NCBI GenBank assembly: GCA_964519835.1
Contig: CAZFLD010000016.1
Span: 825 to 64,824, forward strand
DNA: 64,000 nt
From: an uncultured Spirochaetales bacterium
Lineage (GTDB): Bacteria > Spirochaetota > Spirochaetia > DSM-27196 > CAZFLD01
Direction of reading: 5' to 3'
Part shown: positions 1 to 64,000 of the stretch, one piece after another
Layout: every line of letters begins with the position of its first letter
How positions within the stretch are numbered: the stretch's first letter is position 1
Made by a program: the position numbers and the translations under genes
The notes under the pieces: model-generated
What the model saw: only the letters and a program-made list of their open reading frames with translations
Told to the model about the DNA's origin: nothing
Database searches by the model: none

Positions 1-1
1 A

Positions 2-1210
2 GCCTTCGGAACAGCTCCGGTAGACGCCCGGTCCGCCTCCATCGAGTACCTGTTTGACACCAACCGCGGAAAGCCGTACCTCGAGATGGATTTTGGGCGA
101 ATCAACCTCAAAGAGTTGAATTTCATAGAGGATAAAGACGAAGGAGATCTCCTCGCTCGCCTCCAGCCCCCGGTGCCTCCGGAGGACGGCGCCACGGTCA
201 CAGGGAGTACGCTTTCCGCTCTTCGCGATACCACGCCGGTGGCGCTTTCCGCGGGCCAAAACACCGCCCTGAGCGAGGACGGCACGGAGCTCTACGCCGC
301 CGCGGACGGCAACGTGCGCCTAAAAAACGGTGTGGTGATAATCGAGCCGGTCGTAACGGTAGAGAACGTCAATTACGAGACCGGCAACATCGAATTCGAG
401 GGATCCGTCGTGGTGGAAAACAGCATAGCCGACGGCTTTGTCATCCGCGCGGACGGGGACGTACAGGTTGGCCGGGGAGTAGGCCGATCTTGCATCGAGG
501 CGGGCGGGAACGTGCTGTTGAAGACCGGCGTCAACGGAAACGGCGACGCACGTGTGAGCTGCCGAGGCAACCTCTTTGCCAAGTACATAGAGAGCGCAAC
601 AATAAAGTGCGAGGGGCATGTGTTTGTGGAAGAGGCGATTATGCACAGCCATGTCTTCGCGTGGAAGCACTGCGTGCTAAACGGCCGTCGCGCAGAAGTC
701 CTGGCGTCGAACTTGATCGTCGGCGGCACACTCTGGTGCAAAAAGCTCGGCGGGATCTACGAGGCGCGCACCCACGTGGCAATCGGTATTGCCCCCGACG
801 TCCTAACCGAGTATCGGGACTGCAAGAGCGGCGGCGAGCAGGCGATGGAGCGTCTGGGGAAGGTCGAGCTTCAACTCGAGCTCTTGAGCAAAGCCGTCTC
901 TGAAGGCCGGAATGACGAGCGCACCCTCCTCGCCCAGGAACAGCTCGGTGCTGAAGCGGAAGAGTTGCGAACAAAAGCAACCGAGCTTCGTCGTCGAGAA
1001 AAAGAGCTTCGTGGCCGACTGCAGGCGTCTCGGTCGAGTTATCTCGTGGTTGAAGACACCATGTACAAAGGCGCATCGGTGACATTTGGGACCGCTGAGT
1101 TTCGGGCGCCGGACAAGGGAGTTCGGAAAACGATTCTCCGTCCGGGACCATCCGGCGTGGAGGAATCCGGCTATAACCCCGCCTCGAAACCCGAGCTTAA
1201 TTTCGAATAG
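2..1210 (+). CDS. FapA/DUF342 family protein (flagellar assembly protein A-like), 5'-truncated by the window edge
   Basis: Frame is open from base 2 (AFGTAPVDARSASIEYLFD…). Contains VNYETGNIEFEGSV and beta-solenoid-like G-rich repeats followed by a coiled coil, typical of DUF342. Confidence 0.85.
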   Translation, partial: AFGTAPVDARSASIEYLFDTNRGKPYLEMDFGRINLKELNFIEDKDEGDLLARLQPPVPPEDGATVTGSTLSALRDTTPVALSAGQNTALSEDGTELYAAADGNVRLKNGVVIIEPVVTVENVNYETGNIEFEGSVVVENSIADGFVIRADGDVQVGRGVGRSCIEAGGNVLLKTGVNGNGDARVSCRGNLFAKYIESATIKCEGHVFVEEAIMHSHVFAWKHCVLNGRRAEVLASNLIVGGTLWCKKLGGIYEARTHVAIGIAPDVLTEYRDCKSGGEQAMERLGKVELQLELLSKAVSEGRNDERTLLAQEQLGAEAEELRTKATELRRREKELRGRLQASRSSYLVVEDTMYKGASVTFGTAEFRAPDKGVRKTILRPGPSGVEESGYNPASKPELNFE

Positions 1211-1219
1211 AATGGGACC

Positions 1220-2515
1220 ATGAGCACTCGGCTTTACTATTCCGACCCCATGAAAGGGGAGTTCGACGCTACCGTGATCGCGGTGCGCGACGTGACAAGG
1301 GCGCAGGGATCCACGGGCAGGGCCCGGGATGCGGCGACGGCGCTTGTTCTTGACCGTACGGCCTTTTATCCTGAGGGAGGGGGCCAGCCTGCCGACCGTG
1401 GTACGCTCAACTCCGCAGCCGTTGTTGATGTGCAGAAGGATAACGACGGCACCGTCCTGCACTTTGTTAACGACTGGGACGGCGCAAAAAACGTCCACGG
1501 TGCGGTCGACTGGACTCGCCGTTGGGACTATATGCAACAACACACGGGCCAGCACATCATATCCGGGGCCCTCTACAAAGCGGCGGGCATCAACACGGTG
1601 TCGGTTCATCAAGGCGAGGACTACACGACCATCGAGGTTGATGTAGACGACGTGGACCAGGAGACGGTAGTCCGAGTGGAAGACGCCGTCAACGCCGTGA
1701 TTGCTCAAAACGTCGAGGTCCATGACCAATGGGTCGGCGAGGATGAAGTCGGGTTGTTTCCTCTACGGCGCCCGCCCAAGGTGTCCGGGTCGATTCGGGT
1801 TGTCACGGTGGGTGACTTCGACTGCGTGGCCTGTGGCGGTGTCCACACTCTTCGCACCAGCGATGTGCGCTTGGTCAAGCACATCGGCACCGAGCGAATT
1901 AGGGGCCGCACGCGGCTGTACTGGAAGATCGGTGACCGTGCCATTGCGGACTACCGCCTGAAGGATCACGTTGTTGCGCGGCTCGTGGACTACTATTCTG
2001 CAAAGCCTCACGAGATTGTCGAGCGGGCCGAGCGGTACGGCAGGCGGCTTGGTGCCGCCGAGGCGGAGGTCGAGCAGCTAGTCAAGCGTCTCGGCCGCGA
2101 AATTGCCGTAGGGCTGGTGCCGCACAGTGACAATGCCCCAGACGACGAGGGGATCGGCAAAGGCGCCACCCCCCGCACCGGGTCCACCAAAACCGGCGCC
2201 GGCGTGGTTTTTGCAGGCGGTGCTATTGCTTACCAGATGGTAAACGAGGACAAGCGCCTTTTTCGCGCTGTTCTCGAAGCATTGGAGAAAATCGCCGGGC
2301 CGCCGGCCTCCCTTACCAACGAAGTCGACGGTCGGGTGCAGTGGGGGGCCTACGTCCCCGAGTCCCGGACAGAGGGCTTTTCCAAGAATCGCAATACCGT
2401 ACTGGCACCCATCGAGGGAAAAGGCGGCGGGAAGCCACCCCTGTATCAAGGTGTGGGAGATCGTGTGAAGGGGGTGGCCGATTTTCACCAGGCTTTTCTG
2501 CGAGCCATGGGATAG
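1220..2515 (+). CDS. Alanyl-tRNA editing protein (AlaX-L type) with C-terminal DHHA1-like domain
   Basis: TAFYPEGGGQP, QQHTGQH and CGGVH zinc motifs; GKGGG near the C-terminus. Confidence 0.9.
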   Translation: MSTRLYYSDPMKGEFDATVIAVRDVTRAQGSTGRARDAATALVLDRTAFYPEGGGQPADRGTLNSAAVVDVQKDNDGTVLHFVNDWDGAKNVHGAVDWTRRWDYMQQHTGQHIISGALYKAAGINTVSVHQGEDYTTIEVDVDDVDQETVVRVEDAVNAVIAQNVEVHDQWVGEDEVGLFPLRRPPKVSGSIRVVTVGDFDCVACGGVHTLRTSDVRLVKHIGTERIRGRTRLYWKIGDRAIADYRLKDHVVARLVDYYSAKPHEIVERAERYGRRLGAAEAEVEQLVKRLGREIAVGLVPHSDNAPDDEGIGKGATPRTGSTKTGAGVVFAGGAIAYQMVNEDKRLFRAVLEALEKIAGPPASLTNEVDGRVQWGAYVPESRTEGFSKNRNTVLAPIEGKGGGKPPLYQGVGDRVKGVADFHQAFLRAMG

Positions 2516-2541
2516 CTCATCACAGAGCAAAGGAGCCGCGA

Positions 2542-4578
2542 GTGAGTGGGGATAAACAAGGCCGTCGCCGCGTAGTGATACAAGACGTGCGCCCGCAGGT
2601 TTCCTGTGGGCGTTTTGCTGTTAAGCGGGTCGTCGGCGACACTATCCGGGTAGAGGCGGATGCATTTGCCGACGGACACGAGGCGGTTCGAATGCGCGTC
2701 CAGGTGTATGCTCCGGGCGCCGGCGCCGACAGTTGGCCGTATGCTCCCGCGGCGGAGGTCGACATGGAGGCACTTGGTAATGATAAGTGGGCCGCCTCGT
2801 TTGCGGTCGACACGCAGGGGCTCCACCACTACCGAGTCTGCGGTTGGGTAGACACGTTCCGCACGTGGGCGGAGGGACTCAAGAAAAAGATTGATGCGGA
2901 AATGGATATCGAGACCGATCTGCTGATCGGCAGTGGGCTTGTCGAAGAGGCGGCAAAACGGGCCGGCCGGGCCGGCGGCAAGACGCACGCAAAGGCGCTC
3001 AAGACGTTGGTAAAAAACATGACGGCATCCGGCGTGTCGCAGGAGAGCCGGGCCCAGGAGGTGCTCGCTCCGGAAGCTGTGGAGCTGGTGGAGTCATTTC
3101 CCGATCGCAGCCAACAGACCGTTTCGCCCACGTTTCCGCTCCGTGTGGACAGGCAAAGGGCGGCGTTTAGTGCGTGGTACGAGATGTTTCCCCGTTCCGC
3201 GCGCTCCGCAATCAAGGCTGAGGGAAAGAGTGTGCCCCGGTCGCACGGCACGTTTGCAGACGTTATCGACCGCCTGCCGTACGTCGCGGACATGGGGTTT
3301 GATGTTCTCTACTTGCCGCCCATCCACCCCATTGGAGAGACCAAGCGGAAGGGCAAGAACAACGCCCTGGAAGCCGGGCCGGATGATCCGGGGGTTCCAT
3401 GGGCGATCGGCTCTAAAGACGGCGGGCACAAGGCGATCCACCCCGACCTCGGGACTCTCGATGAGTTTCGCAAGCTGGTAGCAGCAGCCGAGAAAATCGA
3501 CGTGGAGATCGCGCTCGACATCGCCTTTCAGTGCTCTCCGGATCATCCATGGGTAACCGAGCATCCGTCGTGGTTTGTGCATCGTCCGGACGGCTCCGTA
3601 CAATACGCTGAGAACCCGCCGAAGAAATACGAAGACATCTATCCCCTAGACTTCGACACCCCGGACTGGGAGGAGCTCTGGACCGAGCTCAAGAGTGTTT
3701 TTGACCACTGGATCCGTCAGGGCGTTAAGATGTTCCGCGTGGACAATCCCCACACCAAGTCATTCCCGTTTTGGGAGTGGGCCATTGATGCAATCAAGTC
3801 GGAGCATCCCGACGTGCTGTTCTTAGCCGAGGCGTTTACCCGTCCGAAGCGGATGTACGGTCTGGCGATGGCCGGGTTCTCCCAGTCGTACACGTACTTT
3901 ACATGGCGGAACACAGCAGCGGAAATGCGCGCTTACGGCGAAGAGGTGTTTAGCCCGCCGGTGTCCGAATATTTCCGACCCAACTTCTGGCCGAACACGC
4001 CGGACATTCTCCACGAGGACTTGCAAACCGGCGGCCGTGCGGCTTTTATGGCCCGGTTTGCCATGGCCGCGACGCTTGCTGGAAACTACGGGATCTATGG
4101 GCCGGCTTTTGAGCTTATGAAGCATGTCCCGAGAAGTAAGGGAAGCGAGGAGTATCTCAATTCCGAGAAATACGAGATCAAGTCGTGGGATCTCGATGCA
4201 CCCGACTCGCTTGCTCCTTTTATTAAAACCATCAACATGGCCCGTCGAGACCTTTCGGCCTTCCATCCCGGAAGCACGTTGCGATTTCACGATACCGACA
4301 ATCCACAGTTGCTGTGCTACAGCCGAACGGCGCCTGTCGGCAACAAAGGCCGGCCGGAGGACGACCCGGTGCTTGTTGTCGTTAACTTCGACTACCACTA
4401 CGCCCAATCCGGGTGGGTTGAGTTCTCTCTGCCGCGCATCGGAGTTCAGCGAGCGGCCTCGTTTGTGGTCACCGATCTATTGACCGGTGACGAGTACACG
4501 TGGGACAACGCGTGGAACTTTGTACGACTCGATCCGGAAAGCGCCTCGGTGCATCTGTTCCGGGTACAACTACCGTAG
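2542..4578 (+). CDS. glgE: Alpha-1,4-glucan:maltose-1-phosphate maltosyltransferase (GH13_3)
   Basis: WYEMFPRS, YLPPIHPIG, AENPPKKYEDIYP, FRVDNPHTK, FLAEAFT and NTPDIL motifs. GTG at 2542 follows AGGAG; the ORF-track start at 2341 overlaps alaX. Confidence 0.95.
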   Translation: MSGDKQGRRRVVIQDVRPQVSCGRFAVKRVVGDTIRVEADAFADGHEAVRMRVQVYAPGAGADSWPYAPAAEVDMEALGNDKWAASFAVDTQGLHHYRVCGWVDTFRTWAEGLKKKIDAEMDIETDLLIGSGLVEEAAKRAGRAGGKTHAKALKTLVKNMTASGVSQESRAQEVLAPEAVELVESFPDRSQQTVSPTFPLRVDRQRAAFSAWYEMFPRSARSAIKAEGKSVPRSHGTFADVIDRLPYVADMGFDVLYLPPIHPIGETKRKGKNNALEAGPDDPGVPWAIGSKDGGHKAIHPDLGTLDEFRKLVAAAEKIDVEIALDIAFQCSPDHPWVTEHPSWFVHRPDGSVQYAENPPKKYEDIYPLDFDTPDWEELWTELKSVFDHWIRQGVKMFRVDNPHTKSFPFWEWAIDAIKSEHPDVLFLAEAFTRPKRMYGLAMAGFSQSYTYFTWRNTAAEMRAYGEEVFSPPVSEYFRPNFWPNTPDILHEDLQTGGRAAFMARFAMAATLAGNYGIYGPAFELMKHVPRSKGSEEYLNSEKYEIKSWDLDAPDSLAPFIKTINMARRDLSAFHPGSTLRFHDTDNPQLLCYSRTAPVGNKGRPEDDPVLVVVNFDYHYAQSGWVEFSLPRIGVQRAASFVVTDLLTGDEYTWDNAWNFVRLDPESASVHLFRVQLP

Positions 4579-4607
4579 GAGCGAGAGAACAGGCGGGAGC
4601 ATAGCCA

Positions 4608-7600
4608 ATGAACAACGACGTATCCGCAGACTGGTTTAAAGATGCAATTATCTACGAGCTTCACGTTAGATCGTTTATGGACTCGAACGGCGACGGCATG
4701 GGCGATTTTCGAGGACTTACCAGCAAGCTCGATTACCTGGTGGACCTTGGTGTAACTGCCCTCTGGCTCTTGCCGTTTTATCCATCGCCATGGAAGGACG
4801 ACGGCTACGACACATCGGACTATCGAGGCGTTCACCCGAGATACGGGACACTTGCCGACTTTAAGCGATTCCTCCGGGCGGCCCACGATCGGGGACTGCG
4901 TGTCATAACCGAGGTTGTAGTCAACCACACATCCAACGAGCACCCGTGGTTCCAGCGCGCCCGCAAGGCAGCGCCGGGCACCAAGTATCGAGACTTCTAC
5001 GTGTGGAGTGACACGCCCGACAGATACGCCGACGCACGGGTCATCTTTAGCGACACTCATAGCTCCAATTGGAGTTGGGACCCCCTCGCGCGGGCGTATT
5101 ACTGGCACCGTTTTTACTCAGATCAGCCCGACCTCAACTTCGAGAATCCGATGGTTCAGAGCGAGGTACTCAAGGTCGTCGACTTCTGGCTGGACATGGG
5201 GGTCGACGGCCTGCGCCTCGATGCGGTGCCCTATTTGTACGAGGCGGAGGGTACCAACTGCGAGAATCTTCCCAAGACGCATGCCTTCCTCAAGAAGCTG
5301 CGCCGACACATAGATGAGAAATTCACCGGCAAGATGCTGTTGGCCGAGGCCAACCAGTGGCCGGAGGATGCCGTCGCCTACTTTGGCGACGACGACGAGT
5401 GCCACATGGCATTCCACTTTCCTATTATGCCGCGGCTTTTTATGGGTCTGCAGATGGAGGATCGCCATCCGATCGTCGACATCCTCGAGCAGACCCCCGA
5501 CATTCCCCACGGCTCACAATGGGCTATCTTTCTCCGAAACCACGATGAGCTGACGCTCGAGATGGTCACCGACGAAGAGCGAGACTACATGTATCGTGTC
5601 TACGCGGCCGACCCACGACAACGCCTGAACCAAGGCATCAGGCGAAGACTCTCGCCTCTGCTCGAAGGCGATAGACGCAAGATCGAGCTTCTGAACTCTT
5701 TGCTTTTCTCGCTCCCGGGCAGCCCGATTGTGTACTATGGCGACGAGATCGGCATGGGTGACAATGTCTACCTGGGTGACAGAAACGGCGTTCGCACTCC
5801 CATGCACTGGAGCAACGATAAAAACGCCGGGTTCTCCGCGGCAAACCCGCAGCGGCTCTACCTTCCGGTGATCATCGACCCACAATATCACTACGAAACG
5901 GTCAACGTCGAAACCCACCAGGCAAGTCCGTCGAGCTACCTTTGGTGGATGAAGCGGGTGATCGCAACGCGCAAGGGGTATCAAGCGTTTAGCCGGGGAG
6001 AGATGAAGATCGTAAACAGCGGCAACATGCACGTGTTGTCCTTTCTGCGGATCTACCAAGGTGAAGTCATCCTGGTGGTTGCCAATTTTAGTCGGCATAT
6101 CCAAGTCGTCGATCTGGACCTTGCCGATTACGCGGGACTTGTGCCGACCGAGGTTTTTAGCGGGAACTGGTTTCCCACGATCGGCGGCGAAGCCTACGTC
6201 ATGAACATAGGCGGCTATGAGTGCTATTGGTTCTCGATCGCGCAAACGGAGGCGACGGTCGCTGTGGGCGAAGAGGAGGGCCCGGCTATCGCGTTGACGG
6301 CAAGCGACTGGCGTCGTATGAGCGAGCCGTTCAAAAAGAAGCTCGAGCCGTCGCTGGTGACCCACACGCAAGCCAGCCGATGGTTTCGCAGTAAGGACAA
6401 AAACGTCCGCGGCATGCGGATCGTGGACCACATATCCACCGGGGGAGACGGAGATTCGGCTTGGCTTGTAATGCTCGAGGCCGAGTACTCCGATGAATCG
6501 ATGGAAATGTATATGCTGCCATTGGCCCTGGCCGTCTCGGACTACGCCGAATTCCTGCTCAGGGATGCTCCGAATGCGGTTATTTGTCGCTGTACGTTCG
6601 ATGGAGAGGAAGGAGTGCTGTATGAAGCTACCCACAGCGGGTCCTTCCGCACAACACTGCTGTCGGTCATCGAGCGTCGACGCCGCCTCAAGGGGCGTAA
6701 GGGCCGTCTTCTTGGCTATTCTTCGCCGCGTGCAAAAAAAGAGTTTCAAGCATACGGCGAAGATGCGGGATCCCGAGTGCTTTCTCTCGAGCAGTCCAAT
6801 ACCTCCGTCCTCTACGGCGACAAGTTCTTTCTCAAACTCTATCGAAAGCTCGAGGAGGGGAAAAACCCGGAGGTGGAAATACTGCGCCATCTGGGCGATG
6901 ACGATTCGTTTGGCTCCGTTCCGAGCTTTATCGGCAACATTGACTATGAGTCCGGCGACGGAAATACTTCGTCCGCCGGTATTCTCGTGGGGTACGTGTC
7001 CGGGGAAGGTGATGCCTGGTCGTACACGCTTTCCGCGGTGGACCGTTACTTCGAACGTGTGCTGACCGGCGAAGGTGACAAGCCGACGCTCGACCAGTAC
7101 TACCTAGACCTGGTCGGACTTCTCGGGCAACGGACGGCGGAGATGCACAAGGCATTGGCCGCGGCGAAAGGGGACCAAGCGTTTGTGCCGGAGTCGTTTA
7201 GCCTTCTATACCAGCGGTCGCTCTTCCAATCCATAAAGACTCTGTACGGCAGGGTCCGGAGAACCATCACCAAGCTGACCAAGAGCGATAAAACGGGGTT
7301 TGCCGATCGATGCAATGCGGCCTTGAAAGAGTTTGAGCCTGAGGCAATGGAGGTTCTCCAGGCGCTGACCGATCACAAGTTTCGCGCCCAGAAGAGTCGT
7401 ATCCACGGGGACTACCACTTGGGTCAGGTTCTGTTCACCGGACGAGACTTTGTGATCATCGACTTCGAAGGTGAGCCCGCCCGGGCCCTTGGTGAGAGGC
7501 GGCTGCGCTACAGTGCCCTGCGCGATGTCGCCGGAATGATCCGGTCGTTTCACTACGCGGTATCGAGTCGTTACCTTGGCCAGCGAGACGAGGACCGGGC

Positions 7601-7847
7601 CGTGATAAAGCGGTGGGTGGCGCCGTGGTTCGCCACCGTTTCGGAACGGTTTCTGACCGCGTATCTCGAGACAATAAACGATAGTCCGCTCTTGCCTGAA
7701 GACGACGCGGACAGAACCGCACTCCTTGACGCGCTTATTCTCGAAAAGGCCGTCTACGAGTTGGGTTACGAGATGGCCAACAGGCCGAGCTGGGTAGAGA
7801 TTCCCCTGGAGGGGATTCGTTACATCCTAAACGCCCGTCGTGCGTAG
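4608..7847 (+). CDS. treS: Trehalose synthase fused to maltokinase (TreS-Mak/Pep2)
   Basis: GH13 motifs LRLDAVPYL, AEANQWP and FLRNHDELTLE; C-terminal EQSNTS, RIHGDYHLGQ and IDFEGEP maltokinase motifs. Confidence 0.95.
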   Translation: MNNDVSADWFKDAIIYELHVRSFMDSNGDGMGDFRGLTSKLDYLVDLGVTALWLLPFYPSPWKDDGYDTSDYRGVHPRYGTLADFKRFLRAAHDRGLRVITEVVVNHTSNEHPWFQRARKAAPGTKYRDFYVWSDTPDRYADARVIFSDTHSSNWSWDPLARAYYWHRFYSDQPDLNFENPMVQSEVLKVVDFWLDMGVDGLRLDAVPYLYEAEGTNCENLPKTHAFLKKLRRHIDEKFTGKMLLAEANQWPEDAVAYFGDDDECHMAFHFPIMPRLFMGLQMEDRHPIVDILEQTPDIPHGSQWAIFLRNHDELTLEMVTDEERDYMYRVYAADPRQRLNQGIRRRLSPLLEGDRRKIELLNSLLFSLPGSPIVYYGDEIGMGDNVYLGDRNGVRTPMHWSNDKNAGFSAANPQRLYLPVIIDPQYHYETVNVETHQASPSSYLWWMKRVIATRKGYQAFSRGEMKIVNSGNMHVLSFLRIYQGEVILVVANFSRHIQVVDLDLADYAGLVPTEVFSGNWFPTIGGEAYVMNIGGYECYWFSIAQTEATVAVGEEEGPAIALTASDWRRMSEPFKKKLEPSLVTHTQASRWFRSKDKNVRGMRIVDHISTGGDGDSAWLVMLEAEYSDESMEMYMLPLALAVSDYAEFLLRDAPNAVICRCTFDGEEGVLYEATHSGSFRTTLLSVIERRRRLKGRKGRLLGYSSPRAKKEFQAYGEDAGSRVLSLEQSNTSVLYGDKFFLKLYRKLEEGKNPEVEILRHLGDDDSFGSVPSFIGNIDYESGDGNTSSAGILVGYVSGEGDAWSYTLSAVDRYFERVLTGEGDKPTLDQYYLDLVGLLGQRTAEMHKALAAAKGDQAFVPESFSLLYQRSLFQSIKTLYGRVRRTITKLTKSDKTGFADRCNAALKEFEPEAMEVLQALTDHKFRAQKSRIHGDYHLGQVLFTGRDFVIIDFEGEPARALGERRLRYSALRDVAGMIRSFHYAVSSRYLGQRDEDRAVIKRWVAPWFATVSERFLTAYLETINDSPLLPEDDADRTALLDALILEKAVYELGYEMANRPSWVEIPLEGIRYILNARRA

Positions 7848-7909
7848 CAGTCCGTGCAGGGCGACGGCGTGCCGGTAAGGCGTTGTCGCGGTGCTTCGCC
7901 GGGGCCAAA

Positions 7910-7960
7910 TCTGGCCCCGACCTCTGGCCCCGACCTCTGGCCCCGACCTCTGGCCCCAGA
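7910..7960. repeat. Tandem repeat of the 13-bp unit TCTGGCCCCGACC, about 4 copies, preceded by the complementary arm GGGGCCA (7901-7907)
   Basis: Units start at 7910, 7923, 7936 and 7949 (last one imperfect). Lies between the convergent treS and kinase genes. Confidence 0.9.
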
Positions 7961-7985
7961 CGTCCGCCACGCTTGTGTGGCGCCG

Positions 7986-9686
7986 TTAGCCGCTTTCGCG
8001 CCCGTCGACTGCAGGGGCGTTCCGCGGGCCGGGCGGTTCCGCGCTCGACAGATGGTCCTGCGGGTCGAGGCGCACGTCCACCACAAACGTCGAGCCGGAA
8101 TTGGCCTGTGAGTTCACGTGGACGGTGCCGCCCATAGCGCGCGCCAGCCGATCTACAATGCCCAGTCCTAGACCAAGCCCGGGCAGCCGGTAGAGCTTTT
8201 TGTCCGTGGCCCGGTGAAAAGGCTCGAAGATGTGCTCGATCTCATCGGGGCCTATGCCTGGGCCGGTGTCCATGACCGTTGTGCGGACGAGTTCGCCGGC
8301 GGGCTCGACGCCAATCGCGATGTGGCCTTCCGCGGTGTATTTGTAGGCATTGTCTACCAGGTTCTCTACTATCTGACGGTACCGGTGTGCGTCGCCTAAG
8401 ACGTGTTCGGGCAATCCGGCCGCCACATAAAAAACGGCATCCAGGCCCTTTTGCCCCAGGCGTTGGAGATACTCGTTCAAGACATCGCCGCACAGCTCAG
8501 CCGGCGAGAAGACGGCTTCCCGTAGGGTGAGGGAGCCGGACTCGATTGCACTCAAATCCAGCAAATCGTTTACCATCGCGAGCATTGTCCGGCCCGAGTC
8601 GCGCGCCACCCGCACATACTCCGCTTTTTCCTCGGCATCGGCATCCTCTATAAGGTCAAGGAACCCGAGGACCGCGGAGAGCGGTGTTCGCAGCTCGTGG
8701 GATGCACTCGACAAAAAGGCGCTCTTCGCCCGATTGGCCGCTACCAGGTGTTTGTTGGCCTCTTGGAGCTCGCCGGTCTTTTTATCGACAAGCCGGGAGA
8801 GCTCATTTGTTTCAAGGATCAGTCGCCCCGATAGTCTGCGGAGGATGCGCCAGGTGCCGGTCGCCGCGATCGCTATAACAACGACCAAAAGAACGATTAC
8901 CAGGACAAGACGTCTTCGAACCCGGGCGGAAACACGGGCACCGGGCTCAAAGAGACGGAGAGTCCACCCGGGCCCTATGTCGGCGACGGAACTCGATACC
9001 AGGCGATCCGCTGACACCGGTGTCCTTACCGCGCCTGACAAAACCAACACTTCGCCCTCTCTCAAGAGCTGTACCGTCGCTGTTTGGTCTATCAGTGTTG
9101 GGCCGGCCATCGCCTCCTCGATCGGCCCGGCCAGAAAAAACACCTCGTCGTAACCGATGTTGTTTGGCTCGCTGCGTGCTCTTTGCGCAATGGTAACCAA
9201 AACGGTAACGACAAGGCCCTCGGCCGATTCCTTGGGGTCGCTGATTCCGAGAACCCAGGGCAATTCACCGCGATCGTACTCAAACGGAGTGCGTCCGATT
9301 TCCACCAAGAGGCGGCCATTCGGAAGGTACCGCCGTACGCCGATGATTCTCCGGTCCGCGGCAACCGCGTTGACCAGGTCTGCGTGCGTCAAATCCGCCG
9401 CCGTCTGTCGGTCTGTTCCACCCGACAGGTAGTCGAGCAGCGCTAAGCGGCTCTGGGTGCGGCTTGGAATCTGCCTCGCGACGCGAACCATTGAGTCTAT
9501 CTCCGCCTCGATCGCGATGGCCGTGAGTTCCGCCTGGTGGACCAGGTTTGTCTCTTCCATCTCGCGGAGCGCGCCGCCAATAGGAACCACGATCAACACA
9601 AATGCCACGACGCCGACCAGTACAAGCGCGGAAATCGTTTGCGCCAGAAGGAGGCGCTGAAAACGCCTTGTTGTAAACTCCGACAC
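7986..9686 (-). CDS. Membrane sensor histidine kinase (2 TM, HisKA, HATPase_c)
   Basis: H-box ASHELRTPL, N-box NLVDNAYKYT, DTGPGI, IFEPF and GLGLGL. Confidence 0.9.
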   Translation of the reverse strand: MSEFTTRRFQRLLLAQTISALVLVGVVAFVLIVVPIGGALREMEETNLVHQAELTAIAIEAEIDSMVRVARQIPSRTQSRLALLDYLSGGTDRQTAADLTHADLVNAVAADRRIIGVRRYLPNGRLLVEIGRTPFEYDRGELPWVLGISDPKESAEGLVVTVLVTIAQRARSEPNNIGYDEVFFLAGPIEEAMAGPTLIDQTATVQLLREGEVLVLSGAVRTPVSADRLVSSSVADIGPGWTLRLFEPGARVSARVRRRLVLVIVLLVVVIAIAATGTWRILRRLSGRLILETNELSRLVDKKTGELQEANKHLVAANRAKSAFLSSASHELRTPLSAVLGFLDLIEDADAEEKAEYVRVARDSGRTMLAMVNDLLDLSAIESGSLTLREAVFSPAELCGDVLNEYLQRLGQKGLDAVFYVAAGLPEHVLGDAHRYRQIVENLVDNAYKYTAEGHIAIGVEPAGELVRTTVMDTGPGIGPDEIEHIFEPFHRATDKKLYRLPGLGLGLGIVDRLARAMGGTVHVNSQANSGSTFVVDVRLDPQDHLSSAEPPGPRNAPAVDGRESG

Positions 9687-9959
9687 CTACCGCGGTTCTC
9701 CTCGGCCGGAGTGTGACGCGTCTGTAGGCGATGCGTTGCTTGAGGCCGGGGTCTTGGCCGAGCGACGGAGCGGGGTCGTGTTGCGCTTCCGGAGTATCGT
9801 GATCCAACCCAATCCTGCTTGAAAAGGCTTGGGAATCAGAAACTCAACGTGCCTTTTATCTTCGTAGACCGGCACGCCCCATTCGGGGTCGTGGCGGGCG
9901 ACGGACAGTGGAACGGCTTCACACCACGCGTAGCGTTCGGGACTGGTCTTGTCAGGCAT
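9687..9959 (-). pseudogene. tag: Truncated, degenerate DNA-3-methyladenine glycosylase I
   Basis: RYAWC…HDPEWGVPVYEDKRHVEFLIPKPFQAGLGWITILRKR matches the Tag N-terminus; similarity ends after about 60 aa. Confidence 0.8.
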
Positions 9960-10103
9960 AACACAAGCATACTCGGCGGCCGGCGCCGATTCAAGTATAA
10001 GCCGCCGTTGGCCGGCAAGGAGATGGTGCGCGCGGCGGGTTCTCCAGCCGCGGCCGCCGCGCGTGACCCTCGAGCGTGCGTGACACAAACCGACCAAAGG
10101 TGA

Positions 10104-10205
10104 CACCTCAACTCAGCCGCCGTGAACTTCCGCGCGGAGCCGGACGCTGACGCGGACATTGTCGGATCAGGAGGCTTCGGCGACACCGTGGAGGTCATTG
10201 AATAG
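10104..10205 (+). pseudogene. Bacterial SH3-domain protein remnant
   Basis: VNFRAEPDADADIVGSGGFGDTVEVIE followed by TAG at 10203; resembles the SH3b consensus LNVRxxPxxxxxIVG…GDxVEVLE. Confidence 0.5.
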
Positions 10206-10489
10206 GACGGCGCGGTGACTATTGGGGTGTTGCACAATTCTCCCACGCTCCCCGTCCGCACTCTGAAATGCGACTCGAAAGCTACAGTCGCGAGCTCACC
10301 CTGCACGCCCTGCTGGTGATGTACGACGATGCGCCGATTACTCATACGTCCCAAAGAACCTTTTTGGGTCTACTGGCTCGATTCAGACGCGGATGAGTTC
10401 GCACTGCTCGTGGAATACGCCGAGGCTTCGGGCCCGCGACCGGCCTTTCTCCATCACACAGTGCACCTGGCCCGGATGGGCCGCCTGTA

Positions 10490-10647
10490 CCGGCCAACGC
10501 CCGTCGGGAAGTTGCTGGGCCAACACAAAGTCGACCACCGACTCGAGCACTGAGGGATCGATCCCGAAGTAGCAGGCGTAGTACAAAAACATGCCGTTGA
10601 TGCATAGGCCCGCCTCCGAGCAACCAATCGATGACTTTGGTCTCCAT
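10490..10647 (-). pseudogene. Internally deleted remnant of a prenyltransferase/squalene-cyclase-repeat family hypothetical protein
   Basis: METKVIDWLL joins, in another frame, CINGMFLYYACYFG…VVDFVLAQQLPDGRW (QxxDGxW repeat). TATAAT lies 6 nt before the ATG. Confidence 0.55.
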
Positions 10648-10670
10648 AGCCCCATTATATAATAAGGAAC

Positions 10671-11143
10671 ATGAGTACTCCGATTCTTTACACAAACGAC
10701 GGAACATAAAACGCGCCTCGCTTGCGCATCGATCTGAACCTCGGCAATCTCGACGGGCTGCCGGATTGGTCCAAGGGACCGCGCCAACACGCCTGGAGAG
10801 ATCCATGAAGTCGCAAAGCGCGCGGCCGACGGCGGCTACGAGTGCGCTACCCTCCACGTCGCCTGGGGCATGGAGGACGACAAAGAGATAGACCGCCTGC
10901 TAACAGCCGTCATAGACTCCTCCTCCCGTCACGGGATTCCGCTTTACGTGGAGACCCACCGCGCCACCATCACCCAGGATCTCTACCGCACCGTCAAGCT
11001 TACGGAACGTAATCCCGATGTGCGATTCAACGCCGATTTTAGCCACTGGTACACGGGACAGGAGATGATCTACGGCGACATCGACGCCAAGTTCGACTTT
11101 ATCGAGCCCGTCTTGGCGCGCCTTGCCTATATGCACGCCCGCG
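10671..11143 (+). pseudogene. Xylose-isomerase-like TIM-barrel (sugar phosphate isomerase/epimerase) pseudogene
   Basis: ATG at 10671 after AAGGA, an in-frame TAA at codon 13 and a frameshift near 10785. Then TLHVAWG…YVETHRATITQD…RFNADFSHW…MHAR; C-terminus missing. Confidence 0.75.
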
Positions 11144-11582
11144 ATGGCAGGTTTCCTTCGCGGCGCCGGCCCGCGCCGAGGCCGTCGCGGACTTCGATCC
11201 CCGTACCCAGTGTGATGTTTTCGAGTGCCAAAAGCTCGACGATCGGATCCACGAGCTTTATCCATAGTGCCTTGTCAGTTATTAGCAGGGATAGCTCGGG
11301 ACGGAGGATTTCTTGGCCCCCGGGCAGATGGCTTACAATCGCCTTGCACAGGAAGCGGACGCAGTCCCGGGTGAGGTTTGTACGACCACTACTGAGCGTG
11401 CCTAAGGGTATACGGTAGGGGCCCGCGGGATTAGCGAGGGCGAAGCATTCGCCGCCTACAAATCCACCCGCGAGGCAGGCTACAATCTTCTCTTGAACAT
11501 CGGTCCAATGCCGAGTGGCCGTTTTCCGCCGGAAGGTGTCGACCTGCTTCTGCGCCTTGCCGAGCAAATTGACAGAGGATAG
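11143..11582 (+). pseudogene. C-terminal remnant of an alpha-L-fucosidase (GH29)
   Basis: One frame reads FECQKLDDRIHELYP*CLVSY*QG*LGTEDFLAP…PGEVCTT…*GY…GYNLLLNIGPMPSG. NLLLNIGP is the GH29 signature. Four internal stops; ends 4 nt before the sulfatase ATG. Confidence 0.75.
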
Positions 11583-11586
11583 CAAC

Positions 11587-13119
11587 ATGAACAAACCAAA
11601 CGTCGTCGTTTTGTTTACCGACGATCAACGCTACGACACAATTGCCGCTCTGGGTAATTCCGAGGTCAAGACCCCGAATCTCGACAAGTTGGTAGCGCGC
11701 GGCACGAGCTTTACCCACGCCCACATTCCCTGCGGGACGGTAGGCGCAGTGTGTATGCCGAGTCGTGCCATGCTCCACACCGGCCGGAGCCTCTACCACC
11801 TTGGGACCGAGGAGGAACCCGACAATGCCGGTGCGACGATCCCGCAGGAGCACACCTTGATGGGCGAGGTGTTTCGCGCCGCAGGCTACGACACGTTTGG
11901 CACCGGCAAATGGCACAACGGGCCGGCCGCTTTCAACCGCAGCTTTGGCTCGGGAAAGGAGATCATGTTCGGCGGGATGGCCGACCACTGGAACGTGCCG
12001 ATGTGTGACCACGATCCTTCCGGAAACTACGACAATCTGCGGCCGATGATCCATGACCCATATGGTAGCAATGAGATATCCATGCATCACGTCGATCACA
12101 TTCATCCGGGTTCACATTCCACGGACCTCGTCGCCGACGCTGCCATTGCGTTCATCCGGGGTGCGGCGGCGGATGCCGAAAATCCCGCGGGTCCCCGTGA
12201 TGCCTCCAAGCCGTTTCTCGCCTACGTATCGTTTCTTGCGCCCCACGATCCCAGGTCCATGCCAAAGCGTTTCTTAGACATGTACGATCCGGCCTCGATC
12301 ACGTTGCCGGAGTCCTTTGCTCCGGAGCATGTCTTTGACTTTGGTGTTTCACAGATCCGGGACGAGCTACTCGAGGAGTATCCCCGAAGCCAAACCGCCG
12401 TCAGGGGGCACATCGCCGAGTACTACGCGATGATCAGCCACATCGACGAGGCGGTGGGGCGTGTGGTCGGTGCGCTGGAGCAGCAGGGCGTCCTCGACAA
12501 CACGATCATCGTGTTCGCGGGAGACAACGGCCTCGCCCTCGGCCGCCACGGGCTTATCGGCAAGCAGAGCAACTACGATCACAGTGTGCGAGTGCCGCTT
12601 ATGTTTGCGGGGCCGGGTGTTCCGGCCGGCAGGCAAACCGACGCCTACGCATATCTCTTTGACGTCTTCCCGACACTGTGCGATCTGACCGGCTTGGTGA
12701 CGCCTTCGAGCGTCGAGGGAAAAAGCCTGACGCCGGCGTTTGTTTTGGCCGAGGTCTCCGACGGCGGGGCGGCCGAGAGCTGCGCGACCGGTCACGCCAT
12801 AGGTCGCCGCGACGTGTTGTACTTCGGTTACGGCGATTTGCTTCGCAGTGCAAAAGACAAGCGCCACAAAATAGTCTTGTATGCGAACAAAGACCGCAAC
12901 TACATCCAAATGTTCGACCTTGTGAACGACCCGGAAGAAATCAAAAACATCGCCGGACTCCCGGAGACGGCCGCGGCGCAGGCGGCGCTGTCCGATGCGC
13001 TGATGGAATTGCGGGACGAATGGGAAGATCGCAAGACGTGCTGGGGCCGTGACTTCTGGAACCGCTTCGAGGGCAACGGGAGCCTTGCCGGGGCTCATAT
13101 CGTGCGGAGCGCCTTGTGA
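11587..13119 (+). CDS. S1 (formylglycine-dependent) sulfatase, Cys type, no signal peptide
   Basis: KPNVVVLFTDDQ, CMPSRAMLHTG (CxPxR), GKWH, APHDP and GDNG motifs; ATG at 11587 after GAGG. Confidence 0.92.
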   Translation: MNKPNVVVLFTDDQRYDTIAALGNSEVKTPNLDKLVARGTSFTHAHIPCGTVGAVCMPSRAMLHTGRSLYHLGTEEEPDNAGATIPQEHTLMGEVFRAAGYDTFGTGKWHNGPAAFNRSFGSGKEIMFGGMADHWNVPMCDHDPSGNYDNLRPMIHDPYGSNEISMHHVDHIHPGSHSTDLVADAAIAFIRGAAADAENPAGPRDASKPFLAYVSFLAPHDPRSMPKRFLDMYDPASITLPESFAPEHVFDFGVSQIRDELLEEYPRSQTAVRGHIAEYYAMISHIDEAVGRVVGALEQQGVLDNTIIVFAGDNGLALGRHGLIGKQSNYDHSVRVPLMFAGPGVPAGRQTDAYAYLFDVFPTLCDLTGLVTPSSVEGKSLTPAFVLAEVSDGGAAESCATGHAIGRRDVLYFGYGDLLRSAKDKRHKIVLYANKDRNYIQMFDLVNDPEEIKNIAGLPETAAAQAALSDALMELRDEWEDRKTCWGRDFWNRFEGNGSLAGAHIVRSAL

Positions 13120-14660
13120 AAAACATCCTTTTTATTACTACCGACCAGCAGCACCACATGGCAATGGGCTATCGAAACCCCGAAGTAAAGACCCCAAACC
13201 TCGATCGCCTCGTCTCCCAGGGCATGACCTTCCATCGCGCCTACACCGTGAACCCCACCTGCACACCGACTCGCGCAAGCCTTCTGACCGGCACCTATCC
13301 GAGTCAGCACGGCGCCTATAGCCTGGGCACCAAACTCCTGGAGAATCGAAAGTCTATCGGGGAGTACCTACGTGGAGATGGGGTTAGGAGCGCGCTCGTC
13401 GGCAAGGCTCACTTTCAGCCGCTTCGCTCCACCCACGAGTACTCGTCCCTCGAGGCCTACCCAAAGCTTCACGATCTCGATTTCTGGCGAAGCTTTCACG
13501 GCCCGTTCTACGGGTTCGACCACGTCGAGCTCGCGCGGAACCACACGGACGAGTCTCATGTCGGCCAGCACTACGCGCTCTGGATGGAAGAGAAGGGCCT
13601 TTGGAACTGGCGCGATTATTTCCTGCCGAACACACCCCAAACGACCTTCGAAGGCGATACGCTCACCGAATCGCAGCACACGCCCCGTGTCCCCGGTCAG
13701 GCCTGGGAAATCCCGGTCCAGTACCATTACAACGCCTGGATTGCCGATCGCACAAATGCCCTCATAAAACAGTACGCGGAGTCCGGCGATCGGTTTTATC
13801 TTTGGGCGAGCTTTTTTGATCCGCATCCGCAGTATATGGTGCCGGAGCCCTACGCATCCATGTACGACCCGGAACACGTCACCGTGCCCGAGCACACGCC
13901 CGGCGAGTTCGACGACAAGCCGCCCTACTACAAAAAGGCGCTCGAGGAGAATCCCGACGTTAGCGAGTTCCAGGAGCCCGAAGGAAACGCGATCCACGGC
14001 GGGGGAAGCCATCTCAAGAGTCGCGAGGACAAGGCAAAAAACATCGCCATGATGTACGGCATGATGACGATGCTCGACGACTACATCGGTAGTATTCTCG
14101 ACAACCTTGATCAGCTCGGCCTGGCCGACCAAACACTTGTGTGTTTCACAACCGACCACGGCGACTTTTTTGGGCAGCACGGCCTGACGGCAAAGGCGAT
14201 CCACCACTACGAGGATGTAATCCGAGTGCCGCTGGTCGTGCGCCTTCCCGGAAGCGTGCCCGCCGGCATAACAAGCGAATCACTCCAGTCGTTGGTGGAC
14301 CTTCCGGCGACCCTTTTGTCCATGCTCGGCCTTGCCGTGCCCCGGGAGATGACCGGCGTCGATCAGTCGGCCGTGTGGAGGGGCGAGGCGGACACAATTC
14401 GCCGTCGTCTTATCGTGGAGAATCAACACCAGCCGACAAAACTAAACATCCGAAGCTTGGTGACGGATCGCTACAAGATCACCGTCCACATGAACCGCGA
14501 CTACGGCGAGCTCTATGACCTTCAAGAGGATCCGGGTGAGCTCGTGAATCTCTGGGATCACCCCGAGGCGGCGGGGCTCAAGAGCCGCCTGCTGCTCGAG
14601 TTTATCCACGAGGAGATGGCAAAGGCGCCGCTTCCCATGCCGAGGATCTACGGCGCGTAG
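13116..14660 (+). CDS. S1 sulfatase, Cys type
   Basis: NILFITTDQ, CTPTRASLLTG, GKAH, DPHP, TDHG and ELYDL..DPGE motifs; GTGA overlap with the upstream sulfatase. Confidence 0.92.
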   Translation: MKNILFITTDQQHHMAMGYRNPEVKTPNLDRLVSQGMTFHRAYTVNPTCTPTRASLLTGTYPSQHGAYSLGTKLLENRKSIGEYLRGDGVRSALVGKAHFQPLRSTHEYSSLEAYPKLHDLDFWRSFHGPFYGFDHVELARNHTDESHVGQHYALWMEEKGLWNWRDYFLPNTPQTTFEGDTLTESQHTPRVPGQAWEIPVQYHYNAWIADRTNALIKQYAESGDRFYLWASFFDPHPQYMVPEPYASMYDPEHVTVPEHTPGEFDDKPPYYKKALEENPDVSEFQEPEGNAIHGGGSHLKSREDKAKNIAMMYGMMTMLDDYIGSILDNLDQLGLADQTLVCFTTDHGDFFGQHGLTAKAIHHYEDVIRVPLVVRLPGSVPAGITSESLQSLVDLPATLLSMLGLAVPREMTGVDQSAVWRGEADTIRRRLIVENQHQPTKLNIRSLVTDRYKITVHMNRDYGELYDLQEDPGELVNLWDHPEAAGLKSRLLLEFIHEEMAKAPLPMPRIYGA

Positions 14661-14689
14661 TGGGCCGCCGCACCCACGAACCACGCCGA

Positions 14690-14985
14690 CGCGAGGCCGA
14701 TGATTTCCTCGAGCGTTATCACTTCATCCAAGAGATACGCATCTCTGTTGCTTTGAGTCCACAGGATGGGACGGGGAAGCTCGGTAAAAAAGGCGCCGTA
14801 CAGCGACTGACCAAAAAAAGAGCTCCAGCTGTTTCCGATCTCGCAGACCGGCGGAGCTCTGCATCAATTCTGAGGCGAATGTATCGAACTCGCCGGGAGT
14901 CAGGTCCGGATGAACGGCAACGTAGGCCGCCATGGCTTCCGCCGCGGAAAGCTGGTCTTGTAGGCGCCGTATTGTTTTTTGTCAT
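14690..14985 (-). pseudogene. Possible CHASE-type sensor-domain remnant
   Basis: AMAAYVAVHPDLTPGEFDTFASELM resembles the start of CHASE domains; no intact frame. Confidence 0.3.
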
Positions 14986-15077
14986 GGTAACAATCGGGCA
15001 CTAATCACAGGATCTATACGCGGCCCCGAGTGTATCATACAATCCCTGTAATAAAACTCAGGCCCAGGGAGGTGTGT

Positions 15078-15482
15078 ATGACTTTTGGTCAGACCAAAAG
15101 CGCTGGATTGTTGGATCTCCGCGCAGACTCGGTTATTGCGGATGTCGCAACGGCTTTTTGTATGGACGGGGAAGAGGCCGGTCGCTTCAGCCGGAAGTGG
15201 ATTACGCGCCTCGAACCCATCGCTCATTTTGGACAAGGCGACCAGGCGATTATCCGGCGTGGTCTTGCTCATCTGGCCCTCAACATGGTCGATGACTATC
15301 GTCGCGACGTCGACATCGACCAAAGCATCGGCAAGTACAACCCTGTGGCGGCCGGCGTTTGGGACGCCGAGAGTATCGCAGAGGAGCTCGAGGCAATTAT
15401 AGAAGCAACGGAGAGTCCCGAGCTCGACCACATCGTGTACGGCGACGGCGGCGGGACAACACAAGACTGGTGGATGTGGTAA
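15078..15482 (+). CDS. Hypothetical 134-aa protein with a DDYRRDxxxDxxxGKYNP motif and a C-terminal GGGTTQDWWMW tail
   Basis: Strong SD GGAGG at 15068 and ATG at 15078; the stop overlaps the start region of the downstream kinase. Confidence 0.75.
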   Translation: MTFGQTKSAGLLDLRADSVIADVATAFCMDGEEAGRFSRKWITRLEPIAHFGQGDQAIIRRGLAHLALNMVDDYRRDVDIDQSIGKYNPVAAGVWDAESIAEELEAIIEATESPELDHIVYGDGGGTTQDWWMW

Positions 15483-16657
15483 AAGACGCCCGGGCATCTT
15501 CAGCGACCGCGCGCCTTCACGGGCGCGTGGGTCTTATTATCGCGATAGCCGGAATCCTCGTTCTGATTATCAACTTGGTCACCATGCCCCCTGAAGTACG
15601 GGGGCTGGCATTTCATCGGATACTGGTCTATCCACAGATAGGCGGAGTGGTGCTGGTCGCAGGTCTGACCTTGTTCGCAGCGCAAAAGTCCGAGCTTCGC
15701 CTGTGGGACGTGCTGATAACGGCGATAGTTGGACTTGTGGCTACGGCCGATGCCGCCAGTGCAAATCTCACCGGTTTTGTCTTTCTGCTCCTATCCGTAC
15801 TCATTGCGTGGCAGTACGGATATCTCGTGACACGCACCCGCACAAAGCTCGCTGTGATCCTGATCCTATACGCAGGTTCCATGGTAACCAGCGTTGTTCG
15901 GTCAGAGTCGGTGCGTGCTTCGGGCGTGGCCATGACCGGTCTGGCCGCGGTGGTTGTTTGCGGGATAATGTGGCTTGTTGTCTTTCGTGGTGTGACCAAA
16001 GACCGACAGCGGGCCGCACAGCTCGAAAGGACCGTCGCGGAACGAACTCACGAGCTTGATAAGGCACTAAGGACTCAACAGAACCTGCTCCTCGAGGTTC
16101 ACCACCGCACAAAAAACAACCTCCAGATTGTTTCGTCGATCCTGGCCCTCGAATGGAATCGGAGCGGCGAGCTTCCGACCGATGCGGCGGTCCGGCACAC
16201 TCAGATGCGCTTGCGGGCGCTTGCCGACACCCACGATGTTCTCTACAGCAAGACGCCCGACCAAAAGACGGATTTTGCCGCTTTTGTGGAGGACTTCATG
16301 GACCGTGTCCTAACCGACGCCCATGGCGGACCTCCCATCGACACCGATATTCACTTCAACACCGACGTGCCGTTGGATTGGGCAATACGCATGGCCCTGC
16401 TTTTCAACGAGATTATCCTGCAAGTCATGACGACGAACGCGGGAGAAGGGGCCCGACGGACCGTAAGCCTCATCTCGCGTGAGGAAAGCGAAACGGCACG
16501 TATCTCGGTCGACAGTCCGTTGGACGAGCAGTCGCTCCGATTTGTGCAAGCCGTGGCGGCGGGCCTATCCGGAAGCGCTAGAATTGACGAGCGCGGCGAA
16601 GGCATCGTTGTGGAGATCCCACTCCCGGACGAGGCGGAAGCCATCCGCGAGTTCTGA
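15470..16657 (+). CDS. Multi-TM (about 6) HisKA_2 sensor kinase-like protein with a degenerate ATPase domain
   Basis: Hydrophobic N-terminal half and EVHHRTKNNLQ H-box. N-box reads NEIILQV and no DxGxG is seen. GTG starts at 15470 or 15476. Confidence 0.8.
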   Translation: MDVVKDARASSATARLHGRVGLIIAIAGILVLIINLVTMPPEVRGLAFHRILVYPQIGGVVLVAGLTLFAAQKSELRLWDVLITAIVGLVATADAASANLTGFVFLLLSVLIAWQYGYLVTRTRTKLAVILILYAGSMVTSVVRSESVRASGVAMTGLAAVVVCGIMWLVVFRGVTKDRQRAAQLERTVAERTHELDKALRTQQNLLLEVHHRTKNNLQIVSSILALEWNRSGELPTDAAVRHTQMRLRALADTHDVLYSKTPDQKTDFAAFVEDFMDRVLTDAHGGPPIDTDIHFNTDVPLDWAIRMALLFNEIILQVMTTNAGEGARRTVSLISREESETARISVDSPLDEQSLRFVQAVAAGLSGSARIDERGEGIVVEIPLPDEAEAIREF

Positions 16658-16757
16658 GACTGCTACCACCCGTAGACCGATCTACTCTGCTCGCTCCTAT
16701 TGCTCGATACATACTCGACCACAACACGATAGGTGTGGGCGGCCGTTGCAGGGCCTT

Positions 16758-17723
16758 CTATGCCCCGGCGGCGGCGCGCCGGATGGTCTCCAAACATCGC
16801 AGGGCGCCGATCTGGTAGTAGGATTCTCCTGGATACATAATGATGTGCTTGATGTTCATCTTGAGGTTGTAGATCGCCACGCGTGTCTCGAAGCCGTCGT
16901 CCACATCGTAGGCGCTGCGGTAGATTTCGAGGAAGTTACGGTCTGCTACGCCGAAGAGCATCGCAAAAGAAATCTCGCGAGCGTAGTCCGCGAAAAATCC
17001 GGGAATGTCGATAAACCCCGTAACACGAGGCGGGTCCGCCTCGGCGTCGATCATGACGTTGCCGCTCCAGATATCGTAGTGGGTCATTACCGGCACCGTC
17101 ACTTGTGACAAAAAGTGCGCGAGCTCGGGACGAATCTCCCGCGCGCCCTCCAGAACCGGCTCCGGCACCACGGCGGCGGACTCGGCCTCGGATAGTACGG
17201 TATCAAAGCGAGGCAACCAGAACTCACTCCACGCTTCGTGCCGATCCTCCGGATGCAACTCCACGCCGCCGAAACCTATCCCCCGTCTTGCGTGCAATTC
17301 CACCACACACTCGGCTATCTCGCGGATAATGCGCCTTCGTTCGCCGTAGTTCAGAAGACCAAGGCACTGGTGCATAACCTCGCCCGGAAGACGAGTCATA
17401 ACCAACGCGGTGCCGGGGATGTGCGTGCCGTGATCTAGAAACAGGGGCTCGGGCACCGGCATATCACTCCGCTCCGCAAACTCCCTGAGGACCAAAAACT
17501 CCCGAGCAATCCGCCCATCATCATCGTGGGGGCTAATCTTGATGACGATCTTGGTACCCCCGGCATCCACCGCGATCACCCGATTCCAGCAACCGCCGGT
17601 TAGGATGGTATAGCCTACGACGTGCACGTTCTCGCCGAGGGCCTCGCCCGCGAGATGGCTTAAGGCCCGGTCCGAAAGAAAGGGATCAATTCGGCTATTG
17701 AGGAGCTCTTCTTGAACGTTCAC
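16758..17723 (-). CDS. Aminoglycoside phosphotransferase/fructosamine kinase-like protein
   Basis: GGCWN loop, VIK, PVPEP, HYDIWSGNVM (Brenner motif) and FID. Confidence 0.85.
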   Translation of the reverse strand: MNVQEELLNSRIDPFLSDRALSHLAGEALGENVHVVGYTILTGGCWNRVIAVDAGGTKIVIKISPHDDDGRIAREFLVLREFAERSDMPVPEPLFLDHGTHIPGTALVMTRLPGEVMHQCLGLLNYGERRRIIREIAECVVELHARRGIGFGGVELHPEDRHEAWSEFWLPRFDTVLSEAESAAVVPEPVLEGAREIRPELAHFLSQVTVPVMTHYDIWSGNVMIDAEADPPRVTGFIDIPGFFADYAREISFAMLFGVADRNFLEIYRSAYDVDDGFETRVAIYNLKMNIKHIIMYPGESYYQIGALRCLETIRRAAAGA

Positions 17724-19105
17724 GTTTCCGCGGGGATTGTGAGCACAAAACGAGCGCCGTCGCCGGAGGAAATATCGAGCGTCGCTTTGAGCTGCTGAGC
17801 GAAGCTGTCGATAAGCGTCAGGCCCAGTGATTGACGTTCGCTCTTGAGCACACTTTCGGGAAGCCCGGGTCCGTTGTCGGCAAATTCGAACCTAACGGTG
17901 TCGCCTTCGCCCTGAAGTGCAATGTGAAGTTGGAAGTCTTTGGTTTGCGGCGCGGCATGGCGAAAGGCATTGGTCATGAGCTCCGCCAGGATCAAGCCGA
18001 GTACCACCGTGGTCTTTGGACCCAGGCCGACTTCTTCGAGGGAGAGATGTAACTCCGCCTTGTTGTCATGGCTGCTCAGGTCGAGAAGATCACCTACCAA
18101 GTCTTTGATGTACTCGGCGGTGGAAATCCTCTCCACACCCGTTGCGTTTCGGTACAGGCGGTCGTGGACCCGCAGGATTGCCCCGAGATGTGCCTCCGCC
18201 TCTTCAAGCGCCTTTTGGGTCTCCGGCAGTTGCGCCGCATCCCGTTGCAGGGACAGGTAGCTGGCCACGGTAAACAGATTGTTTTTTACCCGGTGATGAA
18301 TCTCACGAATAAGAGCGTCGCGATCATCGATCGCCTTTTCCATGGACTTTTGGGCCGCGTCCGCCTCCGTCACGTCACGGAGGAGAAACAATGACACGCT
18401 CCTGTCGTGGTCGTAGATCCGCTGCCGCCGAGCCTCGAATACACGCCCCCGGTGCTCCGTCCGCTTTGTCTCGCCATCCGATATCTCGACGAGGTGGGGG
18501 GCGACCGCGGAGAGATTCTTTCCCAAGGCGTCCCGCAGCGTAGACCCAAACATCGCCAAGCCGGCCGCGTTGCTGCCGATGAGGTCCCCCGCCGCCGTGG
18601 CGAGGATAACACCCTCCTGCATGCCGTCGATGGCGGAACGTAGCTGCCGATTCTCCCACAGCAACTCCTGGCTGATCCGGCGGTGATGCAGCGATTCCAA
18701 ACCAAAAACGCCGGTCGGTTTCGCCCTCCGGTCGATCGCGGCAATTGCCTGGGACAGGACGTCGGCCATTGCCGTGGACCGGTTCTTGGCGACATGGGCG
18801 TCCGCGGGAATCTTCAGGACCTCGTCCTCCGCCTCGCGGGCTATTGCCGAAACCAGTATCACTTTTATTTGCGACCACTCCGGCTCTGAGCGGATAATCC
18901 GACAAAGAGTCGCACCGTCAACGTTCGGCATGACCAAGTCAGTTACGACTAGATCGTACGACTGGTCGATAAGTCGGTGAATTGCCTCTACGCCGGATGC
19001 CACGGTGTCCACGGCATCCCCTCGCGACTCGAAAAAGGCACGATAGAGCTCCTGGAATACAGGATCGTTTTCTACTGTGAGGACTCGACGATGGTTTTGC
19101 GGCAC
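17720..19105 (-). CDS. Hybrid REC-PAS-HisKA_2-HATPase histidine kinase
   Basis: REC with VVTDLVMP, EIHHRVKNNL, ELMTNAFRH, DNGPG and SLGL; probable GTG start at 19105 after GGAG. Confidence 0.88.
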   Translation of the reverse strand: MPQNHRRVLTVENDPVFQELYRAFFESRGDAVDTVASGVEAIHRLIDQSYDLVVTDLVMPNVDGATLCRIIRSEPEWSQIKVILVSAIAREAEDEVLKIPADAHVAKNRSTAMADVLSQAIAAIDRRAKPTGVFGLESLHHRRISQELLWENRQLRSAIDGMQEGVILATAAGDLIGSNAAGLAMFGSTLRDALGKNLSAVAPHLVEISDGETKRTEHRGRVFEARRQRIYDHDRSVSLFLLRDVTEADAAQKSMEKAIDDRDALIREIHHRVKNNLFTVASYLSLQRDAAQLPETQKALEEAEAHLGAILRVHDRLYRNATGVERISTAEYIKDLVGDLLDLSSHDNKAELHLSLEEVGLGPKTTVVLGLILAELMTNAFRHAAPQTKDFQLHIALQGEGDTVRFEFADNGPGLPESVLKSERQSLGLTLIDSFAQQLKATLDISSGDGARFVLTIPAET

Positions 19106-19232
19106 GAGTACAAGGTATCTCCAAAAAGAACGGTTGGTCCAGGGCATTGTCACCCGGACGGGTCGAGGTGCGGGTGTTTTTTTGATCGTGTACACCAAAA
19201 CTGCATTCCGTTCGTCAATACTGGGGAGCGCG

Positions 19233-19677
19233 ATGAGTGACGACGACCAACGGCAACACAGCGAAGCCAGGCGCCGCTTAGAGAAGGCTTACAAGAGCCA
19301 AAAACCGCGGTTGATGGCACGACTCCGGGCGGCAGGGCGCACCCTCGAGGAGGCGGAGGATCTGGTGCACGACGTGTATGCCGAGACCATGGAGCGCCTC
19401 CCAATTGTCGCGGGCATCTACAATCTGCCGGCGTGGATCAACTCGCTGTTTGCCAAGCGGCTAATCGACTTGTGGCGCCACGAGAAGGTGCGGGAACGAT
19501 GCGCTATCGGCGCTGCCGGCGACGCAGAGGCGGGTCATCGAGGCACGGGTCTTCGGCGGCCTTACGTTCCGGGAGATTTCGCAGCGAACCGGCGAAGGCA
19601 TAGACACACTGACCGCCCGGAAGCGTTACGCACTAAAGAACCTGTCGCGCGCGCTCCGGTACTGGATAGAAAACTAA
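19233..19677 (+). pseudogene. ECF sigma-70 factor, frameshifted between regions 2 and 4
   Basis: Region 2 reads EAEDLVHDVY…AWI…LIDLWR. After about 19495 a different frame gives ALSALPATQRRVIEARVFGGLTFREISQRTGEGIDTLTARKRYA (region 4); the linker appears deleted. Confidence 0.85.
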
Positions 19678-19698
19678 ACTACCTAGAGGAGGAGAGAA

Positions 19699-20079
19699 AT
19701 GGGAAACGACGAAGACGCATGGTGGGAAGAACGTACCCTGCCTCAAAAGATCTTTATGGGTAGCGGCTTTGGCATACTAGGCGTCGGTTTCCTGGCGTTG
19801 GTCGGGTTTGTAACGATGTCGCTCTGGAACGTTTTGATGCCCGAGATATTCGGGCTCAAGACTATCACCTACTGGCAGACCTGGGGCCTCCTTATCTTGA
19901 GTTGTATCTTTTTCAAGAACTTCGGCTCCGGGAGCAACAGCAGCAACAAAAGAAAGGAGCGGAAGCGCTCGGCACCGCTCGAACGCCGAATCCGTCCGTC
20001 TGCGATAGTGATCACAACGGGTGTCCGGTACATGCGTGGCGTCGGAAGGTCCGGTAGTCTACTCTTCCTTCGGGGATAA
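19699..20079 (+). CDS. Small membrane protein following the ECF sigma gene (possible anti-sigma); C-terminus may be aberrant
   Basis: SD GAGGAGG; two hydrophobic segments with LWNVLMPEIFGL..ITYWQ..GLLIL; 3' end runs into the MFS gene. Confidence 0.65.
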   Translation: MGNDEDAWWEERTLPQKIFMGSGFGILGVGFLALVGFVTMSLWNVLMPEIFGLKTITYWQTWGLLILSCIFFKNFGSGSNSSNKRKERKRSAPLERRIRPSAIVITTGVRYMRGVGRSGSLLFLRG

Positions 20080-21366
20080 GAGCCTCCGGTCCCGGTCACG
20101 CACCGCCGGAAAAAAGGTTGCCACAAACAGGACTTGAAGCACGGCGGGCACCACAAAGGCCGCCGTGAGTCCCGCGTACTCGGCTAAGAACCCTACAAAC
20201 CACTGAAAGAGTCCCGCCCCGATTGCTGCACCGATCGCCATCACCGCCGTAATGGTTCCCGCACGCTCAGGATCTCCGGCATTGAGCTCGCCCATGATAT
20301 TCGGAAACACTCCGGACAGGCACAGACCTATCCAACCCAAGCATAGGTAGGCGGCCGGCGCGGCCTCTGCAAACAAAAAGACAACAACACCCGCGGCTCC
20401 CGTCAAACCCGAAACCGCAACCAAGAGCCGGCTCGAATAGCGTTCGCCCAATCGGCTGTGTAGGAATCGGCCGATCATCATACAGACCCAGAGTATCGAT
20501 AGGCCGCCCGACGCCATGGCGGGACTCAACGACAGCCGACGTTCAAGGTAGTACACAACCCAGCTCGAGATACCGACTTCGGCGCCAACATAGAGCAGGA
20601 GGCTGACACCTCCCAACAGCACATAGCGTCGTTTTAGGACGACAAAAACACGGCCTAAGGCGCCGAGCTGTCGAGCCGCATCCCGGCCGCCCCCGCCGCC
20701 GCCGGCGGTCTGAACACGTGAACCATCTTTCTGAAAACCCGCGGCGGCGGTTTGCCGTAGGACGTCGTCTTGCTTCCTCGGAAAGCGGACCGAGAGGCCG
20801 GCGGCGAGTAATATGCCGGTGGGTATGACGGCGAAAAGCGGAATTGGTCGCCAGGCTCCGGTATGTTCGATGTAGATGCCGATCAATAACGGGCCGATAA
20901 ATGCGCCTACGCTAAAAAACATGTGAACGAGGTTCATAACCGCGTGGGGCTTGCGCCCGTCCTGTAGCAGCGTCGGCAGGACATTGGCACTTGTCTCCAC
21001 AAACGAAGACCCAAAGTGCATAATAAAGTTGGCGGCAATGGCCACCACAAAGGCCGGCGCCAGGCCGAACAACACAAGCACCGCTACCTCGACGGCAAGT
21101 CCGACAACAAGAGCGGCCCGGGCATCGATGCGATCGATAATCGTCCCGGCAAATAGCGGTCCGACCACAAAGCCCAGAGACCCCATGCCCAGGAGGATAC
21201 CGGTCACGCTCTCGCCGATCTCAAAGGTGCGCATCAGACTTGGTACCATTGGGCCGACAAGCAGCAGGATAATGCCATGTTGAGCCATCGCGGCGTAGTT
21301 CAGCGCGACTACGGACTTATTCACCGGGGCCGCTCCGGGGGCTTGATCCTTGACTATCGCGCTCAA
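20059..21366 (-). CDS. MFS transporter (FucP/TsgA-like)
   Basis: About 12 hydrophobic segments; MNLVHMFFSVGAFIGP and LYVGAEVGISSW. Start is TTG 21366 or GTG 21324. Confidence 0.88.
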   Translation of the reverse strand: MSAIVKDQAPGAAPVNKSVVALNYAAMAQHGIILLLVGPMVPSLMRTFEIGESVTGILLGMGSLGFVVGPLFAGTIIDRIDARAALVVGLAVEVAVLVLFGLAPAFVVAIAANFIMHFGSSFVETSANVLPTLLQDGRKPHAVMNLVHMFFSVGAFIGPLLIGIYIEHTGAWRPIPLFAVIPTGILLAAGLSVRFPRKQDDVLRQTAAAGFQKDGSRVQTAGGGGGGRDAARQLGALGRVFVVLKRRYVLLGGVSLLLYVGAEVGISSWVVYYLERRLSLSPAMASGGLSILWVCMMIGRFLHSRLGERYSSRLLVAVSGLTGAAGVVVFLFAEAAPAAYLCLGWIGLCLSGVFPNIMGELNAGDPERAGTITAVMAIGAAIGAGLFQWFVGFLAEYAGLTAAFVVPAVLQVLFVATFFPAVRDRDRRLLSPKEE

Positions 21367-21521
21367 GGTTTGTAAGAACTACCACATTGGCGAGTGTAGC
21401 CTGTCGGCCACGCGGAGACAAACGCCGCCGCGGGCACGGCGACACTGCGAACGCACGTCGGACGGCGGACGCAAACGGCACGGTGGACACCAACCGGGCT
21501 GCGGATGGAAGCGACAAAACG

Positions 21522-23849
21522 ATGACAACAAAAAAGACGATTCTACTGGTCGAAGATGAGGCTATTGTCGCGCTCAACGAGAAGGCGATTCTTGAACGGG
21601 CGGACTATTCGGTCGAGGCCACGTCCACAGGCGAGGCTGCGGTTGCCCTAATGGAGCACCGGACCGATATCGACCTTATTCTCATGGACATCGACCTGGG
21701 CACCGGGATCGACGGTACGCAGGCTGCGGCGGCGATACTTCTGGTGCGTGATCTCCCCATTGTGTTTCTGACCTCCCATTCGGAGAAAGACATGGTCGAT
21801 AGGGCAAAAGGCATTACCCGCTACGGGTATGTTCTCAAGAGCTCCGGTGAGTTTGTGCTCCTCGAGTCCGTTGCCATGGCATTCGAGCTCCACGCGGCCC
21901 ATGCGCGACACCGTGCCGCCGAGGCGCGATACGCCCGGATCGCCGAACAGAGTACCGACGGCGCGGACATGGTCGATGGCGTCAGTCTCACCTACGCATC
22001 GCCGGATAGCCGTGCGGGCCGTTTTCCCGATCAGGTTTACCGGCAAGTGATAGACGGCAGCCCGATCCTATTCGGCATAAGCCGCCTGGATGACGGCGTG
22101 TACACCGAAGTCAACGACCAGTTTGTCGCTACCACCGGCTATTCACGAGCGGAGTTGGTTGGATCGAGCTCCGCCGATCTAGGGCTGATTGACGCGCACC
22201 TTCGAAAACAGCTGGAGCTCGAGCTTGTCGAGACCGGCCGTGTCCACCACGCCGAGGTCAACCTCCGGACCAAGGACGGCGGTATCCGGCCCTGCTTGCT
22301 CTTTGTGGACCTGGTCGACAATCGAGGTGATGCCCTTGTTCTTACTAGCGCTGTAGACCTCACGGAGCAAAAGGCCGCGGAAGCCGCCGCCGGCGCCAAT
22401 GATCGCGCTCTGCGTGCCATGTTCGAGTTCGCGAACGTTGGTATGGCGGTAACAAAGCCCGACGGCACGATCCTTCGGACCAATGCCGAGTTTCAACGGA
22501 TGCTTGGCTGTGAAGACCACGAGCTTGTTGGGCGCAGTGTGCAGGAGATCACGTTGGAGGAGGACTGGCAGGTCGAGGTGGAGCGAACCCACGCGGTGAT
22601 GCGCGGCGAGCTTGACTCCGTCAGTTTTTACAAACGATACCGTAGGAAGGACGGCAGCCTCGCTCACGCGCGAGTCCACGTCTACGTCATCCGGGACTCG
22701 GAATCGGCGGTGCATACCGTGTTCGGCATCGTGGAGACGGTTGCGGAGTTCCCGCGCACTCAGGCGGCGGACGGTGATTCCCACTATCTCAAGACCGAGT
22801 TGTACTCTCTTATCCAAAAGGACCCGGCCGTATTCGAGTTCCTGCAGGAGGGGTTTCTCGACGGTGTATGGTATTGGGACCTGGAAAACAGGGAGAATGA
22901 GTGGTTGAGCCCCGGATTCTGGGAGCTTTTTGGATACGATCCCAAGGAGATGCGACATACCCCCGCGGAGTGGCAGAGGCTAATATTCGCGGAGGACCGG
23001 AACGTGATTCTTGAGTGCGCTTCTGCGCACATCGACGACCCACGAAGCCCCTTCGAGGGTGTCGTACGTTACCGTCACAAAGACGGTTCCACGGTCTGGG
23101 TTCAGGTTCGTGGCTTGGCCGTGCGGGACGGCCGTGGCAAGGCCATTCGCTTCCTTGGTGCCCACATCGACGTGACCGCGATAAAGCGGGCGGAAGAAGA
23201 TCTCCGACGCCACCTCGATGAAAAAAACGACCTCATGCGTGAGTTAAACCACCGTGTGAAAAACAACCTTGCGATGGTTTCCGCGCTTATCACCCTCAAA
23301 AACCAGTCCCTCGGTGACGCCGCCGACCTCTCGGACATCTCCGGACAGCTCAACGCCATCTTGCGATTGCACGAGCGACTCTCCTCCGAAGAGAACGGCG
23401 ATGCCGTGGACGTTTCGAGCTATCTCCGTGAGGTCGTGGAGACTGCCGTTGGCGTCTACGGCGGCAGAGTCGTACAGGATCTCGAGGTGCCCGCGCTTAT
23501 GCTGCCCTCGCGAACGGCAATCACGGTTGGTCTCCTGGTCAATGAGTTGGCCACCAATGCCGTCAAACACGGATTTGACACGACGGTGGTCAGCAAAGTG
23601 TCGCTCGTTGTTACACGGCAGGACGACAGAATCAGTTTGGAGTTCGCAAATTCCGGCGCCCCGATTCCGGACGAGATTGATGTAAAAAAACCGGAAAGCA
23701 TGGGTCTACGTCTAATCCACGCTTTGGTCGGACAGCTCGGAGGAGATCTCGAAATCCAAAAAGCGCCGGAACCGCGATTCGCCGTGCAGTTCCCGGTGCC
23801 GCCTCCGGACGGCCCCGCGGCGTCTTATCGTCACGGAGACACCAAGTGA
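21522..23849 (+). CDS. Hybrid REC-PAS(x3)-HisKA_2-HATPase histidine kinase
   Basis: ILLVEDE/LMDIDL REC, three PAS/PAC units (TKDG, RKDG, HKDG), ELNHRVKNNL and NELATNAVKH. Confidence 0.9.
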   Translation: MTTKKTILLVEDEAIVALNEKAILERADYSVEATSTGEAAVALMEHRTDIDLILMDIDLGTGIDGTQAAAAILLVRDLPIVFLTSHSEKDMVDRAKGITRYGYVLKSSGEFVLLESVAMAFELHAAHARHRAAEARYARIAEQSTDGADMVDGVSLTYASPDSRAGRFPDQVYRQVIDGSPILFGISRLDDGVYTEVNDQFVATTGYSRAELVGSSSADLGLIDAHLRKQLELELVETGRVHHAEVNLRTKDGGIRPCLLFVDLVDNRGDALVLTSAVDLTEQKAAEAAAGANDRALRAMFEFANVGMAVTKPDGTILRTNAEFQRMLGCEDHELVGRSVQEITLEEDWQVEVERTHAVMRGELDSVSFYKRYRRKDGSLAHARVHVYVIRDSESAVHTVFGIVETVAEFPRTQAADGDSHYLKTELYSLIQKDPAVFEFLQEGFLDGVWYWDLENRENEWLSPGFWELFGYDPKEMRHTPAEWQRLIFAEDRNVILECASAHIDDPRSPFEGVVRYRHKDGSTVWVQVRGLAVRDGRGKAIRFLGAHIDVTAIKRAEEDLRRHLDEKNDLMRELNHRVKNNLAMVSALITLKNQSLGDAADLSDISGQLNAILRLHERLSSEENGDAVDVSSYLREVVETAVGVYGGRVVQDLEVPALMLPSRTAITVGLLVNELATNAVKHGFDTTVVSKVSLVVTRQDDRISLEFANSGAPIPDEIDVKKPESMGLRLIHALVGQLGGDLEIQKAPEPRFAVQFPVPPPDGPAASYRHGDTK

Positions 23850-23928
23850 GGCGCCCCACCAAGCGTATAGACGAACAAAGGGCCGGCCCGGTGTCGGTTT
23901 GTGAGCCCCCTCGAGCCCGCCGGCTTAA

Positions 23929-24843
23929 TCACCTGAGGCGCTCCACGGCGAGTTCCTGTAAGCTCTCTCGGACATCGTCCATCGATTGAAGGTACAGGAG
24001 CCCCGCCCCTTCGAGGTCTTCTACCATCGGCTCGGGCATGCGGCCCCCGAAGTACACGGGAATGGTATCGGCGGTCAACGATCTGAGTCGACCGGCGGCG
24101 TCCACGGCATCAAAGTCATAGAGGTCGCTATTGAGCACGATTACGTAGGCCTTTGGGTCAACTTCTTCTCCGACGTCCGCGACCTCTTCGGGCAGAATGC
24201 AGGTTCCAACGACAATTGGATTCCAGCCGGCTGCATGGGCGTGAACGGCCGATGTAACAAGACCGATGTCCTGCCCGTCACCCAAGGGCGAGAGGAGCAG
24301 GGCGTTGGGTCGCTTGCCCGCACCGTCCGTAGGTACGAGCAGCTTCGAGAGGAGCGTCCGAAGGGAGAATGCCAGAAACTGCCGGTGAATCTGCCGCAAT
24401 GAGCCTTCCTTTACCAACTCGTGAACTCGGTGTTGAAGCGGGAAGACAATCTTATCGGCGATCTCCAGGCGGCCGAGGCTTGCCGTAACCGTTTCCAGGT
24501 GCCGGTATAGCAAGCCGTAGTCGAGGCGCTCGATGGCTGCAATCGCGCGCGCGTCCGGTCCGGTCTTGGCGGAGCGCAGCCGCGCGTTGGTCTGTGCGGC
24601 GTCTTCCTCACGCGCCATCCCATAAAGCTGCTCCAAGGTGAGGTCGACAATCTGGCCGATTCTGTATCCCGCGCTGATAAGTTGTGAGAACAGAGACAAG
24701 CGATTGGTCAACTCCGCGGAGTAACACCGGCGGCCTATCTCGTCCCTTTCCGGTTTAATCCCTGCGTAACGCCGTTCCCACGCCCGGAGCGTCGCTTCGG
24801 TAATACCGGTACGGCGGGCGACGACCTTAATTGGATACGACAT
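23929..24843 (-). CDS. MerR-family regulator with CarH/LitR-like architecture and degenerate B12-binding motifs
   Basis: YPIKVVARRTG..TLRAWERRY HTH, four-helix cap and Rossmann domain ending FGG; ATG at 24843. Confidence 0.85.
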   Translation of the reverse strand: MSYPIKVVARRTGITEATLRAWERRYAGIKPERDEIGRRCYSAELTNRLSLFSQLISAGYRIGQIVDLTLEQLYGMAREEDAAQTNARLRSAKTGPDARAIAAIERLDYGLLYRHLETVTASLGRLEIADKIVFPLQHRVHELVKEGSLRQIHRQFLAFSLRTLLSKLLVPTDGAGKRPNALLLSPLGDGQDIGLVTSAVHAHAAGWNPIVVGTCILPEEVADVGEEVDPKAYVIVLNSDLYDFDAVDAAGRLRSLTADTIPVYFGGRMPEPMVEDLEGAGLLYLQSMDDVRESLQELAVERLR

Positions 24844-24893
24844 CTCCCGGATACTATAATAAAAACCCGGCGCCTTGGTCTGTAGCAGTGGCC

Positions 24894-24927
24894 CCTGACC
24901 GTCCGGCTGCTCCTGACCGTCCGGCTG
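24894..24927. repeat. Direct repeat CCTGACCGTCCGGCTG x2 (18-bp period)
   Basis: Copies at 24894-24909 and 24912-24927, upstream of the MerR gene. Confidence 0.85.
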
Positions 24928-24989
24928 GCCCCGGTTGCCCGGCCGCCTCGGCTCGATTGATGTTGCGCGGCAGGTGGATCCCAAACGCG

Positions 24990-25260
24990 CCGGGGCCGGG
25001 AGGACCCCGCAGAGCCGGTTCGGTACGTCACAAACGGCTCAAAGATCCGGTCTTGGAGCTCCTCGGGCCTGCCGAATCCTTCATCGCGGACGGCGATGAT
25101 TATCTCATCGCGAGAGTGGTCGTAAGGGTACTGCACCCGCAGCTCGTTGTGACCGAACAGCCGGCCGATCCGCTCGACCCACTCTCCAGCGAAGCAAACA
25201 CCCACAGATACCACTTGAAGGTCGACTTGCTCTTGGTGGTCTCGAAGACATTCCACCTCG
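24990..25260 (-). pseudogene. Histidine kinase C-terminal remnant
   Basis: IIIAVRDEGFGRPEELQDRIFEPFVTY (G1 and F boxes) without H or N boxes. Confidence 0.65.
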
Positions 25261-25395
25261 TCTCATCGGCTCGCCCGGGACGCATGGGCGAGCAGGCCGC
25301 GTCGCGGCCGACCAGCCACCACGAGCTACCGCGTCACTATGGCGACTCTTCCAGTAGGCGATATCGACCTTCAGCTCTATGGGAGAAACGAACGT

Positions 25396-27031
25396 TTACA
25401 ACTCGGTCGGCACATCAACCACCGCACGCGTACCGCCTTCGGTGACGATGGACACGGTCCCTCCAAGCTGTGCGGCAAGTGCCTCAACAATAGTAAGTCC
25501 CATACCGCCGCTCGACCCGGGGCCTTCTTCGGCTTCTACCGCCGGAAACCCAACGCCATTGTCGGAGACCGTGAGCCTGAGCGTGTTCGCATCAGTGATG
25601 CTCTGAAGCTCAACAAGAATCGATCCTGTCCTGCCCGCGGGAAAGGCGTGCTTGAACGCATTCGATGTAAGCTCGGTCACGATGAGCGCAAGCGGTACGG
25701 CTCGGGACAACGTCAGGGTAATCGCATCCGCATGGTTGGTAACAACAATTCTCCGTTCACCGGCATCATGAGAGCCGGCAAGCATGGCAAGAAGGTCATT
25801 CACATAGTGGTGAAACGGTACCCCGTCAAAGTTCGCTGAATCATAGAGCAACGAATGCACCAGACTCATGCTGTCGATTCGCAGCCGCGAGGTACTGAGC
25901 ACGTCGCGGAGACTCGGGTCCTCAATGAGCTCGCCCTGCAGGCTCAACATGCTGGAAATCACCTGCAGGTTGTTCTTCACCCGGTGGTGGACTTCGGCGA
26001 GGAGAACCTCCCTCTCCCGAACCGACCGGCGCAAGCTCTCCGCTGAGTGCTTGAGATCAGAGATGTCGGTCACCACGCCAAAGCTCCCCTGGAATGCACC
26101 GTCGGGTCCAAGGTGTGCCCGTTCGTCGCCGCTCTATCTCACGCTCAAACACCGGGATTGCCTGGTCAGCCAAAAGGCTCCGGGAGCTGACTCCGATGAC
26201 CGAACTTGGATCCCGACCGACCATGGTGCAAAACGCCTCGTTGGCGTACTGGATGCGCTCGGCATCGTCGAGTACCACAAACCCCTCGAGCATTGTGTCC
26301 ACCAGATCGCGGTATCGCCGCTCGGCCACTACACGTCCCACATCCGCTTGCTTCCTCAGACGCGTCAGCCGGTATCGACTAAGAATCTGGAACCCTGCGA
26401 CGGCGGCCATCACGAGGAGTGCAATCGCGGCGACTGCAGTCACCGACCGAGTAAGCCGATCCACGGTCGCCTCTGCGCCCTGCAGATAGATCCCGGTCCC
26501 TACAATCCATCCCCACGGTTCATAGAGCTGCACATACGAGCGTTTGGGGACAACCAGGCTCTTATCATCGTGCCACTGCCACAGGTACTCAACAAAGCCC
26601 GCACCGTGGTCGTCCACCGTTCTCACCATTTCGACGAAAACCCGAACGCCGCTCGGATCCCGGTAGTCGCCAACATCGGTGCCCTCCAGGTCCGGACGGT
26701 AAGGATGCATCAAGAGGTAGGGGCGCAGATCGTTGATCCAGAAGTACTCCCGACCGTCGGCGCCATACCGAATTCGACGCACATTGGCAAGCGCGCTCGA
26801 CTTCGCCTGCTTTTCTGAAACCAGGCCGCTGTGCGCCTGCTCATGGTGCGCATCCAGCGTCTGCACGACTACGGACGTGAGCTCAACAACCGTCTGTTCC
26901 TGCTGGGAGAGCACCACGTCATGGGTGCGGGGAAGCACCACCACATACATTGCGGCGGCAAACAGGATCAACCCAATCGCTGGAGGAACGAATGCGCGGA
27001 TAACGCTGCGGACGGATCCTGAGTGTCTCAA
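25396..27031 (-). pseudogene. sCache_2-PAS-HisKA_2 sensor kinase split by a frameshifting deletion inside the PAS domain (about 26110)
   Basis: Cache motifs YFWIND…LMHPYRPDLEG…WGWIVGTGIY. The PAS start is followed, in another frame, by DGAFQGSFGVVTDIS…EVHHRVKNNLQ…DNGVG. Confidence 0.85.
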
Positions 27032-27121
27032 GGCAACATTCTACGACTCGCCCCGCGCGAACACAAGACACCGCGGTGCTCCTGTTCCCCGCCGGCTGAC
27101 GGTTCCTGAATTGGCGCAAAC

Positions 27122-27996
27122 TTACCGATACTGATCTCCGTCGATAGACAGAAAGTTTTTCTCGCGGGTTGCATGGGCGAGCAATAAGCGCCGGCGAAAC
27201 GCTTCCGATACCCCAGTGCCTTTCATAGGTAGATAGGGGGCTCGGGATGCGAGGAACACCTCCCTGTGGCGCGAGCAGGCCCTGCGCGGCTCTCGCAAGT
27301 ACCGGTACAGCGCCGTTGCCGCAAGATCGGTGAGCGGGAGTATACGCGTATTCTTGTTCTTGCGCTGCAAGACGCGAATGCAGCGTGAGCGCCGGAAAAT
27401 GTCGTCGAGAGAGAGGGAGACGATCTTCGAAGAGCGAAGTCCGTATTAAGCCTAAGCCATGAGAGTAAAAATCGTGTAGTCTCTTAAACCGCTACGACCG
27501 GCTCGTTCAACGGATTCGAGAAATGCTTTCACGACATCCCAGGGCAGAGCCCGTGGGGGCTTCTCCAAGCGATAGACTTGGGGAGTGTCAATTTCGATTT
27601 GTAGCGTCGGCGGCAGGTGCTCCGAGAGCTCCAGAAATCGCAGGAATCCGCGAACGTGAGCTACCACGTGCTGCATGGAGCCTCGGGACCTGATGGAGCT
27701 GCTATCGTCGATAAAATGTTGGACCGCCGTGCTCTTGATCTGTGTGACCTCAAATCCATCAGGAGTGCAGGAAAGATGATTGACAAAACAGCTACGGCGG
27801 TGAGCTCATGGAGTTTGCACCGGGAGTGACCCTGAAAGAAACGGTCGACGTTTCCAAGCAGACTCAGATAGTACCTTCGGGTCAACAACGCATAGCCACG
27901 CTGTGCCAGCCAATCGTCAAATCCGTCGAGAACGGATCCGAGAAACGGTAGGGAGCGGTAATACCCGCACTTTCTGGGACGTAACTCTTCCAGCAT
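27122..27996 (-). mobile_element. Decayed tyrosine recombinase (RitA-like first integrase of a RIT element)
   Basis: Fragments LGSVLDGFDDWLAQRGY, VRGFLRFL, PRALPWDVV…GLRDYTIFTLMA*A*YGLRSSKIVSLSLDDI and QRKNKNTRILPL; stops and frameshifts; the HxxR/Y end is missing. Confidence 0.85.
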
Positions 27997-28047
27997 CGTA
28001 TCCTCCTGTCCTATTCCAGTATTGATACGACAATACGATGCCATAGA

Positions 28048-28129
28048 TTATGTGAAGCGATCTCGCAGTAAATATCGAAGGATTCGCTACTTACAATTCC
28101 AACTCCACATTACGAAACACTTCACATTA
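28048..28129. repeat. Probable RIT-element end: CTCCACATTA (28103) and CTTCACATTA (28120) direct repeats plus inverted TTATGTGAAG (28048)
   Basis: Three related 10-bp sites upstream of the integrase remnant; the outer site coincides with the break in the ExeA-like fragment. Confidence 0.65.
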
Positions 28130-28130
28130 A

Positions 28131-28500
28131 TCGACAAATGTTGAGCTCAACATTTCTCGACGACGCCCAAGATGTAGCCGAAGAGGCATTGTTGGCACTC
28201 AAGACACTGACGAACTTTGACTCTCTCCGCGCCTGCATTCGCCTCTCTCACCACATTTCTCCGATGAGTCTCGAGGAGACCGCCTCCTACATCGACCACG
28301 GTCTCGAAGTTGCCCATCGAAAAGAGAAACTCTTCTCGGACGCGACGAAGACGGAAATCTTCAAGCGTACCAACGCCGTCGCCAGACAGGTAAACCGAAT
28401 CTGCTACAATGCCATCGTTGCCGGAACAATCGAGCACAAGGACCTTATCGACTCAACCGACCTGCCTGCCGATGGCTACGACCGGAAATCCATTCCGTCA
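28131..28500 (+). pseudogene. C-terminal fragment of an ExeA/TniB-like AAA ATPase from a transposon
   Basis: IRLSHHISPMSLEETASYIDHGL…LFSD…IFKRTNAVARQVNRIC; no Walker A or B motif. Confidence 0.75.
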
Positions 28501-28544
28501 AGTTGGGGAAACCGTACGTGGCACGTCGTGGAACGTCCTGCCGA

Positions 28545-28904
28545 CGGGAATCCGCTCCGTATCGTGGCCCTTGACGATGTAATCCATGGCGCCGGAGCGC
28601 ATACAACTGACCGCCGTAGCTGTTTCGTTTGCACCGGTTACAACGATGATTTGAGTCTGTGGCACGTTTTCCCGGATCCAGGGAAGAAGGGCCACCCCGG
28701 ACTCGTCCCGAAGGATCAGGTCCAGGAGCACCACAGCCACGTCTTTGGCGATGAGCACCGACGGCATCGCATCGGCGGTGGCGGCAAGCTCAACATTGGT
28801 AAACCCGTTAATAAAAAGACCGTTTTTTTACCCGCAAGAACGGACTCATTGTCGTCGACAATAAGGATTCGGTCCGAATCGTGTTGATTTATGCTCTGCC
28901 ACAT
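28545..28904 (-). pseudogene. NtrC-type response regulator receiver, frameshifted and truncated
   Basis: RILIVDDNES, then after a frameshift VVLLDLIL…IIVVTG…TAVSCMRSGAMDYIVK. Confidence 0.8.
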
Positions 28905-29113
28905 GGCATAGCAGAGTTACCGAGGGAAAACAAGACCTGATGTAAACCTTTTGTATAGCACCTGACCACGGCGTGGTCACCTGCTTAACAATTTGTTACT
29001 CCCGGTGCTGGTGTCCGACGGGCTTTGTTCCATCGGCCGTGTTGTGATACTCGTTAAGTTTCTAAATAGTATAGAGTTAAAACAAAACAACCGCCGAATG
29101 TGTATAGTGTCTA

Positions 29114-31285
29114 TTGTTGGCCCGTTTTTTGCTAGCAACGCAGTGCGTGCAGATTCGGCTTTGTTCCGTCCTACTCGTGCTTTTTGCTCTTATCTCCCTG
29201 GTGGCCTGTCCAAACCCAACCGGCCCGGGCAACGGTGGAACCACGGCCTCGGTTCCGCTACCTCTTCGCGGTACGTGGCTCCGGTTCGACAACGGCGATC
29301 GTTGGCAGGTCTTCTCGGACTCGGTTGCCTCACCCGCACGGGACTACCAACTTGTAAGCGTCCAAGAGGGTGCCGCCGCCTTGCAAGGCGGACGAATTGA
29401 GCTTCTCGGCGATAATCTGGCTCTTTTTGACCCCGACGACAGGGACTCCTTTGTACTGGTGCGTTGGTCGGGCGCACATGCCGTTGCGTCTTTGACCTTG
29501 TTGCACGATGTGGGAGATACGCCGGCGGTAGGCCTTGAAGTGACTGCGCGGGATCGGCGTGATTCGGGCGCGGTCTGGTCTGCAGTGACCGACAGCTCCG
29601 GGGTGGCCACCTTCGACTCATTGGTCCTTGGCAATGACTACGTTTTTGCCTTGGATACACAGGACGGTCTGGAGACGCCCCTTAGCTTCGAGATGCAGCC
29701 GCGTTCGAGCGGGCTCTCCTTGGGCCGGCTGTTTATCAACGCGGAACAAACGCACGTAAAAACGTCGTACCAAATCGAAACAACCGATGAGTGGGAGTAT
29801 GTGTATGCAGGATCCACCTACCCACTCACCGTGGTAGTCCAAAACCTCGGTCCCGGCTCCATTGCGGACCCAGCCGTTCGGCTCGAGCCGGGCGAGGGCA
29901 TTGCCGTGCAAGGGGCCGATGAATCAACCATTGTCGGCTTGGTCTCGCCGGACGGGCTTCGGTCGGCGGGTTTTGTACTGGAGATGGACGATGCCGAAGG
30001 CGCGGTGGAGGACCGCTACGTAGACGTTGTGGTCACCCCGGCGGACGGAGCGCTCGAGTGGCGGGACCGTCTATGGTTTCGTGTACACGCGCAGGAGCGT
30101 ACGGTTGTGGTTCGGACCGCCGACGACGAAGTAAACGTCGCTCTTATTGACTCTTTTGGCCGCGCGCATCGCTCTGCCTCGGTCGCGGGACTGCTGGAGC
30201 TCTCGGTGCCGGCGAAGAACGAGGCATACACACTTGTTGTCGCGCCCGCGGGCGATCAAACCCCGTACGCGTTCCAAATTGATGGAGACCCGCTGGTAGA
30301 CGGGTCCGGCTTGGAGACGACCGATGCTCATGAGCCAAATGACCGCGAAGAACAGGCCGTGGTAGTCGGACCAAACGCGCGGTACCGGAGCTACGCCGCA
30401 GGCGGCGACCTGGACTTTTTTATTATCGAGGACCGGTTTCGATTGTCGGAGAATCTGTTCTGGGGACCGGTCTCCCCGACTGATGAGGGCACAACGACGG
30501 ACTTCGAGCCGACTTTATCATGGTCGGACATCGCGGGCGCCTCCGGCTACGAGGTTCAGTGGGCGTTGAGCGAAGAAGCCCTGGCCGACGCCGAGATAAT
30601 TACCGTCACGGACAGCGCCTATCCAATCGAAGACGCCCTCGAAATCGACCAAGTCTGTCACTGGCGGGTCCGCGCGGCCACCGCCGGAGGCGGCTACAGT
30701 GCCTGGAGCGGCGTGTTTTCCTTCACGCTGGCCTTTACGGTTGGTGATGCGGGCCCGGCCGGAGGGATCGTTTTTTACGACAAGGGAGCCTACTCCGACG
30801 GTTGGCGGTACCTCGAGGCCGCGCCGTTCGACCAAACCGACAGCGGGGTCTCGTACGTGAATCAGGCGACACCCTGGGCGCCGACAGAGAATGCGCAGGC
30901 TCTCCAGGTGCTTGGCGCCGGCGACGAGGCGGTTGGAGCCGGTAGCGCCAATACCGATGTGATTGTCGCCGCTCTTGGGGAGGGCAATTACGCCGCGCGG
31001 CTCTGTGCCGACTTTGCCTACGGTGAGTACGGCGATTGGTTCCTGCCGAGTCGCGGGGAGCTCGACCTGCTCCATGAGAATCAGGATGTTGTCGGTGCCT
31101 TCAACAACACGGGCGCATACTACTTCAGCTCGAGCGAGCACGACGCCGACGAGGTGTGGGTGCGGCAATTTTCGAGCGCCGCGGATGCGGTCACCTACGC
31201 GACGGTCGACTACGGCGGAGCTTCCACAATCCTCGTACCCGGCAAAAGAGCCCAGGCCCTGGTTCGCGCAGTGCGTACCTTCTGA
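29114..31285 (+). CDS. Lipoprotein with Ig/FN3-like domains and a C-terminal DUF1566 (Lcl-like CLec) domain
   Basis: LVAC lipobox, HWRVRA…SAWS FN3-like motif, GPAGGIVFYDKG…WRYLEAAP, WFLPS..EL, YFSSSE and VRAVRTF. Confidence 0.85.
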   Translation: MLARFLLATQCVQIRLCSVLLVLFALISLVACPNPTGPGNGGTTASVPLPLRGTWLRFDNGDRWQVFSDSVASPARDYQLVSVQEGAAALQGGRIELLGDNLALFDPDDRDSFVLVRWSGAHAVASLTLLHDVGDTPAVGLEVTARDRRDSGAVWSAVTDSSGVATFDSLVLGNDYVFALDTQDGLETPLSFEMQPRSSGLSLGRLFINAEQTHVKTSYQIETTDEWEYVYAGSTYPLTVVVQNLGPGSIADPAVRLEPGEGIAVQGADESTIVGLVSPDGLRSAGFVLEMDDAEGAVEDRYVDVVVTPADGALEWRDRLWFRVHAQERTVVVRTADDEVNVALIDSFGRAHRSASVAGLLELSVPAKNEAYTLVVAPAGDQTPYAFQIDGDPLVDGSGLETTDAHEPNDREEQAVVVGPNARYRSYAAGGDLDFFIIEDRFRLSENLFWGPVSPTDEGTTTDFEPTLSWSDIAGASGYEVQWALSEEALADAEIITVTDSAYPIEDALEIDQVCHWRVRAATAGGGYSAWSGVFSFTLAFTVGDAGPAGGIVFYDKGAYSDGWRYLEAAPFDQTDSGVSYVNQATPWAPTENAQALQVLGAGDEAVGAGSANTDVIVAALGEGNYAARLCADFAYGEYGDWFLPSRGELDLLHENQDVVGAFNNTGAYYFSSSEHDADEVWVRQFSSAADAVTYATVDYGGASTILVPGKRAQALVRAVRTF

Positions 31286-31361
31286 TGACCAGGGTCGATT
31301 TTCGGGTGTTTGGCGCACACACTGTCCGCCGGCGGAGGGAAACGGTATCTTTCCACGGAGA

Positions 31362-32168
31362 ATGAAGCCGATTCGCCAACGTACCCCCGCCGTTATTGTC
31401 CTTTTTGCCTCTCTTGTCTCGCTCACGCCCGCGATAGCGCAAAGCGATTCACCCGGCGACGGTGAGGTGCCCGAGCACGTGCCACGATTATCTGCGCACA
31501 AGGCCGATATCGAGGCGGCGTTGCGAGTAGTTGAGACCGGTGAGCTGTCGGCCCTTGACTTCCGTTTCGAGGACTACCATCTGGGGCTTCTCACCGCCGC
31601 CGAGCTCGAGGACCTATACGCGGCAATCACGGAACATGCGCGGTCCCGCGCCAACGCCGCCCGGTCGGACGTCGCCCGGTACAACCTCGGCCTCATCGAG
31701 TTGTTTTTGGCGGCCTATGAGAGCAACACATCGGGCGATTTTGTTCGAATCACGCGGGAGGCCATACCCGACGGAGGTTACATCCGTGGTGGCCCCCCGG
31801 TGGCCGCCGGTTACACCCGTCGTTTTGAGTTTGGGCGCGACTACGTGTCGTTTTTCGAAAACGAGATGGACGGCATCTCCCGCATGATCGGCTACACCGG
31901 CGGATGGCGTATGCAAGGTCCCTTTCTGGTTGTGGACCTGTGGGCGATATCAACACTCTCGGGAGGCCGATTTGAACCCGGGCGCTTTGCCTCGATCGGT
32001 ACCGAATGGGTGCTGACCGAGGCTCGGTTCGAGACGACGATAGTACCCGAGGACGCACACTACATACTTCGGCTACCGATCTCCGCTTTAGAGACCCGAG
32101 CCATGTTTGGCACAGAGATCCCCTTTGTCAGAATCGCCGGTTTGCCGTACGGCCGCGTCTACGACTAA
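31362..32168 (+). CDS. Hypothetical secreted protein
   Basis: ATG after GGAG; signal peptide MKPIRQR…PAIAQ; coding-like composition. Confidence 0.7.
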   Translation: MKPIRQRTPAVIVLFASLVSLTPAIAQSDSPGDGEVPEHVPRLSAHKADIEAALRVVETGELSALDFRFEDYHLGLLTAAELEDLYAAITEHARSRANAARSDVARYNLGLIELFLAAYESNTSGDFVRITREAIPDGGYIRGGPPVAAGYTRRFEFGRDYVSFFENEMDGISRMIGYTGGWRMQGPFLVVDLWAISTLSGGRFEPGRFASIGTEWVLTEARFETTIVPEDAHYILRLPISALETRAMFGTEIPFVRIAGLPYGRVYD

Positions 32169-32203
32169 CTCAATGCCCGGTCTAAAAACCATGCGTCTGC
32201 CGC

Positions 32204-33253
32204 CTAGATCATGTAACTGACGACGACGTAGCCGCTGTAGAGCACAAGGAGTGCCGCTCCCGCGGGCCTGCCCAAAGCCTTTTTTGCCACGAGTGTGATG
32301 GTATGGAACAGGGCCAATACCAGGATCATGGCCGGAAACTGCAGGTGAAAGAAAAAGCCGGGCACCACAAGCCCACCGGGCGTAACCGCCGAGGACACAC
32401 CGGCCACAAAGAGCACGTTGAGAATGTTAGCGCCGATAACGTTGCCGACGGCGAGCTCGCCGTGACCTCTCCTGGCCGCCGTGACCGCGGTCACAAGCTC
32501 CGGCAAGCTAGTCCCCAATGCTACCATGGTGGCGGCGATAATTGCCGCGGGAATGCGTGCGCGCAGGGCGATAACTTCTACGGCGGGAATCAGCACCTTC
32601 GAGGACACCACGATGATCGCGATGCCCAGCACAAGACGCACGACCACTACGGCCGTTTTCGCGTCGGCAGCTCCGTGGACCGACACCTCGCCCCCAACAC
32701 CGATGTCTCGGTTTTTGTCCCGCTTTGACCAGCGAATTGATAGGTAGATATAGCCGATGAGCACCGCAACAAACGCAAAACCAACCCACTGTGGCACGCG
32801 GCCGCTCGGAACCTCTTGCGTGAATATCGAGCCGACCCCTCCGGGTACGCTTATAACGGCAACCGCCACCAGCAGCACCGCGAAGCCGACCTGCAGCCAT
32901 CCTTGCCGGCCGGTAATGGATTTGTCCAGAGCCAGGGGTCTGACCAAGGCCGCAAGCCCAAGGATAAGTCCTGCGTTGCAGATTATGGAGCCGACGGCGT
33001 TTCCCAATGCCAGGTCCGGGTTTCCTTGCACGGAAGCAAAAACCGACACCGCGGCCTCCGGCATGGTGGTGCCTATGCTGACAACCGTGGCGCCGATGAC
33101 CACGGTAGGTATGCCGGATTTGACCGACAGACGTACCGCCTCGTCCACCAGCAGGTCGGCCCCCTTCCCCAGGGCCACAAGAGACACAATGACGATGGCG
33201 ATAAGAATCAGAACGTGGAAGTCGGACAAAAGGTCGCGGAGGAACAGGTCCAC
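32204..33253 (-). CDS. Calcium/sodium antiporter (CaCA, YrbG-like)
   Basis: Alpha repeats GTTMPE…GNAVGS and GTSLPE…GNVIGAN; SD AGGAG. Confidence 0.93.
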   Translation of the reverse strand: MDLFLRDLLSDFHVLILIAIVIVSLVALGKGADLLVDEAVRLSVKSGIPTVVIGATVVSIGTTMPEAAVSVFASVQGNPDLALGNAVGSIICNAGLILGLAALVRPLALDKSITGRQGWLQVGFAVLLVAVAVISVPGGVGSIFTQEVPSGRVPQWVGFAFVAVLIGYIYLSIRWSKRDKNRDIGVGGEVSVHGAADAKTAVVVVRLVLGIAIIVVSSKVLIPAVEVIALRARIPAAIIAATMVALGTSLPELVTAVTAARRGHGELAVGNVIGANILNVLFVAGVSSAVTPGGLVVPGFFFHLQFPAMILVLALFHTITLVAKKALGRPAGAALLVLYSGYVVVSYMI

Positions 33254-33329
33254 GGCTTCTCCTTGGTGCGTGGCCTGGTGTTGTTTCTTTCACACCAAGC
33301 CGGATGTGTGACGTTCCAAAAGATGATCC

Positions 33330-33692
33330 TCAGCTAAGGATCTGCTCGATTAGCTCCACCAGGCGGTCTTCGTCGTACGGCTTTCGAACGTAGTAGCTGT
33401 TTTTGATGTTGCGCGCACGACGCTCGACCTTTGTATCTTCGTTGGCGGTCAGGAAGAGTATGGGCGTCGAGCCAAAGACCGTAAGACGGTGTGCCGAGTC
33501 GATCCCGTCGATATAACTCCTGAGCTGTATGTCCATGATAATCAGGTCCGGACGGACCCTGGCGTAGGCCTCGACAACGGTATCTGCGGAGGGGACGATT
33601 TCCGGCACCACGTAGCCACGCTGCTCGAGTGTCGCTTTGAGCTCCAGTGCCATGATCGGTTCGTCTTCTATTATTAGCAGCGTTCCACCCAT
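33330..33692 (-). CDS. Single-domain response regulator
   Basis: IIEDE, IMDIQL, FLTA and KPY. Confidence 0.9.
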   Translation of the reverse strand: MGGTLLIIEDEPIMALELKATLEQRGYVVPEIVPSADTVVEAYARVRPDLIIMDIQLRSYIDGIDSAHRLTVFGSTPILFLTANEDTKVERRARNIKNSYYVRKPYDEDRLVELIEQILS

Positions 33693-33713
33693 GTTGGAGG
33701 ATAGTTATCAGAA

Positions 33714-35141
33714 TTACCGGGCAGCGTCCAGCCAGCGGCACCCATCGGCGCCGTGCGGCCGGTGTTTTGGGAAGTCGAGGGTGACCTCGGTTCCTTTGCC
33801 TTCCTGCGAGGAGATGGATATCTCGATCTTGAGCTGATTGCATAGCACTCGAACCAAGGCAAGACCGATTCCGCTTCCGCGCTCTCCCGCCGTTCCAAGC
33901 GTCGATGCAACTTGCCCGTCGTTCATCAACCTATCCACCTGGTCGGGCGGCATTCCCACGCCGTTGTCACGGATCGTTAGTCGTGACTGTTCCTCAAGCT
34001 CTAGGCACTCAATAGTCACCGCGTCCCCCGGATGCGAAAACTTGACCGCGTTGGAAACAAGGTTTCGTACGATTATTGCCAGCCACTCTTCCTCGCCGCA
34101 TACCAACCGCATGGCCTTGTCGTCAGACACCACCAGTTTGACGCCTTTGCGCTCTGCCTCGTGTGTGACGTAGTCCACCGAGAGGTGGATCACTTCCCGG
34201 AGGCTGACCGTGCCCATGATCTCGGGGAGGCCCCGGACTTGGGCCTTCGCAAACGACACCAGGTTCTCCAGGATTCGTGTTGAATACCCAAGTGTTTGTT
34301 CCAGAACCTCCAATTCGTGCCTTTTTGTCTCCAAGTCTTCCGGTGCCTTTACCAAAAAACGCGACACGTACCGGTGTGCCGCCGTCAGTGGCGTCTTTAC
34401 GTCATGGCCGATAACCGAGAGCAGGGTCGTTGTCATTGTATTGAGGCGTGCCAATTCGACGTTTTGTTTTTGAAGGCGTTCCTCGCGGCTCAGCCGTTCT
34501 CGTTCCAGGCGCGTTCCCGACAGGAGGTAGTAGCTAAAAAGGATCAAAACGGGCGTGAGGGCCGACAGAAAATAAAAGACCGTTACGAATCCCGTCTCGT
34601 TTCCAAAAATGCGCTCGTTGGTCACCGCATATGCCGGAATCCGCCCGAGATTTGCTATCGCCAAAGAGAAAAACGTAATTGCAACAAGAGTGATTGGAAG
34701 CCGAACCGACTTGGGCGGGTGGGTGAGCATCACCGTTGCCACGGCCCCGTCCAAGACAGCTATCAACGCGGAAAACAGGATCGATCTAAAGCGCATGTCC
34801 GGGGACAGGTCCACTGCAAAAAGAGCTATTGCCACGGGCAAGGCGAGGTATATCCAAATCGGAAACCGGCGCTTGGTACAAAAGGCCCATACGGATCGAA
34901 GAAAGAGCAACGCTCCCGCAATAAACGGAATGTTGCTGAAAAAGACCGCCACAAGCCACGGCAGATCGCTTCGAAGGGCAACGCCGCCGGCGCCTACCAT
35001 CAGAAGCGCTTGCCCAAGTAACCACCACGAGGCGCCGGAAAACCGCCGTTTTACTAGGTACAGAACGAGAGCAAAACCAAAGCTCGCGGCGTATAAAAGA
35101 ACCAAGACGGCCCACAACGTCGGCAGGTGTAGTTCCACCAT
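33714..35141 (-). CDS. 7-TM sensor histidine kinase
   Basis: Seven hydrophobic segments, IGHDVKTPL, NLVSNAVKFS, DNGVGM and GSGIGL. Confidence 0.9.
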   Translation of the reverse strand: MVELHLPTLWAVLVLLYAASFGFALVLYLVKRRFSGASWWLLGQALLMVGAGGVALRSDLPWLVAVFFSNIPFIAGALLFLRSVWAFCTKRRFPIWIYLALPVAIALFAVDLSPDMRFRSILFSALIAVLDGAVATVMLTHPPKSVRLPITLVAITFFSLAIANLGRIPAYAVTNERIFGNETGFVTVFYFLSALTPVLILFSYYLLSGTRLERERLSREERLQKQNVELARLNTMTTTLLSVIGHDVKTPLTAAHRYVSRFLVKAPEDLETKRHELEVLEQTLGYSTRILENLVSFAKAQVRGLPEIMGTVSLREVIHLSVDYVTHEAERKGVKLVVSDDKAMRLVCGEEEWLAIIVRNLVSNAVKFSHPGDAVTIECLELEEQSRLTIRDNGVGMPPDQVDRLMNDGQVASTLGTAGERGSGIGLALVRVLCNQLKIEISISSQEGKGTEVTLDFPKHRPHGADGCRWLDAAR

Positions 35142-35231
35142 GGCCACATTACGACACAAAACCATGCAATTCGGAAAGTCCTACCGCGGCTTTTCTTTTT
35201 GTAACACAAACCCTGTGGTATTCTGAGCGAC

Positions 35232-36437
35232 ATGAAGTTTTCTCCCGAGTTTTTAAAGGCGATTCCAAAAAACGATCTCCATGTGCACCTCGACGGCAGC
35301 CTACGCCTCGAGACGCTTATCGACTTAGCCCGCGCGCAAAGGGTCGAGCTTCCCTCGTACACCCCCGAGGGGCTGAGGGCGACTCTGTTTATGGACAGTT
35401 ACCAGGATCTCAACGAGTATTTGAGCGGCTTTTCCTACACCTGCAGCGTGATGCAGGACCCGGACAGCCTCGAGCGAATAGCGTATGAGCTTGCGCAGGA
35501 CAACCTCGCGGAGGGGGTTCGCTATCTCGAAGTGCGATTTGCCCCCCAATTACACATCTCCGACAGGCTGAGCTTCGAGGACGTGATGGCGTCGGTCGAC
35601 AAGGGATTCCGTCGCGCCCGCGATGCGTTCAACGCCACCCTCGGAGGCGATGAACCGGAGTTCGAGTACGGAATTATCGTTACCGCAATGCGGTTTTTTA
35701 CCCCCAAATTCAGCAGTTACTACAACGATCTCGCGCGTGTGCACAGCTTCTCGACGGAGGATGAGCTTATCCCGATGGCGTCGTTGGAGCTCGCCAAGGC
35801 GACAATCAAGCTCCGGCGTGAGTCGGACATTCAGGTGGTCGCCTTCGACCTGGCCGGGAGCGAGTACGGCTACCCCGCCGCCGCGCACCAGGCGGCCTAC
35901 GACTACGTGCACGAGCACTTTATGAAAAAGACGGTGCACGCCGGAGAGGCCTACGGCCCCGAGTCGATCTTCCAGGCAATCACAAAGCTCCACGCGGACC
36001 GAATCGGGCACGGCTTACGGCTGTTTCGTAGCGACATGGTGTACGATGATTCGGTTACCGACAGAGATCGGTACGTCCGGGAGCTTGCCAATTACATCGC
36101 CGACAAGCGGATCACGGTAGAGGTCTGCCTGACGAGCAATTTACAGACCTGTCCCGACTTGCTCGGGATCAAGGATCACAGCTTGGGACAGATGCTCGAA
36201 AGAAACCTAAGCCTCTCGATTTGCACGGACAATCGGCTTGTCAGCAACACATCCGTCACCAAAGAACTCGAGCTTGCGATTGACGGCTTTGGCATCAGCG
36301 CCAAACAGCTCAAGAACATTCTTATCTACGGCTTCAAGCGGAGCTTTTTCTACAAGAGCTACCCGGAAAAGCGACGGTGGGTTCGGACTATTACCGACTA
36401 CTACGAACGATTAGAGAGGGAGCACGCGGTAGTCTAA
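35232..36437 (+). CDS. add: Adenosine deaminase family protein
   Basis: DLHVHLDGS, YLEVRFAP, TVHAGE, RIGHG and CTDN. Confidence 0.9.
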   Translation: MKFSPEFLKAIPKNDLHVHLDGSLRLETLIDLARAQRVELPSYTPEGLRATLFMDSYQDLNEYLSGFSYTCSVMQDPDSLERIAYELAQDNLAEGVRYLEVRFAPQLHISDRLSFEDVMASVDKGFRRARDAFNATLGGDEPEFEYGIIVTAMRFFTPKFSSYYNDLARVHSFSTEDELIPMASLELAKATIKLRRESDIQVVAFDLAGSEYGYPAAAHQAAYDYVHEHFMKKTVHAGEAYGPESIFQAITKLHADRIGHGLRLFRSDMVYDDSVTDRDRYVRELANYIADKRITVEVCLTSNLQTCPDLLGIKDHSLGQMLERNLSLSICTDNRLVSNTSVTKELELAIDGFGISAKQLKNILIYGFKRSFFYKSYPEKRRWVRTITDYYERLEREHAVV

Positions 36438-37369
36438 GACTCGACGGCCTGAAGGCGCTGCAGCTCGCCGGCGATTTTGGCCGCCACCGCTGCGTTGTTT
36501 TTCACAAGTGCGATGTTGGCCTCGAGGCTCCTGCCGCCGGTCAACTCCACGATCCTGGCGAGAAGATAAGGCGTGACCTCCTGGCCCCGTATTCCTTTGC
36601 TCGACACCTCGGATACCGCTTGCTCGATGATGCCTTCGATGTAGCCGTGCTCCATCTCGGCGGACGTGGGAATTGGGTTGGCCACAAGGGCGCCCCCTCC
36701 AAATCCGGCGGTCCACTGGGCGTGTATAAGCTCCGCCGCTTCGCGTGCGTCGGCCACTCGTGCGGATACCGGAAGGCCCGTGTACCGCGTGTAAAAGGCG
36801 GGAAACTCATCGGTGGCGTAGCCGTAGACCGGCACACCGAGTGTTTCGAGGTACTCCAAGGTCCGGGGAATGTCCAAGATCGACTTGACGCCCGCACTAA
36901 CAACCGCCACCTCAGACCGAGACAGCTCCACCAAGTCCCCCGACACGTCCATCGTGCTCTCGACGCCGCGGTGGACCCCGCCGGTACCGCCGGTGGCAAA
37001 GACCCGGATGCCCGCGGCGGCGGCAACGATCATCGTCGCGGCCACCGTTGTTGCGGCTACTTGGCGTGTGGCAAGGGCCAAGGCCAGCTCGCGGCGCCCC
37101 GCCTTGATCACCGCGTCGGACTTTGCCAAAAACTCCAATTCCCCGTCGGAAAGCCCCGCCACCATCTCGCCGCCGATGACCGCGACGGTGGCCGGAACCG
37201 CACCCGCGTCTCGCACCACCGTTTCCACCTCTCGTGCGGTCTCGATGTTCCTCGGGTAGGGCATGCCGTGGGAAATGATGGTTGACTCCAAAGCCACAAC
37301 CGGTTGTCCGGTTTCCTGCGCCTTTTTGGCCTCCGCGCCAAGGCGGAGGTAACGGTTAGCGCCGTGCAT
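36434..37369 (-). CDS. psuG: Pseudouridine-5'-phosphate glycosidase
   Basis: VALESTIISHGMPYP, ATTVAAT, GGVHRG, AGVKSILD and TPYLL. Confidence 0.95.
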   Translation of the reverse strand: MHGANRYLRLGAEAKKAQETGQPVVALESTIISHGMPYPRNIETAREVETVVRDAGAVPATVAVIGGEMVAGLSDGELEFLAKSDAVIKAGRRELALALATRQVAATTVAATMIVAAAAGIRVFATGGTGGVHRGVESTMDVSGDLVELSRSEVAVVSAGVKSILDIPRTLEYLETLGVPVYGYATDEFPAFYTRYTGLPVSARVADAREAAELIHAQWTAGFGGGALVANPIPTSAEMEHGYIEGIIEQAVSEVSSKGIRGQEVTPYLLARIVELTGGRSLEANIALVKNNAAVAAKIAGELQRLQAVES

Positions 37370-38204
37370 CAAGCCACTCCTCGGCCCACGCCATTCCGTC
37401 CCGTATACACGCATCAATGTCCTTGCCCGCGGCCACGCCGGTTGAGAGTCCCGCCACAAATGCGTCGCCGGCCCCCGTTTCGTCGTTTACGGCCACCGTG
37501 CGACCCGAAAATCGTCGCGTGGAGCCGTCGGCGCACACCAAGAGCTTGACCCCCTCCGGGCCGAGGCTGGTGACGATGTGATCGTAGACCGGCCCGCGAA
37601 CGTCCGCCGACTGGCGGTGGATGACCTTTTCTTCCATCTTGTTGGGCTTTACGGCGTAGACACGCCCGGAGACGGCGGCAAGCTTCTCGGCCTTCGCCAC
37701 GCTAACGGGATCGACCACTACGGGAACCCCCGCTTGGTTTGCAGCGGCGACGAGTGCTTTTATCGCCTCTACCGTGAGATTGGTGTCCAAGACAAGCGCT
37801 CCGGCACCCCGCACGACCTCGGCGAGTCGCCCGACAGCCGCCTTGTCCAAGGCATCGGTTGATGTCATGTCGGAGGCTGCCAACTCGAGCCGACCTTCCT
37901 CGTTGACGATGGAGACGTAGGTTCCCGGCGGCGACTGAGGTACGTGAATGACGTGGTCGACATTTACCCCGCCGCGGGCGGTCCGCTCGATGACCTCGTT
38001 GGACAGCGCGTCGTCACCGACCGCGCCGAGTAGGGTGACCAATAAACCGTGGGACGCGACCACGGCGGCGATATTTCGAGCAACGCCCCCGGGGGCGATC
38101 GTGATGTGAGCGGGGTTGGAGGTGCCGCGTTTCAGGGGGCCCGCCGCCGGTCGGGCGCGGACATCCACATTGATGCCTCCCGCGACAACAAGTGGGGCAC
38201 TCAT
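37356..38204 (-). CDS. psuK: PfkB carbohydrate kinase, probable pseudouridine kinase
   Basis: GGVARNIA, VDPVS..K, KPN and DETGAGDAF; overlaps psuG. Confidence 0.8.
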   Translation of the reverse strand: MSAPLVVAGGINVDVRARPAAGPLKRGTSNPAHITIAPGGVARNIAAVVASHGLLVTLLGAVGDDALSNEVIERTARGGVNVDHVIHVPQSPPGTYVSIVNEEGRLELAASDMTSTDALDKAAVGRLAEVVRGAGALVLDTNLTVEAIKALVAAANQAGVPVVVDPVSVAKAEKLAAVSGRVYAVKPNKMEEKVIHRQSADVRGPVYDHIVTSLGPEGVKLLVCADGSTRRFSGRTVAVNDETGAGDAFVAGLSTGVAAGKDIDACIRDGMAWAEEWLDARR

Positions 38205-40567
38205 CTGGGAGTGTTGGGCAGAACAACGGGGTTCCCGACGGCGAGCTCGTGGTCGTCGCCGCGGACGCCGATCGTAAGCGGATCGCCCGATTCCATTGTG
38301 AAGGTCATCTCTTTGTGGCGGACATCCACAAGAACTCGCCTATCCTGGAAACGGATGGGAAACGCCAGGCGCTTCCAGCTTGCAGGCAGTCGGGGATCAA
38401 AGGTCAGCTTGGCGTCGAAATCGGTCATTCCGGCGAATCCGTACGTTAGCGCCATCCACACACCACCGCAAGAGGCCACGTGAGTCCCGTCCACCGTGTT
38501 GCCGTTTATGTCGGCCAGATCCATAAACAGGGCGTACTGGAAGTACTCGAGGGCCTTATCCTCATAGCCGATCTCCGCGGCGAGAATGGACTGGACGCAC
38601 GCTGATAGGGAGGAATCACCGGTGGTTAGTGGGTCGTAGTAGTCGAAGTTGTGGCGTTTTTCGTCCTCCGAGAATTCGTTGCCAAGAAGCACCATGGCCA
38701 AAACGATGTCCGCCTGCTTAAGCACCTGGTGGCGATAGATCACAAGTGGATGGAAGTGCAATAGGAGTGGATACTGGCCCGGGGTGGTTCCTTCGAAGTC
38801 CCACACCTCCCGCTCCAGGAAGTTCTCATCCTGCGGATGCATCTGTTTTTCTCTGTCATAGGCCACGTGCATGGCGTCCGCCGCCTTTCGCCAGGTCGTA
38901 GGCTCGTTACCGACATCAAGATTGGTCTCGTGAGCGAGGCGGGTGTACGCCTCCTTGTCCACTTCACGCAACCACTCTACCACGTCCGCCGCATAGCGAA
39001 GGTTGGCGCGTGCCATAAGATTGGTAAATGTGTTGTCGTTTACTACGGTCGTGTACTCGTCGGGACCCGTTACGCCGTGGATGTGGAACACGCCGTCGTC
39101 CGGTGCAAAAAAGCCCAGGCCGACCCACATCCGAGCCGTCTCAACAAGAATCTCGGCGCCGTATTCGGACAAGAACTGCCGGTCGCCGCGAATATCGACG
39201 TAGCGGCGAATCGCATGGGCGATGTCGGCGTTGATGTGGTATTGGGCCGTGCCGGCTGCATAGTAGCTCGAGGCCTCTTCTCCGTTGATCGTTCGCCACG
39301 GAAACAGCGCCCCTTTCTCCGATAGCTCCGCCGCCCGGTTTCGCGCGTGCGCGAGCTTGCCGTGACGAAATCGCAGAAGGTTTCTGGCGATCCGGGGGTC
39401 CGTGTAACTCAAGAACGGCGCAACGTACACCTCGGCATCCCAGAAGTAGTGGCCCTCGTACGCCTGACCGGTGAGCCCCTTGGCCGGAATTCCGGCGGTC
39501 TCCGCGCGGGCGGAGGCTTGGCACAGCTGAAAGATGTTCCAGCGCACGGCTTGCTGGACCCGAACGTCCGCATCTACCACGACATCGGCTCGCCGCCAAA
39601 AATCGCGTAGAAAGGTCTGTTGGCTTTCCTCGAGCGCTTCAAAGCCGTCGCGAGTTGCTCGAACCAAGGTTCGTGACGATCGGTCGATCAGTTCGGCGGG
39701 GGGAACAGCCCGTGACATGTGGTAGGTAAAAAACTTTGTGATCTTGATCGGAACGCCGGCGGCTGCGCGGATCGTAAAAACGATCTTTGAGAGGTCCTCG
39801 GTCCACGACTGGTGAGCTTCCCAGAAATTCTCGGTCTCGACGATGTGATCCATGCCGACACCCAGGGTCATCCCGGAGTTGGTGGTCCGGTAACCCGTGA
39901 TAATACGGTGTTCCTGAACGTGGTGCTCCTGGGCGTTTAGCACGCGGAAGCCGAAATCGCGGGCGCGCCGCGGGTCTTCCATGCCGCCGCCGTTTCGCGG
40001 CTCATCGATGGGTCTACTGTCTTGGCGGTTTAGAAGCTGTGACGAGATTACCACCGGCGCGTCGGTATCGAGAGTCAGCTCGTACTCAATAGCTCCCAAG
40101 TGACGCTGGTCAAAAGAAACAATCCGCTTTGCGCTGACTGAAACCTGTTTGCCCGCGGGCGACGACCAGTTCATGACCCGCGTCAGCATGCCGTTACGAA
40201 AGTCCAGCTCTCGCGTGTACTCCGTTAGCCGGGCGGTCGGCAGGTAGAGCGGCTCGTCGTCCACGTAGAGCTTGATGATCAACGGATCGGGCACGTTGAC
40301 AATGGTCTGGCCTGTTCGAGCAAAGCCGTAGGCTTCCTCGGCGTGAACGATCGGCCAGGTCTCGTGGAAGCCGTTGCAGAACGTCCCGGACTGCACATTC
40401 GGGCGACCTTCCTCGAAAGTTCCGCGTACGCCTAGAAAACCGTTGGACAGCGCAAACAACGTCTCTGCATTTCCCATCCACCGACGGGAGAATTCAGACT
40501 CGACTACCGCCCACTCATTGGCGGGGTAGATGTGTTCGGGTAGCATTTTAAATTTTCGTGATATCAT
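38201..40567 (-). CDS. Glycoside hydrolase family 65 (maltose/trehalose/kojibiose phosphorylase-like)
   Basis: NGFLGVRG, AKGLTG..YEGHYFWD, GPDEY, KQAD and DSSLS; ATGA overlap with the kinase gene. Confidence 0.93.
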   Translation of the reverse strand: MISRKFKMLPEHIYPANEWAVVESEFSRRWMGNAETLFALSNGFLGVRGTFEEGRPNVQSGTFCNGFHETWPIVHAEEAYGFARTGQTIVNVPDPLIIKLYVDDEPLYLPTARLTEYTRELDFRNGMLTRVMNWSSPAGKQVSVSAKRIVSFDQRHLGAIEYELTLDTDAPVVISSQLLNRQDSRPIDEPRNGGGMEDPRRARDFGFRVLNAQEHHVQEHRIITGYRTTNSGMTLGVGMDHIVETENFWEAHQSWTEDLSKIVFTIRAAAGVPIKITKFFTYHMSRAVPPAELIDRSSRTLVRATRDGFEALEESQQTFLRDFWRRADVVVDADVRVQQAVRWNIFQLCQASARAETAGIPAKGLTGQAYEGHYFWDAEVYVAPFLSYTDPRIARNLLRFRHGKLAHARNRAAELSEKGALFPWRTINGEEASSYYAAGTAQYHINADIAHAIRRYVDIRGDRQFLSEYGAEILVETARMWVGLGFFAPDDGVFHIHGVTGPDEYTTVVNDNTFTNLMARANLRYAADVVEWLREVDKEAYTRLAHETNLDVGNEPTTWRKAADAMHVAYDREKQMHPQDENFLEREVWDFEGTTPGQYPLLLHFHPLVIYRHQVLKQADIVLAMVLLGNEFSEDEKRHNFDYYDPLTTGDSSLSACVQSILAAEIGYEDKALEYFQYALFMDLADINGNTVDGTHVASCGGVWMALTYGFAGMTDFDAKLTFDPRLPASWKRLAFPIRFQDRRVLVDVRHKEMTFTMESGDPLTIGVRGDDHELAVGNPVVLPNTPR

Positions 40568-40764
40568 GAGTATTTCGAGTGTAGCCCAAAAGCCGATAAA
40601 CGACGAGGTCGCCCGCCGGCGTCCAGGTGACAAGCCGGAGCCCATATGCGAAGTTTTTCTTCTTGCAGGTCGACCCGCAGCGGGCCTACACTGATATAGA
40701 CGACAACAGGTACCACATCTCGTTCTGCATCGCTGTCGCCTAAGTCCGTGGTTGAGGAGGGCTT

Positions 40765-43266
40765 ATGCGAAATTGTGTATCAATCATCTTGCCGGCCGCC
40801 CTGTTGCTCATTTCTGCGCCGCTTGTCTATGGCCAGAGCAATGCCGATTCAAGAACCGCCCTAATCATCGGCAACTCCAATTACGCGCATTTTGGCAACC
40901 TCGCGAACCCGGGTAACGACGCATCCGACGTGTCGCAAGCCTTGGAGGCACTTGGGTTTGAGGTAACGCTTGTCATGGATGCCCAAGAGCGGGAGTTGTT
41001 CGAGGCAGTCAGGGCCTTCGGCGATGCTCTTGCGAGGGAAAAGGGCCTCGGCCTCTTTTACTATGCGGGCCACGGGATCGAGGTCGGGGGTATCAACTAC
41101 CTTGTTCCCGTGGACGCCGATATACAGGCCGAGGACGAGGTGGAGTTTGCCTCTATCGCCTTGGACTTTGTGCTCTCCAAGATGGAGACCGCCGGCAACT
41201 CGTCTAATATTCTTATCCTCGACGCTTGCCGGGACAATCCGCTTCCGGCGAGCACGCGCTCCACGGCAACCCGGGGTCTGACGGTTGTTCAAGCCCCGGC
41301 GGGCTCGCTTATCGTCTATGCCACCGACCCCGGGCAGGCTGCGCTCGACGGCGACGGCCGAAACAGTCCGTTTACCGAGGCATTTCTGAACCACGTCAAC
41401 ACGCCGGGCCTCGACGTGGAGCTGATGTTTCGAAACGTTCGAACGGACGTTGTAAACGGCACCGGCGGACGGCAGACTCCGTGGACAAATTCCAGCCTAA
41501 CCCAGAATATTTCCCTGGCCGCCGGCGCGGTTACCGGCACGACGGGTCCGGGATCCATCGCGGTCCGACGGTCCACCGGCACCCTTGTGATCTCCACCGA
41601 GGAGGCCGGGGCTCTCTACGTCGACGGGGAGTTCTTGGTCAATCTGCTCGCGGACGAGACCATCACGTTGGACAATGTGCCGGTCGGTGCCCGCAGCCTC
41701 GAATTCCGGTCGACTACGGGGTCGCAGTCGCGTGCGGCGCGAATCGCGGAGGGAGCAGAAACGGAAATCCGATTCTCTACGGCTCTCAACCAAACATTCA
41801 CCCTTTTGGTGGACCCGGGATTTGCCGGCGTAGAGGTTCTGGTGGATGGGACCCGGCTCGGTTCGACACCGCTGGCCGCGGAGGTGCCTGCCGGGACACG
41901 AGCCGTACAATTGCGGGGAGACTTTATCCTGCCCGTCACCGCCCACGTTGATGGAAACCCCCGCAGCCTGGTCGAATTCTCTCCCGACATCGTGCGCCTC
42001 GGGCGTCTTACCATCGAGGCTGAAGTGCCCGACGGCTATCGCGTCGTCCTGGACGGGGAGGTGGTATCCTTCGACGGTTTGAGCGACCTCGTCCCCATAG
42101 ACACTCACAATCTTTCCATACGCCATCCTCTGCTTCAGGACAACAGGACCGAGGTCGACGTGGCCTACGCGCGCGAGGTCCGTGTTAGTCCGGTTCTCTT
42201 GCCTCGCGTCGGCGAGTTGGAGGTTATTGGTGTACCGGATTTTGTGAGAGTGTATGTCGACGGTGAGTTGTGGACCCCACGGCAAGACGCAGGTCATCGG
42301 CTTGACCAAGCGGCAATTGGCGAGCGAGTCCTGCGCTTCGAAAGCCCCTTCGATGTGTCATACGAGACTCGCTCGGTGGTGCAGGAGGGAGGGCGAACAA
42401 GCCTCCTTGCCCGGGCCGGGGTGCTGATGCTTCGGGATCTGAGGGAGGGAACGGAGTTGACCCTAAACGGGCGACCGGTTCCGAGCGGTTCTCACGACGC
42501 TCGCGAAATATCCCTTTCCGTGATTCCCGGCGAGTACGAAGTTGCTGCCCACGGCGAGTGGATAGTTCCGATGGCCCAACGGGTGAGGGTCGAGGACGGC
42601 GGAGTCGTCGAGCTGAGCCTCCGGGGTGAGCTTGGCGGGCGCCTTGTCCTCGAGCTACCGCCGGACGAGGCGCTACGTATAGAAATCGAAGGCCGCTCCC
42701 TCGCGGAGGCCACGTCGTTCGAGTCGGTAAGCGATCCGGCCGTGGTGGTGTTACCGCCGGAGGAATACGTTGTCCGCGCCAGGCGTGCTTCAGATATCGA
42801 TTGGGCCTTTGAAGAACCCGTATCTCTCGAGGCACGGAGGGAACGATTTATTGATCTTTCCCGGCTGGCGATGTCGCCGACGTTTCAGATTCAGGAGCTG
42901 CGAGGTGTTCGCACGGAGCTCGAAAAGGTGATCTTGCCGGAGATCGAGTTGCACGATTTTTTGACCGTCGGTGGTTGGGTCTCCTTCGGTGCGGGAGCAC
43001 TTGGCACCGGCATTGCACTGTTGGGCTACTTGTTGGCCGACGTCGCATACACCGAATACGCCAATGCCACGACAAGCGCTGCGGCCGTGGCCGCGGCAAA
43101 TCGCGTGGACACATGGACAACCGTGTTCGCCGTGGGAGTCGGTATCGGCGGCGCAGGTGTCTCACTGGGGCCCGCGCTGTGGCTTTTTCGCCCCCCTATT
43201 GAAGCGGAGCGTCGCGAGCTCCAAGACATTGACGCCCGGATCCGTGAGTTGGAGGCGCTCCGATGA
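40765..43266 (+). CDS. Secreted peptidase C14 (caspase family) with multiple PEGA domains and C-terminal TM segments
   Basis: Signal peptide, ALIIGNSNY, YYAGHG (His), LDACR (Cys), NSPFT, repeated V.VDG…TPL units and a hydrophobic C-terminus; SD GAGGAGG. Confidence 0.9.
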   Translation: MRNCVSIILPAALLLISAPLVYGQSNADSRTALIIGNSNYAHFGNLANPGNDASDVSQALEALGFEVTLVMDAQERELFEAVRAFGDALAREKGLGLFYYAGHGIEVGGINYLVPVDADIQAEDEVEFASIALDFVLSKMETAGNSSNILILDACRDNPLPASTRSTATRGLTVVQAPAGSLIVYATDPGQAALDGDGRNSPFTEAFLNHVNTPGLDVELMFRNVRTDVVNGTGGRQTPWTNSSLTQNISLAAGAVTGTTGPGSIAVRRSTGTLVISTEEAGALYVDGEFLVNLLADETITLDNVPVGARSLEFRSTTGSQSRAARIAEGAETEIRFSTALNQTFTLLVDPGFAGVEVLVDGTRLGSTPLAAEVPAGTRAVQLRGDFILPVTAHVDGNPRSLVEFSPDIVRLGRLTIEAEVPDGYRVVLDGEVVSFDGLSDLVPIDTHNLSIRHPLLQDNRTEVDVAYAREVRVSPVLLPRVGELEVIGVPDFVRVYVDGELWTPRQDAGHRLDQAAIGERVLRFESPFDVSYETRSVVQEGGRTSLLARAGVLMLRDLREGTELTLNGRPVPSGSHDAREISLSVIPGEYEVAAHGEWIVPMAQRVRVEDGGVVELSLRGELGGRLVLELPPDEALRIEIEGRSLAEATSFESVSDPAVVVLPPEEYVVRARRASDIDWAFEEPVSLEARRERFIDLSRLAMSPTFQIQELRGVRTELEKVILPEIELHDFLTVGGWVSFGAGALGTGIALLGYLLADVAYTEYANATTSAAAVAAANRVDTWTTVFAVGVGIGGAGVSLGPALWLFRPPIEAERRELQDIDARIRELEALR

Positions 43267-44828
43267 AAAACACGTTACGAGTTCTATGGCTTGGTGGGCT
43301 CGTGGTTCTTCTTCTCGCCGCCTGCTCCGAGCTGCTTGGTCCGCGGAACAATCCCCTCGATCCATATGGAGAAAACTACCAGGGCTTCGAGACCGTAGAG
43401 GCAGTCGATGAGATAGTGGCCGTGCGGCTTGAGGATTCGGCCTACGAGTGGCTACCGGAGATCAGGGCTACCCAGGTCAACCAGGCCGTTTTATACGAGT
43501 TCTTGTTGCAGACCGGCACGGGAACGGAGGTGTGGAGAACACAAGTCGAGTCACACCACACCGCGCTGGGAGAGGCGCACTTGGACGCCGGTACATACCG
43601 CTTCCGAGTACGTGCCCAAGACCCGGACGGGAATTGGGGTGCATGGAGCGACTTTGCGGGCTTCGAGATTGAAGGTGGTGTATCGGGTTTTGATCCGCCT
43701 CACAACAACAACATCGAGGATCCAACCCCGTTGATAAGCTGGAACTCCGTCCCAGGCGCCGACTCCTATCAGATGCAGATCGCCGGTGATGAAGATGTGT
43801 TGCCGGGCGCCGAGGTGCACGAGGTTGACGGAGACACATTTTATGTCGAGGACGCCGTGCGCCCGGGCGATCACCGGTATTGGCGAGTTCGGGCAAAAGG
43901 CGAGGCCGGGTATACGGCGTGGAGCGCCGCCGGCCGTTTTTTCTACGAGCCACCGTGGCACGACCACTACTTCCGCCTGGTGCAGGTGGTTGATCCCGGC
44001 GATTCAGATACCTTTGACCAGGGTTCGACTACCGGCGATGCCGATGAATCGCCGGTTAATACCATAAGCCTCACGCGTCCCTTTGCCATCGGCGAACACG
44101 AGTTTACTAACGGGCAAGCCGTTGCAATCTTGAATGAGGCGATAGACCGGGGACTCGCGACCGCCGACAGTCGTTCGGTGAAAAACGTCTCCGGAGACCG
44201 GCAGGTGGTTCTCGACCTCGAGAACCAGTACCAACGCATCGCGTGGAACGGCTCCGACCTCTACATAAATCCTTCCGGCTACGATAGTCATCCCGTTTAC
44301 GCAGTAACGTGGTATGGGGCAATGGCGATCGCTCATTTCTTAAACGAGATGGAGGAGTGGGAGCAGACGGTCGACCTCTCGGATTGGTCCGTCGATTTTG
44401 ATGCCCACGGCTATCGGCTCCCGACGGAAGCCGAGTGGGAGTACGCGGCTCGCGGCGGTAGCGAATCAATCGAGTACACGTACTCCGGCTCCAACATCCT
44501 CGGCACCGTCGGATACTACGATGAAAACTCCGGCTCCAACACGCACCTCGTGGGTCTTAAGGCCGCGAACGAGTTGGGGATCCACGACATGAGCGGCAAC
44601 GTCGACGAGTGGGTCTACGATTGGTACAGCAACACCTACTACGCCCGCCTCGACGGCTTCACCGACCCCGAGGGGCCGTCGAAGGTAGTATCCGATGGCC
44701 GTGTCTGGCGTGGCGGAGCGTGGGGCCGCGACTCATACATGTGCCGCGTGAGCTATCGAGCGTACGCCTCTCCCGATCTTTCGGGTAATCTGATCGGATT
44801 TCGCATCGCGCTGTCGCCGGGGGAGTAG
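43263..44828 (+). CDS. Lipoprotein with two FN3-like domains and a C-terminal FGE-sulfatase (SUMF1/CLec) domain
   Basis: LAAC lipobox, RLPTEAEWEYAARGG, NELGIHDMSGNVDEW, RGGAW and GFR; ATGA overlap with the caspase gene. Confidence 0.9.
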   Translation: MKNTLRVLWLGGLVVLLLAACSELLGPRNNPLDPYGENYQGFETVEAVDEIVAVRLEDSAYEWLPEIRATQVNQAVLYEFLLQTGTGTEVWRTQVESHHTALGEAHLDAGTYRFRVRAQDPDGNWGAWSDFAGFEIEGGVSGFDPPHNNNIEDPTPLISWNSVPGADSYQMQIAGDEDVLPGAEVHEVDGDTFYVEDAVRPGDHRYWRVRAKGEAGYTAWSAAGRFFYEPPWHDHYFRLVQVVDPGDSDTFDQGSTTGDADESPVNTISLTRPFAIGEHEFTNGQAVAILNEAIDRGLATADSRSVKNVSGDRQVVLDLENQYQRIAWNGSDLYINPSGYDSHPVYAVTWYGAMAIAHFLNEMEEWEQTVDLSDWSVDFDAHGYRLPTEAEWEYAARGGSESIEYTYSGSNILGTVGYYDENSGSNTHLVGLKAANELGIHDMSGNVDEWVYDWYSNTYYARLDGFTDPEGPSKVVSDGRVWRGGAWGRDSYMCRVSYRAYASPDLSGNLIGFRIALSPGE

Positions 44829-44871
44829 GGCACGTTTGCCCGAGCGCTATTGCCGGGCTGCTGAGGGCCCG

Positions 44872-45897
44872 CTACGCGCTTGGCAGCTCCGGCACGTACA
44901 CATAGTTCGGGTCTTCGCGCTGTTTCCGGACCACGGGCATAATCGCCTTCCACGCGGCAATAAGGCCCGGGTAGGGCTCCGGTGTATCGTGCTTTATTTC
45001 CTCGTGGAGAGCGGGCAGATTGTAGAAGGGCACGCCGGCGTACATGTGATGCTCGATGTGGTAGTTCATGTTCCAATAGAAAAACCGAATCACCGGGTGC
45101 ATCAGGACCGTGCGCGCGCAGACACGCCAGTCCTTAACATCGCCCTTTAAGCCGATGTGTTGCGGGAGCGCGCATAGTATTGCGAGCCACGGCGCGATAA
45201 ACATGCCGATCGTCACCACAAAAATCAGGATCCACGCGCCCGAGGCAACAAACAGAGCAACCAGGCCTGCATGAACGAGGAGCGTTAGGCGGGCATAATT
45301 AAAGACCCTGCGCCTGGCCCGCCGTTCCTCGGGCGGTATTATCATGTTCTCCCACTTGCTCTTCATGATGCCAAGTGCGTACTTCACCGTTTCAGCGATC
45401 ATCGTGTAGATTCCCGGAACACCACCGGCGCCACTTATCGGGGTAATGGTAAAAACAAAAAACCAGTGGTGTGGCAGGAACTTCTCCGGGAGCACCACCT
45501 CGAGGTCCTGACCGGTGTGGCAGGTGTCCCGGTGGTGTTTGAAATGGCTTTCGCGAAACTTGTAAATGTTGTTCCAGGTGAGGATGCCAAGGACAAAGTA
45601 CAGAGCCTCTCCAAGCGCCCTTGTTCGAAATACCGTTCGATGAGCAAGCTCGTGGATTCCCGTGAACATGCCAAGGAAGTTGTAGAAGGTACCGTGCAGA
45701 TACACGGCCAATATCACTAAGGGCCACGCCAGGTTGTTGAATGCAAAAAACGCAAACCAACCCGTAGCCGCGGAGACTACCAGGTGCCCGCCCACATGAA
45801 GAAGCGGACGGAGGTCTTCTCGTTTGGTGAGCTGGGCAAGCCTCTCCCGCGGAATAGGCGTGCGATACCAGCGCGAAGTAGTACTACGGTCTGCCAT
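44872..45897 (-). CDS. Membrane fatty-acid-desaturase family di-iron enzyme (MocD-like)
   Basis: His boxes HELAH, HFKHH, QH and NYHIEHH. Confidence 0.88.
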   Translation of the reverse strand: MADRSTTSRWYRTPIPRERLAQLTKREDLRPLLHVGGHLVVSAATGWFAFFAFNNLAWPLVILAVYLHGTFYNFLGMFTGIHELAHRTVFRTRALGEALYFVLGILTWNNIYKFRESHFKHHRDTCHTGQDLEVVLPEKFLPHHWFFVFTITPISGAGGVPGIYTMIAETVKYALGIMKSKWENMIIPPEERRARRRVFNYARLTLLVHAGLVALFVASGAWILIFVVTIGMFIAPWLAILCALPQHIGLKGDVKDWRVCARTVLMHPVIRFFYWNMNYHIEHHMYAGVPFYNLPALHEEIKHDTPEPYPGLIAAWKAIMPVVRKQREDPNYVYVPELPSA

Positions 45898-45903
45898 TCC
45901 AAC

Positions 45904-45932
45904 ATCATAAGGCACCAACGGTATACTGTCAA
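45904..45932 (-). promoter_or_regulatory. Sigma-70 promoter TTGACA-N17-TATGAT; predicted +1 at the ATG (leaderless)
   Basis: Reverse complement of tgtcaa (45927-45932) and atcata (45904-45909); ATG lies 6 nt downstream. Confidence 0.75.
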
Positions 45933-45978
45933 GCTATCATAGATTTGATCGAAGTTGAGCGCATTTAGCTGAAGACGA

Positions 45979-46731
45979 CTAATTATCGAGCTTCGAAAGG
46001 ATCTCGTCGAGATGGTAGCGAAGACCGTCGAAGCGCTTGGATAGCCCGGCTATATCTCGCTTGAGGGCGGCTACGTCGCTTTCGAGCTGTTTGATGCGCT
46101 CGTCATCGGTCTTTTTTAAGAGAACGGTTCCGCCACGCGCGGGCCCCGGCGCGCCGCCGGCGCCCGTGTGGCCCGGCCCACCGGCGACCGGGTCACGTCG
46201 TTGCTCGGCTGTCCTCGTTTTGTCCGTGAACAGGTGTCTCCATCGTCGGTCTTTTTGACCCGGCCTGCGCTCTAGGTGCTCCACGAGGGCCGGCGCGCGG
46301 CCCTCGGCGAGGGACTCGAGCACCTTCGCTACTTCCGCGGCGGACCCAAAGCGCGACATACGCGACGCCCTGGAATTCAGCTCCCCGGCCGTTTGCGGCC
46401 CCCGGAGCAAGAGCTCGCAAAGAAGCGCCGTTTGAGAGACGGTTAGCGCAAAGGACTCAGAAAAAACGTGGCGGATGCGCTCAGCACGGCCGCCGTCCGT
46501 ATAAACGGACTCCGCAAGACCCTTGTGCCGAAGGCGTGTGAGCGCCTCGGCGACCTGTTTATCATCGTACTCTACGACGGGGTCGCGGTTGCTCCTTTGA
46601 TTACAAGCCGTTCGAAGGGCGTTTAGGGTAAGCGGGTAGTATTCCGGAGTGGTAAGGCTTTTTTCGATGAGGGATCCAAGCACTCGTTGCTCCGGGGGAT
46701 CCAAGGCGGGTCGTTTTTCCAGCGTTTCCAT
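45979..46731 (-). CDS. YceH/DUF480 family protein
   Basis: RVLGSLIEK..TTPEYYPLTLNAL..ACNQ.SNRDPV and LLLRGPQT.GEL. Confidence 0.92.
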   Translation of the reverse strand: METLEKRPALDPPEQRVLGSLIEKSLTTPEYYPLTLNALRTACNQRSNRDPVVEYDDKQVAEALTRLRHKGLAESVYTDGGRAERIRHVFSESFALTVSQTALLCELLLRGPQTAGELNSRASRMSRFGSAAEVAKVLESLAEGRAPALVEHLERRPGQKDRRWRHLFTDKTRTAEQRRDPVAGGPGHTGAGGAPGPARGGTVLLKKTDDERIKQLESDVAALKRDIAGLSKRFDGLRYHLDEILSKLDN

Positions 46732-46757
46732 GGCGAAAGTATGCTACTCTCGGGCTT

Positions 46758-46994
46758 ATGCCTGCAACACACCCTTCTCGTCCAAGCGTGGTCGTTATTT
46801 ATATGGACGACACGGGCCACACCGACACCGAGCGGCAGCATCGACACTCCCTATCGCCAAGTGGCACCTCGGCTCCTTCGACAAACGGTACCATCTCCAG
46901 CGCCCCGGGTTTGACGAGGCGCCGAAAACTCTACAACTGTGCCAAACATGTCCCCACCCGTGTTTCCGACATGGTGCGTGATCTGGAGACATAG
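46758..46994 (+). pseudogene. Sulfatase gene collapsed by deletions
   Basis: Collinear fragments RPSVVVIYMDD, IDTP, IAKWHLG..YH…GFDE and LYN across frames within about 240 bp. Confidence 0.7.
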
Positions 46995-47149
46995 TTCGAG
47001 TCCGTTGAAGCAGACTTTCAATCGATTCAAGACGAGTGGGTACTACAGGCTCCTACCGGTGGGTGAGGATTGGGTTAGTTACGCTATTCCGGACTGTACA
47101 ACTAGTCAAATCGGGTGTAGCATGGAAAAGTCAAAACAAGGAGTTTGTT

Positions 47150-47656
47150 ATGCTCAGAAACGTCGCGCCCGTATTGTGCGCATTTGGTGTCCTGCTCGTT
47201 CTTATGTCCTGTGGCACAACCGACCCAGACGCTACCACGTCGGAAGACCTAAGCTCATATCAAACCTGGACCAAGGTCAATGACGAGACCATTACCGGTG
47301 ACGCCACCGGCACGCTTGGACAGCAGGTCCACGAGGGCGCAGGCGGTTTTCGCGAGGTCTTTGTCAACTCAGTCGGCGCGCCGGTCTACGCCGGGGAATC
47401 CTCCACGCCGTTTCCCGTCGGAACGATCATCGTAAAAGAGTCGTATCCTGAAGCAGACGGCTCAAAAGGCGAGCTTGCGAACCTAACCGTAATGGTCAAG
47501 CGCGAAGCCGGGTACGATAGCTCCAACGGCGACTGGGAGTGGGCCATGCTAGGCCCCGATATGGGCATTCGAACGCAGGGCAGGCTCGCTTCCTGCTACC
47601 AGTGCCACGCCGTCGCCGCGGACACTGACTACAGCTTTCTCGTCGGCGACCTCTAA
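47150..47656 (+). CDS. Cytochrome P460 family lipoprotein
   Basis: LMSC lipobox, FPVGTIIVKE, VMVK, GDWEW and C-terminal CYQCH; SD AAGGAG. Confidence 0.85.
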   Translation: MLRNVAPVLCAFGVLLVLMSCGTTDPDATTSEDLSSYQTWTKVNDETITGDATGTLGQQVHEGAGGFREVFVNSVGAPVYAGESSTPFPVGTIIVKESYPEADGSKGELANLTVMVKREAGYDSSNGDWEWAMLGPDMGIRTQGRLASCYQCHAVAADTDYSFLVGDL

Positions 47657-47669
47657 GATACGTTCCGCC

Positions 47670-47703
47670 GGTGGTCCGGGGGTTTTTATCTCTCCGGACC
47701 ACC
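47670..47703. terminator. Stem-loop GGTGGTCCGG…CCGGACCACC downstream of the cytochrome gene
   Basis: Perfect 10-bp inverted repeat; no clear U-tract. Confidence 0.55.
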
Positions 47704-47774
47704 TCAGCTGACAATGCCTCTTTCGAACGTCAACAATCACCTCGACGACGTGGGTCCAAAGTCCGAAGGCAGCC

Positions 47775-48152
47775 TCAAATAAACGTGCCAGACCATTGTG
47801 CCAAACAATTGGAGAAGAAGGCTCGGAAAACTAGGCGGACGATCAGCACAAACCTCAGGCGCGTAACCGGGCACACGACCACAAAACAAGCAACCCGGCG
47901 GGCCCGTTGGCCGACAACGCGGCGCTTGGCTGACGTGCTGGTGCCAACCCGACAACATCGACTTCTGTTAATTTCCGACCAACGGTGTTGTTCCGGGAGC
48001 GGCCGACCGTGAAAAGCGATCGGCGAAGTCCGTCGCCGTCCAGGCGGCCGGTCGAGCGCGCGCTCAAAGGTCTTTGCGGCGTCCGTTGGCGCGTACCGTC
48101 GCCAAGACAGCCGCCGGAACAACATGAGCGTCTGGAACTCCTTCGGAAACAT
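47775..48152 (-). pseudogene. Possible decayed gene of unknown family
   Basis: TATACT-N6-ATG start like other genes here; the product has no recognisable motif. Confidence 0.25.
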
Positions 48153-48325
48153 ATACCCAGTATAGACGTAGGCACGGTTCTTGCATTTTCGTCCCCATAG
48201 GATAACGGGCCCACGCGCCCCCTCGCGGGTCCGGAGAGTGTAAGGGTTGGGCGTATCTTGGCGCCGTGTTGCGTCAAGCCATCAAGAAACACGGTGGTCG
48301 AAGCCACCGAGTAAGGAGGAGTCGC

Positions 48326-49615
48326 ATGCGACGATTCACAATGATGACAGTAGCTGTCATCGCGTTATTAGGCATTGTAGCAATGCCCCTGTTTGCCGGA
48401 GGAGGTCAGGAGGACAGAGACGACGGCAACGTCGTCAACATCTTTGGCGCGTTTGTAGACACCGACGCGGGGCGTTTTGAAGAAAGTATGGTGCCGTTCG
48501 AGGAAGAAACGGGCATCCAGATCGTGTATGAAGGTTCGGGTGACTTCGAATCGCTTATCTCCGTGCGCGCCCAAGGCGGCGACCCACCCGACATTGCCGC
48601 GTTCCCGCAGCCGGGTCTTATGGAAGACATGACCAATCGCGGTCACGTTCTTGATCTGCGTGGCTGGTTTGACCAGGGATTTCTCCAGGAACAGTATTCC
48701 CAGACCTGGATTGACTACGGAACCGTCGGGAACATGCTGGCGGGTATTTGGTACCGGGCCAGCGTAAAGAGCCTTGTGTGGTACCCCGTCCCCGAGTTCG
48801 AGGAAGCAGGCTATGAGATCCCCGAGACCTGGGATGAGATGATGGCCCTCACTGAGCAAATGGTCGAAGACGGCACTGCTCCGTGGAGCATCGGCATCGA
48901 GAGCGCCGGAGCAACCGGTTGGGTGGGTACCGACTGGCTCGAAGACATTATGCTTCGCACGCAGCCACCGGAGGTTTACGACGAGTGGGTTGCCGGGGAG
49001 CTGCCTTTTGATTCGCCTGAAGTACGAAATGCCGTCGGCATCATGGGCGAAATTTGGCTAAATCCGGACTACGTCCTCGGCGGCACGAACTCGATTCTGA
49101 CAACGCCCTTCGGCGATGCCGTCCACCCACTTCTCGACAACCCACCGTCCGCTTGGTTGCACAGGCAGGCGAGCTTTATCACCGGTTTTTGGCCTGACGA
49201 TATGGACGTTGAGATTGGTGAAGATATCGATTATTTCTACCTGCCGCCCATCGAAGAGGAGTATGGACGACCGGTCCTCGGCGCAGGCGACGTCATGAGC
49301 GCCATGGTGGATAACCAGAATATTCGTGATGTCATGCAGTGGCTCGCGGAACCCGAGTCGAAGAGAGCCTGGATCGAGGCGGGCGGTTTTGTATCGCCTA
49401 ATCAGACCACGCCGCTGTCTTGGTATCCGGACGAGGCCAGCCGTGGCTACGCGGAGATCTTGAACAATGCGACAACCTTTCGGTTCGACGCATCCGATCT
49501 TATGCCCGGTCAGGTCGGCGCAGGTTCCTTCTGGGAAGGCGTCGTAGACCTGGTACAGGGTGAAGAGGTTCGAAACGTGTTGCAGCGAATCGACGAGACC
49601 TGGCCCGGGGAGTAA
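48326..49615 (+). CDS. ABC transporter alpha-glucoside-binding protein (AglE-like)
   Basis: Spirochaete-type signal …PLFAGG, PDIAAFPQPG, VKSLVWY, ATGWVGTDWLED and RFDASDLMP; SD AAGGAGG. Confidence 0.9.
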   Translation: MRRFTMMTVAVIALLGIVAMPLFAGGGQEDRDDGNVVNIFGAFVDTDAGRFEESMVPFEEETGIQIVYEGSGDFESLISVRAQGGDPPDIAAFPQPGLMEDMTNRGHVLDLRGWFDQGFLQEQYSQTWIDYGTVGNMLAGIWYRASVKSLVWYPVPEFEEAGYEIPETWDEMMALTEQMVEDGTAPWSIGIESAGATGWVGTDWLEDIMLRTQPPEVYDEWVAGELPFDSPEVRNAVGIMGEIWLNPDYVLGGTNSILTTPFGDAVHPLLDNPPSAWLHRQASFITGFWPDDMDVEIGEDIDYFYLPPIEEEYGRPVLGAGDVMSAMVDNQNIRDVMQWLAEPESKRAWIEAGGFVSPNQTTPLSWYPDEASRGYAEILNNATTFRFDASDLMPGQVGAGSFWEGVVDLVQGEEVRNVLQRIDETWPGE

Positions 49616-49686
49616 CCACGGGTTACGCTCTACCGGCGCAAGTCGGCTTGGTCCGGCTTGCGCCTTTTGATATATAGGGGGCGCTC

Positions 49687-50796
49687 ATGTCCGAGCAAAT
49701 ACGACAGGACAACTTTTTTATCCGTGCCAAAGAATCCAAGGTTGGCCGCATCGTGTTCGCAATCGTCGTGGCGGCGGTTGTCTTTTTTGCGTTCAGATGG
49801 GCCTTTTTGTTCATGCGCGACTCAAACGCTTCTAAGTTTGTTATCGCGGTCATCGCGCTGGCCGTCGGTATTGGAGGCGTTTGGGCCCTGTATGCAGCCT
49901 TAACGAACCTCGTCGAGGTCACGCCTACCCGAGTCCGCGACAGGTTACGGCCGTGGGTGTTTGTCTTGCCCGGGGTCTTGATACTCGCGACCTACATCGT
50001 GTTTCCGGCGGTGCGTACCATCTGGCTCAGTTTCCTCAACCGGACGTCCGAGGAGTTTGTCGGCCTGAGGAACTATGCATTTGTCTTCACCGATGCCGAC
50101 ATGCTGATCATCCTCCGGAACACCTTGCTGTGGGTGGTGTTGGTGCCGGCCTTTGCGGTCAGCCTCGGCCTGATTATTGCCGTCATGACCGACAAGCTAA
50201 AGCCGGTCTGGGAGAAGACGATCAAATCGATGATCTTCCTGCCGATGGCCATCTCGTTTGTCGGCGCGAGTGTCATCTGGCGCTTTGTTTACGCCTACCG
50301 GCCTCCCGGACAGGCACAGATAGGACTTCTCAATGCCATCGCAACAGGCCTGGGCGGTGACCCCGTTGCCTGGATCATCCAGCGCCCTTGGAACAACGCT
50401 GCGCTTATTTTTATCATGATCTGGTTGCAGACGGGATTCGCAATGGTCATTCTGTCGGCGGCCGTCAAAGGGGTTCCAAAAGACCTGAAGGACGCGGCAC
50501 GTATCGACGGCTGCAACGAGATCCGCGTCTTTTTTAACGTGATTATTCCCTACGTAAAAGGAACCATTCTCACGGTCACGACGACAATCCTCTTTCTGGT
50601 GCTCAAAATCTTCGACATCGTCTGGGTTATGACAAGTGGCGACTTTGATACCGGAATAGTGGCCTCGCGTATGTACGAGGAGGCATTTGTATTTAGAAAC
50701 TTCGGCAGAGGGAGCGCGCTCGCGGTGTTCCTGTTTTTGGTTGTCATACCCGTGATGATTCGAAACGTTCGAAACATGCGTGAGCTGAGGAGGTAA
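49687..50796 (+). CDS. Carbohydrate ABC permease (AglF-like)
   Basis: FLPMAISFVGA and the EAA-like loop DAARIDG. Confidence 0.92.
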   Translation: MSEQIRQDNFFIRAKESKVGRIVFAIVVAAVVFFAFRWAFLFMRDSNASKFVIAVIALAVGIGGVWALYAALTNLVEVTPTRVRDRLRPWVFVLPGVLILATYIVFPAVRTIWLSFLNRTSEEFVGLRNYAFVFTDADMLIILRNTLLWVVLVPAFAVSLGLIIAVMTDKLKPVWEKTIKSMIFLPMAISFVGASVIWRFVYAYRPPGQAQIGLLNAIATGLGGDPVAWIIQRPWNNAALIFIMIWLQTGFAMVILSAAVKGVPKDLKDAARIDGCNEIRVFFNVIIPYVKGTILTVTTTILFLVLKIFDIVWVMTSGDFDTGIVASRMYEEAFVFRNFGRGSALAVFLFLVVIPVMIRNVRNMRELRR

Positions 50797-50799
50797 GTG

Positions 50800-51771
50800 A
50801 TGAGTAACAAAGACCTTACTGAACTCAAAAAGGCTCAGGAGTCCTCGGCCCTTCAAGCTTCTGAAGAAAGCGACGAGGGCCGTCTTGACGAGGCGGCGCA
50901 GCGTCCGCGGTCCGGGAAAAAGGCAAAAAAGATCGTGGCCGGCGTGCCGATGCGGCTTATTCTCGTGCTTATTGTTGTCATATGGACCTTGCCGACACTC
51001 GGACTGTTGGTAACTTCGTTTCGTCCGGCAAGCCAGATTTCTCAATCGGGCTGGTGGACGGCGCTTGCTAATCCTCTAGAAGAGAACCAGTGGACCATCC
51101 GCAACTACGACCGCGTCATCTTTGCGGACAGCATGGGTACGTCGTTTGTGAACAGCCTGCTTGTTGCGGTGCCCTCCACGGTCATCCCAATCACTATCGC
51201 GGCCTTTGCCGCCTTTAGCATCGCCTGGATGAACTTTCCCGGGCGAGAGGTGTTGTTTGTTCTTATTGTGGGGCTTCTCGTCGTTCCGCTGCAGATGGCG
51301 CTGATACCAATCCTTCGGCTATACACCTCCGCGCGGCTCAACGGGACCTTTGTGGGAATCTGGCTTGCGCACACGGGCTTCGGTTTGCCGCTGGCGACCT
51401 ACATTCTGTACGGCTATATCTCAAGCATCCCTAAGGAGATTATCGAGTCGGCCCACGCCGACGGTGCCACGCCGTGGATGATGTTTACCCGGCTGGTGTT
51501 GCCGCTATCTATGCCGGCGATAGCGTCCTTCGGCATCTTCCAGTTCCTCTGGGTCTGGAACGATTTGCTTGTGGCCCTTGTCTTCTTGGGTACGCAGGCA
51601 TCGAAGTCCGTTCTCACGGCGAGGCTCGCCGAACTTGTTGGTTCGCGGGGCCAAGACTGGCACGTACTGACGGCGGGAGCCTTTGTTACGATGGTCATGC
51701 CGTTAATCGTGTTTTTTGCATTGCAGCGCTACTTTGTGCGCGGCATGATGGCGGGCTCCGTCAAGGGGTAA
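50800..51771 (+). CDS. Carbohydrate ABC permease (AglG-like)
   Basis: LVVPLQMALIP, ESAHADGA and FQFLWVWNDLLVAL. Confidence 0.92.
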   Translation: MSNKDLTELKKAQESSALQASEESDEGRLDEAAQRPRSGKKAKKIVAGVPMRLILVLIVVIWTLPTLGLLVTSFRPASQISQSGWWTALANPLEENQWTIRNYDRVIFADSMGTSFVNSLLVAVPSTVIPITIAAFAAFSIAWMNFPGREVLFVLIVGLLVVPLQMALIPILRLYTSARLNGTFVGIWLAHTGFGLPLATYILYGYISSIPKEIIESAHADGATPWMMFTRLVLPLSMPAIASFGIFQFLWVWNDLLVALVFLGTQASKSVLTARLAELVGSRGQDWHVLTAGAFVTMVMPLIVFFALQRYFVRGMMAGSVKG

Positions 51772-51777
51772 TAACGT

Positions 51778-51797
51778 CCCGACGGCCGGCCGTCGGG
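51778..51797. terminator. Perfect 20-bp palindrome CCCGACGGCCGGCCGTCGGG after the ABC operon
   Basis: Self-complementary; starts 6 nt after the stop codon. Confidence 0.55.
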
Positions 51798-51844
51798 GCA
51801 TCCGTTGCCACCCGTCCCGGGATAGCCGGTGTACTCCCTGCAAA

Positions 51845-51862
51845 TAGTTGATCAGTCAACTA
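51845..51862. promoter_or_regulatory. Operator-like inverted repeat TAGTTGA-N4-TCAACTA upstream of pirin
   Basis: AT-rich 7-4-7 palindrome about 70 nt before the ATG. Confidence 0.6.
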
Positions 51863-51929
51863 GCCTTTTGTACTTTTGCTGAATCAAGCTCGCGCTAACA
51901 AGCGCTCATACGGTGAAAGGAGTATATGC

Positions 51930-52844
51930 ATGTCCCTCAACCCAGTACTGCGACATGACAAGTCACGACCAACGATGGAAGGGGCCGGCGTCCGCCTGCA
52001 TAGAGGATTTGGTTTTGATGATACCGAGCAAACCGACCCGTTTTTGCTCTTTGATGATTTTCGCGGGAATCGAACCGAGGACTATGTCGCCGGTTTTCCA
52101 TGGCATCCACACCGTGGCATCGAGACGGTCACGTACGTGCTTGCGGGCACCGTGGAGCATGGCGATAGCCTTGGCAACAAAGGAACTCTGGGCGCCGGTT
52201 CCATCCAGTGGATGACGGCGGGAAGTGGGATCATTCATCAGGAGATGCCGAAAGGTGACGATAGGGGGCGGATGCACGGCTTCCAGCTCTGGGCCAACCT
52301 TCCTCGCGAGCTCAAGATGACGGATCCCCGTTATCAGGATATTCCAGGCGGCGAAGTCGCGGTGCGCTCCGAAGACGATGGCACGGTCATTCGCGTCCTG
52401 GCCGGTGAGTTCTCCGGCATTCGTGGACCGGTAGACGGCATCGCGGCGGCTCCCCGGTATCTGGACGTGAGCGTGCCCCCGGGGAAAACCAAGCAGCTCA
52501 AGATGGACCTGGAGTCGCGCGCATTTGCGTATGTCTTCGAAGGCGCCGGCCGATTCCGTGGCGCATCCGGCCCCCAGCCGGTGCCGTACGAGGTAGATGA
52601 AGGAGTAATCGCCTACAAACCGGTGGAGGTGGACAATCGGTCACTGCTCATCTTTGATTCCGGGGATGAGCTGGTGGTGGAAGCCGGAGAATCGGGCCTG
52701 CGGTTTTTGCTGGTCTCCGGCCGCCCGATTCGCGAACCTGTTGCCTGGTATGGACCGATTGTCATGAACACCCAAGCAGAGCTTCAGTTGGCGTTTAAGG
52801 AGTATCAGGAAGGCAGCTTTATCAAAAAGCGTGGCTCCGTATAG
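51930..52844 (+). CDS. Pirin family protein
   Basis: DPFLLFD, HPHRGIETVTY, WMTAGSGIIHQE and GPIVMN. Confidence 0.95.
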   Translation: MSLNPVLRHDKSRPTMEGAGVRLHRGFGFDDTEQTDPFLLFDDFRGNRTEDYVAGFPWHPHRGIETVTYVLAGTVEHGDSLGNKGTLGAGSIQWMTAGSGIIHQEMPKGDDRGRMHGFQLWANLPRELKMTDPRYQDIPGGEVAVRSEDDGTVIRVLAGEFSGIRGPVDGIAAAPRYLDVSVPPGKTKQLKMDLESRAFAYVFEGAGRFRGASGPQPVPYEVDEGVIAYKPVEVDNRSLLIFDSGDELVVEAGESGLRFLLVSGRPIREPVAWYGPIVMNTQAELQLAFKEYQEGSFIKKRGSV

Positions 52845-52937
52845 GGCGTTCGATGCCCAAACCGCCGGTGTTTGCATTTCCCTCCGCAGCCGTTTGATGC
52901 CATATTTGGAGAAACACAAAACAAATCCGGAGGTCAT

Positions 52938-53864
52938 ATGAAGAGGAAGATTGCCGTTATCGGAGCAGGTAACGTTGGCGCGACGGTTGCGCAGTACACC
53001 GCGGAGGCAAACATAGCCGACATCGTTTTGGTCGACATTGTCGAAGGGATGCCGCAGGGGCGGGCCCTCGACTTGACCGAAGCGGGACCCGTTCGCGGCT
53101 ACAACGCGATGGTAGTCGGCACAAACGACTACGCCGAGATTGCCGGCTCGGAGCTTGTTGTCGTAACTGCAGGCATTGCCCGCAAGCCCGGCATGACTCG
53201 GGAGGACCTGCTCAACACCAATGCAAAGATCATGGGGCAGGTTGCGGACAACATAAAGCAGCATGCACCGGACGCCTTTGTTGTTATCGTATCGAATCCC
53301 CTCGACATCATGACATACCACGCCCTGAAGGTGACCGGCTTTTCAAAGCACCGTGTTGTTGGACAGGCGGGTGTGCTGGATGCTACCCGGTTTAAGAGCT
53401 TTATAGCGATGGAGCTCGGCGTAGCCATGACGGACGTCCACGCGATGGTCCTCGGCGGTCACGGGGACACCATGGTGCCTCTTCCTCGCTTCACGACCGT
53501 CTCGGGAGTGCCGATTTCCGAGCTGATTCCACAGGATCAAATCGAGACACTTGTGGATCGCACACGCAACGGAGGTGGCGAGATAGTAAAGCACCTAAAG
53601 ACTGGGTCAGCATACTACGCGCCCGCCGCTTCCGTCGTGACAATGGTCAAGGCGTTGATGCTCGATGAGAAGAGGCTTCTCCCCGCATCGACCCTCCTCG
53701 AAGGCGAGTTCGGCTTGAACGATCTCTGTATCGGCGTGCCGGTCCTCCTCGGCGCAGACGGCGTTGAGAAAGTGGTGGAGATCGAGCTTACCGACAAAGA
53801 AGCAGCGGCCTTGAAAAAGTCGGCGGACACGTACCGAGAAATACTAACGACTCTGGGCTACTAA
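52938..53864 (+). CDS. mdh: Malate dehydrogenase (LDH-like)
   Basis: GAGNVG, RKPGMTREDL (Arg specificity loop), SNPLD, GGHGD and GSAYYAP; SD GGAGG. Confidence 0.95.
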   Translation: MKRKIAVIGAGNVGATVAQYTAEANIADIVLVDIVEGMPQGRALDLTEAGPVRGYNAMVVGTNDYAEIAGSELVVVTAGIARKPGMTREDLLNTNAKIMGQVADNIKQHAPDAFVVIVSNPLDIMTYHALKVTGFSKHRVVGQAGVLDATRFKSFIAMELGVAMTDVHAMVLGGHGDTMVPLPRFTTVSGVPISELIPQDQIETLVDRTRNGGGEIVKHLKTGSAYYAPAASVVTMVKALMLDEKRLLPASTLLEGEFGLNDLCIGVPVLLGADGVEKVVEIELTDKEAAALKKSADTYREILTTLGY

Positions 53865-54099
53865 ACCGGCGATGGACCCATGGCGGCGGGTACGGCACGA
53901 TTGGTCCGCCTGTCCGCTGATAGGCGCGCCCCCGCCGAAGCGGCCGGTCGGTCCAATTTGAGTGCCGGCTCATGGTCAAGGCCGTCCCGTCACCGCCTGC
54001 TGTCTGCTTTGTGCGTGGTAGGCGCGCCGGCATTCGCACTCAAAAAAAAGCGCACCACCGGGGAAACAAAGTAGCCTATGATAACAGCAGGAGGAAGCC

Positions 54100-54570
54100 A
54101 TGCGGAAGTCCGTGATTGTGATCCTGGTGTCCGGTCTTGTTCTGGTCGGTCTCACTTCTTGTTTTTCGTTCGGCGGTCCGCCAAACTGGCAGGCTGCTCC
54201 CACCTACGGCTCCGTAAGCTTAAGCGCGGGCTTTTTGCCTGATCCTCACCGTGTTTCCGTCACGGCGGGCGGGTCGTATGACTTGTCGTTTGTCGGCGAG
54301 TACGGCTATGTCGCTCAAGCGCCCGATTTTGACCTCTATTACAGCGCCGGCAGCCACAACCTGTATATCTACGTTGAATCCCAAGGCGCGGACACGGTAC
54401 TGTTGGTACGAGATCCATCCGGCGAGTGGTACTTTTCGGACGATGCCGTCGGCACTCGACCCGGCCTCGCCTTTTCCAACCCCCGGTCGGGTCTGTACGA
54501 CATCTGGGTGGGAACGTACAGCGGTGGCCTTGTCTCCGCGATGATCGCCATTTCGGAGATCGGCTGGTAG
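54100..54570 (+). CDS. Small lipoprotein, pre-peptidase C-terminal (PPC)-like beta domain
   Basis: LTSC lipobox, GFLPDP, DTVLLV..P.G.W…DD and G.YDIWVG; SD AGGAGG. Confidence 0.8.
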   Translation: MRKSVIVILVSGLVLVGLTSCFSFGGPPNWQAAPTYGSVSLSAGFLPDPHRVSVTAGGSYDLSFVGEYGYVAQAPDFDLYYSAGSHNLYIYVESQGADTVLLVRDPSGEWYFSDDAVGTRPGLAFSNPRSGLYDIWVGTYSGGLVSAMIAISEIGW

Positions 54571-54635
54571 CCCCGTCGGTTGCGCGTGTTCCGTACTAAG
54601 GGTATTCTAACCGTACATCCGGTACGGAGCCCTCT

Positions 54636-56777
54636 ATGTCCCCAAATGTTCTACGCGAATTGCCCCGCGGCGGCTACCTTGTTACTACACCACACGAACG
54701 CATCCAGTTCGGCGCACCGCCCGAGACAATAAAAGACACAATGCCTGATGCGTCAGGCGTTCCCGAGATCTTTGTTCTCCCCCGTCAAATGTTCAACTGG
54801 AGCAAAGGAATCAACGTTGCGGACATGGAGTTCCCCATCTACTTCCATTTTTTTATCCGCAAACAACGGCCGCTGATTTGCGGAACCATGGCGCAAGCGC
54901 GATCCCTATCCACCGCGCTCCAAGAGGCCGTTTTTGGTCCCAAGGGCTTTACTATCCACAGCGACATGATCGAAATCGGTGACGATACCTTTGTTCCGGA
55001 CATCAGCCAGGAGCTCGCGTTTTTCAGGCGCGGTCTCGAACTCAAGGACATGTTTCGATTCAGACCGTTTAAGGACGGGCGCCTTCGTGTCGGCTCGGCG
55101 ACGATCACCATAACCGACGGGGACAATTACTTGGTGGAGGCCGACGGCATGGAGCCGGTGGAAGTCCCGGGCTACATCGACTACACGGCCAGATTCGACG
55201 GCGGAAGCACCCTACCGGAACCCTTTATTCCACCGCGCTTTGGTGTTACTTGCCTGGGGCCGAGCCACGGGTTTGACCCTGCCGACAATACTTCGGGCTT
55301 TATTATCTGGCTAAACCACAACGGCATTATGATCGACCCACCGGTAAACTCCACGGAGTGGCTGCTGAAAGCGAACGTCAATCCCAAGTATATCGACAGT
55401 ATCATTCTCACGCACTGCCATGCGGACCATGATGCGGGTACGTTCCAGAAGATCCTCGAAGAAGGCCGAGTCACCATCTACACCACCAAGACTATCATGG
55501 GCAGTTTCTTACGGAAGTACGCGGCTTTTAGCGAAGAATCTGAAGAGTATCTGCAACGCTTTTTCTCGTTTCAGCCGATCTACATTGGCCGAACGACACA
55601 AATTCATGGCGGTGAGTTTGACGTGTTCTATTCACTCCATTCGATACCGACCATGGCGTTTAAGCTCAGTTTTCAAGGCAAGACCTTTGTTTACTCGTCT
55701 GATCACCAAGGTGATGTCGAGGTGCAGAGGCAGCTCTTGTCCGAGGGGCTCATCGACCAGCGGCGGTTCGACCAGCTCCACTCGTTCCCGTGGCAGAGTG
55801 ACGTCATCTACCACGAGTCGGGCATTGCACCGCTGCACACATCGCTGACTTTCCTGGCCTCGTTGCCCGCCGACGTCCAGCAGCGCATTGTTGTCTACCA
55901 TATTTCGGAGAAGGATTTCGCGAAGGTAGAGAATCAAGGTCTGACCAGAGCAACGTTCGGCATCGAGAACACGCTCTACTTCGAAACCAGCGAGCCGCCG
56001 TACGAGGACGCGTACCGGATGCTCGATGTCCTCAAGCGGCTCGATTTCTTCGAGTCGATGCCCGTGAAAAAGGTTCAAGAGTTTTTGACCGTCGTCGAGC
56101 GTCGGCACTTCTCTCGTGGCGAGAAGGTCATCGAAGAGGGCACCTTGGGCGACGCGTTTTACATCATTGAAAGCGGCAATGCCTCGGTTGTAAATGCCGA
56201 GCTCGAAACCCAAAAAAAGCTCGGCGCGTACGACTACTTCGGAGAAGTCGCGCTGCTCACCAACAGGCGCCGGACGGCGGATATTATTGCGGAAACCGAG
56301 CTTGACACCATCGTTTTGCCAAAAGACAAGTTTATCAACTTTATCTCCGGCACCGAGTTCGAGAAACTCCTGCTCCGCGTAATCGAACGCCGTGATGAGC
56401 ACATTTGGAACCTGCTCGTCGCCACTCCGGCGTTTTCTCGGCTTACCGACTACCAAAAGATGTGGCTCGAGGGCACGCTGCAAATGCAGGATTTTGACGA
56501 CGGAACGGTATTGGTCGAGCAGGGGGACGCGTTGCCCGGGGTGTACCTCATAGCCGAAGGTGATGTCGCGGTAAGCAAGGATCGCCGGGAGCGTTCGAGC
56601 CTAGGTCGAGCTGAGACCGTTGGCATGTTGCCCGTACTGTTCCGCGGTGAGCCCGCCCGATTCACCTTCACGTGCCGGGGTCCCGTGCTCGCCCTTTTTA
56701 TCTCAAAATCCGACGCCATAGAGTTTATGGAACGAAATCCCGGAGCCTCCATGCGCGTCGAGACCCTCTACGCCTGA
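54636..56777 (+). CDS. Metallo-beta-lactamase-fold hydrolase with two cNMP-binding domains (putative cyclic-nucleotide-regulated phosphodiesterase)
   Basis: THCHADH, HSIP, FYIIESG and FGEVALL…RTA; second cNMP domain divergent. Confidence 0.85.
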   Translation: MSPNVLRELPRGGYLVTTPHERIQFGAPPETIKDTMPDASGVPEIFVLPRQMFNWSKGINVADMEFPIYFHFFIRKQRPLICGTMAQARSLSTALQEAVFGPKGFTIHSDMIEIGDDTFVPDISQELAFFRRGLELKDMFRFRPFKDGRLRVGSATITITDGDNYLVEADGMEPVEVPGYIDYTARFDGGSTLPEPFIPPRFGVTCLGPSHGFDPADNTSGFIIWLNHNGIMIDPPVNSTEWLLKANVNPKYIDSIILTHCHADHDAGTFQKILEEGRVTIYTTKTIMGSFLRKYAAFSEESEEYLQRFFSFQPIYIGRTTQIHGGEFDVFYSLHSIPTMAFKLSFQGKTFVYSSDHQGDVEVQRQLLSEGLIDQRRFDQLHSFPWQSDVIYHESGIAPLHTSLTFLASLPADVQQRIVVYHISEKDFAKVENQGLTRATFGIENTLYFETSEPPYEDAYRMLDVLKRLDFFESMPVKKVQEFLTVVERRHFSRGEKVIEEGTLGDAFYIIESGNASVVNAELETQKKLGAYDYFGEVALLTNRRRTADIIAETELDTIVLPKDKFINFISGTEFEKLLLRVIERRDEHIWNLLVATPAFSRLTDYQKMWLEGTLQMQDFDDGTVLVEQGDALPGVYLIAEGDVAVSKDRRERSSLGRAETVGMLPVLFRGEPARFTFTCRGPVLALFISKSDAIEFMERNPGASMRVETLYA

Positions 56778-56899
56778 CCAGGGCCGACTCACGCCGTTAC
56801 CGCTTGTGCTTCCCGTCCCGACGCACGGTAGCGAGGCCGCCGAGGTAGGCTGCTACCGCCCACGCGAACACTGCACCATCCATGTCTCGTCGGGAGGAC

Positions 56900-57190
56900 C
56901 ACCACCGGGCGGTGAGGTAAACGCCATGGTATATCGATTTGGTCTCGCGAGCACCCTTTGTCGGTAGTAATCCGCAGCCCTTCGGAGGTACTCGGACCCC
57001 TCGCGGGGAATTGTTTCAAAGCCGTCAAACATCTCGCTGATTGTGGTCCGGTTGACGGCCTCCTTTAGGGCCACGAGGCCGTTGAAATAGCGGTAGAGCG
57101 ACGGAGGCTTTACGCCCAGGTGTGTGCACCAGGACTGACGCAACACTCGGATCCGCGGATCCGAGCGCGACTCCGACTGCAATAAGCACC
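56900..57190 (-). pseudogene. TetR-family (WHG-type) regulator remnant
   Basis: HLGVKPPSLYRYFNG HTH half and YRQ..LARPNRY; lacks a normal N- and C-terminus. Confidence 0.65.
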
Positions 57191-57272
57191 GCTGATATCA
57201 GGTAGTTGTGGCCCAGGTTGTAGACAAGCGCCCGCGCTTGCGGAAACCTGACGGAAAGGCTAGTGTATCGAT

Positions 57273-60200
57273 GTGCGTGTGCTGAAGGTTATTGGATCGC
57301 TCAAGATCACGGTAGTGTTGCTGCTCGTGCTGTTTGTGTTGGTTCTTGCCGGGACACTGTACCAGGTAGAACATGGGATCTTCCGCGCTCAGCGCGATTT
57401 CTTTGACGCGTTCTTCGTGACGGTTCTGCCGATACCCCTTCCCGGCGCGCAAACGGTGTTTTGGGTGATCGGAGTGAACCTTGTGGCATCTCTCGTCGTG
57501 AACATCGCCCGCCGGCGGATGTCCGTCGGGTTGGTCATCTCGCACCTTGGTCTGGTCATGATGCTTGTTGCAGGATTTAACGGCATCTACGGGACCGAGT
57601 CCTCCGCGTTGGCTCTCTGGGAAGGTGAGGCAGCATCGGAGGTGTCGGTGCCGGGCGAATGGGAGTTCCGATATCGCCTCGAGGAGGATGGTCGGATACT
57701 CACCGAGGGGCGCATCCCGGGCGACAGTATTGTCGAAGGGCGCCGCGTCGCGGGAGATGCACTTGGTCCACACGGCATCGGGCTAAAGGTGGTCCAATCG
57801 GCGGTGAATACACGACCGATTGTTGATGCCTCGGGGCAGCGGAACTTGGAGGTCCTATCGCCGGAAATCGAGCCCCAAGAAAACAACCCGGGGCTTTTGT
57901 TGGACCTGACCGACGGCGACGGGTCAAGAATTCCCGTGCTGCTCTACTCTCTCGACCTGGGTCCGACCGTCTTGGCCTCGGGTCCGCGCGTTATCGAGCT
58001 CCAGTTTGGAGCGGTCTCCCGGAAGATACCGTTCTCCGTGGAGCTGGTTGATTTTCGCGTGTCGTTTTATCCGGGAACGGATCTGGCACAGTCATTTGAA
58101 AGCACGGTGCGAGTGTCGGACGGCGACTTGGTTTGGGATCGGGTCATTTCCATGAACAACCCTCTTCGATACCGTGGCTACACCTTCTACCAGTCGTCGT
58201 ATCAGATTAATGATGATGGAAGAGAAGCGTCGGTGTTCGCGGTTAGAAAGGGCGGCATCGCGGAAATCCCCTACCTGGCCACGGCGGCCATTCTTGCCGG
58301 GATGGTCATGCACTATATCGGCAGGCACATACGGCGACCGTCCGGCAGGTCTCGGGCCCGCCAGTTACGGAAACCTTCGACCGCCGCTTCCCGTTCCACG
58401 GTCGTTGGAGTGGCGTTGATTGCGGTGAGCGTTTTGGCTACCGCCGCGCCTGCGATAGGCGCCCAAGAGCCAAACCGGACGCAAAACGTACCGGCTCCCG
58501 ACCCCTCTGCGGCGGCCCGGGCGGTGCTGGACCACTTGCGTCCGGTGGTGAACGATTTTCGGGTCCTGCGTGTGCAGGCAAATGGACGAACGATGCCGGT
58601 GGAGACGTATGCCCGGCATGCACTTCGCTCGATATCGGGGCGAGTTTCGATCAGTGGTTTGGATGCGGTAGAGTGGCTGTTCCTCTCCCTGACCCGTCCT
58701 GCACTTGCCGATCAGCTGCCTACCGTCCTCGTCGAGCACCCGGATGTTTTCAGCGCGGTCGGAGATTCGCTAGATGATCGAGGCCGCTACGCTCCGTCGC
58801 GCTTGTTGCGGTACTTCGCGGCCTTTGGGTCTGCTGCGGAGGCCGCGGAGTCGGCAGGTGCCGACGGACCTCTGTTTGCGGATTTGCGGCGAGTCCTGCG
58901 GTCGCTTGAGTACCTCAACGACCTTCGTTACGGTGCGGCCGGGTTTAGCATAGTGCCGCCCGCCGCGCCACGTGACCGCAGGATCTGGGTGGGGCCACAG
59001 CATTCTTCCGCTCCGGAAGAGTACGCTGAAGGGCTTCGGGAGCTGCGGGAGGCGGTGATTGTCGCCGACCGGTCGCGAGCATCGGATGCTCTTGGCGTTA
59101 TTGTTTCCCTGCAGAGCCTTGCCGTCGATGAATCGGCCGACGCCGGTAGGCCGGTTCTCGAGGCCTGGTATAAACGCAGCGGCCTGCCACTTTGGATTGG
59201 AGCTACGCTTGCCGCGGCTTTTTTGGTGTCCGTGATGCTCAGAGGCCGACCCAGGCGCTACGGGCTTGTCGTGGCCGTAGCCGTGCCGACAGCGGCGTAC
59301 TCACTGCTCATCGCTGTGCGTGTGGTCTTGACCGGTCGTCCACCGGTGGTCGACCTGTACAGTAGTGCCCTCTTTGTAGGCTGGGCGTCGGCGTTGACCG
59401 CCTTTGTGTTGGTGGCGCGGGGTGTCCGGCGGGACCTCTCGCAGGTTGCCATTGTTGTTTCCGGAATCCTGCTCTTTGTGGCCGAGGCTACAGTTGGGAA
59501 TCAGGACACACTTGGTGTTGTCCAGGCGGTGTTGGATACAAACTTCTGGCTTGCAGTCCATGTCATCGTTATCACATTGGGGTATGCCGCCAACATCCTC
59601 GCGGGCGTCGGCGCCCACGCGTACGTTGTCTTGCGGTTGATACGACCGTTCCACACGGACCGGCACGCTCGCCTGTTTCGGGGCCTCTATGCTCTCCTGG
59701 CCGCCGGGCTTGTTCTGTCTTTCGCCGGGACCATGCTCGGAGGCTTCTGGGCCGATCAGGCATGGGGCAGGTTCTGGGGATGGGATCCCAAAGAGAATGG
59801 GGCGCTCCTGATCATTCTCTTCGATGCGATCCTGCTCCACGCCCGACCGGCGAACCTTCTTAAAGGTTACGGTTTTGCGCTTGTGGCGGTCCTGAGCATT
59901 CCGGTGGTGCTGTTTTCATGGCTCGGTGTGAATCTTCTCGGCGTTGGTCTCCACTCCTACGGATTTCAAGACGGCTCCTTTGTCGGCCTTTTTACCGTGC
60001 TCATCTTTGAGGGGCTATTCGTGAGCCTTGGTGCGCTTCTCATACGAGCGGTACCGGAAGGCGTGCTGCCGGGTGTACGACCTATGAAGCTCGTCGATCG
60101 ACTTGACGAAGGCCACGGGGCATTTTCGCTGTGGCTTCAGGCGCGGGACAAAGCCGACCCGTTGGTGCAAGCACGGCCGGGTTCGTATCTCACGCTTTTT

Positions 60201-61091
60201 GTGCCGGACAACGGTAGGCGGGTCGGTAGGGTCTATTCCGTGTCCGGATTCAGGCGCGAGGACGCCTCGATTCGGCTGACGGTTCGATGGGTTGAGGGCG
60301 GGGCGGGGTCCCGTTTTTTGATCCGGGATGCCCGGCTGGGCTCCTCCGTCGACGTCCTTGGACCATCCGGCTCGTTTGCATTGGCGGACCGGTCGGAAAA
60401 AGGTGTGCGGGTGTTCGCCGGTGCCGGTGTAGGAATCGGTGTACTAATCGCGATGATCAAAGAGCAGCTTGCCCGTGGACCACGCGGAACCTTGCTCCTC
60501 ATAGCGGTAGCGCCAAGCCGTACCGAAGTTGTTTATCATGAGGAAATCGAGGCCGATCTCCGCGGGAGTGTGGCAGTCCACTACCATGAGACAGCTGTCG
60601 ACGGCAGGAAAATTGATTTGAATTCTGTTGTTGATGCCTCGGAGGTTGCCGCAACCTACGTCTGTGGACCGCCGGGCTTCGTCGAGGACTTTGTCGCCAC
60701 TGTCGAACGGTCCGGGATCGGATCCGACCGCGTTTATGCTGAGGCATTCCATCCGAGTCCGCATGCCCTTGTTGAGACCGACGGCAAGCAAAGACTCTCC
60801 ATTCTCGGTACCGGCGACCACGTCGAGGTCCGGCCCGGCCAGTCAATTCTCGACGCCGGTTTGCGTGGTGGACTGGATTTGCCGTATGGCTGTGGTGTGG
60901 GCTACTGCCGGGACTGTCGTATGAAGATCGTGTCCGGCTCCGTTGCTCATGGCGAGCCCAACGCCCTAACGGACCACGAGCGAGCATCACACGACAGTGT
61001 GCTGACTTGTGTTGCGGTCCCACTTGGACCGGTCACGCTGAAGCCGTTGCCGGAACTCAACGAGGCTCGGTCCGTGTCCGGGGAGGCTTAG
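57273..61091 (+). CDS. Fused cytochrome c synthase ResB(CcsB)-CcsA with a C-terminal FAD/NAD(P)H/[2Fe-2S] oxidoreductase
   Basis: GTLYQ, SHLG, MNNPLRYRGYTFYQSS, WLAVHV, WADQAWGRFWGWDPKE, LLHAR and GLHSYG. Then RVYS, GAGS, GPSGSF, YVCGP, EAF and CGVGYCRDC…C. One uninterrupted ORF. Confidence 0.92.
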   Translation: MRVLKVIGSLKITVVLLLVLFVLVLAGTLYQVEHGIFRAQRDFFDAFFVTVLPIPLPGAQTVFWVIGVNLVASLVVNIARRRMSVGLVISHLGLVMMLVAGFNGIYGTESSALALWEGEAASEVSVPGEWEFRYRLEEDGRILTEGRIPGDSIVEGRRVAGDALGPHGIGLKVVQSAVNTRPIVDASGQRNLEVLSPEIEPQENNPGLLLDLTDGDGSRIPVLLYSLDLGPTVLASGPRVIELQFGAVSRKIPFSVELVDFRVSFYPGTDLAQSFESTVRVSDGDLVWDRVISMNNPLRYRGYTFYQSSYQINDDGREASVFAVRKGGIAEIPYLATAAILAGMVMHYIGRHIRRPSGRSRARQLRKPSTAASRSTVVGVALIAVSVLATAAPAIGAQEPNRTQNVPAPDPSAAARAVLDHLRPVVNDFRVLRVQANGRTMPVETYARHALRSISGRVSISGLDAVEWLFLSLTRPALADQLPTVLVEHPDVFSAVGDSLDDRGRYAPSRLLRYFAAFGSAAEAAESAGADGPLFADLRRVLRSLEYLNDLRYGAAGFSIVPPAAPRDRRIWVGPQHSSAPEEYAEGLRELREAVIVADRSRASDALGVIVSLQSLAVDESADAGRPVLEAWYKRSGLPLWIGATLAAAFLVSVMLRGRPRRYGLVVAVAVPTAAYSLLIAVRVVLTGRPPVVDLYSSALFVGWASALTAFVLVARGVRRDLSQVAIVVSGILLFVAEATVGNQDTLGVVQAVLDTNFWLAVHVIVITLGYAANILAGVGAHAYVVLRLIRPFHTDRHARLFRGLYALLAAGLVLSFAGTMLGGFWADQAWGRFWGWDPKENGALLIILFDAILLHARPANLLKGYGFALVAVLSIPVVLFSWLGVNLLGVGLHSYGFQDGSFVGLFTVLIFEGLFVSLGALLIRAVPEGVLPGVRPMKLVDRLDEGHGAFSLWLQARDKADPLVQARPGSYLTLFVPDNGRRVGRVYSVSGFRREDASIRLTVRWVEGGAGSRFLIRDARLGSSVDVLGPSGSFALADRSEKGVRVFAGAGVGIGVLIAMIKEQLARGPRGTLLLIAVAPSRTEVVYHEEIEADLRGSVAVHYHETAVDGRKIDLNSVVDASEVAATYVCGPPGFVEDFVATVERSGIGSDRVYAEAFHPSPHALVETDGKQRLSILGTGDHVEVRPGQSILDAGLRGGLDLPYGCGVGYCRDCRMKIVSGSVAHGEPNALTDHERASHDSVLTCVAVPLGPVTLKPLPELNEARSVSGEA

Positions 61092-61606
61092 GCCCGGGCC
61101 TTCCGTTTTTTCACCAGGCGCTTGTTTGGGAGCAAGATCAGCATCGCCCCGGTACCGGCTATGGCCGCGATCAGATACTGGCTCAGGATAAGCGTCGGCG
61201 ATATTAAGGGGAGCAGCCCCGCGACGATTTGCACCACACCGCCAATGACAAAGAGGACCGGCGTCCACCATAGAGCATTGATCAGGAAAGCAACGCCCAT
61301 CAGCAGAAGCCAGAATGCTCCCAGGTACGGCGCGAGCGGGCGGATTGGCGGGATGTAAAAGCACAGGAACGAGACGGCCAGGCCGACCACGACCGTGACA
61401 AGCCACAGAACCAAAATCTTTCGAAGTTTTGGTTGTTTCCACGGCATGTAGCGGATCATGGGCACAAACGCGACCACCGAAAGCGCCAACCAGATCCAGT
61501 TCGCCGTGAAGTTCTTGAAAATAAAGTGAGTGGTGAGCCACCCAATTAGCTCGGCTACCGCCCAAACTAAAAACACAATACGCGGTTTGTTCCAGAATTT
61601 TGCCAT
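61088..61606 (-). CDS. Hypothetical integral membrane protein
   Basis: About 6 hydrophobic helices; SD AAGGGGGAG. Confidence 0.8.
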   Translation of the reverse strand: MAKFWNKPRIVFLVWAVAELIGWLTTHFIFKNFTANWIWLALSVVAFVPMIRYMPWKQPKLRKILVLWLVTVVVGLAVSFLCFYIPPIRPLAPYLGAFWLLLMGVAFLINALWWTPVLFVIGGVVQIVAGLLPLISPTLILSQYLIAAIAGTGAMLILLPNKRLVKKRKARA

Positions 61607-61671
61607 ATCTCCCCCTTCGCTCTTAGGAGGTTACCGCAGCGACGACCGCAACGGCAACAAAAACTACCGAT

Positions 61672-62049
61672 TCAGTCGGATTTGATCGAAAAACGGTCGG
61701 GATCGAACCGCTCCCCACCCAACCACAGGTCGATTCGGGTTCCCTTGTCGTGTTTGCCGACGGTGGCCTCTTTGACTTGCCAGCCCACGAGGTCGAGGCG
61801 AGCCGAGCCAAGGAAGTCAAATCCCGCCATGGACCCGTAGTATCCCGCAAGCTCCGGCCTTCCGGGGTCTTTGAGGGCCCCTCGGATCGATTCGAGCTCC
61901 GCGTCGCTCCGCGGTGTGTCGTCGAAGACGGCCAGATGGAGGCCGTCCTCCTCCTGGTGCAAAGAAATGACCATCCGCGTTGGGTCCGCGTCGAGTACAT
62001 AGTGAGCCACCTCGCTAATAAGGTGGAGCAGAAAATCGGTTCGTTTCAT
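61672..62049 (-). CDS. Hypothetical protein coupled to the DUF1576 gene
   Basis: ATGA overlap; conserved-looking RPELAGYYGSMAG. Confidence 0.8.
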   Translation of the reverse strand: MKRTDFLLHLISEVAHYVLDADPTRMVISLHQEEDGLHLAVFDDTPRSDAELESIRGALKDPGRPELAGYYGSMAGFDFLGSARLDLVGWQVKEATVGKHDKGTRIDLWLGGERFDPDRFSIKSD

Positions 62050-63338
62050 AAATCTGTGCCCTTTTGGTCGGTTTCAGTCGTTGCTTTGAAGCCGTAGCTG
62101 TTTCGAGTGGAGCGAAACCACTCGATAACCGCGACCAATACGGCTGCGGTGATGCCGCCGGCAAACCCATTGTTGTACAAGTTTACGCCCAGGTGAAAGG
62201 CACCCGTGCGCTCAACAAGTGTCAAGTGAACAAAACCGGCAATCACGCCCACAAGGGGACCGAATTCGCCGGCAAGGGGAGCGAGGGTGAGGGAGAACAA
62301 CGCGGCAAGAATTGGTCCCGGCGCCGTGAGTGACTTGCCGTACAAAAGAGTCGCGATGACCACTCCCGCCACGATGCTCCATGAGTTCCTTGGATGCTTC
62401 CCAAAGGCGGCAAAACCGATTGCCGTGAATATACCTCCCAGTACCGGCCCGTTTAGGTCGCCACCTACCACCATAACGTAGCCCCAGGTAAGGAGTCCGA
62501 CGGTGCCCATATTGAGGAGGGCGGCTCCGGTTGATGTAAGGCTCAGGAAGTCCGAGGGCAGCCGCCCGCTTAACTTTTGGATTTCGACAAAACTTCGCCA
62601 GACCCCTTTGGGGTCCCAAAGGATGCCCGCGACCACGAGCACGGCCGAGATTGCCGGGGCGAGGAAAACGAGGGGAGCCGAGGGGGTGGTGTTCCATACA
62701 AGCACCGCTCCCGGTGCCCTACCGGCGGCTACCAGAAATGCAGCGGCAACTACACCGATAAAGCCGCACGTTAGGCCGATGTTATACAAGTTAAAGCCCT
62801 GATGCAGGCGGAGCATTACAATCGCGAGCGCCGGCAGAAGCATTCCCGCAACCAATCCGGACAGCGCTCCGGCCGGCAGAGCGTAGTAGAGCGGTAGGCC
62901 CGCCTCCACTGCGACCGCCGATGCGAGTGGTGCAAGGGCAGTGCCGAAGAGCGCCATCAAGATGTACTCGTTGAAGTTCTTGCCCGCTATGCGGGAGGCA
63001 ATAACCACACCGCCAATAACCGGCAGGATGTTTGTCGGTGTCTTTCCAAAAAGACCAAATCCAAACATCGTGAGGACGGCGGCAATCGTGGGGCCGGAAA
63101 ATCGAACTTTGGTAACGGCAACGATCCCAAGTCCTACAAGGGCGACAAGGGCCGCGTTTATCAGGGCCGACCCCCCGCTCTCCGCTTTGGTAAAGTCCTG
63201 CAGGAGACGTGCCGGGAGCGCCTGAATTCGCACCAGTCCTGCTGCCGCCGCCCCGGGTCCCTCCATCAGGATGCCGAGTACAATCACGCCAAAAAGAATC
63301 GCCGCAAAGAGAATGTATAGTCGCCCGTCCTTGCTCAC
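62046..63338 (-). CDS. DUF1576 family membrane protein
   Basis: GFGLFGK, LFGTALAP, HQGFNLYNIG, GFAAFGKH and NLYNNGFAGG internal duplication. Confidence 0.9.
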   Translation of the reverse strand: MSKDGRLYILFAAILFGVIVLGILMEGPGAAAAGLVRIQALPARLLQDFTKAESGGSALINAALVALVGLGIVAVTKVRFSGPTIAAVLTMFGFGLFGKTPTNILPVIGGVVIASRIAGKNFNEYILMALFGTALAPLASAVAVEAGLPLYYALPAGALSGLVAGMLLPALAIVMLRLHQGFNLYNIGLTCGFIGVVAAAFLVAAGRAPGAVLVWNTTPSAPLVFLAPAISAVLVVAGILWDPKGVWRSFVEIQKLSGRLPSDFLSLTSTGAALLNMGTVGLLTWGYVMVVGGDLNGPVLGGIFTAIGFAAFGKHPRNSWSIVAGVVIATLLYGKSLTAPGPILAALFSLTLAPLAGEFGPLVGVIAGFVHLTLVERTGAFHLGVNLYNNGFAGGITAAVLVAVIEWFRSTRNSYGFKATTETDQKGTDL

Positions 63339-63394
63339 GAACGCTCCAAGGTATCAAGATAGGCTTCTATCATACCCGATCTAACGCGATCCGT

Positions 63395-63420
63395 CGATTT
63401 CTGGCGATTTCTGGCGATTT
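63395..63420. repeat. Tandem repeat CGATTTCTGG x2.6
   Basis: Units at 63395, 63405 and a partial one at 63415; upstream of the DUF1576 gene. Confidence 0.8.
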
Positions 63421-63487
63421 TTCGGGACAGAGATAAGCGCCGGGCCTCAAAGCGCCGGCCGCAACGAGGCGCAATTGGGGCCGGCGC

Positions 63488-64000
63488 CTAGAGCAAGAGA
63501 TCCATGACATAGGGCATTGTCAGACCGATCGTGAGTCCAATGACGGCCCCAAAGAGGACATCTTCCACGTAATGCTCGCCGGAGGCGATGCGCAAGATCA
63601 ACGTCGCCACGGCGAAAGTGCTCGACGCAGCGAACCAAGGTAGGCTTTTAGGGTTCCGCAACGACACAGCCAAGGAGTAGCCGGCGGCCGACCATGCCAA
63701 AATCGCGTGACCGGAAGGAAAGGACTGCAGCGCATCGGCCGACCACGCCTCGTCGCGCCGCCCGACAAAGGGGCGCGGCCGGTCGAGCAATGCTCCAAGG
63801 CCCGCGGCGCCGATCGCCGCGATTGCGCCTGCCGAGCCGACGACGCTTAAGGCGGCGTCCAGCTCCGCGAAGTCTCCCGGCGGGATTTGCACGGCGTCGG
63901 CGGCGGGGCCCTCCGGGAGCAACAGGGAGAATCCGATCATTCCAATGGTCAGTGACGCCGGCGCCAGAAGACCGGCCACCTCCTGGTCCCGGTCTTCCTG
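63488..64000 (-). CDS. PAP2 family phosphatase, probably 5'-truncated by the window edge
   Basis: RPRP, SFPSGH and RIASGEHYVEDV. Confidence 0.85.
   Translation of the reverse strand, partial: QEDRDQEVAGLLAPASLTIGMIGFSLLLPEGPAADAVQIPPGDFAELDAALSVVGSAGAIAAIGAAGLGALLDRPRPFVGRRDEAWSADALQSFPSGHAILAWSAAGYSLAVSLRNPKSLPWFAASSTFAVATLILRIASGEHYVEDVLFGAVIGLTIGLTMPYVMDLLL

Follow-up and report, generated by a model that had tools for sequence, protein, structure and literature searches.

A putative two-gene signalling module of Spirochaetota that joins a small Trp-tailed helical protein to a hexahelical membrane sensor

The stretch of DNA analysed here (the window, 64,000 nucleotides from an uncultured Spirochaetales bacterium) contains a small gene, S, and an overlapping sensor gene, T, whose features are collected in Table 1. 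The start of S was placed at the ATG rather than at the GTG at position 15030 because its 182-aa homologue P0002 begins at the equivalent Met. The translated protein contains LNMVDDYRRDVDIDQSIGKYNP (residues 68–89), in which D73, Y74, D77, D81, K86, Y87, N88 and P89 are family-conserved positions, and its family-invariant Trp is W132 (15471–15473), third from the C-terminus. The product of T begins with a 6-TM receptor domain, which a coiled linker joins to a HisKA_2 domain, and its C-terminal part is a divergent ATPase region. Both of its possible GTG start codons, at 15470 and 15476, precede the TAA of S at 15480–15482, and since the conserved membrane domain begins near 15506, the overlap of the two genes is real; this arrangement suggests that their translation may be coupled. 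A preliminary description of this DNA, made from its letters, had named a 134-aa protein with the quoted motif and tail whose stop overlaps the start of T, and the open reading frames bear out both points. Scans of the window against Rfam and for tRNAs gave no matches, and a promoter scan of positions 14600–16900 gave no sigma-70-like site.

Table 1. Positions of the S and T genes and of their features in the window
Feature	Position	Strand	Basis or remark
Ribosome-binding site GGAGG	15068..15072	+	5 nt ahead of the S ATG; read from the sequence
Small gene S	15078..15482	+	ATG to TAA, 134 aa; ORF list
In-frame deletion junction in S	15204..15212	+	codons T43-R44-L45; alignments with P0002
Acidic motif of S, DDYRRDVDIDQSIGKYNP	15291..15344	+	family columns invariant or near-invariant
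Flexible C-terminal tail of S, GDGGGTTQDWWMW	15441..15479	+	alignments and homologue model
Sensor gene T	15470..16657	+	GTG 15470 (or 15476); 395 aa
Hexahelical membrane sensor domain of T	15506..16040	+	profile match; QYGYL loop motif
HisKA_2 domain of T	16094..16309	+	residues 209-280; intact HHRTKNN H-box
Divergent catalytic (ATP-binding) region of T	16380..16654	+	alignment with partners

S is a shortened member of an unannotated, spirochaete-restricted family of cytoplasmic, all-helical proteins of about 185 aa. Among 1.84 billion proteins, 355 representatives were found at E ≤ 0.001, nearly all of them 160–200 aa long, and the members that were looked up are named only as hypothetical proteins. 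A scan of a genome collection with a seven-sequence alignment as query recovered 49 loci in reference genomes, every one from Spirochaetota. The family motif in the alignments reads D-[YH]-x-x-D-x-x-x-D-x(3-5)-K-[YF]-N-P and not DDxxD, as the preliminary description had it, the first Asp of the "DD" in the window not being conserved in the family. D-x3-D followed by NP occurs in 105 of the 132 full-length representatives and in 38 of the 40 locus proteins, and the acidic motif is kept in a divergent spirochaete family (f37). Across 40 sequences, P52, R95, D132, N139, P140 and W182 are invariant, and C57, T63, Y71, G104, G105, Y125, D128 and G144 are at least 90% conserved; judged from the alignment, the conserved polar residues look like a ligand-binding or catalytic site.

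The Trp near the C-terminus, singled out in the preliminary description as a feature that homologues should share, is invariant in the locus-derived homologues (40/40) and lies within the last 15 residues of 124 of the 132 full-length representatives. It follows a variable linker as the second half of an aromatic-Trp pair (99/132), after which exactly two residues remain in 53 of these 99 proteins and one to three in 83, the Trp usually being third from the end. Tails differ between the S proteins of paralogous modules within one genome, and the last 12 residues of the P0002 model have no secondary structure (pLDDT 67–69). By mutual information, co-variation between tail and core is weak, with a maximum z of 3.9 against 6.7 for pairs within the core. 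S has no signal peptide, and neither a fused S-T protein nor a longer S was found among proteins of 339–2000 aa, a search that counts as weak evidence.

The membrane domain of T is the only one of its kind in the genome. In a model of the homologous N-terminal domain (pLDDT 89.7), six long helices are joined by short loops, so that T should cross the membrane six times and lack a large periplasmic domain. The preliminary view of T as a HisKA_2 kinase with about six TM segments is confirmed in its other part by a match to PF07568 (E 1.4e-15, 57.6 bits against a cut-off of 22.3). Over the membrane region, no Pfam family (MASE, 5TMR-LYT, 6TM_PilS and others) was detected in the window's T or in 50 partner proteins, the ESM Atlas returned generic MASE-like clusters only (0.92–0.95), and Foldseek gave no match of the model to the PDB at E ≤ 0.001. 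Over its full length the model comes closest to the 6-TM domains of membrane adenylyl cyclases, on which it superposes with Z 10.4 for AC9 (176 residues, 3.2 Å), Z 9.0 for AC5 and Z 7.8 for Rv1625c. Conserved motifs of T, among them (E/Q/K)-Y-G-Y-L, lie on cytoplasmic loops.

Behind this domain the output module varies: it is HisKA_2 in 18 and GerE in 17 of 41 downstream proteins, and HisKA_2 in four, GerE in four and another kinase type in one of a second set of nine T proteins. These domain architectures show the TM domain as a putative sensor input whose output has been swapped between a kinase and a LuxR-type HTH. In the window's own T, the region expected to bind ATP gave no match to HATPase_c or HATPase_c_2 at E ≤ 1, and no DxGxG (G1) or GxG (G2) box is seen in the alignment, where partners carry DDGPG and GLG. 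HATPase_c-type loss is also found at the loci L002, L019, L028, L036 and L046.

A polytopic membrane protein lies directly downstream of S in 45 of the 47 loci that have downstream sequence (38 of the 49 loci recognized by the TM-domain profile and 7 by hydropathy, with two more cut by contig ends). The linkage holds in 14 of 14 loci of relatives and is kept in family f37, which is deeply divergent, and in f14; the adjoining sensor noted in the preliminary description is thus a nearly constant neighbour. Among 41 related genomes, S is present in 13, all of which have T, and T occurs without S in 12. Cultured strains also carry the module, one of them being Brucepastera parasyntrophica RmG11 (locus L049), and at locus L022 one S gene stands ahead of three tandem T kinases. 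The genes flanking the pair are not conserved, and no conserved protease, exporter or response-regulator gene was found beside it in the locus neighbourhoods. S and T form a self-contained, putative two-gene signalling module of spirochaetes. The suspected co-variation of tail and receptor is seen as a divergence of the tail with the TM domain beyond that of the S core (partial Mantel r 0.23, reached by 0 of 2000 permutations), a figure that shared phylogeny inflates. Complex prediction for S with the TM domain gave an ipSAE of 0.00 in two runs without controls and weighs neither way on binding.

The AF2 model of the full-length homologue P0002 has ten helices (pLDDT 91.2), and when it was compared with 48,161 chains by VIA-align, all 50 of the matches listed had the isoprenoid-synthase fold, including trans-prenyl synthases, MoeN5, terpene and squalene synthases, UBIAD1 and DabA. 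Their rmsd is 4–6 Å, and the best match reaches Z 8.0 (rmsd 4.6 Å, 168 of 182 residues aligned), a value within the Z 8–13 that helical models can attain by chance. The same search with the equally helical T model returned a heterogeneous list. Foldseek found no PDB match to the P0002 model at E ≤ 0.001 (best E 0.44). The fold comparison proposed in the preliminary description therefore came out divided, with the uniform set of 50 listed matches on one side and Foldseek on the other, and the predicted fold of S resembles a miniature class-I isoprenoid-synthase fold. Taken as a whole, that description is partly supported, and the examinations of fold, Trp and neighbouring gene that it proposed leave it unrefuted.

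By sequence, however, its label "prenyltransferase-like" finds no backing. The S of the window has no match in Pfam at E ≤ 1 or in NCBIfam, where its homologues have none either; 17 homologues compared with Pfam at E ≤ 10 gave only weak matches to DUF5685, DUF7162 and Ribosomal_S16; a family profile found nothing below E 0.49, which is chance level, among PDB sequences; and an ESM Atlas search returned nothing usable. Alignment with 10 spirochaete polyprenyl synthases by hhalign, global and local, stayed below a probability of 0.1. In the local mode the acidic motif falls on the first Asp-rich motif of these synthases (probability 0.09), and the N-terminal half of S holds no conserved second Asp-rich motif, the single acidic motif being the only one. 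Isoprenoid synthases of class I carry two such metal-binding motifs on opposing helices, DDxxD and a second DDxxD or NSE/DTE. S shares with trans-isoprenyl diphosphate synthases and class I terpene synthases (PF00348 and others) the predicted arrangement of helices and an acidic motif at a helix end with Asp residues four apart, but it is half their size, lacks their first Asp-rich motif and shows no profile similarity to them, in addition to the rmsd of 4–6 Å.

DUF5685 (PF18937) was considered as a parent family and rejected, because only the motif region aligns (hhalign, 31 columns, E 0.47, probability 0.1). Its proteins carry a similar motif, IDAIDDFxxDxKxxKxN, which hhalign pairs with that of S, but they are 280–340 aa long, with a Cys-rich N-terminus and no Trp tail. 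None of the 17 S members reaches the gathering cut-off of DUF5685 (26.7 bits; best E 0.02, in 2 of 17), and a search for the family in the window's genome gave no match. Genomes of family f37 encode both DUF5685 proteins and separate S homologues.

One way to read the resemblance to isoprenoid synthases, which we consider improbable, is that S makes a small signal for T. S would be a miniature terpenoid-type enzyme that makes a small lipophilic product from a prenyl diphosphate; this product would partition into the membrane and be sensed there by T, following the logic of CqsA/CqsS or LuxI/LuxR, and the Trp tail would be an active-site lid or membrane tether rather than a substrate. Besides the fold, the D-x3-D-x3-D motif fits such an enzyme, as class I terpene synthases space their NSE/DTE metal triad in the same i, i+4, i+8 way. 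S adjoins T, as the signal-producing gene adjoins the receptor gene in CqsA/CqsS; "solo" T genes occur in genomes that lack S; and S is far more conserved than the sensor domain of T (mean column identity 46% versus 28%). CqsA itself is a PLP-dependent acyl-CoA transferase, to which S is unrelated. Against a synthase stands the size of S, as we know of no enzyme of the isoprenoid-synthase fold as small as 185 aa, and it has one acidic motif only. A synthase would also leave unexplained why a Trp is held one to three residues from the C-terminus and why the tails of paralogous modules in one genome differ. In its favour is also the receptor, whose hexahelical, loop-less domain resembles the adenylyl-cyclase/CqsS type that has been proposed to bind lipids. 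PMC4821796 describes the autoinducer receptor CqsS as ligand-regulated and its 6-TM design as identical to that of adenylyl cyclase membrane domains. T has in common with CqsS and class III adenylyl cyclases six TM helices, minimal loops and a long helix that leads into the output domain, a likeness that is structural only, with no sequence relationship shown and no Pfam match for the TM domain.

The organization of the module also recalls two systems in which a peptide is prenylated, by enzymes that act on indole C3 of a Trp at or close to its C-terminus. In ComQ-ComX-ComP, a polytopic sensor kinase is encoded directly downstream and the genes overlap; ComQ is about 300 aa in size and ComX is a short stand-alone precursor of about 55 aa. 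Compared with ComQ, S is shorter (about 185 aa) and has no detectable sequence similarity; it does not match the ComX Pfam family either, its Trp tail belonging to a folded protein of about 185 aa. ComX168 is described as farnesylated on the Trp third from the C-terminus in PMC13731918, and ComQ as retaining one of the two Asp-rich motifs in PMC10853753 and PMC13731918. S likewise has one Asp-rich motif, a Trp usually third from the end and an overlapping polytopic sensor gene downstream. In contrast to ComQ and ComX, it unites an enzyme-like domain and a Trp tail in one polypeptide, for which prenylation is a candidate modification only. T, unlike ComP/ComA, has six TM helices with short loops, would signal through HisKA_2 or a LuxR HTH and has no linked response regulator, and the module belongs to Spirochaetota, unlike the cassette of Bacillus subtilis.

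The second system is that of Paenibacillus alvei, in which, according to passages of PMC10853753, the isoprene-synthase-superfamily enzyme PalQ prenylates PalX, a peptide whose conserved C-terminus is aromatic-aromatic-Trp (core DNVRRFFW), and a histidine kinase is encoded in the same cluster. The same passages state that AlphaFold sets the terminal Trp in the active site of PalQ and that PalQ needs Trp as the very last residue. The aromatic-Trp C-terminus of S and the adjoining sensor kinase are like PalQ-PalX-PalP. However, the tail of S is part of an enzyme-like protein, whereas PalX is a separate NHLP-type peptide; one to three residues usually follow the Trp in the S family, unlike in the PalQ substrate; and S, unlike PalQ, matches no terpene-synthase family by sequence.

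From these analogies we tentatively propose that a logic like that of ComQ/ComX or PalQ/PalX may be fused into one polypeptide whose prenylated tail is read by T. S would bind a prenyl diphosphate through its acidic motif and pass the prenyl group to its own tail Trp, either within one chain or between the chains of a dimer. The lipidated tail would then be a membrane-soluble ligand of the six-helix bundle of T, whether it is released or stays attached at the inner leaflet, and T would relay the signal by phosphotransfer or by direct DNA binding. Prenyl diphosphates should be available, because the genome encodes two polyprenyl synthases. The stricter claim, that the S family as a whole is a self-lipidating signal protein and its prenyl-Trp tail the specific ligand of the adjacent hexahelical receptor, we regard as unlikely. 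Counted against self-prenylation are the length of S, about half that of ComQ- or PalQ-like enzymes, and its single acidic motif, whose first Asp is not invariant, as well as the 12 of 41 genomes with T alone and the weak co-variation of tail and core. The tail of S and the N-terminus of T are, moreover, both predicted to be cytoplasmic, with no signal peptide and no conserved exporter or protease.

This last set of observations favours a different role, in which nothing is lipidated or exported and S is a non-catalytic co-sensor, a cytoplasmic ligand-binding or adaptor subunit of T; we think such a role doubtful as well, though nearly as likely as fused self-prenylation. Its polar pocket would bind a metabolite, possibly an isoprenoid or another diphosphate, and the aromatic-Trp-x-x end would be a docking peptide or an interfacial membrane anchor at the cytoplasmic face of T, for example at the (E/Q/K)-Y-G-Y-L loop. 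The absence of a signal peptide from S agrees with this, as does the shared cytoplasmic side of S tail and T N-terminus, which is deduced from a positive N-terminal segment and six helices, and so does the absence of a conserved exporter or protease nearby. The overlap of stop and start points to production of the two proteins in a 1:1 ratio, the cytoplasmic loops of T bear conserved motifs, and a single S precedes the three tandem T kinases of L022. S would also be too small for the cavity of a canonical prenyl enzyme and has no sequence similarity to such enzymes. On the other hand, most of the invariant residues are polar or acidic (D, D, N, R, Y, C, T and G-G), a composition met more often in active or metal sites than on docking surfaces, and the fold matches listed are all enzymes of one superfamily. 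That no fused S-T protein was found among those of 339–2000 aa also argues, if weakly, against a subunit of T.

Cell-cell and envelope signalling in spirochaetes are poorly understood, and no published description of the S-T module was found in the literature. Two unannotated domains, each with a high-confidence model, are defined here, namely a Trp-tailed protein of about 185 aa and a 6-TM receptor domain, and their genes lie together at almost every locus in a range of spirochaete families. Should self-prenylation of S prove true, the module would be the first form of ComX/PalX-type signalling in which modifier and precursor are fused, and, as far as we are aware, the first peptide-lipid cell-signalling system in spirochaetes. 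S would then be the smallest enzyme of the isoprenoid-synthase fold known to us, and T would be a receptor for prenyl-Trp whose output runs through a kinase or straight through a LuxR-type DNA-binding domain. T is also a bacterial system in which to study how hexahelical domains of the adenylyl-cyclase type sense their ligands, which have long been sought.

The copy in the window differs from this general picture, and its S looks degenerate. Compared with P0002 it lacks 49 residues directly after KWIT(RL), as was suspected in the preliminary description, which placed a possible in-frame deletion near RKWITRL and took similar spirochaete proteins to be longer; with a family length of about 185 aa against 134 aa, both suppositions were correct. 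Over the retained residues, 95 of 133 aligned positions are identical (71%). In P0002 the segment that is missing here has "RL" on either side, which leaves the exact breakpoint uncertain by two codons. Two metagenome runs of the same study (X1 and X3), assembled independently, gave contigs that span the junction with 0 differences, and a longer form did not turn up in them. The lost segment corresponds to predicted helices 3 to 6, whole or in part (four of ten), and includes the invariant Pro and near-invariant Cys, Thr and Tyr positions, for which reason the proposed chemistry is probably impossible here. The only other S-like gene in the same genome lacks both conserved Asp residues and does not adjoin a T. 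Together with the deletion and the degenerate ATP-binding region of T, this indicates that the module is probably crippled or repurposed in this organism.

For the window only, it is a serious contender, if slightly on the improbable side, that the pair is a decaying remnant without signalling function whose frames have not yet been disrupted. The 49-residue deletion, the degenerate ATP-binding region and the Asp-less second S-like gene with no adjoining T all point this way. However, neither frame is interrupted, and the deletion preserves the reading frame exactly; the motif, the tail and the start overlap survive in an S that is still 71% identical to P0002; and assembly of at least two runs yielded the same form. 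Relatives with an intact S (L002 and L019) have lost HATPase_c as well, so that this loss is a trait of the clade rather than local decay. Decayed copies do exist elsewhere: L063 and L064 have a truncated S but no T, L015 and L095 have C-terminal S remnants of 73–74 aa, and P0099, P0144 and P0095 are short variants. The C-terminal remnants in one genus (g6) were considered as conserved tail-only peptides, a possibility that was rejected: the DNA of their tails is less conserved than the flanking DNA, and they are accordingly read as products of decay.

The small Trp-tailed protein (S) and the membrane sensor encoded after it (T) form an obligate two-gene module, in which the sensor's outputs are interchangeable. 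In related genomes, S was followed on the same strand by a membrane protein, overlapping or within ~60 bases, at 14 of 14 loci. Among 49 S loci of the genome collection, a profile built on the N-terminal domain of the partner matched the next ORF in 38, and 7 more had a 233–304-aa ORF with 4–6 predicted TM helices at that position, which bears out the consistent neighbouring membrane sensor looked for in the preliminary description. The other loci were cut by contig ends (2) or carried a truncated S followed by an ABC-transporter-like gene in place of the sensor (L063, L064), and no genes beyond the pair were conserved in the neighbourhoods of S loci. All 13 S-containing genomes among 41 related ones also held the T domain, which occurred alone in 12, and S was absent upstream of T at four inspected loci of this kind. 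Partners have in common an N-terminal domain of ~190 aa while the output domain varies: 41 downstream proteins carried HisKA_2 (18), a GerE/LuxR HTH (17) or nothing recognisable (6, one cut by a contig end), and nine other partners HisKA_2 (4), GerE (4) or another kinase type (1). The linkage is kept in family f14 (L100, S with T-GerE) and in family f37, whose S proteins are just ~20–25% identical (estimated by reading the sequences) and whose kinase type differs.

Several loci depart from this layout. An Alkalispirochaeta MAG chromosome (OZ271854.1) carries one S ahead of a tandem array of three paralogous T-HisKA_2 kinases, as well as a second S-T locus (L033). The complete genome G008 has a T-GerE split into a TM part of 170 aa and an HTH part of 111 aa (L012); as the parts lie in different frames and the genome-search match contains one TAG, the receptor beside this intact S seems to be frameshifted or broken. 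In genus g6 (L015/L065 and L095), S upstream of T is reduced to its last 73–74 codons, which still encode the CPEMD turn and a QYW tail, with an antisense membrane-protein-like ORF in place of the N-terminus; between the two genomes, the tail DNA of these remnants has diverged more than the DNA that flanks it.

A profile built from 17 S members and searched against 1.84 billion proteins returned 355 cluster representatives at E ≤ 0.001, 114 of them at E ≤ 1e-30; nearly all of the 150 matches listed were 160–200 aa long, and ten clusters looked up were unnamed or "hypothetical protein", one from a Spirochaeta MAG. When one genome from each prokaryotic species was scanned, all 49 S loci fell within Spirochaetota, a range that is a lower bound as the scan patterns derive from spirochaete sequences. 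S is present in 13 of 41 genomes of the window's order and in 9 of 151 sampled evenly across the phylum, including 7 of 7 from the distant, AT-rich family f37. In 40 locus-derived sequences (L004 numbering) P52, R95, D132, N139, P140 and W182 are invariant, and conservation reaches at least 90% at A55, C57, T63, Y71, L96, G104, G105, Y125, D128 and G144. The "DDxxD" first taken for a conserved motif gives way to the family pattern D-[YH]-x-x-D-x-x-x-D-x(3-5)-K-[YF]-N-P, whose D-x3-D...NP form is shared by 105 of the 132 full-length representatives and by 38 of the 40 locus proteins; the acidic motif is retained in f37. Kinship with DUF5685 was rejected, the weak match in 2 of 17 members (E 0.02; hhalign E 0.47) reflecting the shared acidic motif only. 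Genuine DUF5685 proteins of f37 (L066–L073) are 278–344 aa long with a Cys-rich N-terminus and an IDAIDDFxxDxKxxKxN motif, and in 7 of 8 loci their genes have a TldD/PmbA-like gene on one side and a convergent histidine kinase on the other, a synteny seen in loci of a single genus and thus not independent evidence.

The C-terminus of S runs from a conserved CPEMD-like turn through a variable linker of ~10 residues to an aromatic residue and the invariant Trp. As anticipated, a variable tail thus carries a conserved near-terminal Trp (W182 in the 40 locus sequences): Trp lies within the last 15 residues in 124 of 132 full-length representatives and the aromatic-Trp pair occurs in 99, followed by exactly two residues in 53 of the 99 and by one to three in 83. 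The family Trp of the window S is W132, third from the C-terminus, and f37 proteins end in GFW plus one or two residues. Tails differ between paralogous modules of one genome (L003/L009; L004/L010).

An AlphaFold2 model of P0002, the closest full-length homologue (17-sequence alignment), has ten helices at a mean pLDDT of 91.2, with the last 12 residues unstructured (pLDDT 67–69). Sequence methods connected S with no prenyl enzyme in Pfam, NCBIfam or a PDB sequence-profile search, the window S matched no Pfam or NCBIfam family, and hhalign found no similarity to ten spirochaete polyprenyl synthases. Foldseek against the PDB gave no significant match, though UbiA homologues, MoeN5, prenyl synthases and terpene synthases were over-represented among its weak top rows. 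With an exhaustive structural aligner run against 48,161 chains, the best 50 rows listed were all isoprenoid-synthase-fold proteins, headed by 9imq_A (Z 8.0, a range in which matches of helical proteins, below about 13, can be chance; rmsd 4.6 Å, 168 residues aligned). Because the T model, equally helical, drew assorted unrelated proteins at comparable Z whereas the S list was homogeneous, the modelled resemblance appears real, if loose; the isoprenoid-synthase link proposed earlier may thus hold for the predicted fold and finds no match at the level of sequence. S is taken to be a soluble protein whose predicted fold and pocket look enzyme-like and whose C-terminal Trp is held at a precise position.

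The T sensor domain, with a mean column identity of 28% versus 46% for S, was modelled (pLDDT 89.7) as six TM helices joined by very short loops and followed by a long C-terminal helix, in agreement with the description of about six TM segments and no large periplasmic domain. Its only full-length structural matches were hexahelical adenylyl-cyclase membrane domains (AC9, Z 10.4, 176 residues, 3.2 Å; AC5, Z 9.0; Rv1625c, Z 7.8) and the diguanylate cyclase ImcA (Z 9.2). Since the Vibrio autoinducer receptor CqsS is described as having an identical 6-TM design and being able to regulate Rv1625c (PMC4821796), the modelled T domain is assigned to a receptor type associated with lipophilic ligands.

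The S-T pair, so far unannotated, adds a new version to the theme of "modifier/precursor plus polytopic sensor". ComQ, an isoprene-synthase superfamily member that keeps a single Asp-rich motif, is described as prenylating a ComX Trp, and PalQ, of the same superfamily, as prenylating the conserved C-terminal Trp of PalX (core DNVRRFFW) from a cluster that also includes a histidine kinase (PMC10853753); in ComX168 the modified Trp is third from the C-terminus (PMC13731918). S resembles these systems in predicted fold class, in the position of its Trp and in having a polytopic sensor next to it, but differs in carrying the enzyme-like part and the tail on one chain. Because it repeats this triad, we tentatively commit to a signal-generating step in which S would prenylate its own tail, at a likelihood well short of even; the tail could then be released or act while still attached. 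A weak additional hint is that tail divergence follows TM-domain divergence with the S core controlled (partial r 0.23; 0 of 2000 permutations), a correlation inflated by shared ancestry. The main rival, nearly as likely in our judgement, is that S acts in the cytoplasm as a co-sensor without catalytic activity, its tail docking on T; in its favour are the lack of a conserved exporter or protease gene near S-T and of a signal peptide in S, and the position of both partners on the cytoplasmic side. That S is a CqsA-like small-molecule synthase is a third and improbable option. The original reading, of a fused modifier-plus-precursor whose chemistry is a proposal, survived every computational test put forward at the outset.

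The interest of the finding lies in the S family rather than in the damaged window copy. The latter has a GGAGG 5 bases upstream of its ATG, and contains LNMVDDYRRDVDIDQSIGKYNP and ends in GDGGGTTQDWWMW exactly as initially quoted. GTG codons at 15470 and 15476 in the T frame precede the S stop and the conserved portion of the T product starts near 15506; the reported stop/start overlap is therefore real. T, hydrophobic in its N-terminal half, is indeed a HisKA_2 protein (E 1.4e-15) with no HATPase_c detectable in Pfam even at E ≤ 1; as relatives with an intact S (L002, L019) likewise have no recognisable ATP-binding domain, its loss looks like a clade feature.

Coordinates of the features discussed (window positions unless a contig or locus is named)
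Feature	Position	Strand	Remark
Sulfatase 1	11515-13119	+	tandem
Sulfatase 2	13116-14660	+	tandem
S ORF	15078 (ATG) to TAA 15480-15482	+	134 aa, read from sequence
T	15470-16657	+	membrane sensor
Hairpin	15507-15530	+	CCGCGCGCC-TTCA-CGGGCGCGTGG, then T-rich stretch
APH/fructosamine-kinase-like gene	16758-17723	-	convergent with T
Hybrid kinase gene	17720-19198	-	REC-PAS-HisKA_2-HATPase
Second S-like gene	G000 contig C12:67765-68265, minus strand (locus L090:3233-3853)		207-aa open frame, divergent, full length
S and three T-HisKA_2	L022 (OZ271854.1), 3920-8469
Split T-GerE	L012 (G008:C1), 2399-2917 and next ORF	-

S homologues are 170–200 aa long versus 134 aa here, in keeping with the earlier remark that similar spirochaete proteins are longer, and the window S is 71% identical to P0002 (182 aa) across 133 aligned residues. 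The in-frame deletion suspected near RKWITRL was confirmed: relative to P0002, 49 residues are absent directly after KWIT(RL), with a breakpoint ambiguous by two codons because the pair RL stands at both ends of the missing segment. In the P0002 model this segment comprises most of helix 41–53, the whole of helices 58–73 and 77–80 and the start of helix 90–97, and it holds the Pro that is invariant in the family along with the near-invariant Ala, Cys, Thr and Tyr. Two microbial-mat metagenome runs from the same study, each assembled on its own, gave contigs that span the junction with 0 differences and showed no longer variant; since these runs may include the genome's source sample, the agreement excludes a one-off assembly error and no more. 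Three more representatives are short, P0099 and P0144 without roughly the same N-terminal segment and P0095 without the acidic motif.

A profile search of the window's genome found no other T domain and one other S-like gene (contig C12, E 4.6e-22), in which both conserved motif Asp residues are replaced (DHKRAADSRNPDGRTNP), the C-terminus still reads ...NRWVPES, and the ORF downstream is a 589-aa HExxH lipoprotein-like protein, not a TM sensor. Given the deletion in S, a T without recognisable ATP-binding domain and a C12 gene without the two Asps or a sensor, this organism is probably unable to carry out the proposed chemistry. The window locus is either decaying or repurposed; its reading frames, motif, tail and start overlap are all still intact.

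The hairpin, 10 bp and GC-rich, lies just past the S stop inside the 5' end of the T coding region and could attenuate read-through from S to T or be due to chance; the scan that gave it found 3 terminator-like sites versus 2.0 expected. Directly upstream of the pair are the two sulfatase genes (Pfam Sulfatase, E 8.8e-49 and 2e-39), whose stop and start overlap. The APH-like gene overlaps the end of the hybrid kinase gene by 4 bases, so the two probably form one operon. Because a close homologue of the APH-like gene closely precedes the S remnant and T at L095 and L015, this neighbour may be loosely associated with the module.

Follow-up and report, generated by a model that had tools for sequence, protein, structure and literature searches.

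A natural fusion of a System II cytochrome c synthase with a flavin, NAD(P)H and [2Fe-2S] reductase in an uncultured Spirochaetales bacterium, and its possible role in haem reduction

The window, the whole stretch of 64,000 nucleotides analysed here (contig CAZFLD010000016.1, positions 825 to 64,824), carries at 57273..61091 a single gene of 1272 codons that encodes a ResB-CcsA-reductase fusion. This gene and all other features given below lie on the + strand. Its GTG start is preceded by a GGAAAGG stretch 13 nt upstream, and an alternative GTG at 57279 makes a shift of two codons possible. The ORF listing and translation contain no internal stop and, with the Pfam hits, confirm an earlier sequence-only reading of one stop-free frame of 1272 residues holding ResB, CcsA and a reductase. 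From N- to C-terminus the protein comprises ResB, a second periplasmic domain, CcsA, one membrane helix, a flavin/NAD(P)H domain and a plant-type [2Fe-2S] ferredoxin domain.

The ResB (CcsB) domain (residues 85-370; 57525..58382) was identified by Pfam (PF05140, E 2e-17, 63.6 bits against a cut-off of 24.6) and includes the first periplasmic domain and a membrane helix with the CcsB-side transmembrane (TM) histidine H90, whose codon is at 57540-57542. The second periplasmic domain (residues ~399-650; 58467..59222) was delimited from the family alignment, contains a GRxMP motif and aligns to the solved CcsBA of H. hepaticus (7s9y) up to residue 477; none of the Pfam families matched residues 430-656. 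Shorter family members start with this domain, preceded by a signal-peptide-like N-terminus. The CcsA core (Cytochrom_C_asm, PF01578; residues 693-894; 59349..59954), supported by Pfam (E 1.2e-24, 87.6 bits against 29.9), the alignment and 7s9y, holds P-His1 (H763), the TM histidine H856 and P-His2 (H894). Its WWD motif, WGRFWGWDPKEN (residues 831-842; 59763..59798), corresponds to the external haem-binding site.

Residues 1-929 match 7s9y with an E-value of 3e-36, and the ResB and CcsA parts, the four histidines and the WWD motif are all aligned. As expected of a CcsBA protein, ResB precedes Cytochrom_C_asm, and the WWD motif is flanked by two periplasmic histidines and accompanied by the CcsB-side and CcsA-side membrane histidines. 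The H. hepaticus protein (7s9y/7s9z) likewise has ResB and CcsA in one chain, two periplasmic domains and a hydrophobic helix after P-His2, but sequence identity is low, and it ends about 20 residues past the last helix whereas in the fusion a flavin/NAD(P)H/[2Fe-2S] reductase of about 345 residues follows. The NCBIfam CcsB equivalog TIGR03144 scores below its cut-off (122.1 bits against 187.6); membership of CcsBA rests on Pfam and the solved homologue, and the protein is, by this score, divergent from the curated CcsB seed. Assignment as a CcmF/NrfE haem lyase was rejected, as NrfE models gave E-values of only 7.5e-4 and 2.4e-3 (18 and 17 bits against cut-offs of 927 and 394).

The reductase begins with a flavin-binding beta-barrel (residues ~936-1040; 60078..60392), supported by Pfam, NCBIfam, an AF2 model and the alignment, that contains RVYS (986-989) and GGAGS and gives a FAD_binding_6 hit (PF00970, residues 960-1035, E 2.2e-7, 31.5 bits against 21.1). 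The following predicted NAD(P)H-binding domain (residues ~1045-1165; 60405..60767; NCBIfam, AF2, alignment), with GAGVGIG, YVCGP and EAF, is divergent. NAD_binding_1 (PF00175) has no match in the fusion protein at E<=0.01 and is carried by most of its shorter relatives; the NCBIfam MmoC and BenC models nevertheless align through residue 1162, GAGVGIG and CGP are present, and the region has a confident beta/alpha fold in the AF2 model. The plant-type ferredoxin domain (residues 1178-1250; 60804..61022; Pfam, alignment) matches Fer2 (PF00111, E 9.4e-14, 51.6 bits against 21), with C1207, C1212, C1215 and C1246 as ligands. A flavin barrel with an RxYS motif, a four-cysteine Fer2 domain C-terminal to the FNR part and a domain order equal to that of 2pia place the module among class I FNR-[2Fe-2S] proteins like phthalate dioxygenase reductase (PDR).

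Several FNR-Fer2 models of NCBIfam (PaaE, 5e-34; MmoC; BenC; PRK10684) span residues 954-1255, all below their equivalog cut-offs (PaaE 117.6 against 420.8, MmoC 92.4 against 500, BenC 85.5 against 430), so that identification as PaaE, BenC or MmoC was rejected and the reductase is, on these scores, outside every named oxygenase-reductase family. Its best fold matches are the reductases of the self-sufficient P450s of CYP116B (6kbh, 6laa) and PDR (2pia), which share the order flavin, NAD(P)H, C-terminal [2Fe-2S] (E 4.7e-19 to 9.8e-17; identity 22-24%). In CYP116B, too, the module is C-terminal to the haem domain that it reduces; the partner in the fusion, in contrast, is a polytopic membrane haem-handling protein and not a soluble oxygenase. 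Other fold matches include flavohaemoglobins, SpNOX (8qt6), NOX5 and siderophore-interacting ferric reductases.

Conservation was assessed in an alignment of 25 fused proteins, eight of which bear ResB. SHLG (H90) is kept in all eight, and AVHV (H763), WWD (W831-N842), LLHAR (H856) and GLHSY (H894) are invariant in 25/25. The ferredoxin ligands C1207-x4-C1212-x2-C1215...C1246 are equally invariant (25/25); the RVYS site reads [RK]x[YF]S throughout (25/25), the glycine of YVCGP is invariant with its cysteine in 20/25, and E1157 and F1159 of the EAF site do not vary. Every motif named from the letters alone (WWD, the four histidine sites, RVYS/YVCGP/EAF and CxxxxCxxC...C) is thus present and conserved across the family, and the reductase looks functional by its residues. 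Some members deviate: part of the flavin domain is missing from P0024, the C-terminus of P0026 is scrambled, and P0020/21, P0012 and P0027, for example, have degenerate motifs for NAD(P)H.

The two halves are joined by the last membrane helix (residues 900-926; 59970..60050), which crosses from the P-His2 loop on the periplasmic side into the cytoplasm according to the AF2 model and the positive-inside count. The model covers residues 660-1272 (mean pLDDT 89.7, pTM 0.86) and shows this helix (model residues 241-267, pLDDT 88-98), a linker of nine residues and then the flavin barrel. In all 25 family members 3-8 Lys/Arg lie within 20 residues after the helix, against 0-1 in the loop before it. 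The reductase is predicted to be cytoplasmic because P-His2 is periplasmic in the family of the solved homologue, a single helix separates it from the module, the charges follow the positive-inside rule, and the module depends on a supply of NAD(P)H and flavin and on Fe-S assembly. This agrees with the sequence-only reading, which had also called the helix after GLHSYG extra; the helix exists, but it counts as extra only when it is compared with minimal CcsA proteins. One of these is the second CcsA copy in the same genome, which ends at GLHSYA followed by the stop codon. The last helix aligns with that of H. hepaticus CcsBA (7s9y), and all 17 unfused homologues compared have tails of 34-86 residues after the P-His2 histidine. 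The helix is, on these alignments, a pre-existing trait of this CcsBA subfamily and lies outside the novelty.

A search of domain architectures across genomes, proposed with the first description of the locus, found the CcsA-reductase arrangement in divergent sequences. It is common to 25 other protein clusters, 32-41% identical, occurs in both ResB-fused and split form, and is present in 5 of the 99 genomes of the order to which the window belongs. It is rare in wider collections, with about 15 of 1.84 billion cluster representatives and 1/415 and 0/429 CcsA-type stretches in two collection scans. No published description of a ResB-CcsA-reductase fusion was found in the literature searched, consistent with the initial impression that the architecture had not been described. 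The finding was set to fall if the fusion were unique to this assembly or its junction unspanned. Contigs from three sequencing runs cross the junction (~59950-60080) with 0 differences: X1, which may be the run behind this DNA, X2 (59917-60276) and X3 (59916-60191), all from one microbial-mat study. Given these contigs and the recurrence in other clusters and genomes, the fusion is a rare natural architecture and not an assembly accident. That it is a chimera or a decaying pseudogene is hardly credible: the metagenome bin consists of 204 contigs with 3.6% contamination and the locus has a low depth of 2-8, but the bridging contigs show no difference across the junction, 25 other clusters and four other genomes of the order have the same junction, and the 1272-codon frame keeps all cofactor ligands intact.

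The great majority of System II synthases have no such reductase module. The CcsA of genome G485, 71-79% identical to fused proteins, ends exactly at the junction, and a syntenic CcsA gene in G033 ends after the last helix; both lack the reductase and fall inside fused clades of the CcsA tree. The module is therefore dispensable for some close relatives, in which it has been lost without loss of the synthase. The synthase itself seems to be kept in the fused proteins. PF01578 matches nothing but the fused gene in G017 (a single contig, 99% complete) and in G025 (96% complete), and because it is the sole CcsA-family gene there, the protein must, to judge from gene content, still be a synthase.

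The search of G000 (92% complete) gave no gene for ALAD, porphobilinogen deaminase or ferrochelatase, and ALAD was likewise not found in G017, in G025 or, among 41 genomes searched, in any of the 10 with CcsA. These organisms probably take up haem, which would arrive in the ferric state. In G457, however, the P460 gene is followed by ResB, CcsA-reductase and ferrochelatase, and genes for ALAD and porphobilinogen deaminase lie close by, so that haem auxotrophy does not correlate with the fusion.

Haem must be ferrous for attachment to a c-type cytochrome. We give an even chance to a path in which electrons pass from NAD(P)H through flavin and [2Fe-2S] to haem in the inner-leaflet site of a working System II synthase. 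CcsBA, a haem exporter and haem-attaching enzyme, here has its C-terminal helix extended by a PDR-like cytoplasmic module. NAD(P)H would hand two electrons to the flavin, which would give them singly to the [2Fe-2S] cluster, and the cluster would reduce the haem iron held by the inner-leaflet membrane histidines H90 and H856 or, alternatively, haem waiting in the cytoplasmic vestibule beside this site. We infer the acceptor of the reductase, and therefore also the purpose of the fusion. The TM haem of CcsBA is described in the inner leaflet, beside a cytoplasmic vestibule (PMC10663686), and the in vitro CcsBA reaction was initiated with DTT (PMC8112865). CcsBA is held to move reduced haem, and the physiological reductant is not named in the passages cited (PMC10663686, PMC8112865). 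By analogy, the supply of electrons to haem iron by FNR-type modules in other natural fusions counts for the haem-reduction path, as does the setting of haem and cytochrome genes around the fusion in G457. Against it count the loss of the module in close relatives, the many System II synthases that do without one, the deviating family members, the lack of correlation with haem auxotrophy and the isolated position of the gene in the window genome.

Comparable steps have been put forward for the other cytochrome c maturation systems. Yeast Cyc2p is a membrane-anchored NAD(P)H flavoprotein for which reduction of haem ahead of its attachment by the synthase has been reported; it differs in being a separate protein on the intermembrane-space side, with no Fe-S domain described in the cited text (PMC3884852). 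Its partner is the soluble synthase HCCS. The likeness of Cyc2p to the fusion is one of function. CcmF/H of System I belongs to the WWD family, holds haem on two membrane histidines and is proposed to pass electrons to haem at the external site; no reductase is fused to it, and the account cited does not say what donates its electrons (PMC10663686). The fusion matches CcmF/NrfE models only weakly and belongs to the CcsA branch. If the NAD(P)H-to-haem path is correct, the fusion would be the System II counterpart of Cyc2p, the candidate haem reductase of System III, and of CcmF with its membrane haem, the proposed one of System I. A natural fusion at the cytoplasmic face of CcsBA, close to the inner haem site of the solved homologue, is a 'Rosetta stone' hint and suggests that haem reduction there is a real step. 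The rare fusion may show how haem iron stays reduced for attachment, and it offers a single polypeptide in which haem reduction could be assayed with NAD(P)H, replacing DTT.

The same electrons might instead be relayed outward. In a mode like that proposed for CcmF, which is said to reduce haem via its own membrane haem (PMC10663686), the membrane haem would be fixed and would pass electrons from the cytoplasmic reductase to haem at the external WWD site, which we consider unlikely; equally unlikely is its extension to extracellular ferric haem, by which the protein would be a haem oxidoreductase and synthase and no exporter of pre-reduced haem. Both TM histidines are conserved, and the searches named above found none of the three haem synthesis genes in G000 and no ALAD in G017, G025 or the 10 genomes with CcsA, as this mode would have it, but haem synthesis is encoded beside the fused gene in G457, and periplasmic haem entry is not known for any CcsBA. 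Unfused CcsA genes also occur in the same ALAD-lacking genomes, and auxotrophy therefore does not call for the module. If true, this mode would mean that the reduction step of System I had been reinvented convergently, driven directly by pyridine nucleotide, with haem scavenged from outside by organisms unable to make it as a possible substrate.

NADPH oxidases, SpNOX (8qt6) and ferric reductases likewise have two stacked haem sites in their membrane domain and, after it, an FNR-type domain in the cytoplasm. The two haem sites of the fusion might thus wire NAD(P)H electrons to another periplasmic acceptor, as in NOX or MsrQ, although we regard such a conduit as quite improbable, whether the acceptor were, for example, a mature cytochrome or a system that repairs oxidative stress. 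SpNOX and NOX5 appear in the fold matches, but the membrane domain of the fusion is unrelated, no ferric-reductase family is among its four Pfam hits, a [2Fe-2S] step is added, and the outer haem site serves as the active site of a synthase. G017 and G025 have a gene for an exported MsrB (SelR) next to the fused gene and divergent from it. MsrB, however, is a thiol enzyme and would not accept electrons from haem; its orthologue in G000 (63-65% identical) lies on a different contig from the fusion, and the adjacency may be inherited synteny because G017 and G025 belong to one family. That WWD and the two P-His residues are strictly conserved, and that the fusion is the sole CcsA-family gene in two genomes, argues that synthase work is kept.

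It is similarly improbable that the last helix is only a tether, the reductase serving an oxygenase, a desaturase, ferric-iron release or redox sensing and passing no electrons into CcsBA. Free-standing membrane-anchored FNR-Fer2 proteins do exist (L045, L046), siderophore-interacting reductases are among the fold matches, and the relatives mentioned above lost the module while retaining the synthase. Against this, the fusion is retained at 32-41% identity in both of its forms, the linker is short and the model confident (pTM 0.86), and no conserved candidate partner gene adjoins the fusion in four genomic contexts.

Reduced thiols are needed for haem attachment, and the sequence-only reading had offered, as a second option, that the reductase replaces CcdA/ResA in keeping the CxxCH cysteines of the apocytochrome reduced; this is very doubtful and was abandoned, since a DsbD_TM/CcdA gene was present in 6/6 genomes checked (fused G000, G017, G025 and G457; unfused G033 and G485), the periplasmic parts have no conserved redox-active CxxC in the family alignment, and the module lies on the wrong side of the membrane and is an FNR-[2Fe-2S] chain, a one-electron donor to metal centres and no dithiol reductase.

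The substrates in this lineage are likely lipoproteins of the cytochrome P460 family together with a small number of further CxxCH proteins. In this spirochaete order System II occurs almost only alongside P460-family proteins, often without haem synthesis genes, and may represent a small, unexplored haem economy. G017 and G025 each carry a Cytochrome_P460 gene for a CxxCH protein of this family. In the window genome the fusion gene stands alone among unrelated neighbours, and a P460-family lipoprotein with CYQCH near its C-terminus, a candidate substrate, is encoded 9.6 kb upstream (47036..47656). Its link with the fusion is one of co-occurrence in the order, without adjacency in the window.

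The fused gene occupies positions 57273-61091 (+) of the window and forms one open frame of 1272 codons starting with GTG, with a GGAAAGG stretch 13 nt upstream; an in-frame GTG two codons downstream of the first is a possible alternative start. Four Pfam families score above cut-off in its product: ResB (residues 85-370), Cytochrom_C_asm (residues 693-894), FAD_binding_6 (residues 960-1035) and Fer2 (residues 1178-1250). Residues 1-929 align with the solved CcsBA of H. hepaticus (7s9y/7s9z; E 3.3e-36) in two stretches, corresponding to the ResB and CcsA parts, and the WWD motif and all four histidines lie opposite their 7s9y counterparts. Residues 930-1272 match GcoB (5ogx) at 1.6e-24, phthalate dioxygenase reductase (2pia) at 2.9e-17 and many plant-type ferredoxins. 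The open frame, the order of the Pfam domains and these alignments bear out the sequence-only reading, which had described ResB, CcsA, an FNR-type reductase and a ferredoxin in one ORF. Among NCBIfam models, the CcsB equivalog gives 122 bits, under its cut-off of 187.6, while the FNR-[2Fe-2S] reductases PaaE, MmoC, BenC and PRK10684 span residues 954-1255 with scores far under their equivalog cut-offs. Both halves come from known families, and the novelty lies in their combination.

The fusion is neither confined to this assembly nor unspanned at its junction. Logan contigs from three sequencing runs, all of one microbial-mat study, cross the CcsA-reductase junction with no differences: that of run X1, perhaps the source of this DNA, covers the whole stretch, and those of runs X2 and X3 cover 59917-60276 and 59916-60191, respectively. 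A search with residues 660-1272 finds CcsA together with the reductase in 25 other 90%-identity clusters, at 32-41% identity. One member of the family carries the NCBI label Spirochaetota, and the JGI automatic name 'ferredoxin-NADP reductase/ABC-type transport system involved in cytochrome c biogenesis permease' shows that annotation pipelines had already seen both halves.

The fusion is nevertheless rare. A search of 1.84 billion cluster representatives (50% identity) gives 1674 proteins matching under 1e-30; 15 of the best 150 matches, one of them from the window itself, extend over both CcsA and reductase, and the remaining 135 match the CcsA part alone. Within the order, 5 of 99 genomes carry it: the window's own genome (G000) and the relatives G457, G017, G025 and G495, the gene of the last being cut by a contig end. 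An even sample of the phylum (401 genomes) contains it in G000 and G017 only; the other 52 matching genomes have free-standing reductases, whose matches start at query residue 67 at the earliest and whose frames are mostly about 380-430 aa. Among the matches listed, one of 415 CcsA-type stretches is fused in the species-genome collection and none of 429 in the metagenome collection. In the full-text literature outside subscription journals and supplements, no fusion of CcsA or ResB with an FNR/ferredoxin reductase was found described; 'heme handling protein' with 'reductase domain' refers there to CcmF paralogues of ANME archaea, not to a CcsA fusion.

A separate FNR-Fer2 gene near an unfused CcsA was considered as a split form and is given no weight, the rates being about those of chance by a rough estimate: 2 of the 415 stretches among the matches listed in the genome scan (loci L045 and L046), and a single unrelated FNR-like gene (L130) for the 429 among the matches listed in the metagenome scan. 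Locus L046 (9797-15072, Verrucomicrobiales MAG) encodes on one strand a membrane-anchored FNR-[2Fe-2S] protein of 411 aa, a lipoprotein, ResB and CcsA, among multihaem cytochrome genes, and may represent a split counterpart of the fusion or have arisen by chance.

The fused family occurs in more than one form. Seven of the 25 other clusters also contain ResB (1273-1433 aa), and 18 are without it (812-989 aa); most of these shorter members start with a signal-peptide-like stretch followed by a second periplasmic domain. In G457 a separate, overlapping ResB gene precedes the shorter form, so that the family occurs both as ResB-CcsA-reductase and as ResB plus CcsA-reductase; the CcsA-reductase gene of G457 is broken by a masked stretch and was equated with family protein P0004 because the two start and end identically. 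Two members have an incomplete reductase, P0026 having a scrambled C-terminus with no ferredoxin domain and P0024 missing part of the flavin domain. In an alignment of 25 fused proteins, the periplasmic histidines H763 (P-His1) and H894 (P-His2), the membrane histidine H856, S989, E1157, F1159 and the four cysteine ligands are invariant, as is the WWD motif W831-N842 except at G843-type positions; the second membrane histidine, H90, is present in all eight ResB-bearing members. Judged by these residues, and as the fused gene alone represents the CcsA family in G017 and G025, the synthase role appears to be retained. Mean pairwise identity is 48% in the CcsA core, 38% in the ferredoxin domain and 28% in the flavin, NAD(P)H and second periplasmic domains. 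The reductase has therefore diverged at roughly the rate of the periplasmic domain, yet its ligands are conserved.

Modelled with AF2 from a 49-row alignment (mean pLDDT 89.7, pTM 0.86), residues 660-1272 show in order a low-confidence P-His2 loop, a 27-residue helix (900-926), a 9-residue linker and the flavin barrel, whose first strand is at residue 936. P-His2 is periplasmic in the CcsBA family, according to PMC10663686. In all 25 proteins the 20 residues past the helix contain three to eight lysines and arginines, and the loop before it none or one. Since an FNR-Fer2 module depends on NAD(P)H, flavin and Fe-S assembly, this pattern and the periplasmic P-His2 locate the reductase on the cytoplasmic side of the membrane, as first proposed. 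The transmembrane helix after GLHSYG had been taken as an extra one; it is present but not new. The 7s9y alignment continues through it, 17 of 17 unfused homologues sampled extend 34-86 residues past P-His2, the unfused relatives G033 and G485 end just past it, and it is absent only from minimal CcsA proteins such as the second copy of G000, which ends at GLHSYA. Residue 913 (window 60009-60011), a glutamate in the middle of this helix, is kept by most fused proteins and replaced by Asn or Gln in three; H. hepaticus CcsBA also has Glu at the aligned place.

The domains of the reductase module follow one another as in phthalate dioxygenase reductase. By fold, the module matches best with self-sufficient P450s of the CYP116B type, which use the same module to reduce the haem iron of their own polypeptide. 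The solved structure of CcsBA has the inner haem at the level of the inner leaflet, next to a vestibule on the cytoplasmic side; the haem that CcsBA moves is described as reduced, and for CcmF it has been proposed that its own membrane haem serves to reduce the substrate haem (PMC10663686). With purified CcsBA, the start of attachment requires DTT (PMC8112865). Because of the CYP116B-like module, the inner haem near the cytoplasm, the CcmF precedent and the DTT requirement, we consider it an evenly balanced proposition that electrons would pass from NAD(P)H to the flavin, from the flavin to the [2Fe-2S] cluster and from there to the inner-site haem, which is the putative acceptor. The fusion, though rare, offers a direct handle on the keeping of haem ferrous in System II.

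Electrons might instead reach haem in the outer site, in a relay like that of CcmF, a rival that shares the precedent just cited. They might also cross to a different periplasmic acceptor, the protein then acting as a NOX-like conduit. A hint of the latter is an exported MsrB (SelR domain with signal peptide) encoded divergently beside the fused gene in G017 (L041:12224-12799) and G025 (L042:7207-7845), two genomes of one family; in G000, however, the neighbours of the fused gene are unrelated and the MsrB orthologue, 63-65% identical, is on another contig (C18:48418-49005). No neighbour is common to the four contexts of G000, G017, G025 and G457. A further rival holds that the reductase is merely tethered to the membrane. 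Replacement of the thiol pathway, CcdA/ResA, suggested by the sequence-only reading, is disfavoured because CcdA is found in all six genomes checked, G000 having one CcdA gene.

Electron delivery to the inner-site haem, if it occurs, would be by a module that can be shed. The CcsA of G485 (595 aa), 79% identical to P0024 and 71% to P0022, stops exactly where their reductase starts, and the gene of G033, which ends past the last helix, shares its neighbourhood (then an ACT-domain protein and a permease) with the fused gene of G025. The CcsA-core tree has 44 rows and is unrooted, from a quick search, with two fragments and the small CcsA of G000 left out and unfused rows picked by similarity to the query; on it the fused state takes 3 changes, whereas shuffled labels need 14.4 on average and none of 500 shuffles is as low. 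G485 falls inside a starred clade of eight fused rows, and G033 groups with fused rows on a long branch. The reductase is thus an accessory. Large CcsA proteins are found in eight genomes of the order (G000, G457, G017, G025, G495, G485, G033 and G494), five of them fused, and small ones, in open frames of 269-393 aa, in 16 including G000; neither G017 nor G025 has a CcsA-family match other than the fused gene.

The genome of the window (4.70 Mb, 204 contigs, 92% complete) also has a second, small pair of ResB (344 aa) and CcsA (255 aa) on contig C25. It encodes only a few candidate c-type cytochromes. Two are P460-family lipoproteins that carry CxxCH close to the C-terminus (window 47036-47656 (+) and C28:32308-32850, L210:1808-2350), another is a lipoprotein with two CxxCH motifs, and the last is a 496-aa membrane sensor with periplasmic CTECH, HAMP and an adenylate/guanylate cyclase domain, which may be a haem-c sensor cyclase. 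The gene of this sensor (C28:30821-32311, L210:321-1811) is directly upstream of the second P460 gene and overlaps it. CcsA and P460 occur together in 19 of the 99 genomes of the order, CcsA alone in 4, P460 alone in 1 (a weak match) and neither in 75, although these are kin genomes and not independent; the two genes are at most 3 kb apart in G443, G026, G459 and G457. System II in these spirochaetes seems to serve mainly a P460-family protein.

G000, at 92% completeness, yielded no match to ALAD, porphobilinogen deaminase, ferrochelatase, cytochrome bd or haem-copper oxidase, and ALAD was found in none of the 10 CcsA-bearing genomes among 41 searched (G000-G040); these organisms look like haem auxotrophs still making c-type cytochromes. 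The two UbiA-family matches are uninformative on quinone status, as all 14 control genomes match too. A tie between the fusion and haem auxotrophy was rejected, since fused and unfused CcsA both occur in ALAD-lacking genomes and G457 has haem genes. The locus of G457 (L128, contig C17, 2314-19350) is a cytochrome-maturation and haem-synthesis island with P460 (divergent), ResB, CcsA-reductase, ferrochelatase, DUF2231, polyprenyl synthetase and UbiA-family genes, followed by a class-III aminotransferase (HemL-like), ALAD and porphobilinogen deaminase.

In the window, the fused gene follows, after a gap of 495 nt, a gene (54636-56777 (+)) for a 713-aa protein with a metallo-beta-lactamase fold and then two cyclic-nucleotide-binding domains. 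On the opposite strand, the gene of a 172-aa membrane protein with no Pfam family (61088-61606 (-)) overlaps the stop of the fused gene with its own by 4 nt, and a DUF1576 membrane protein of 430 aa is encoded at 62046-63338 (-).
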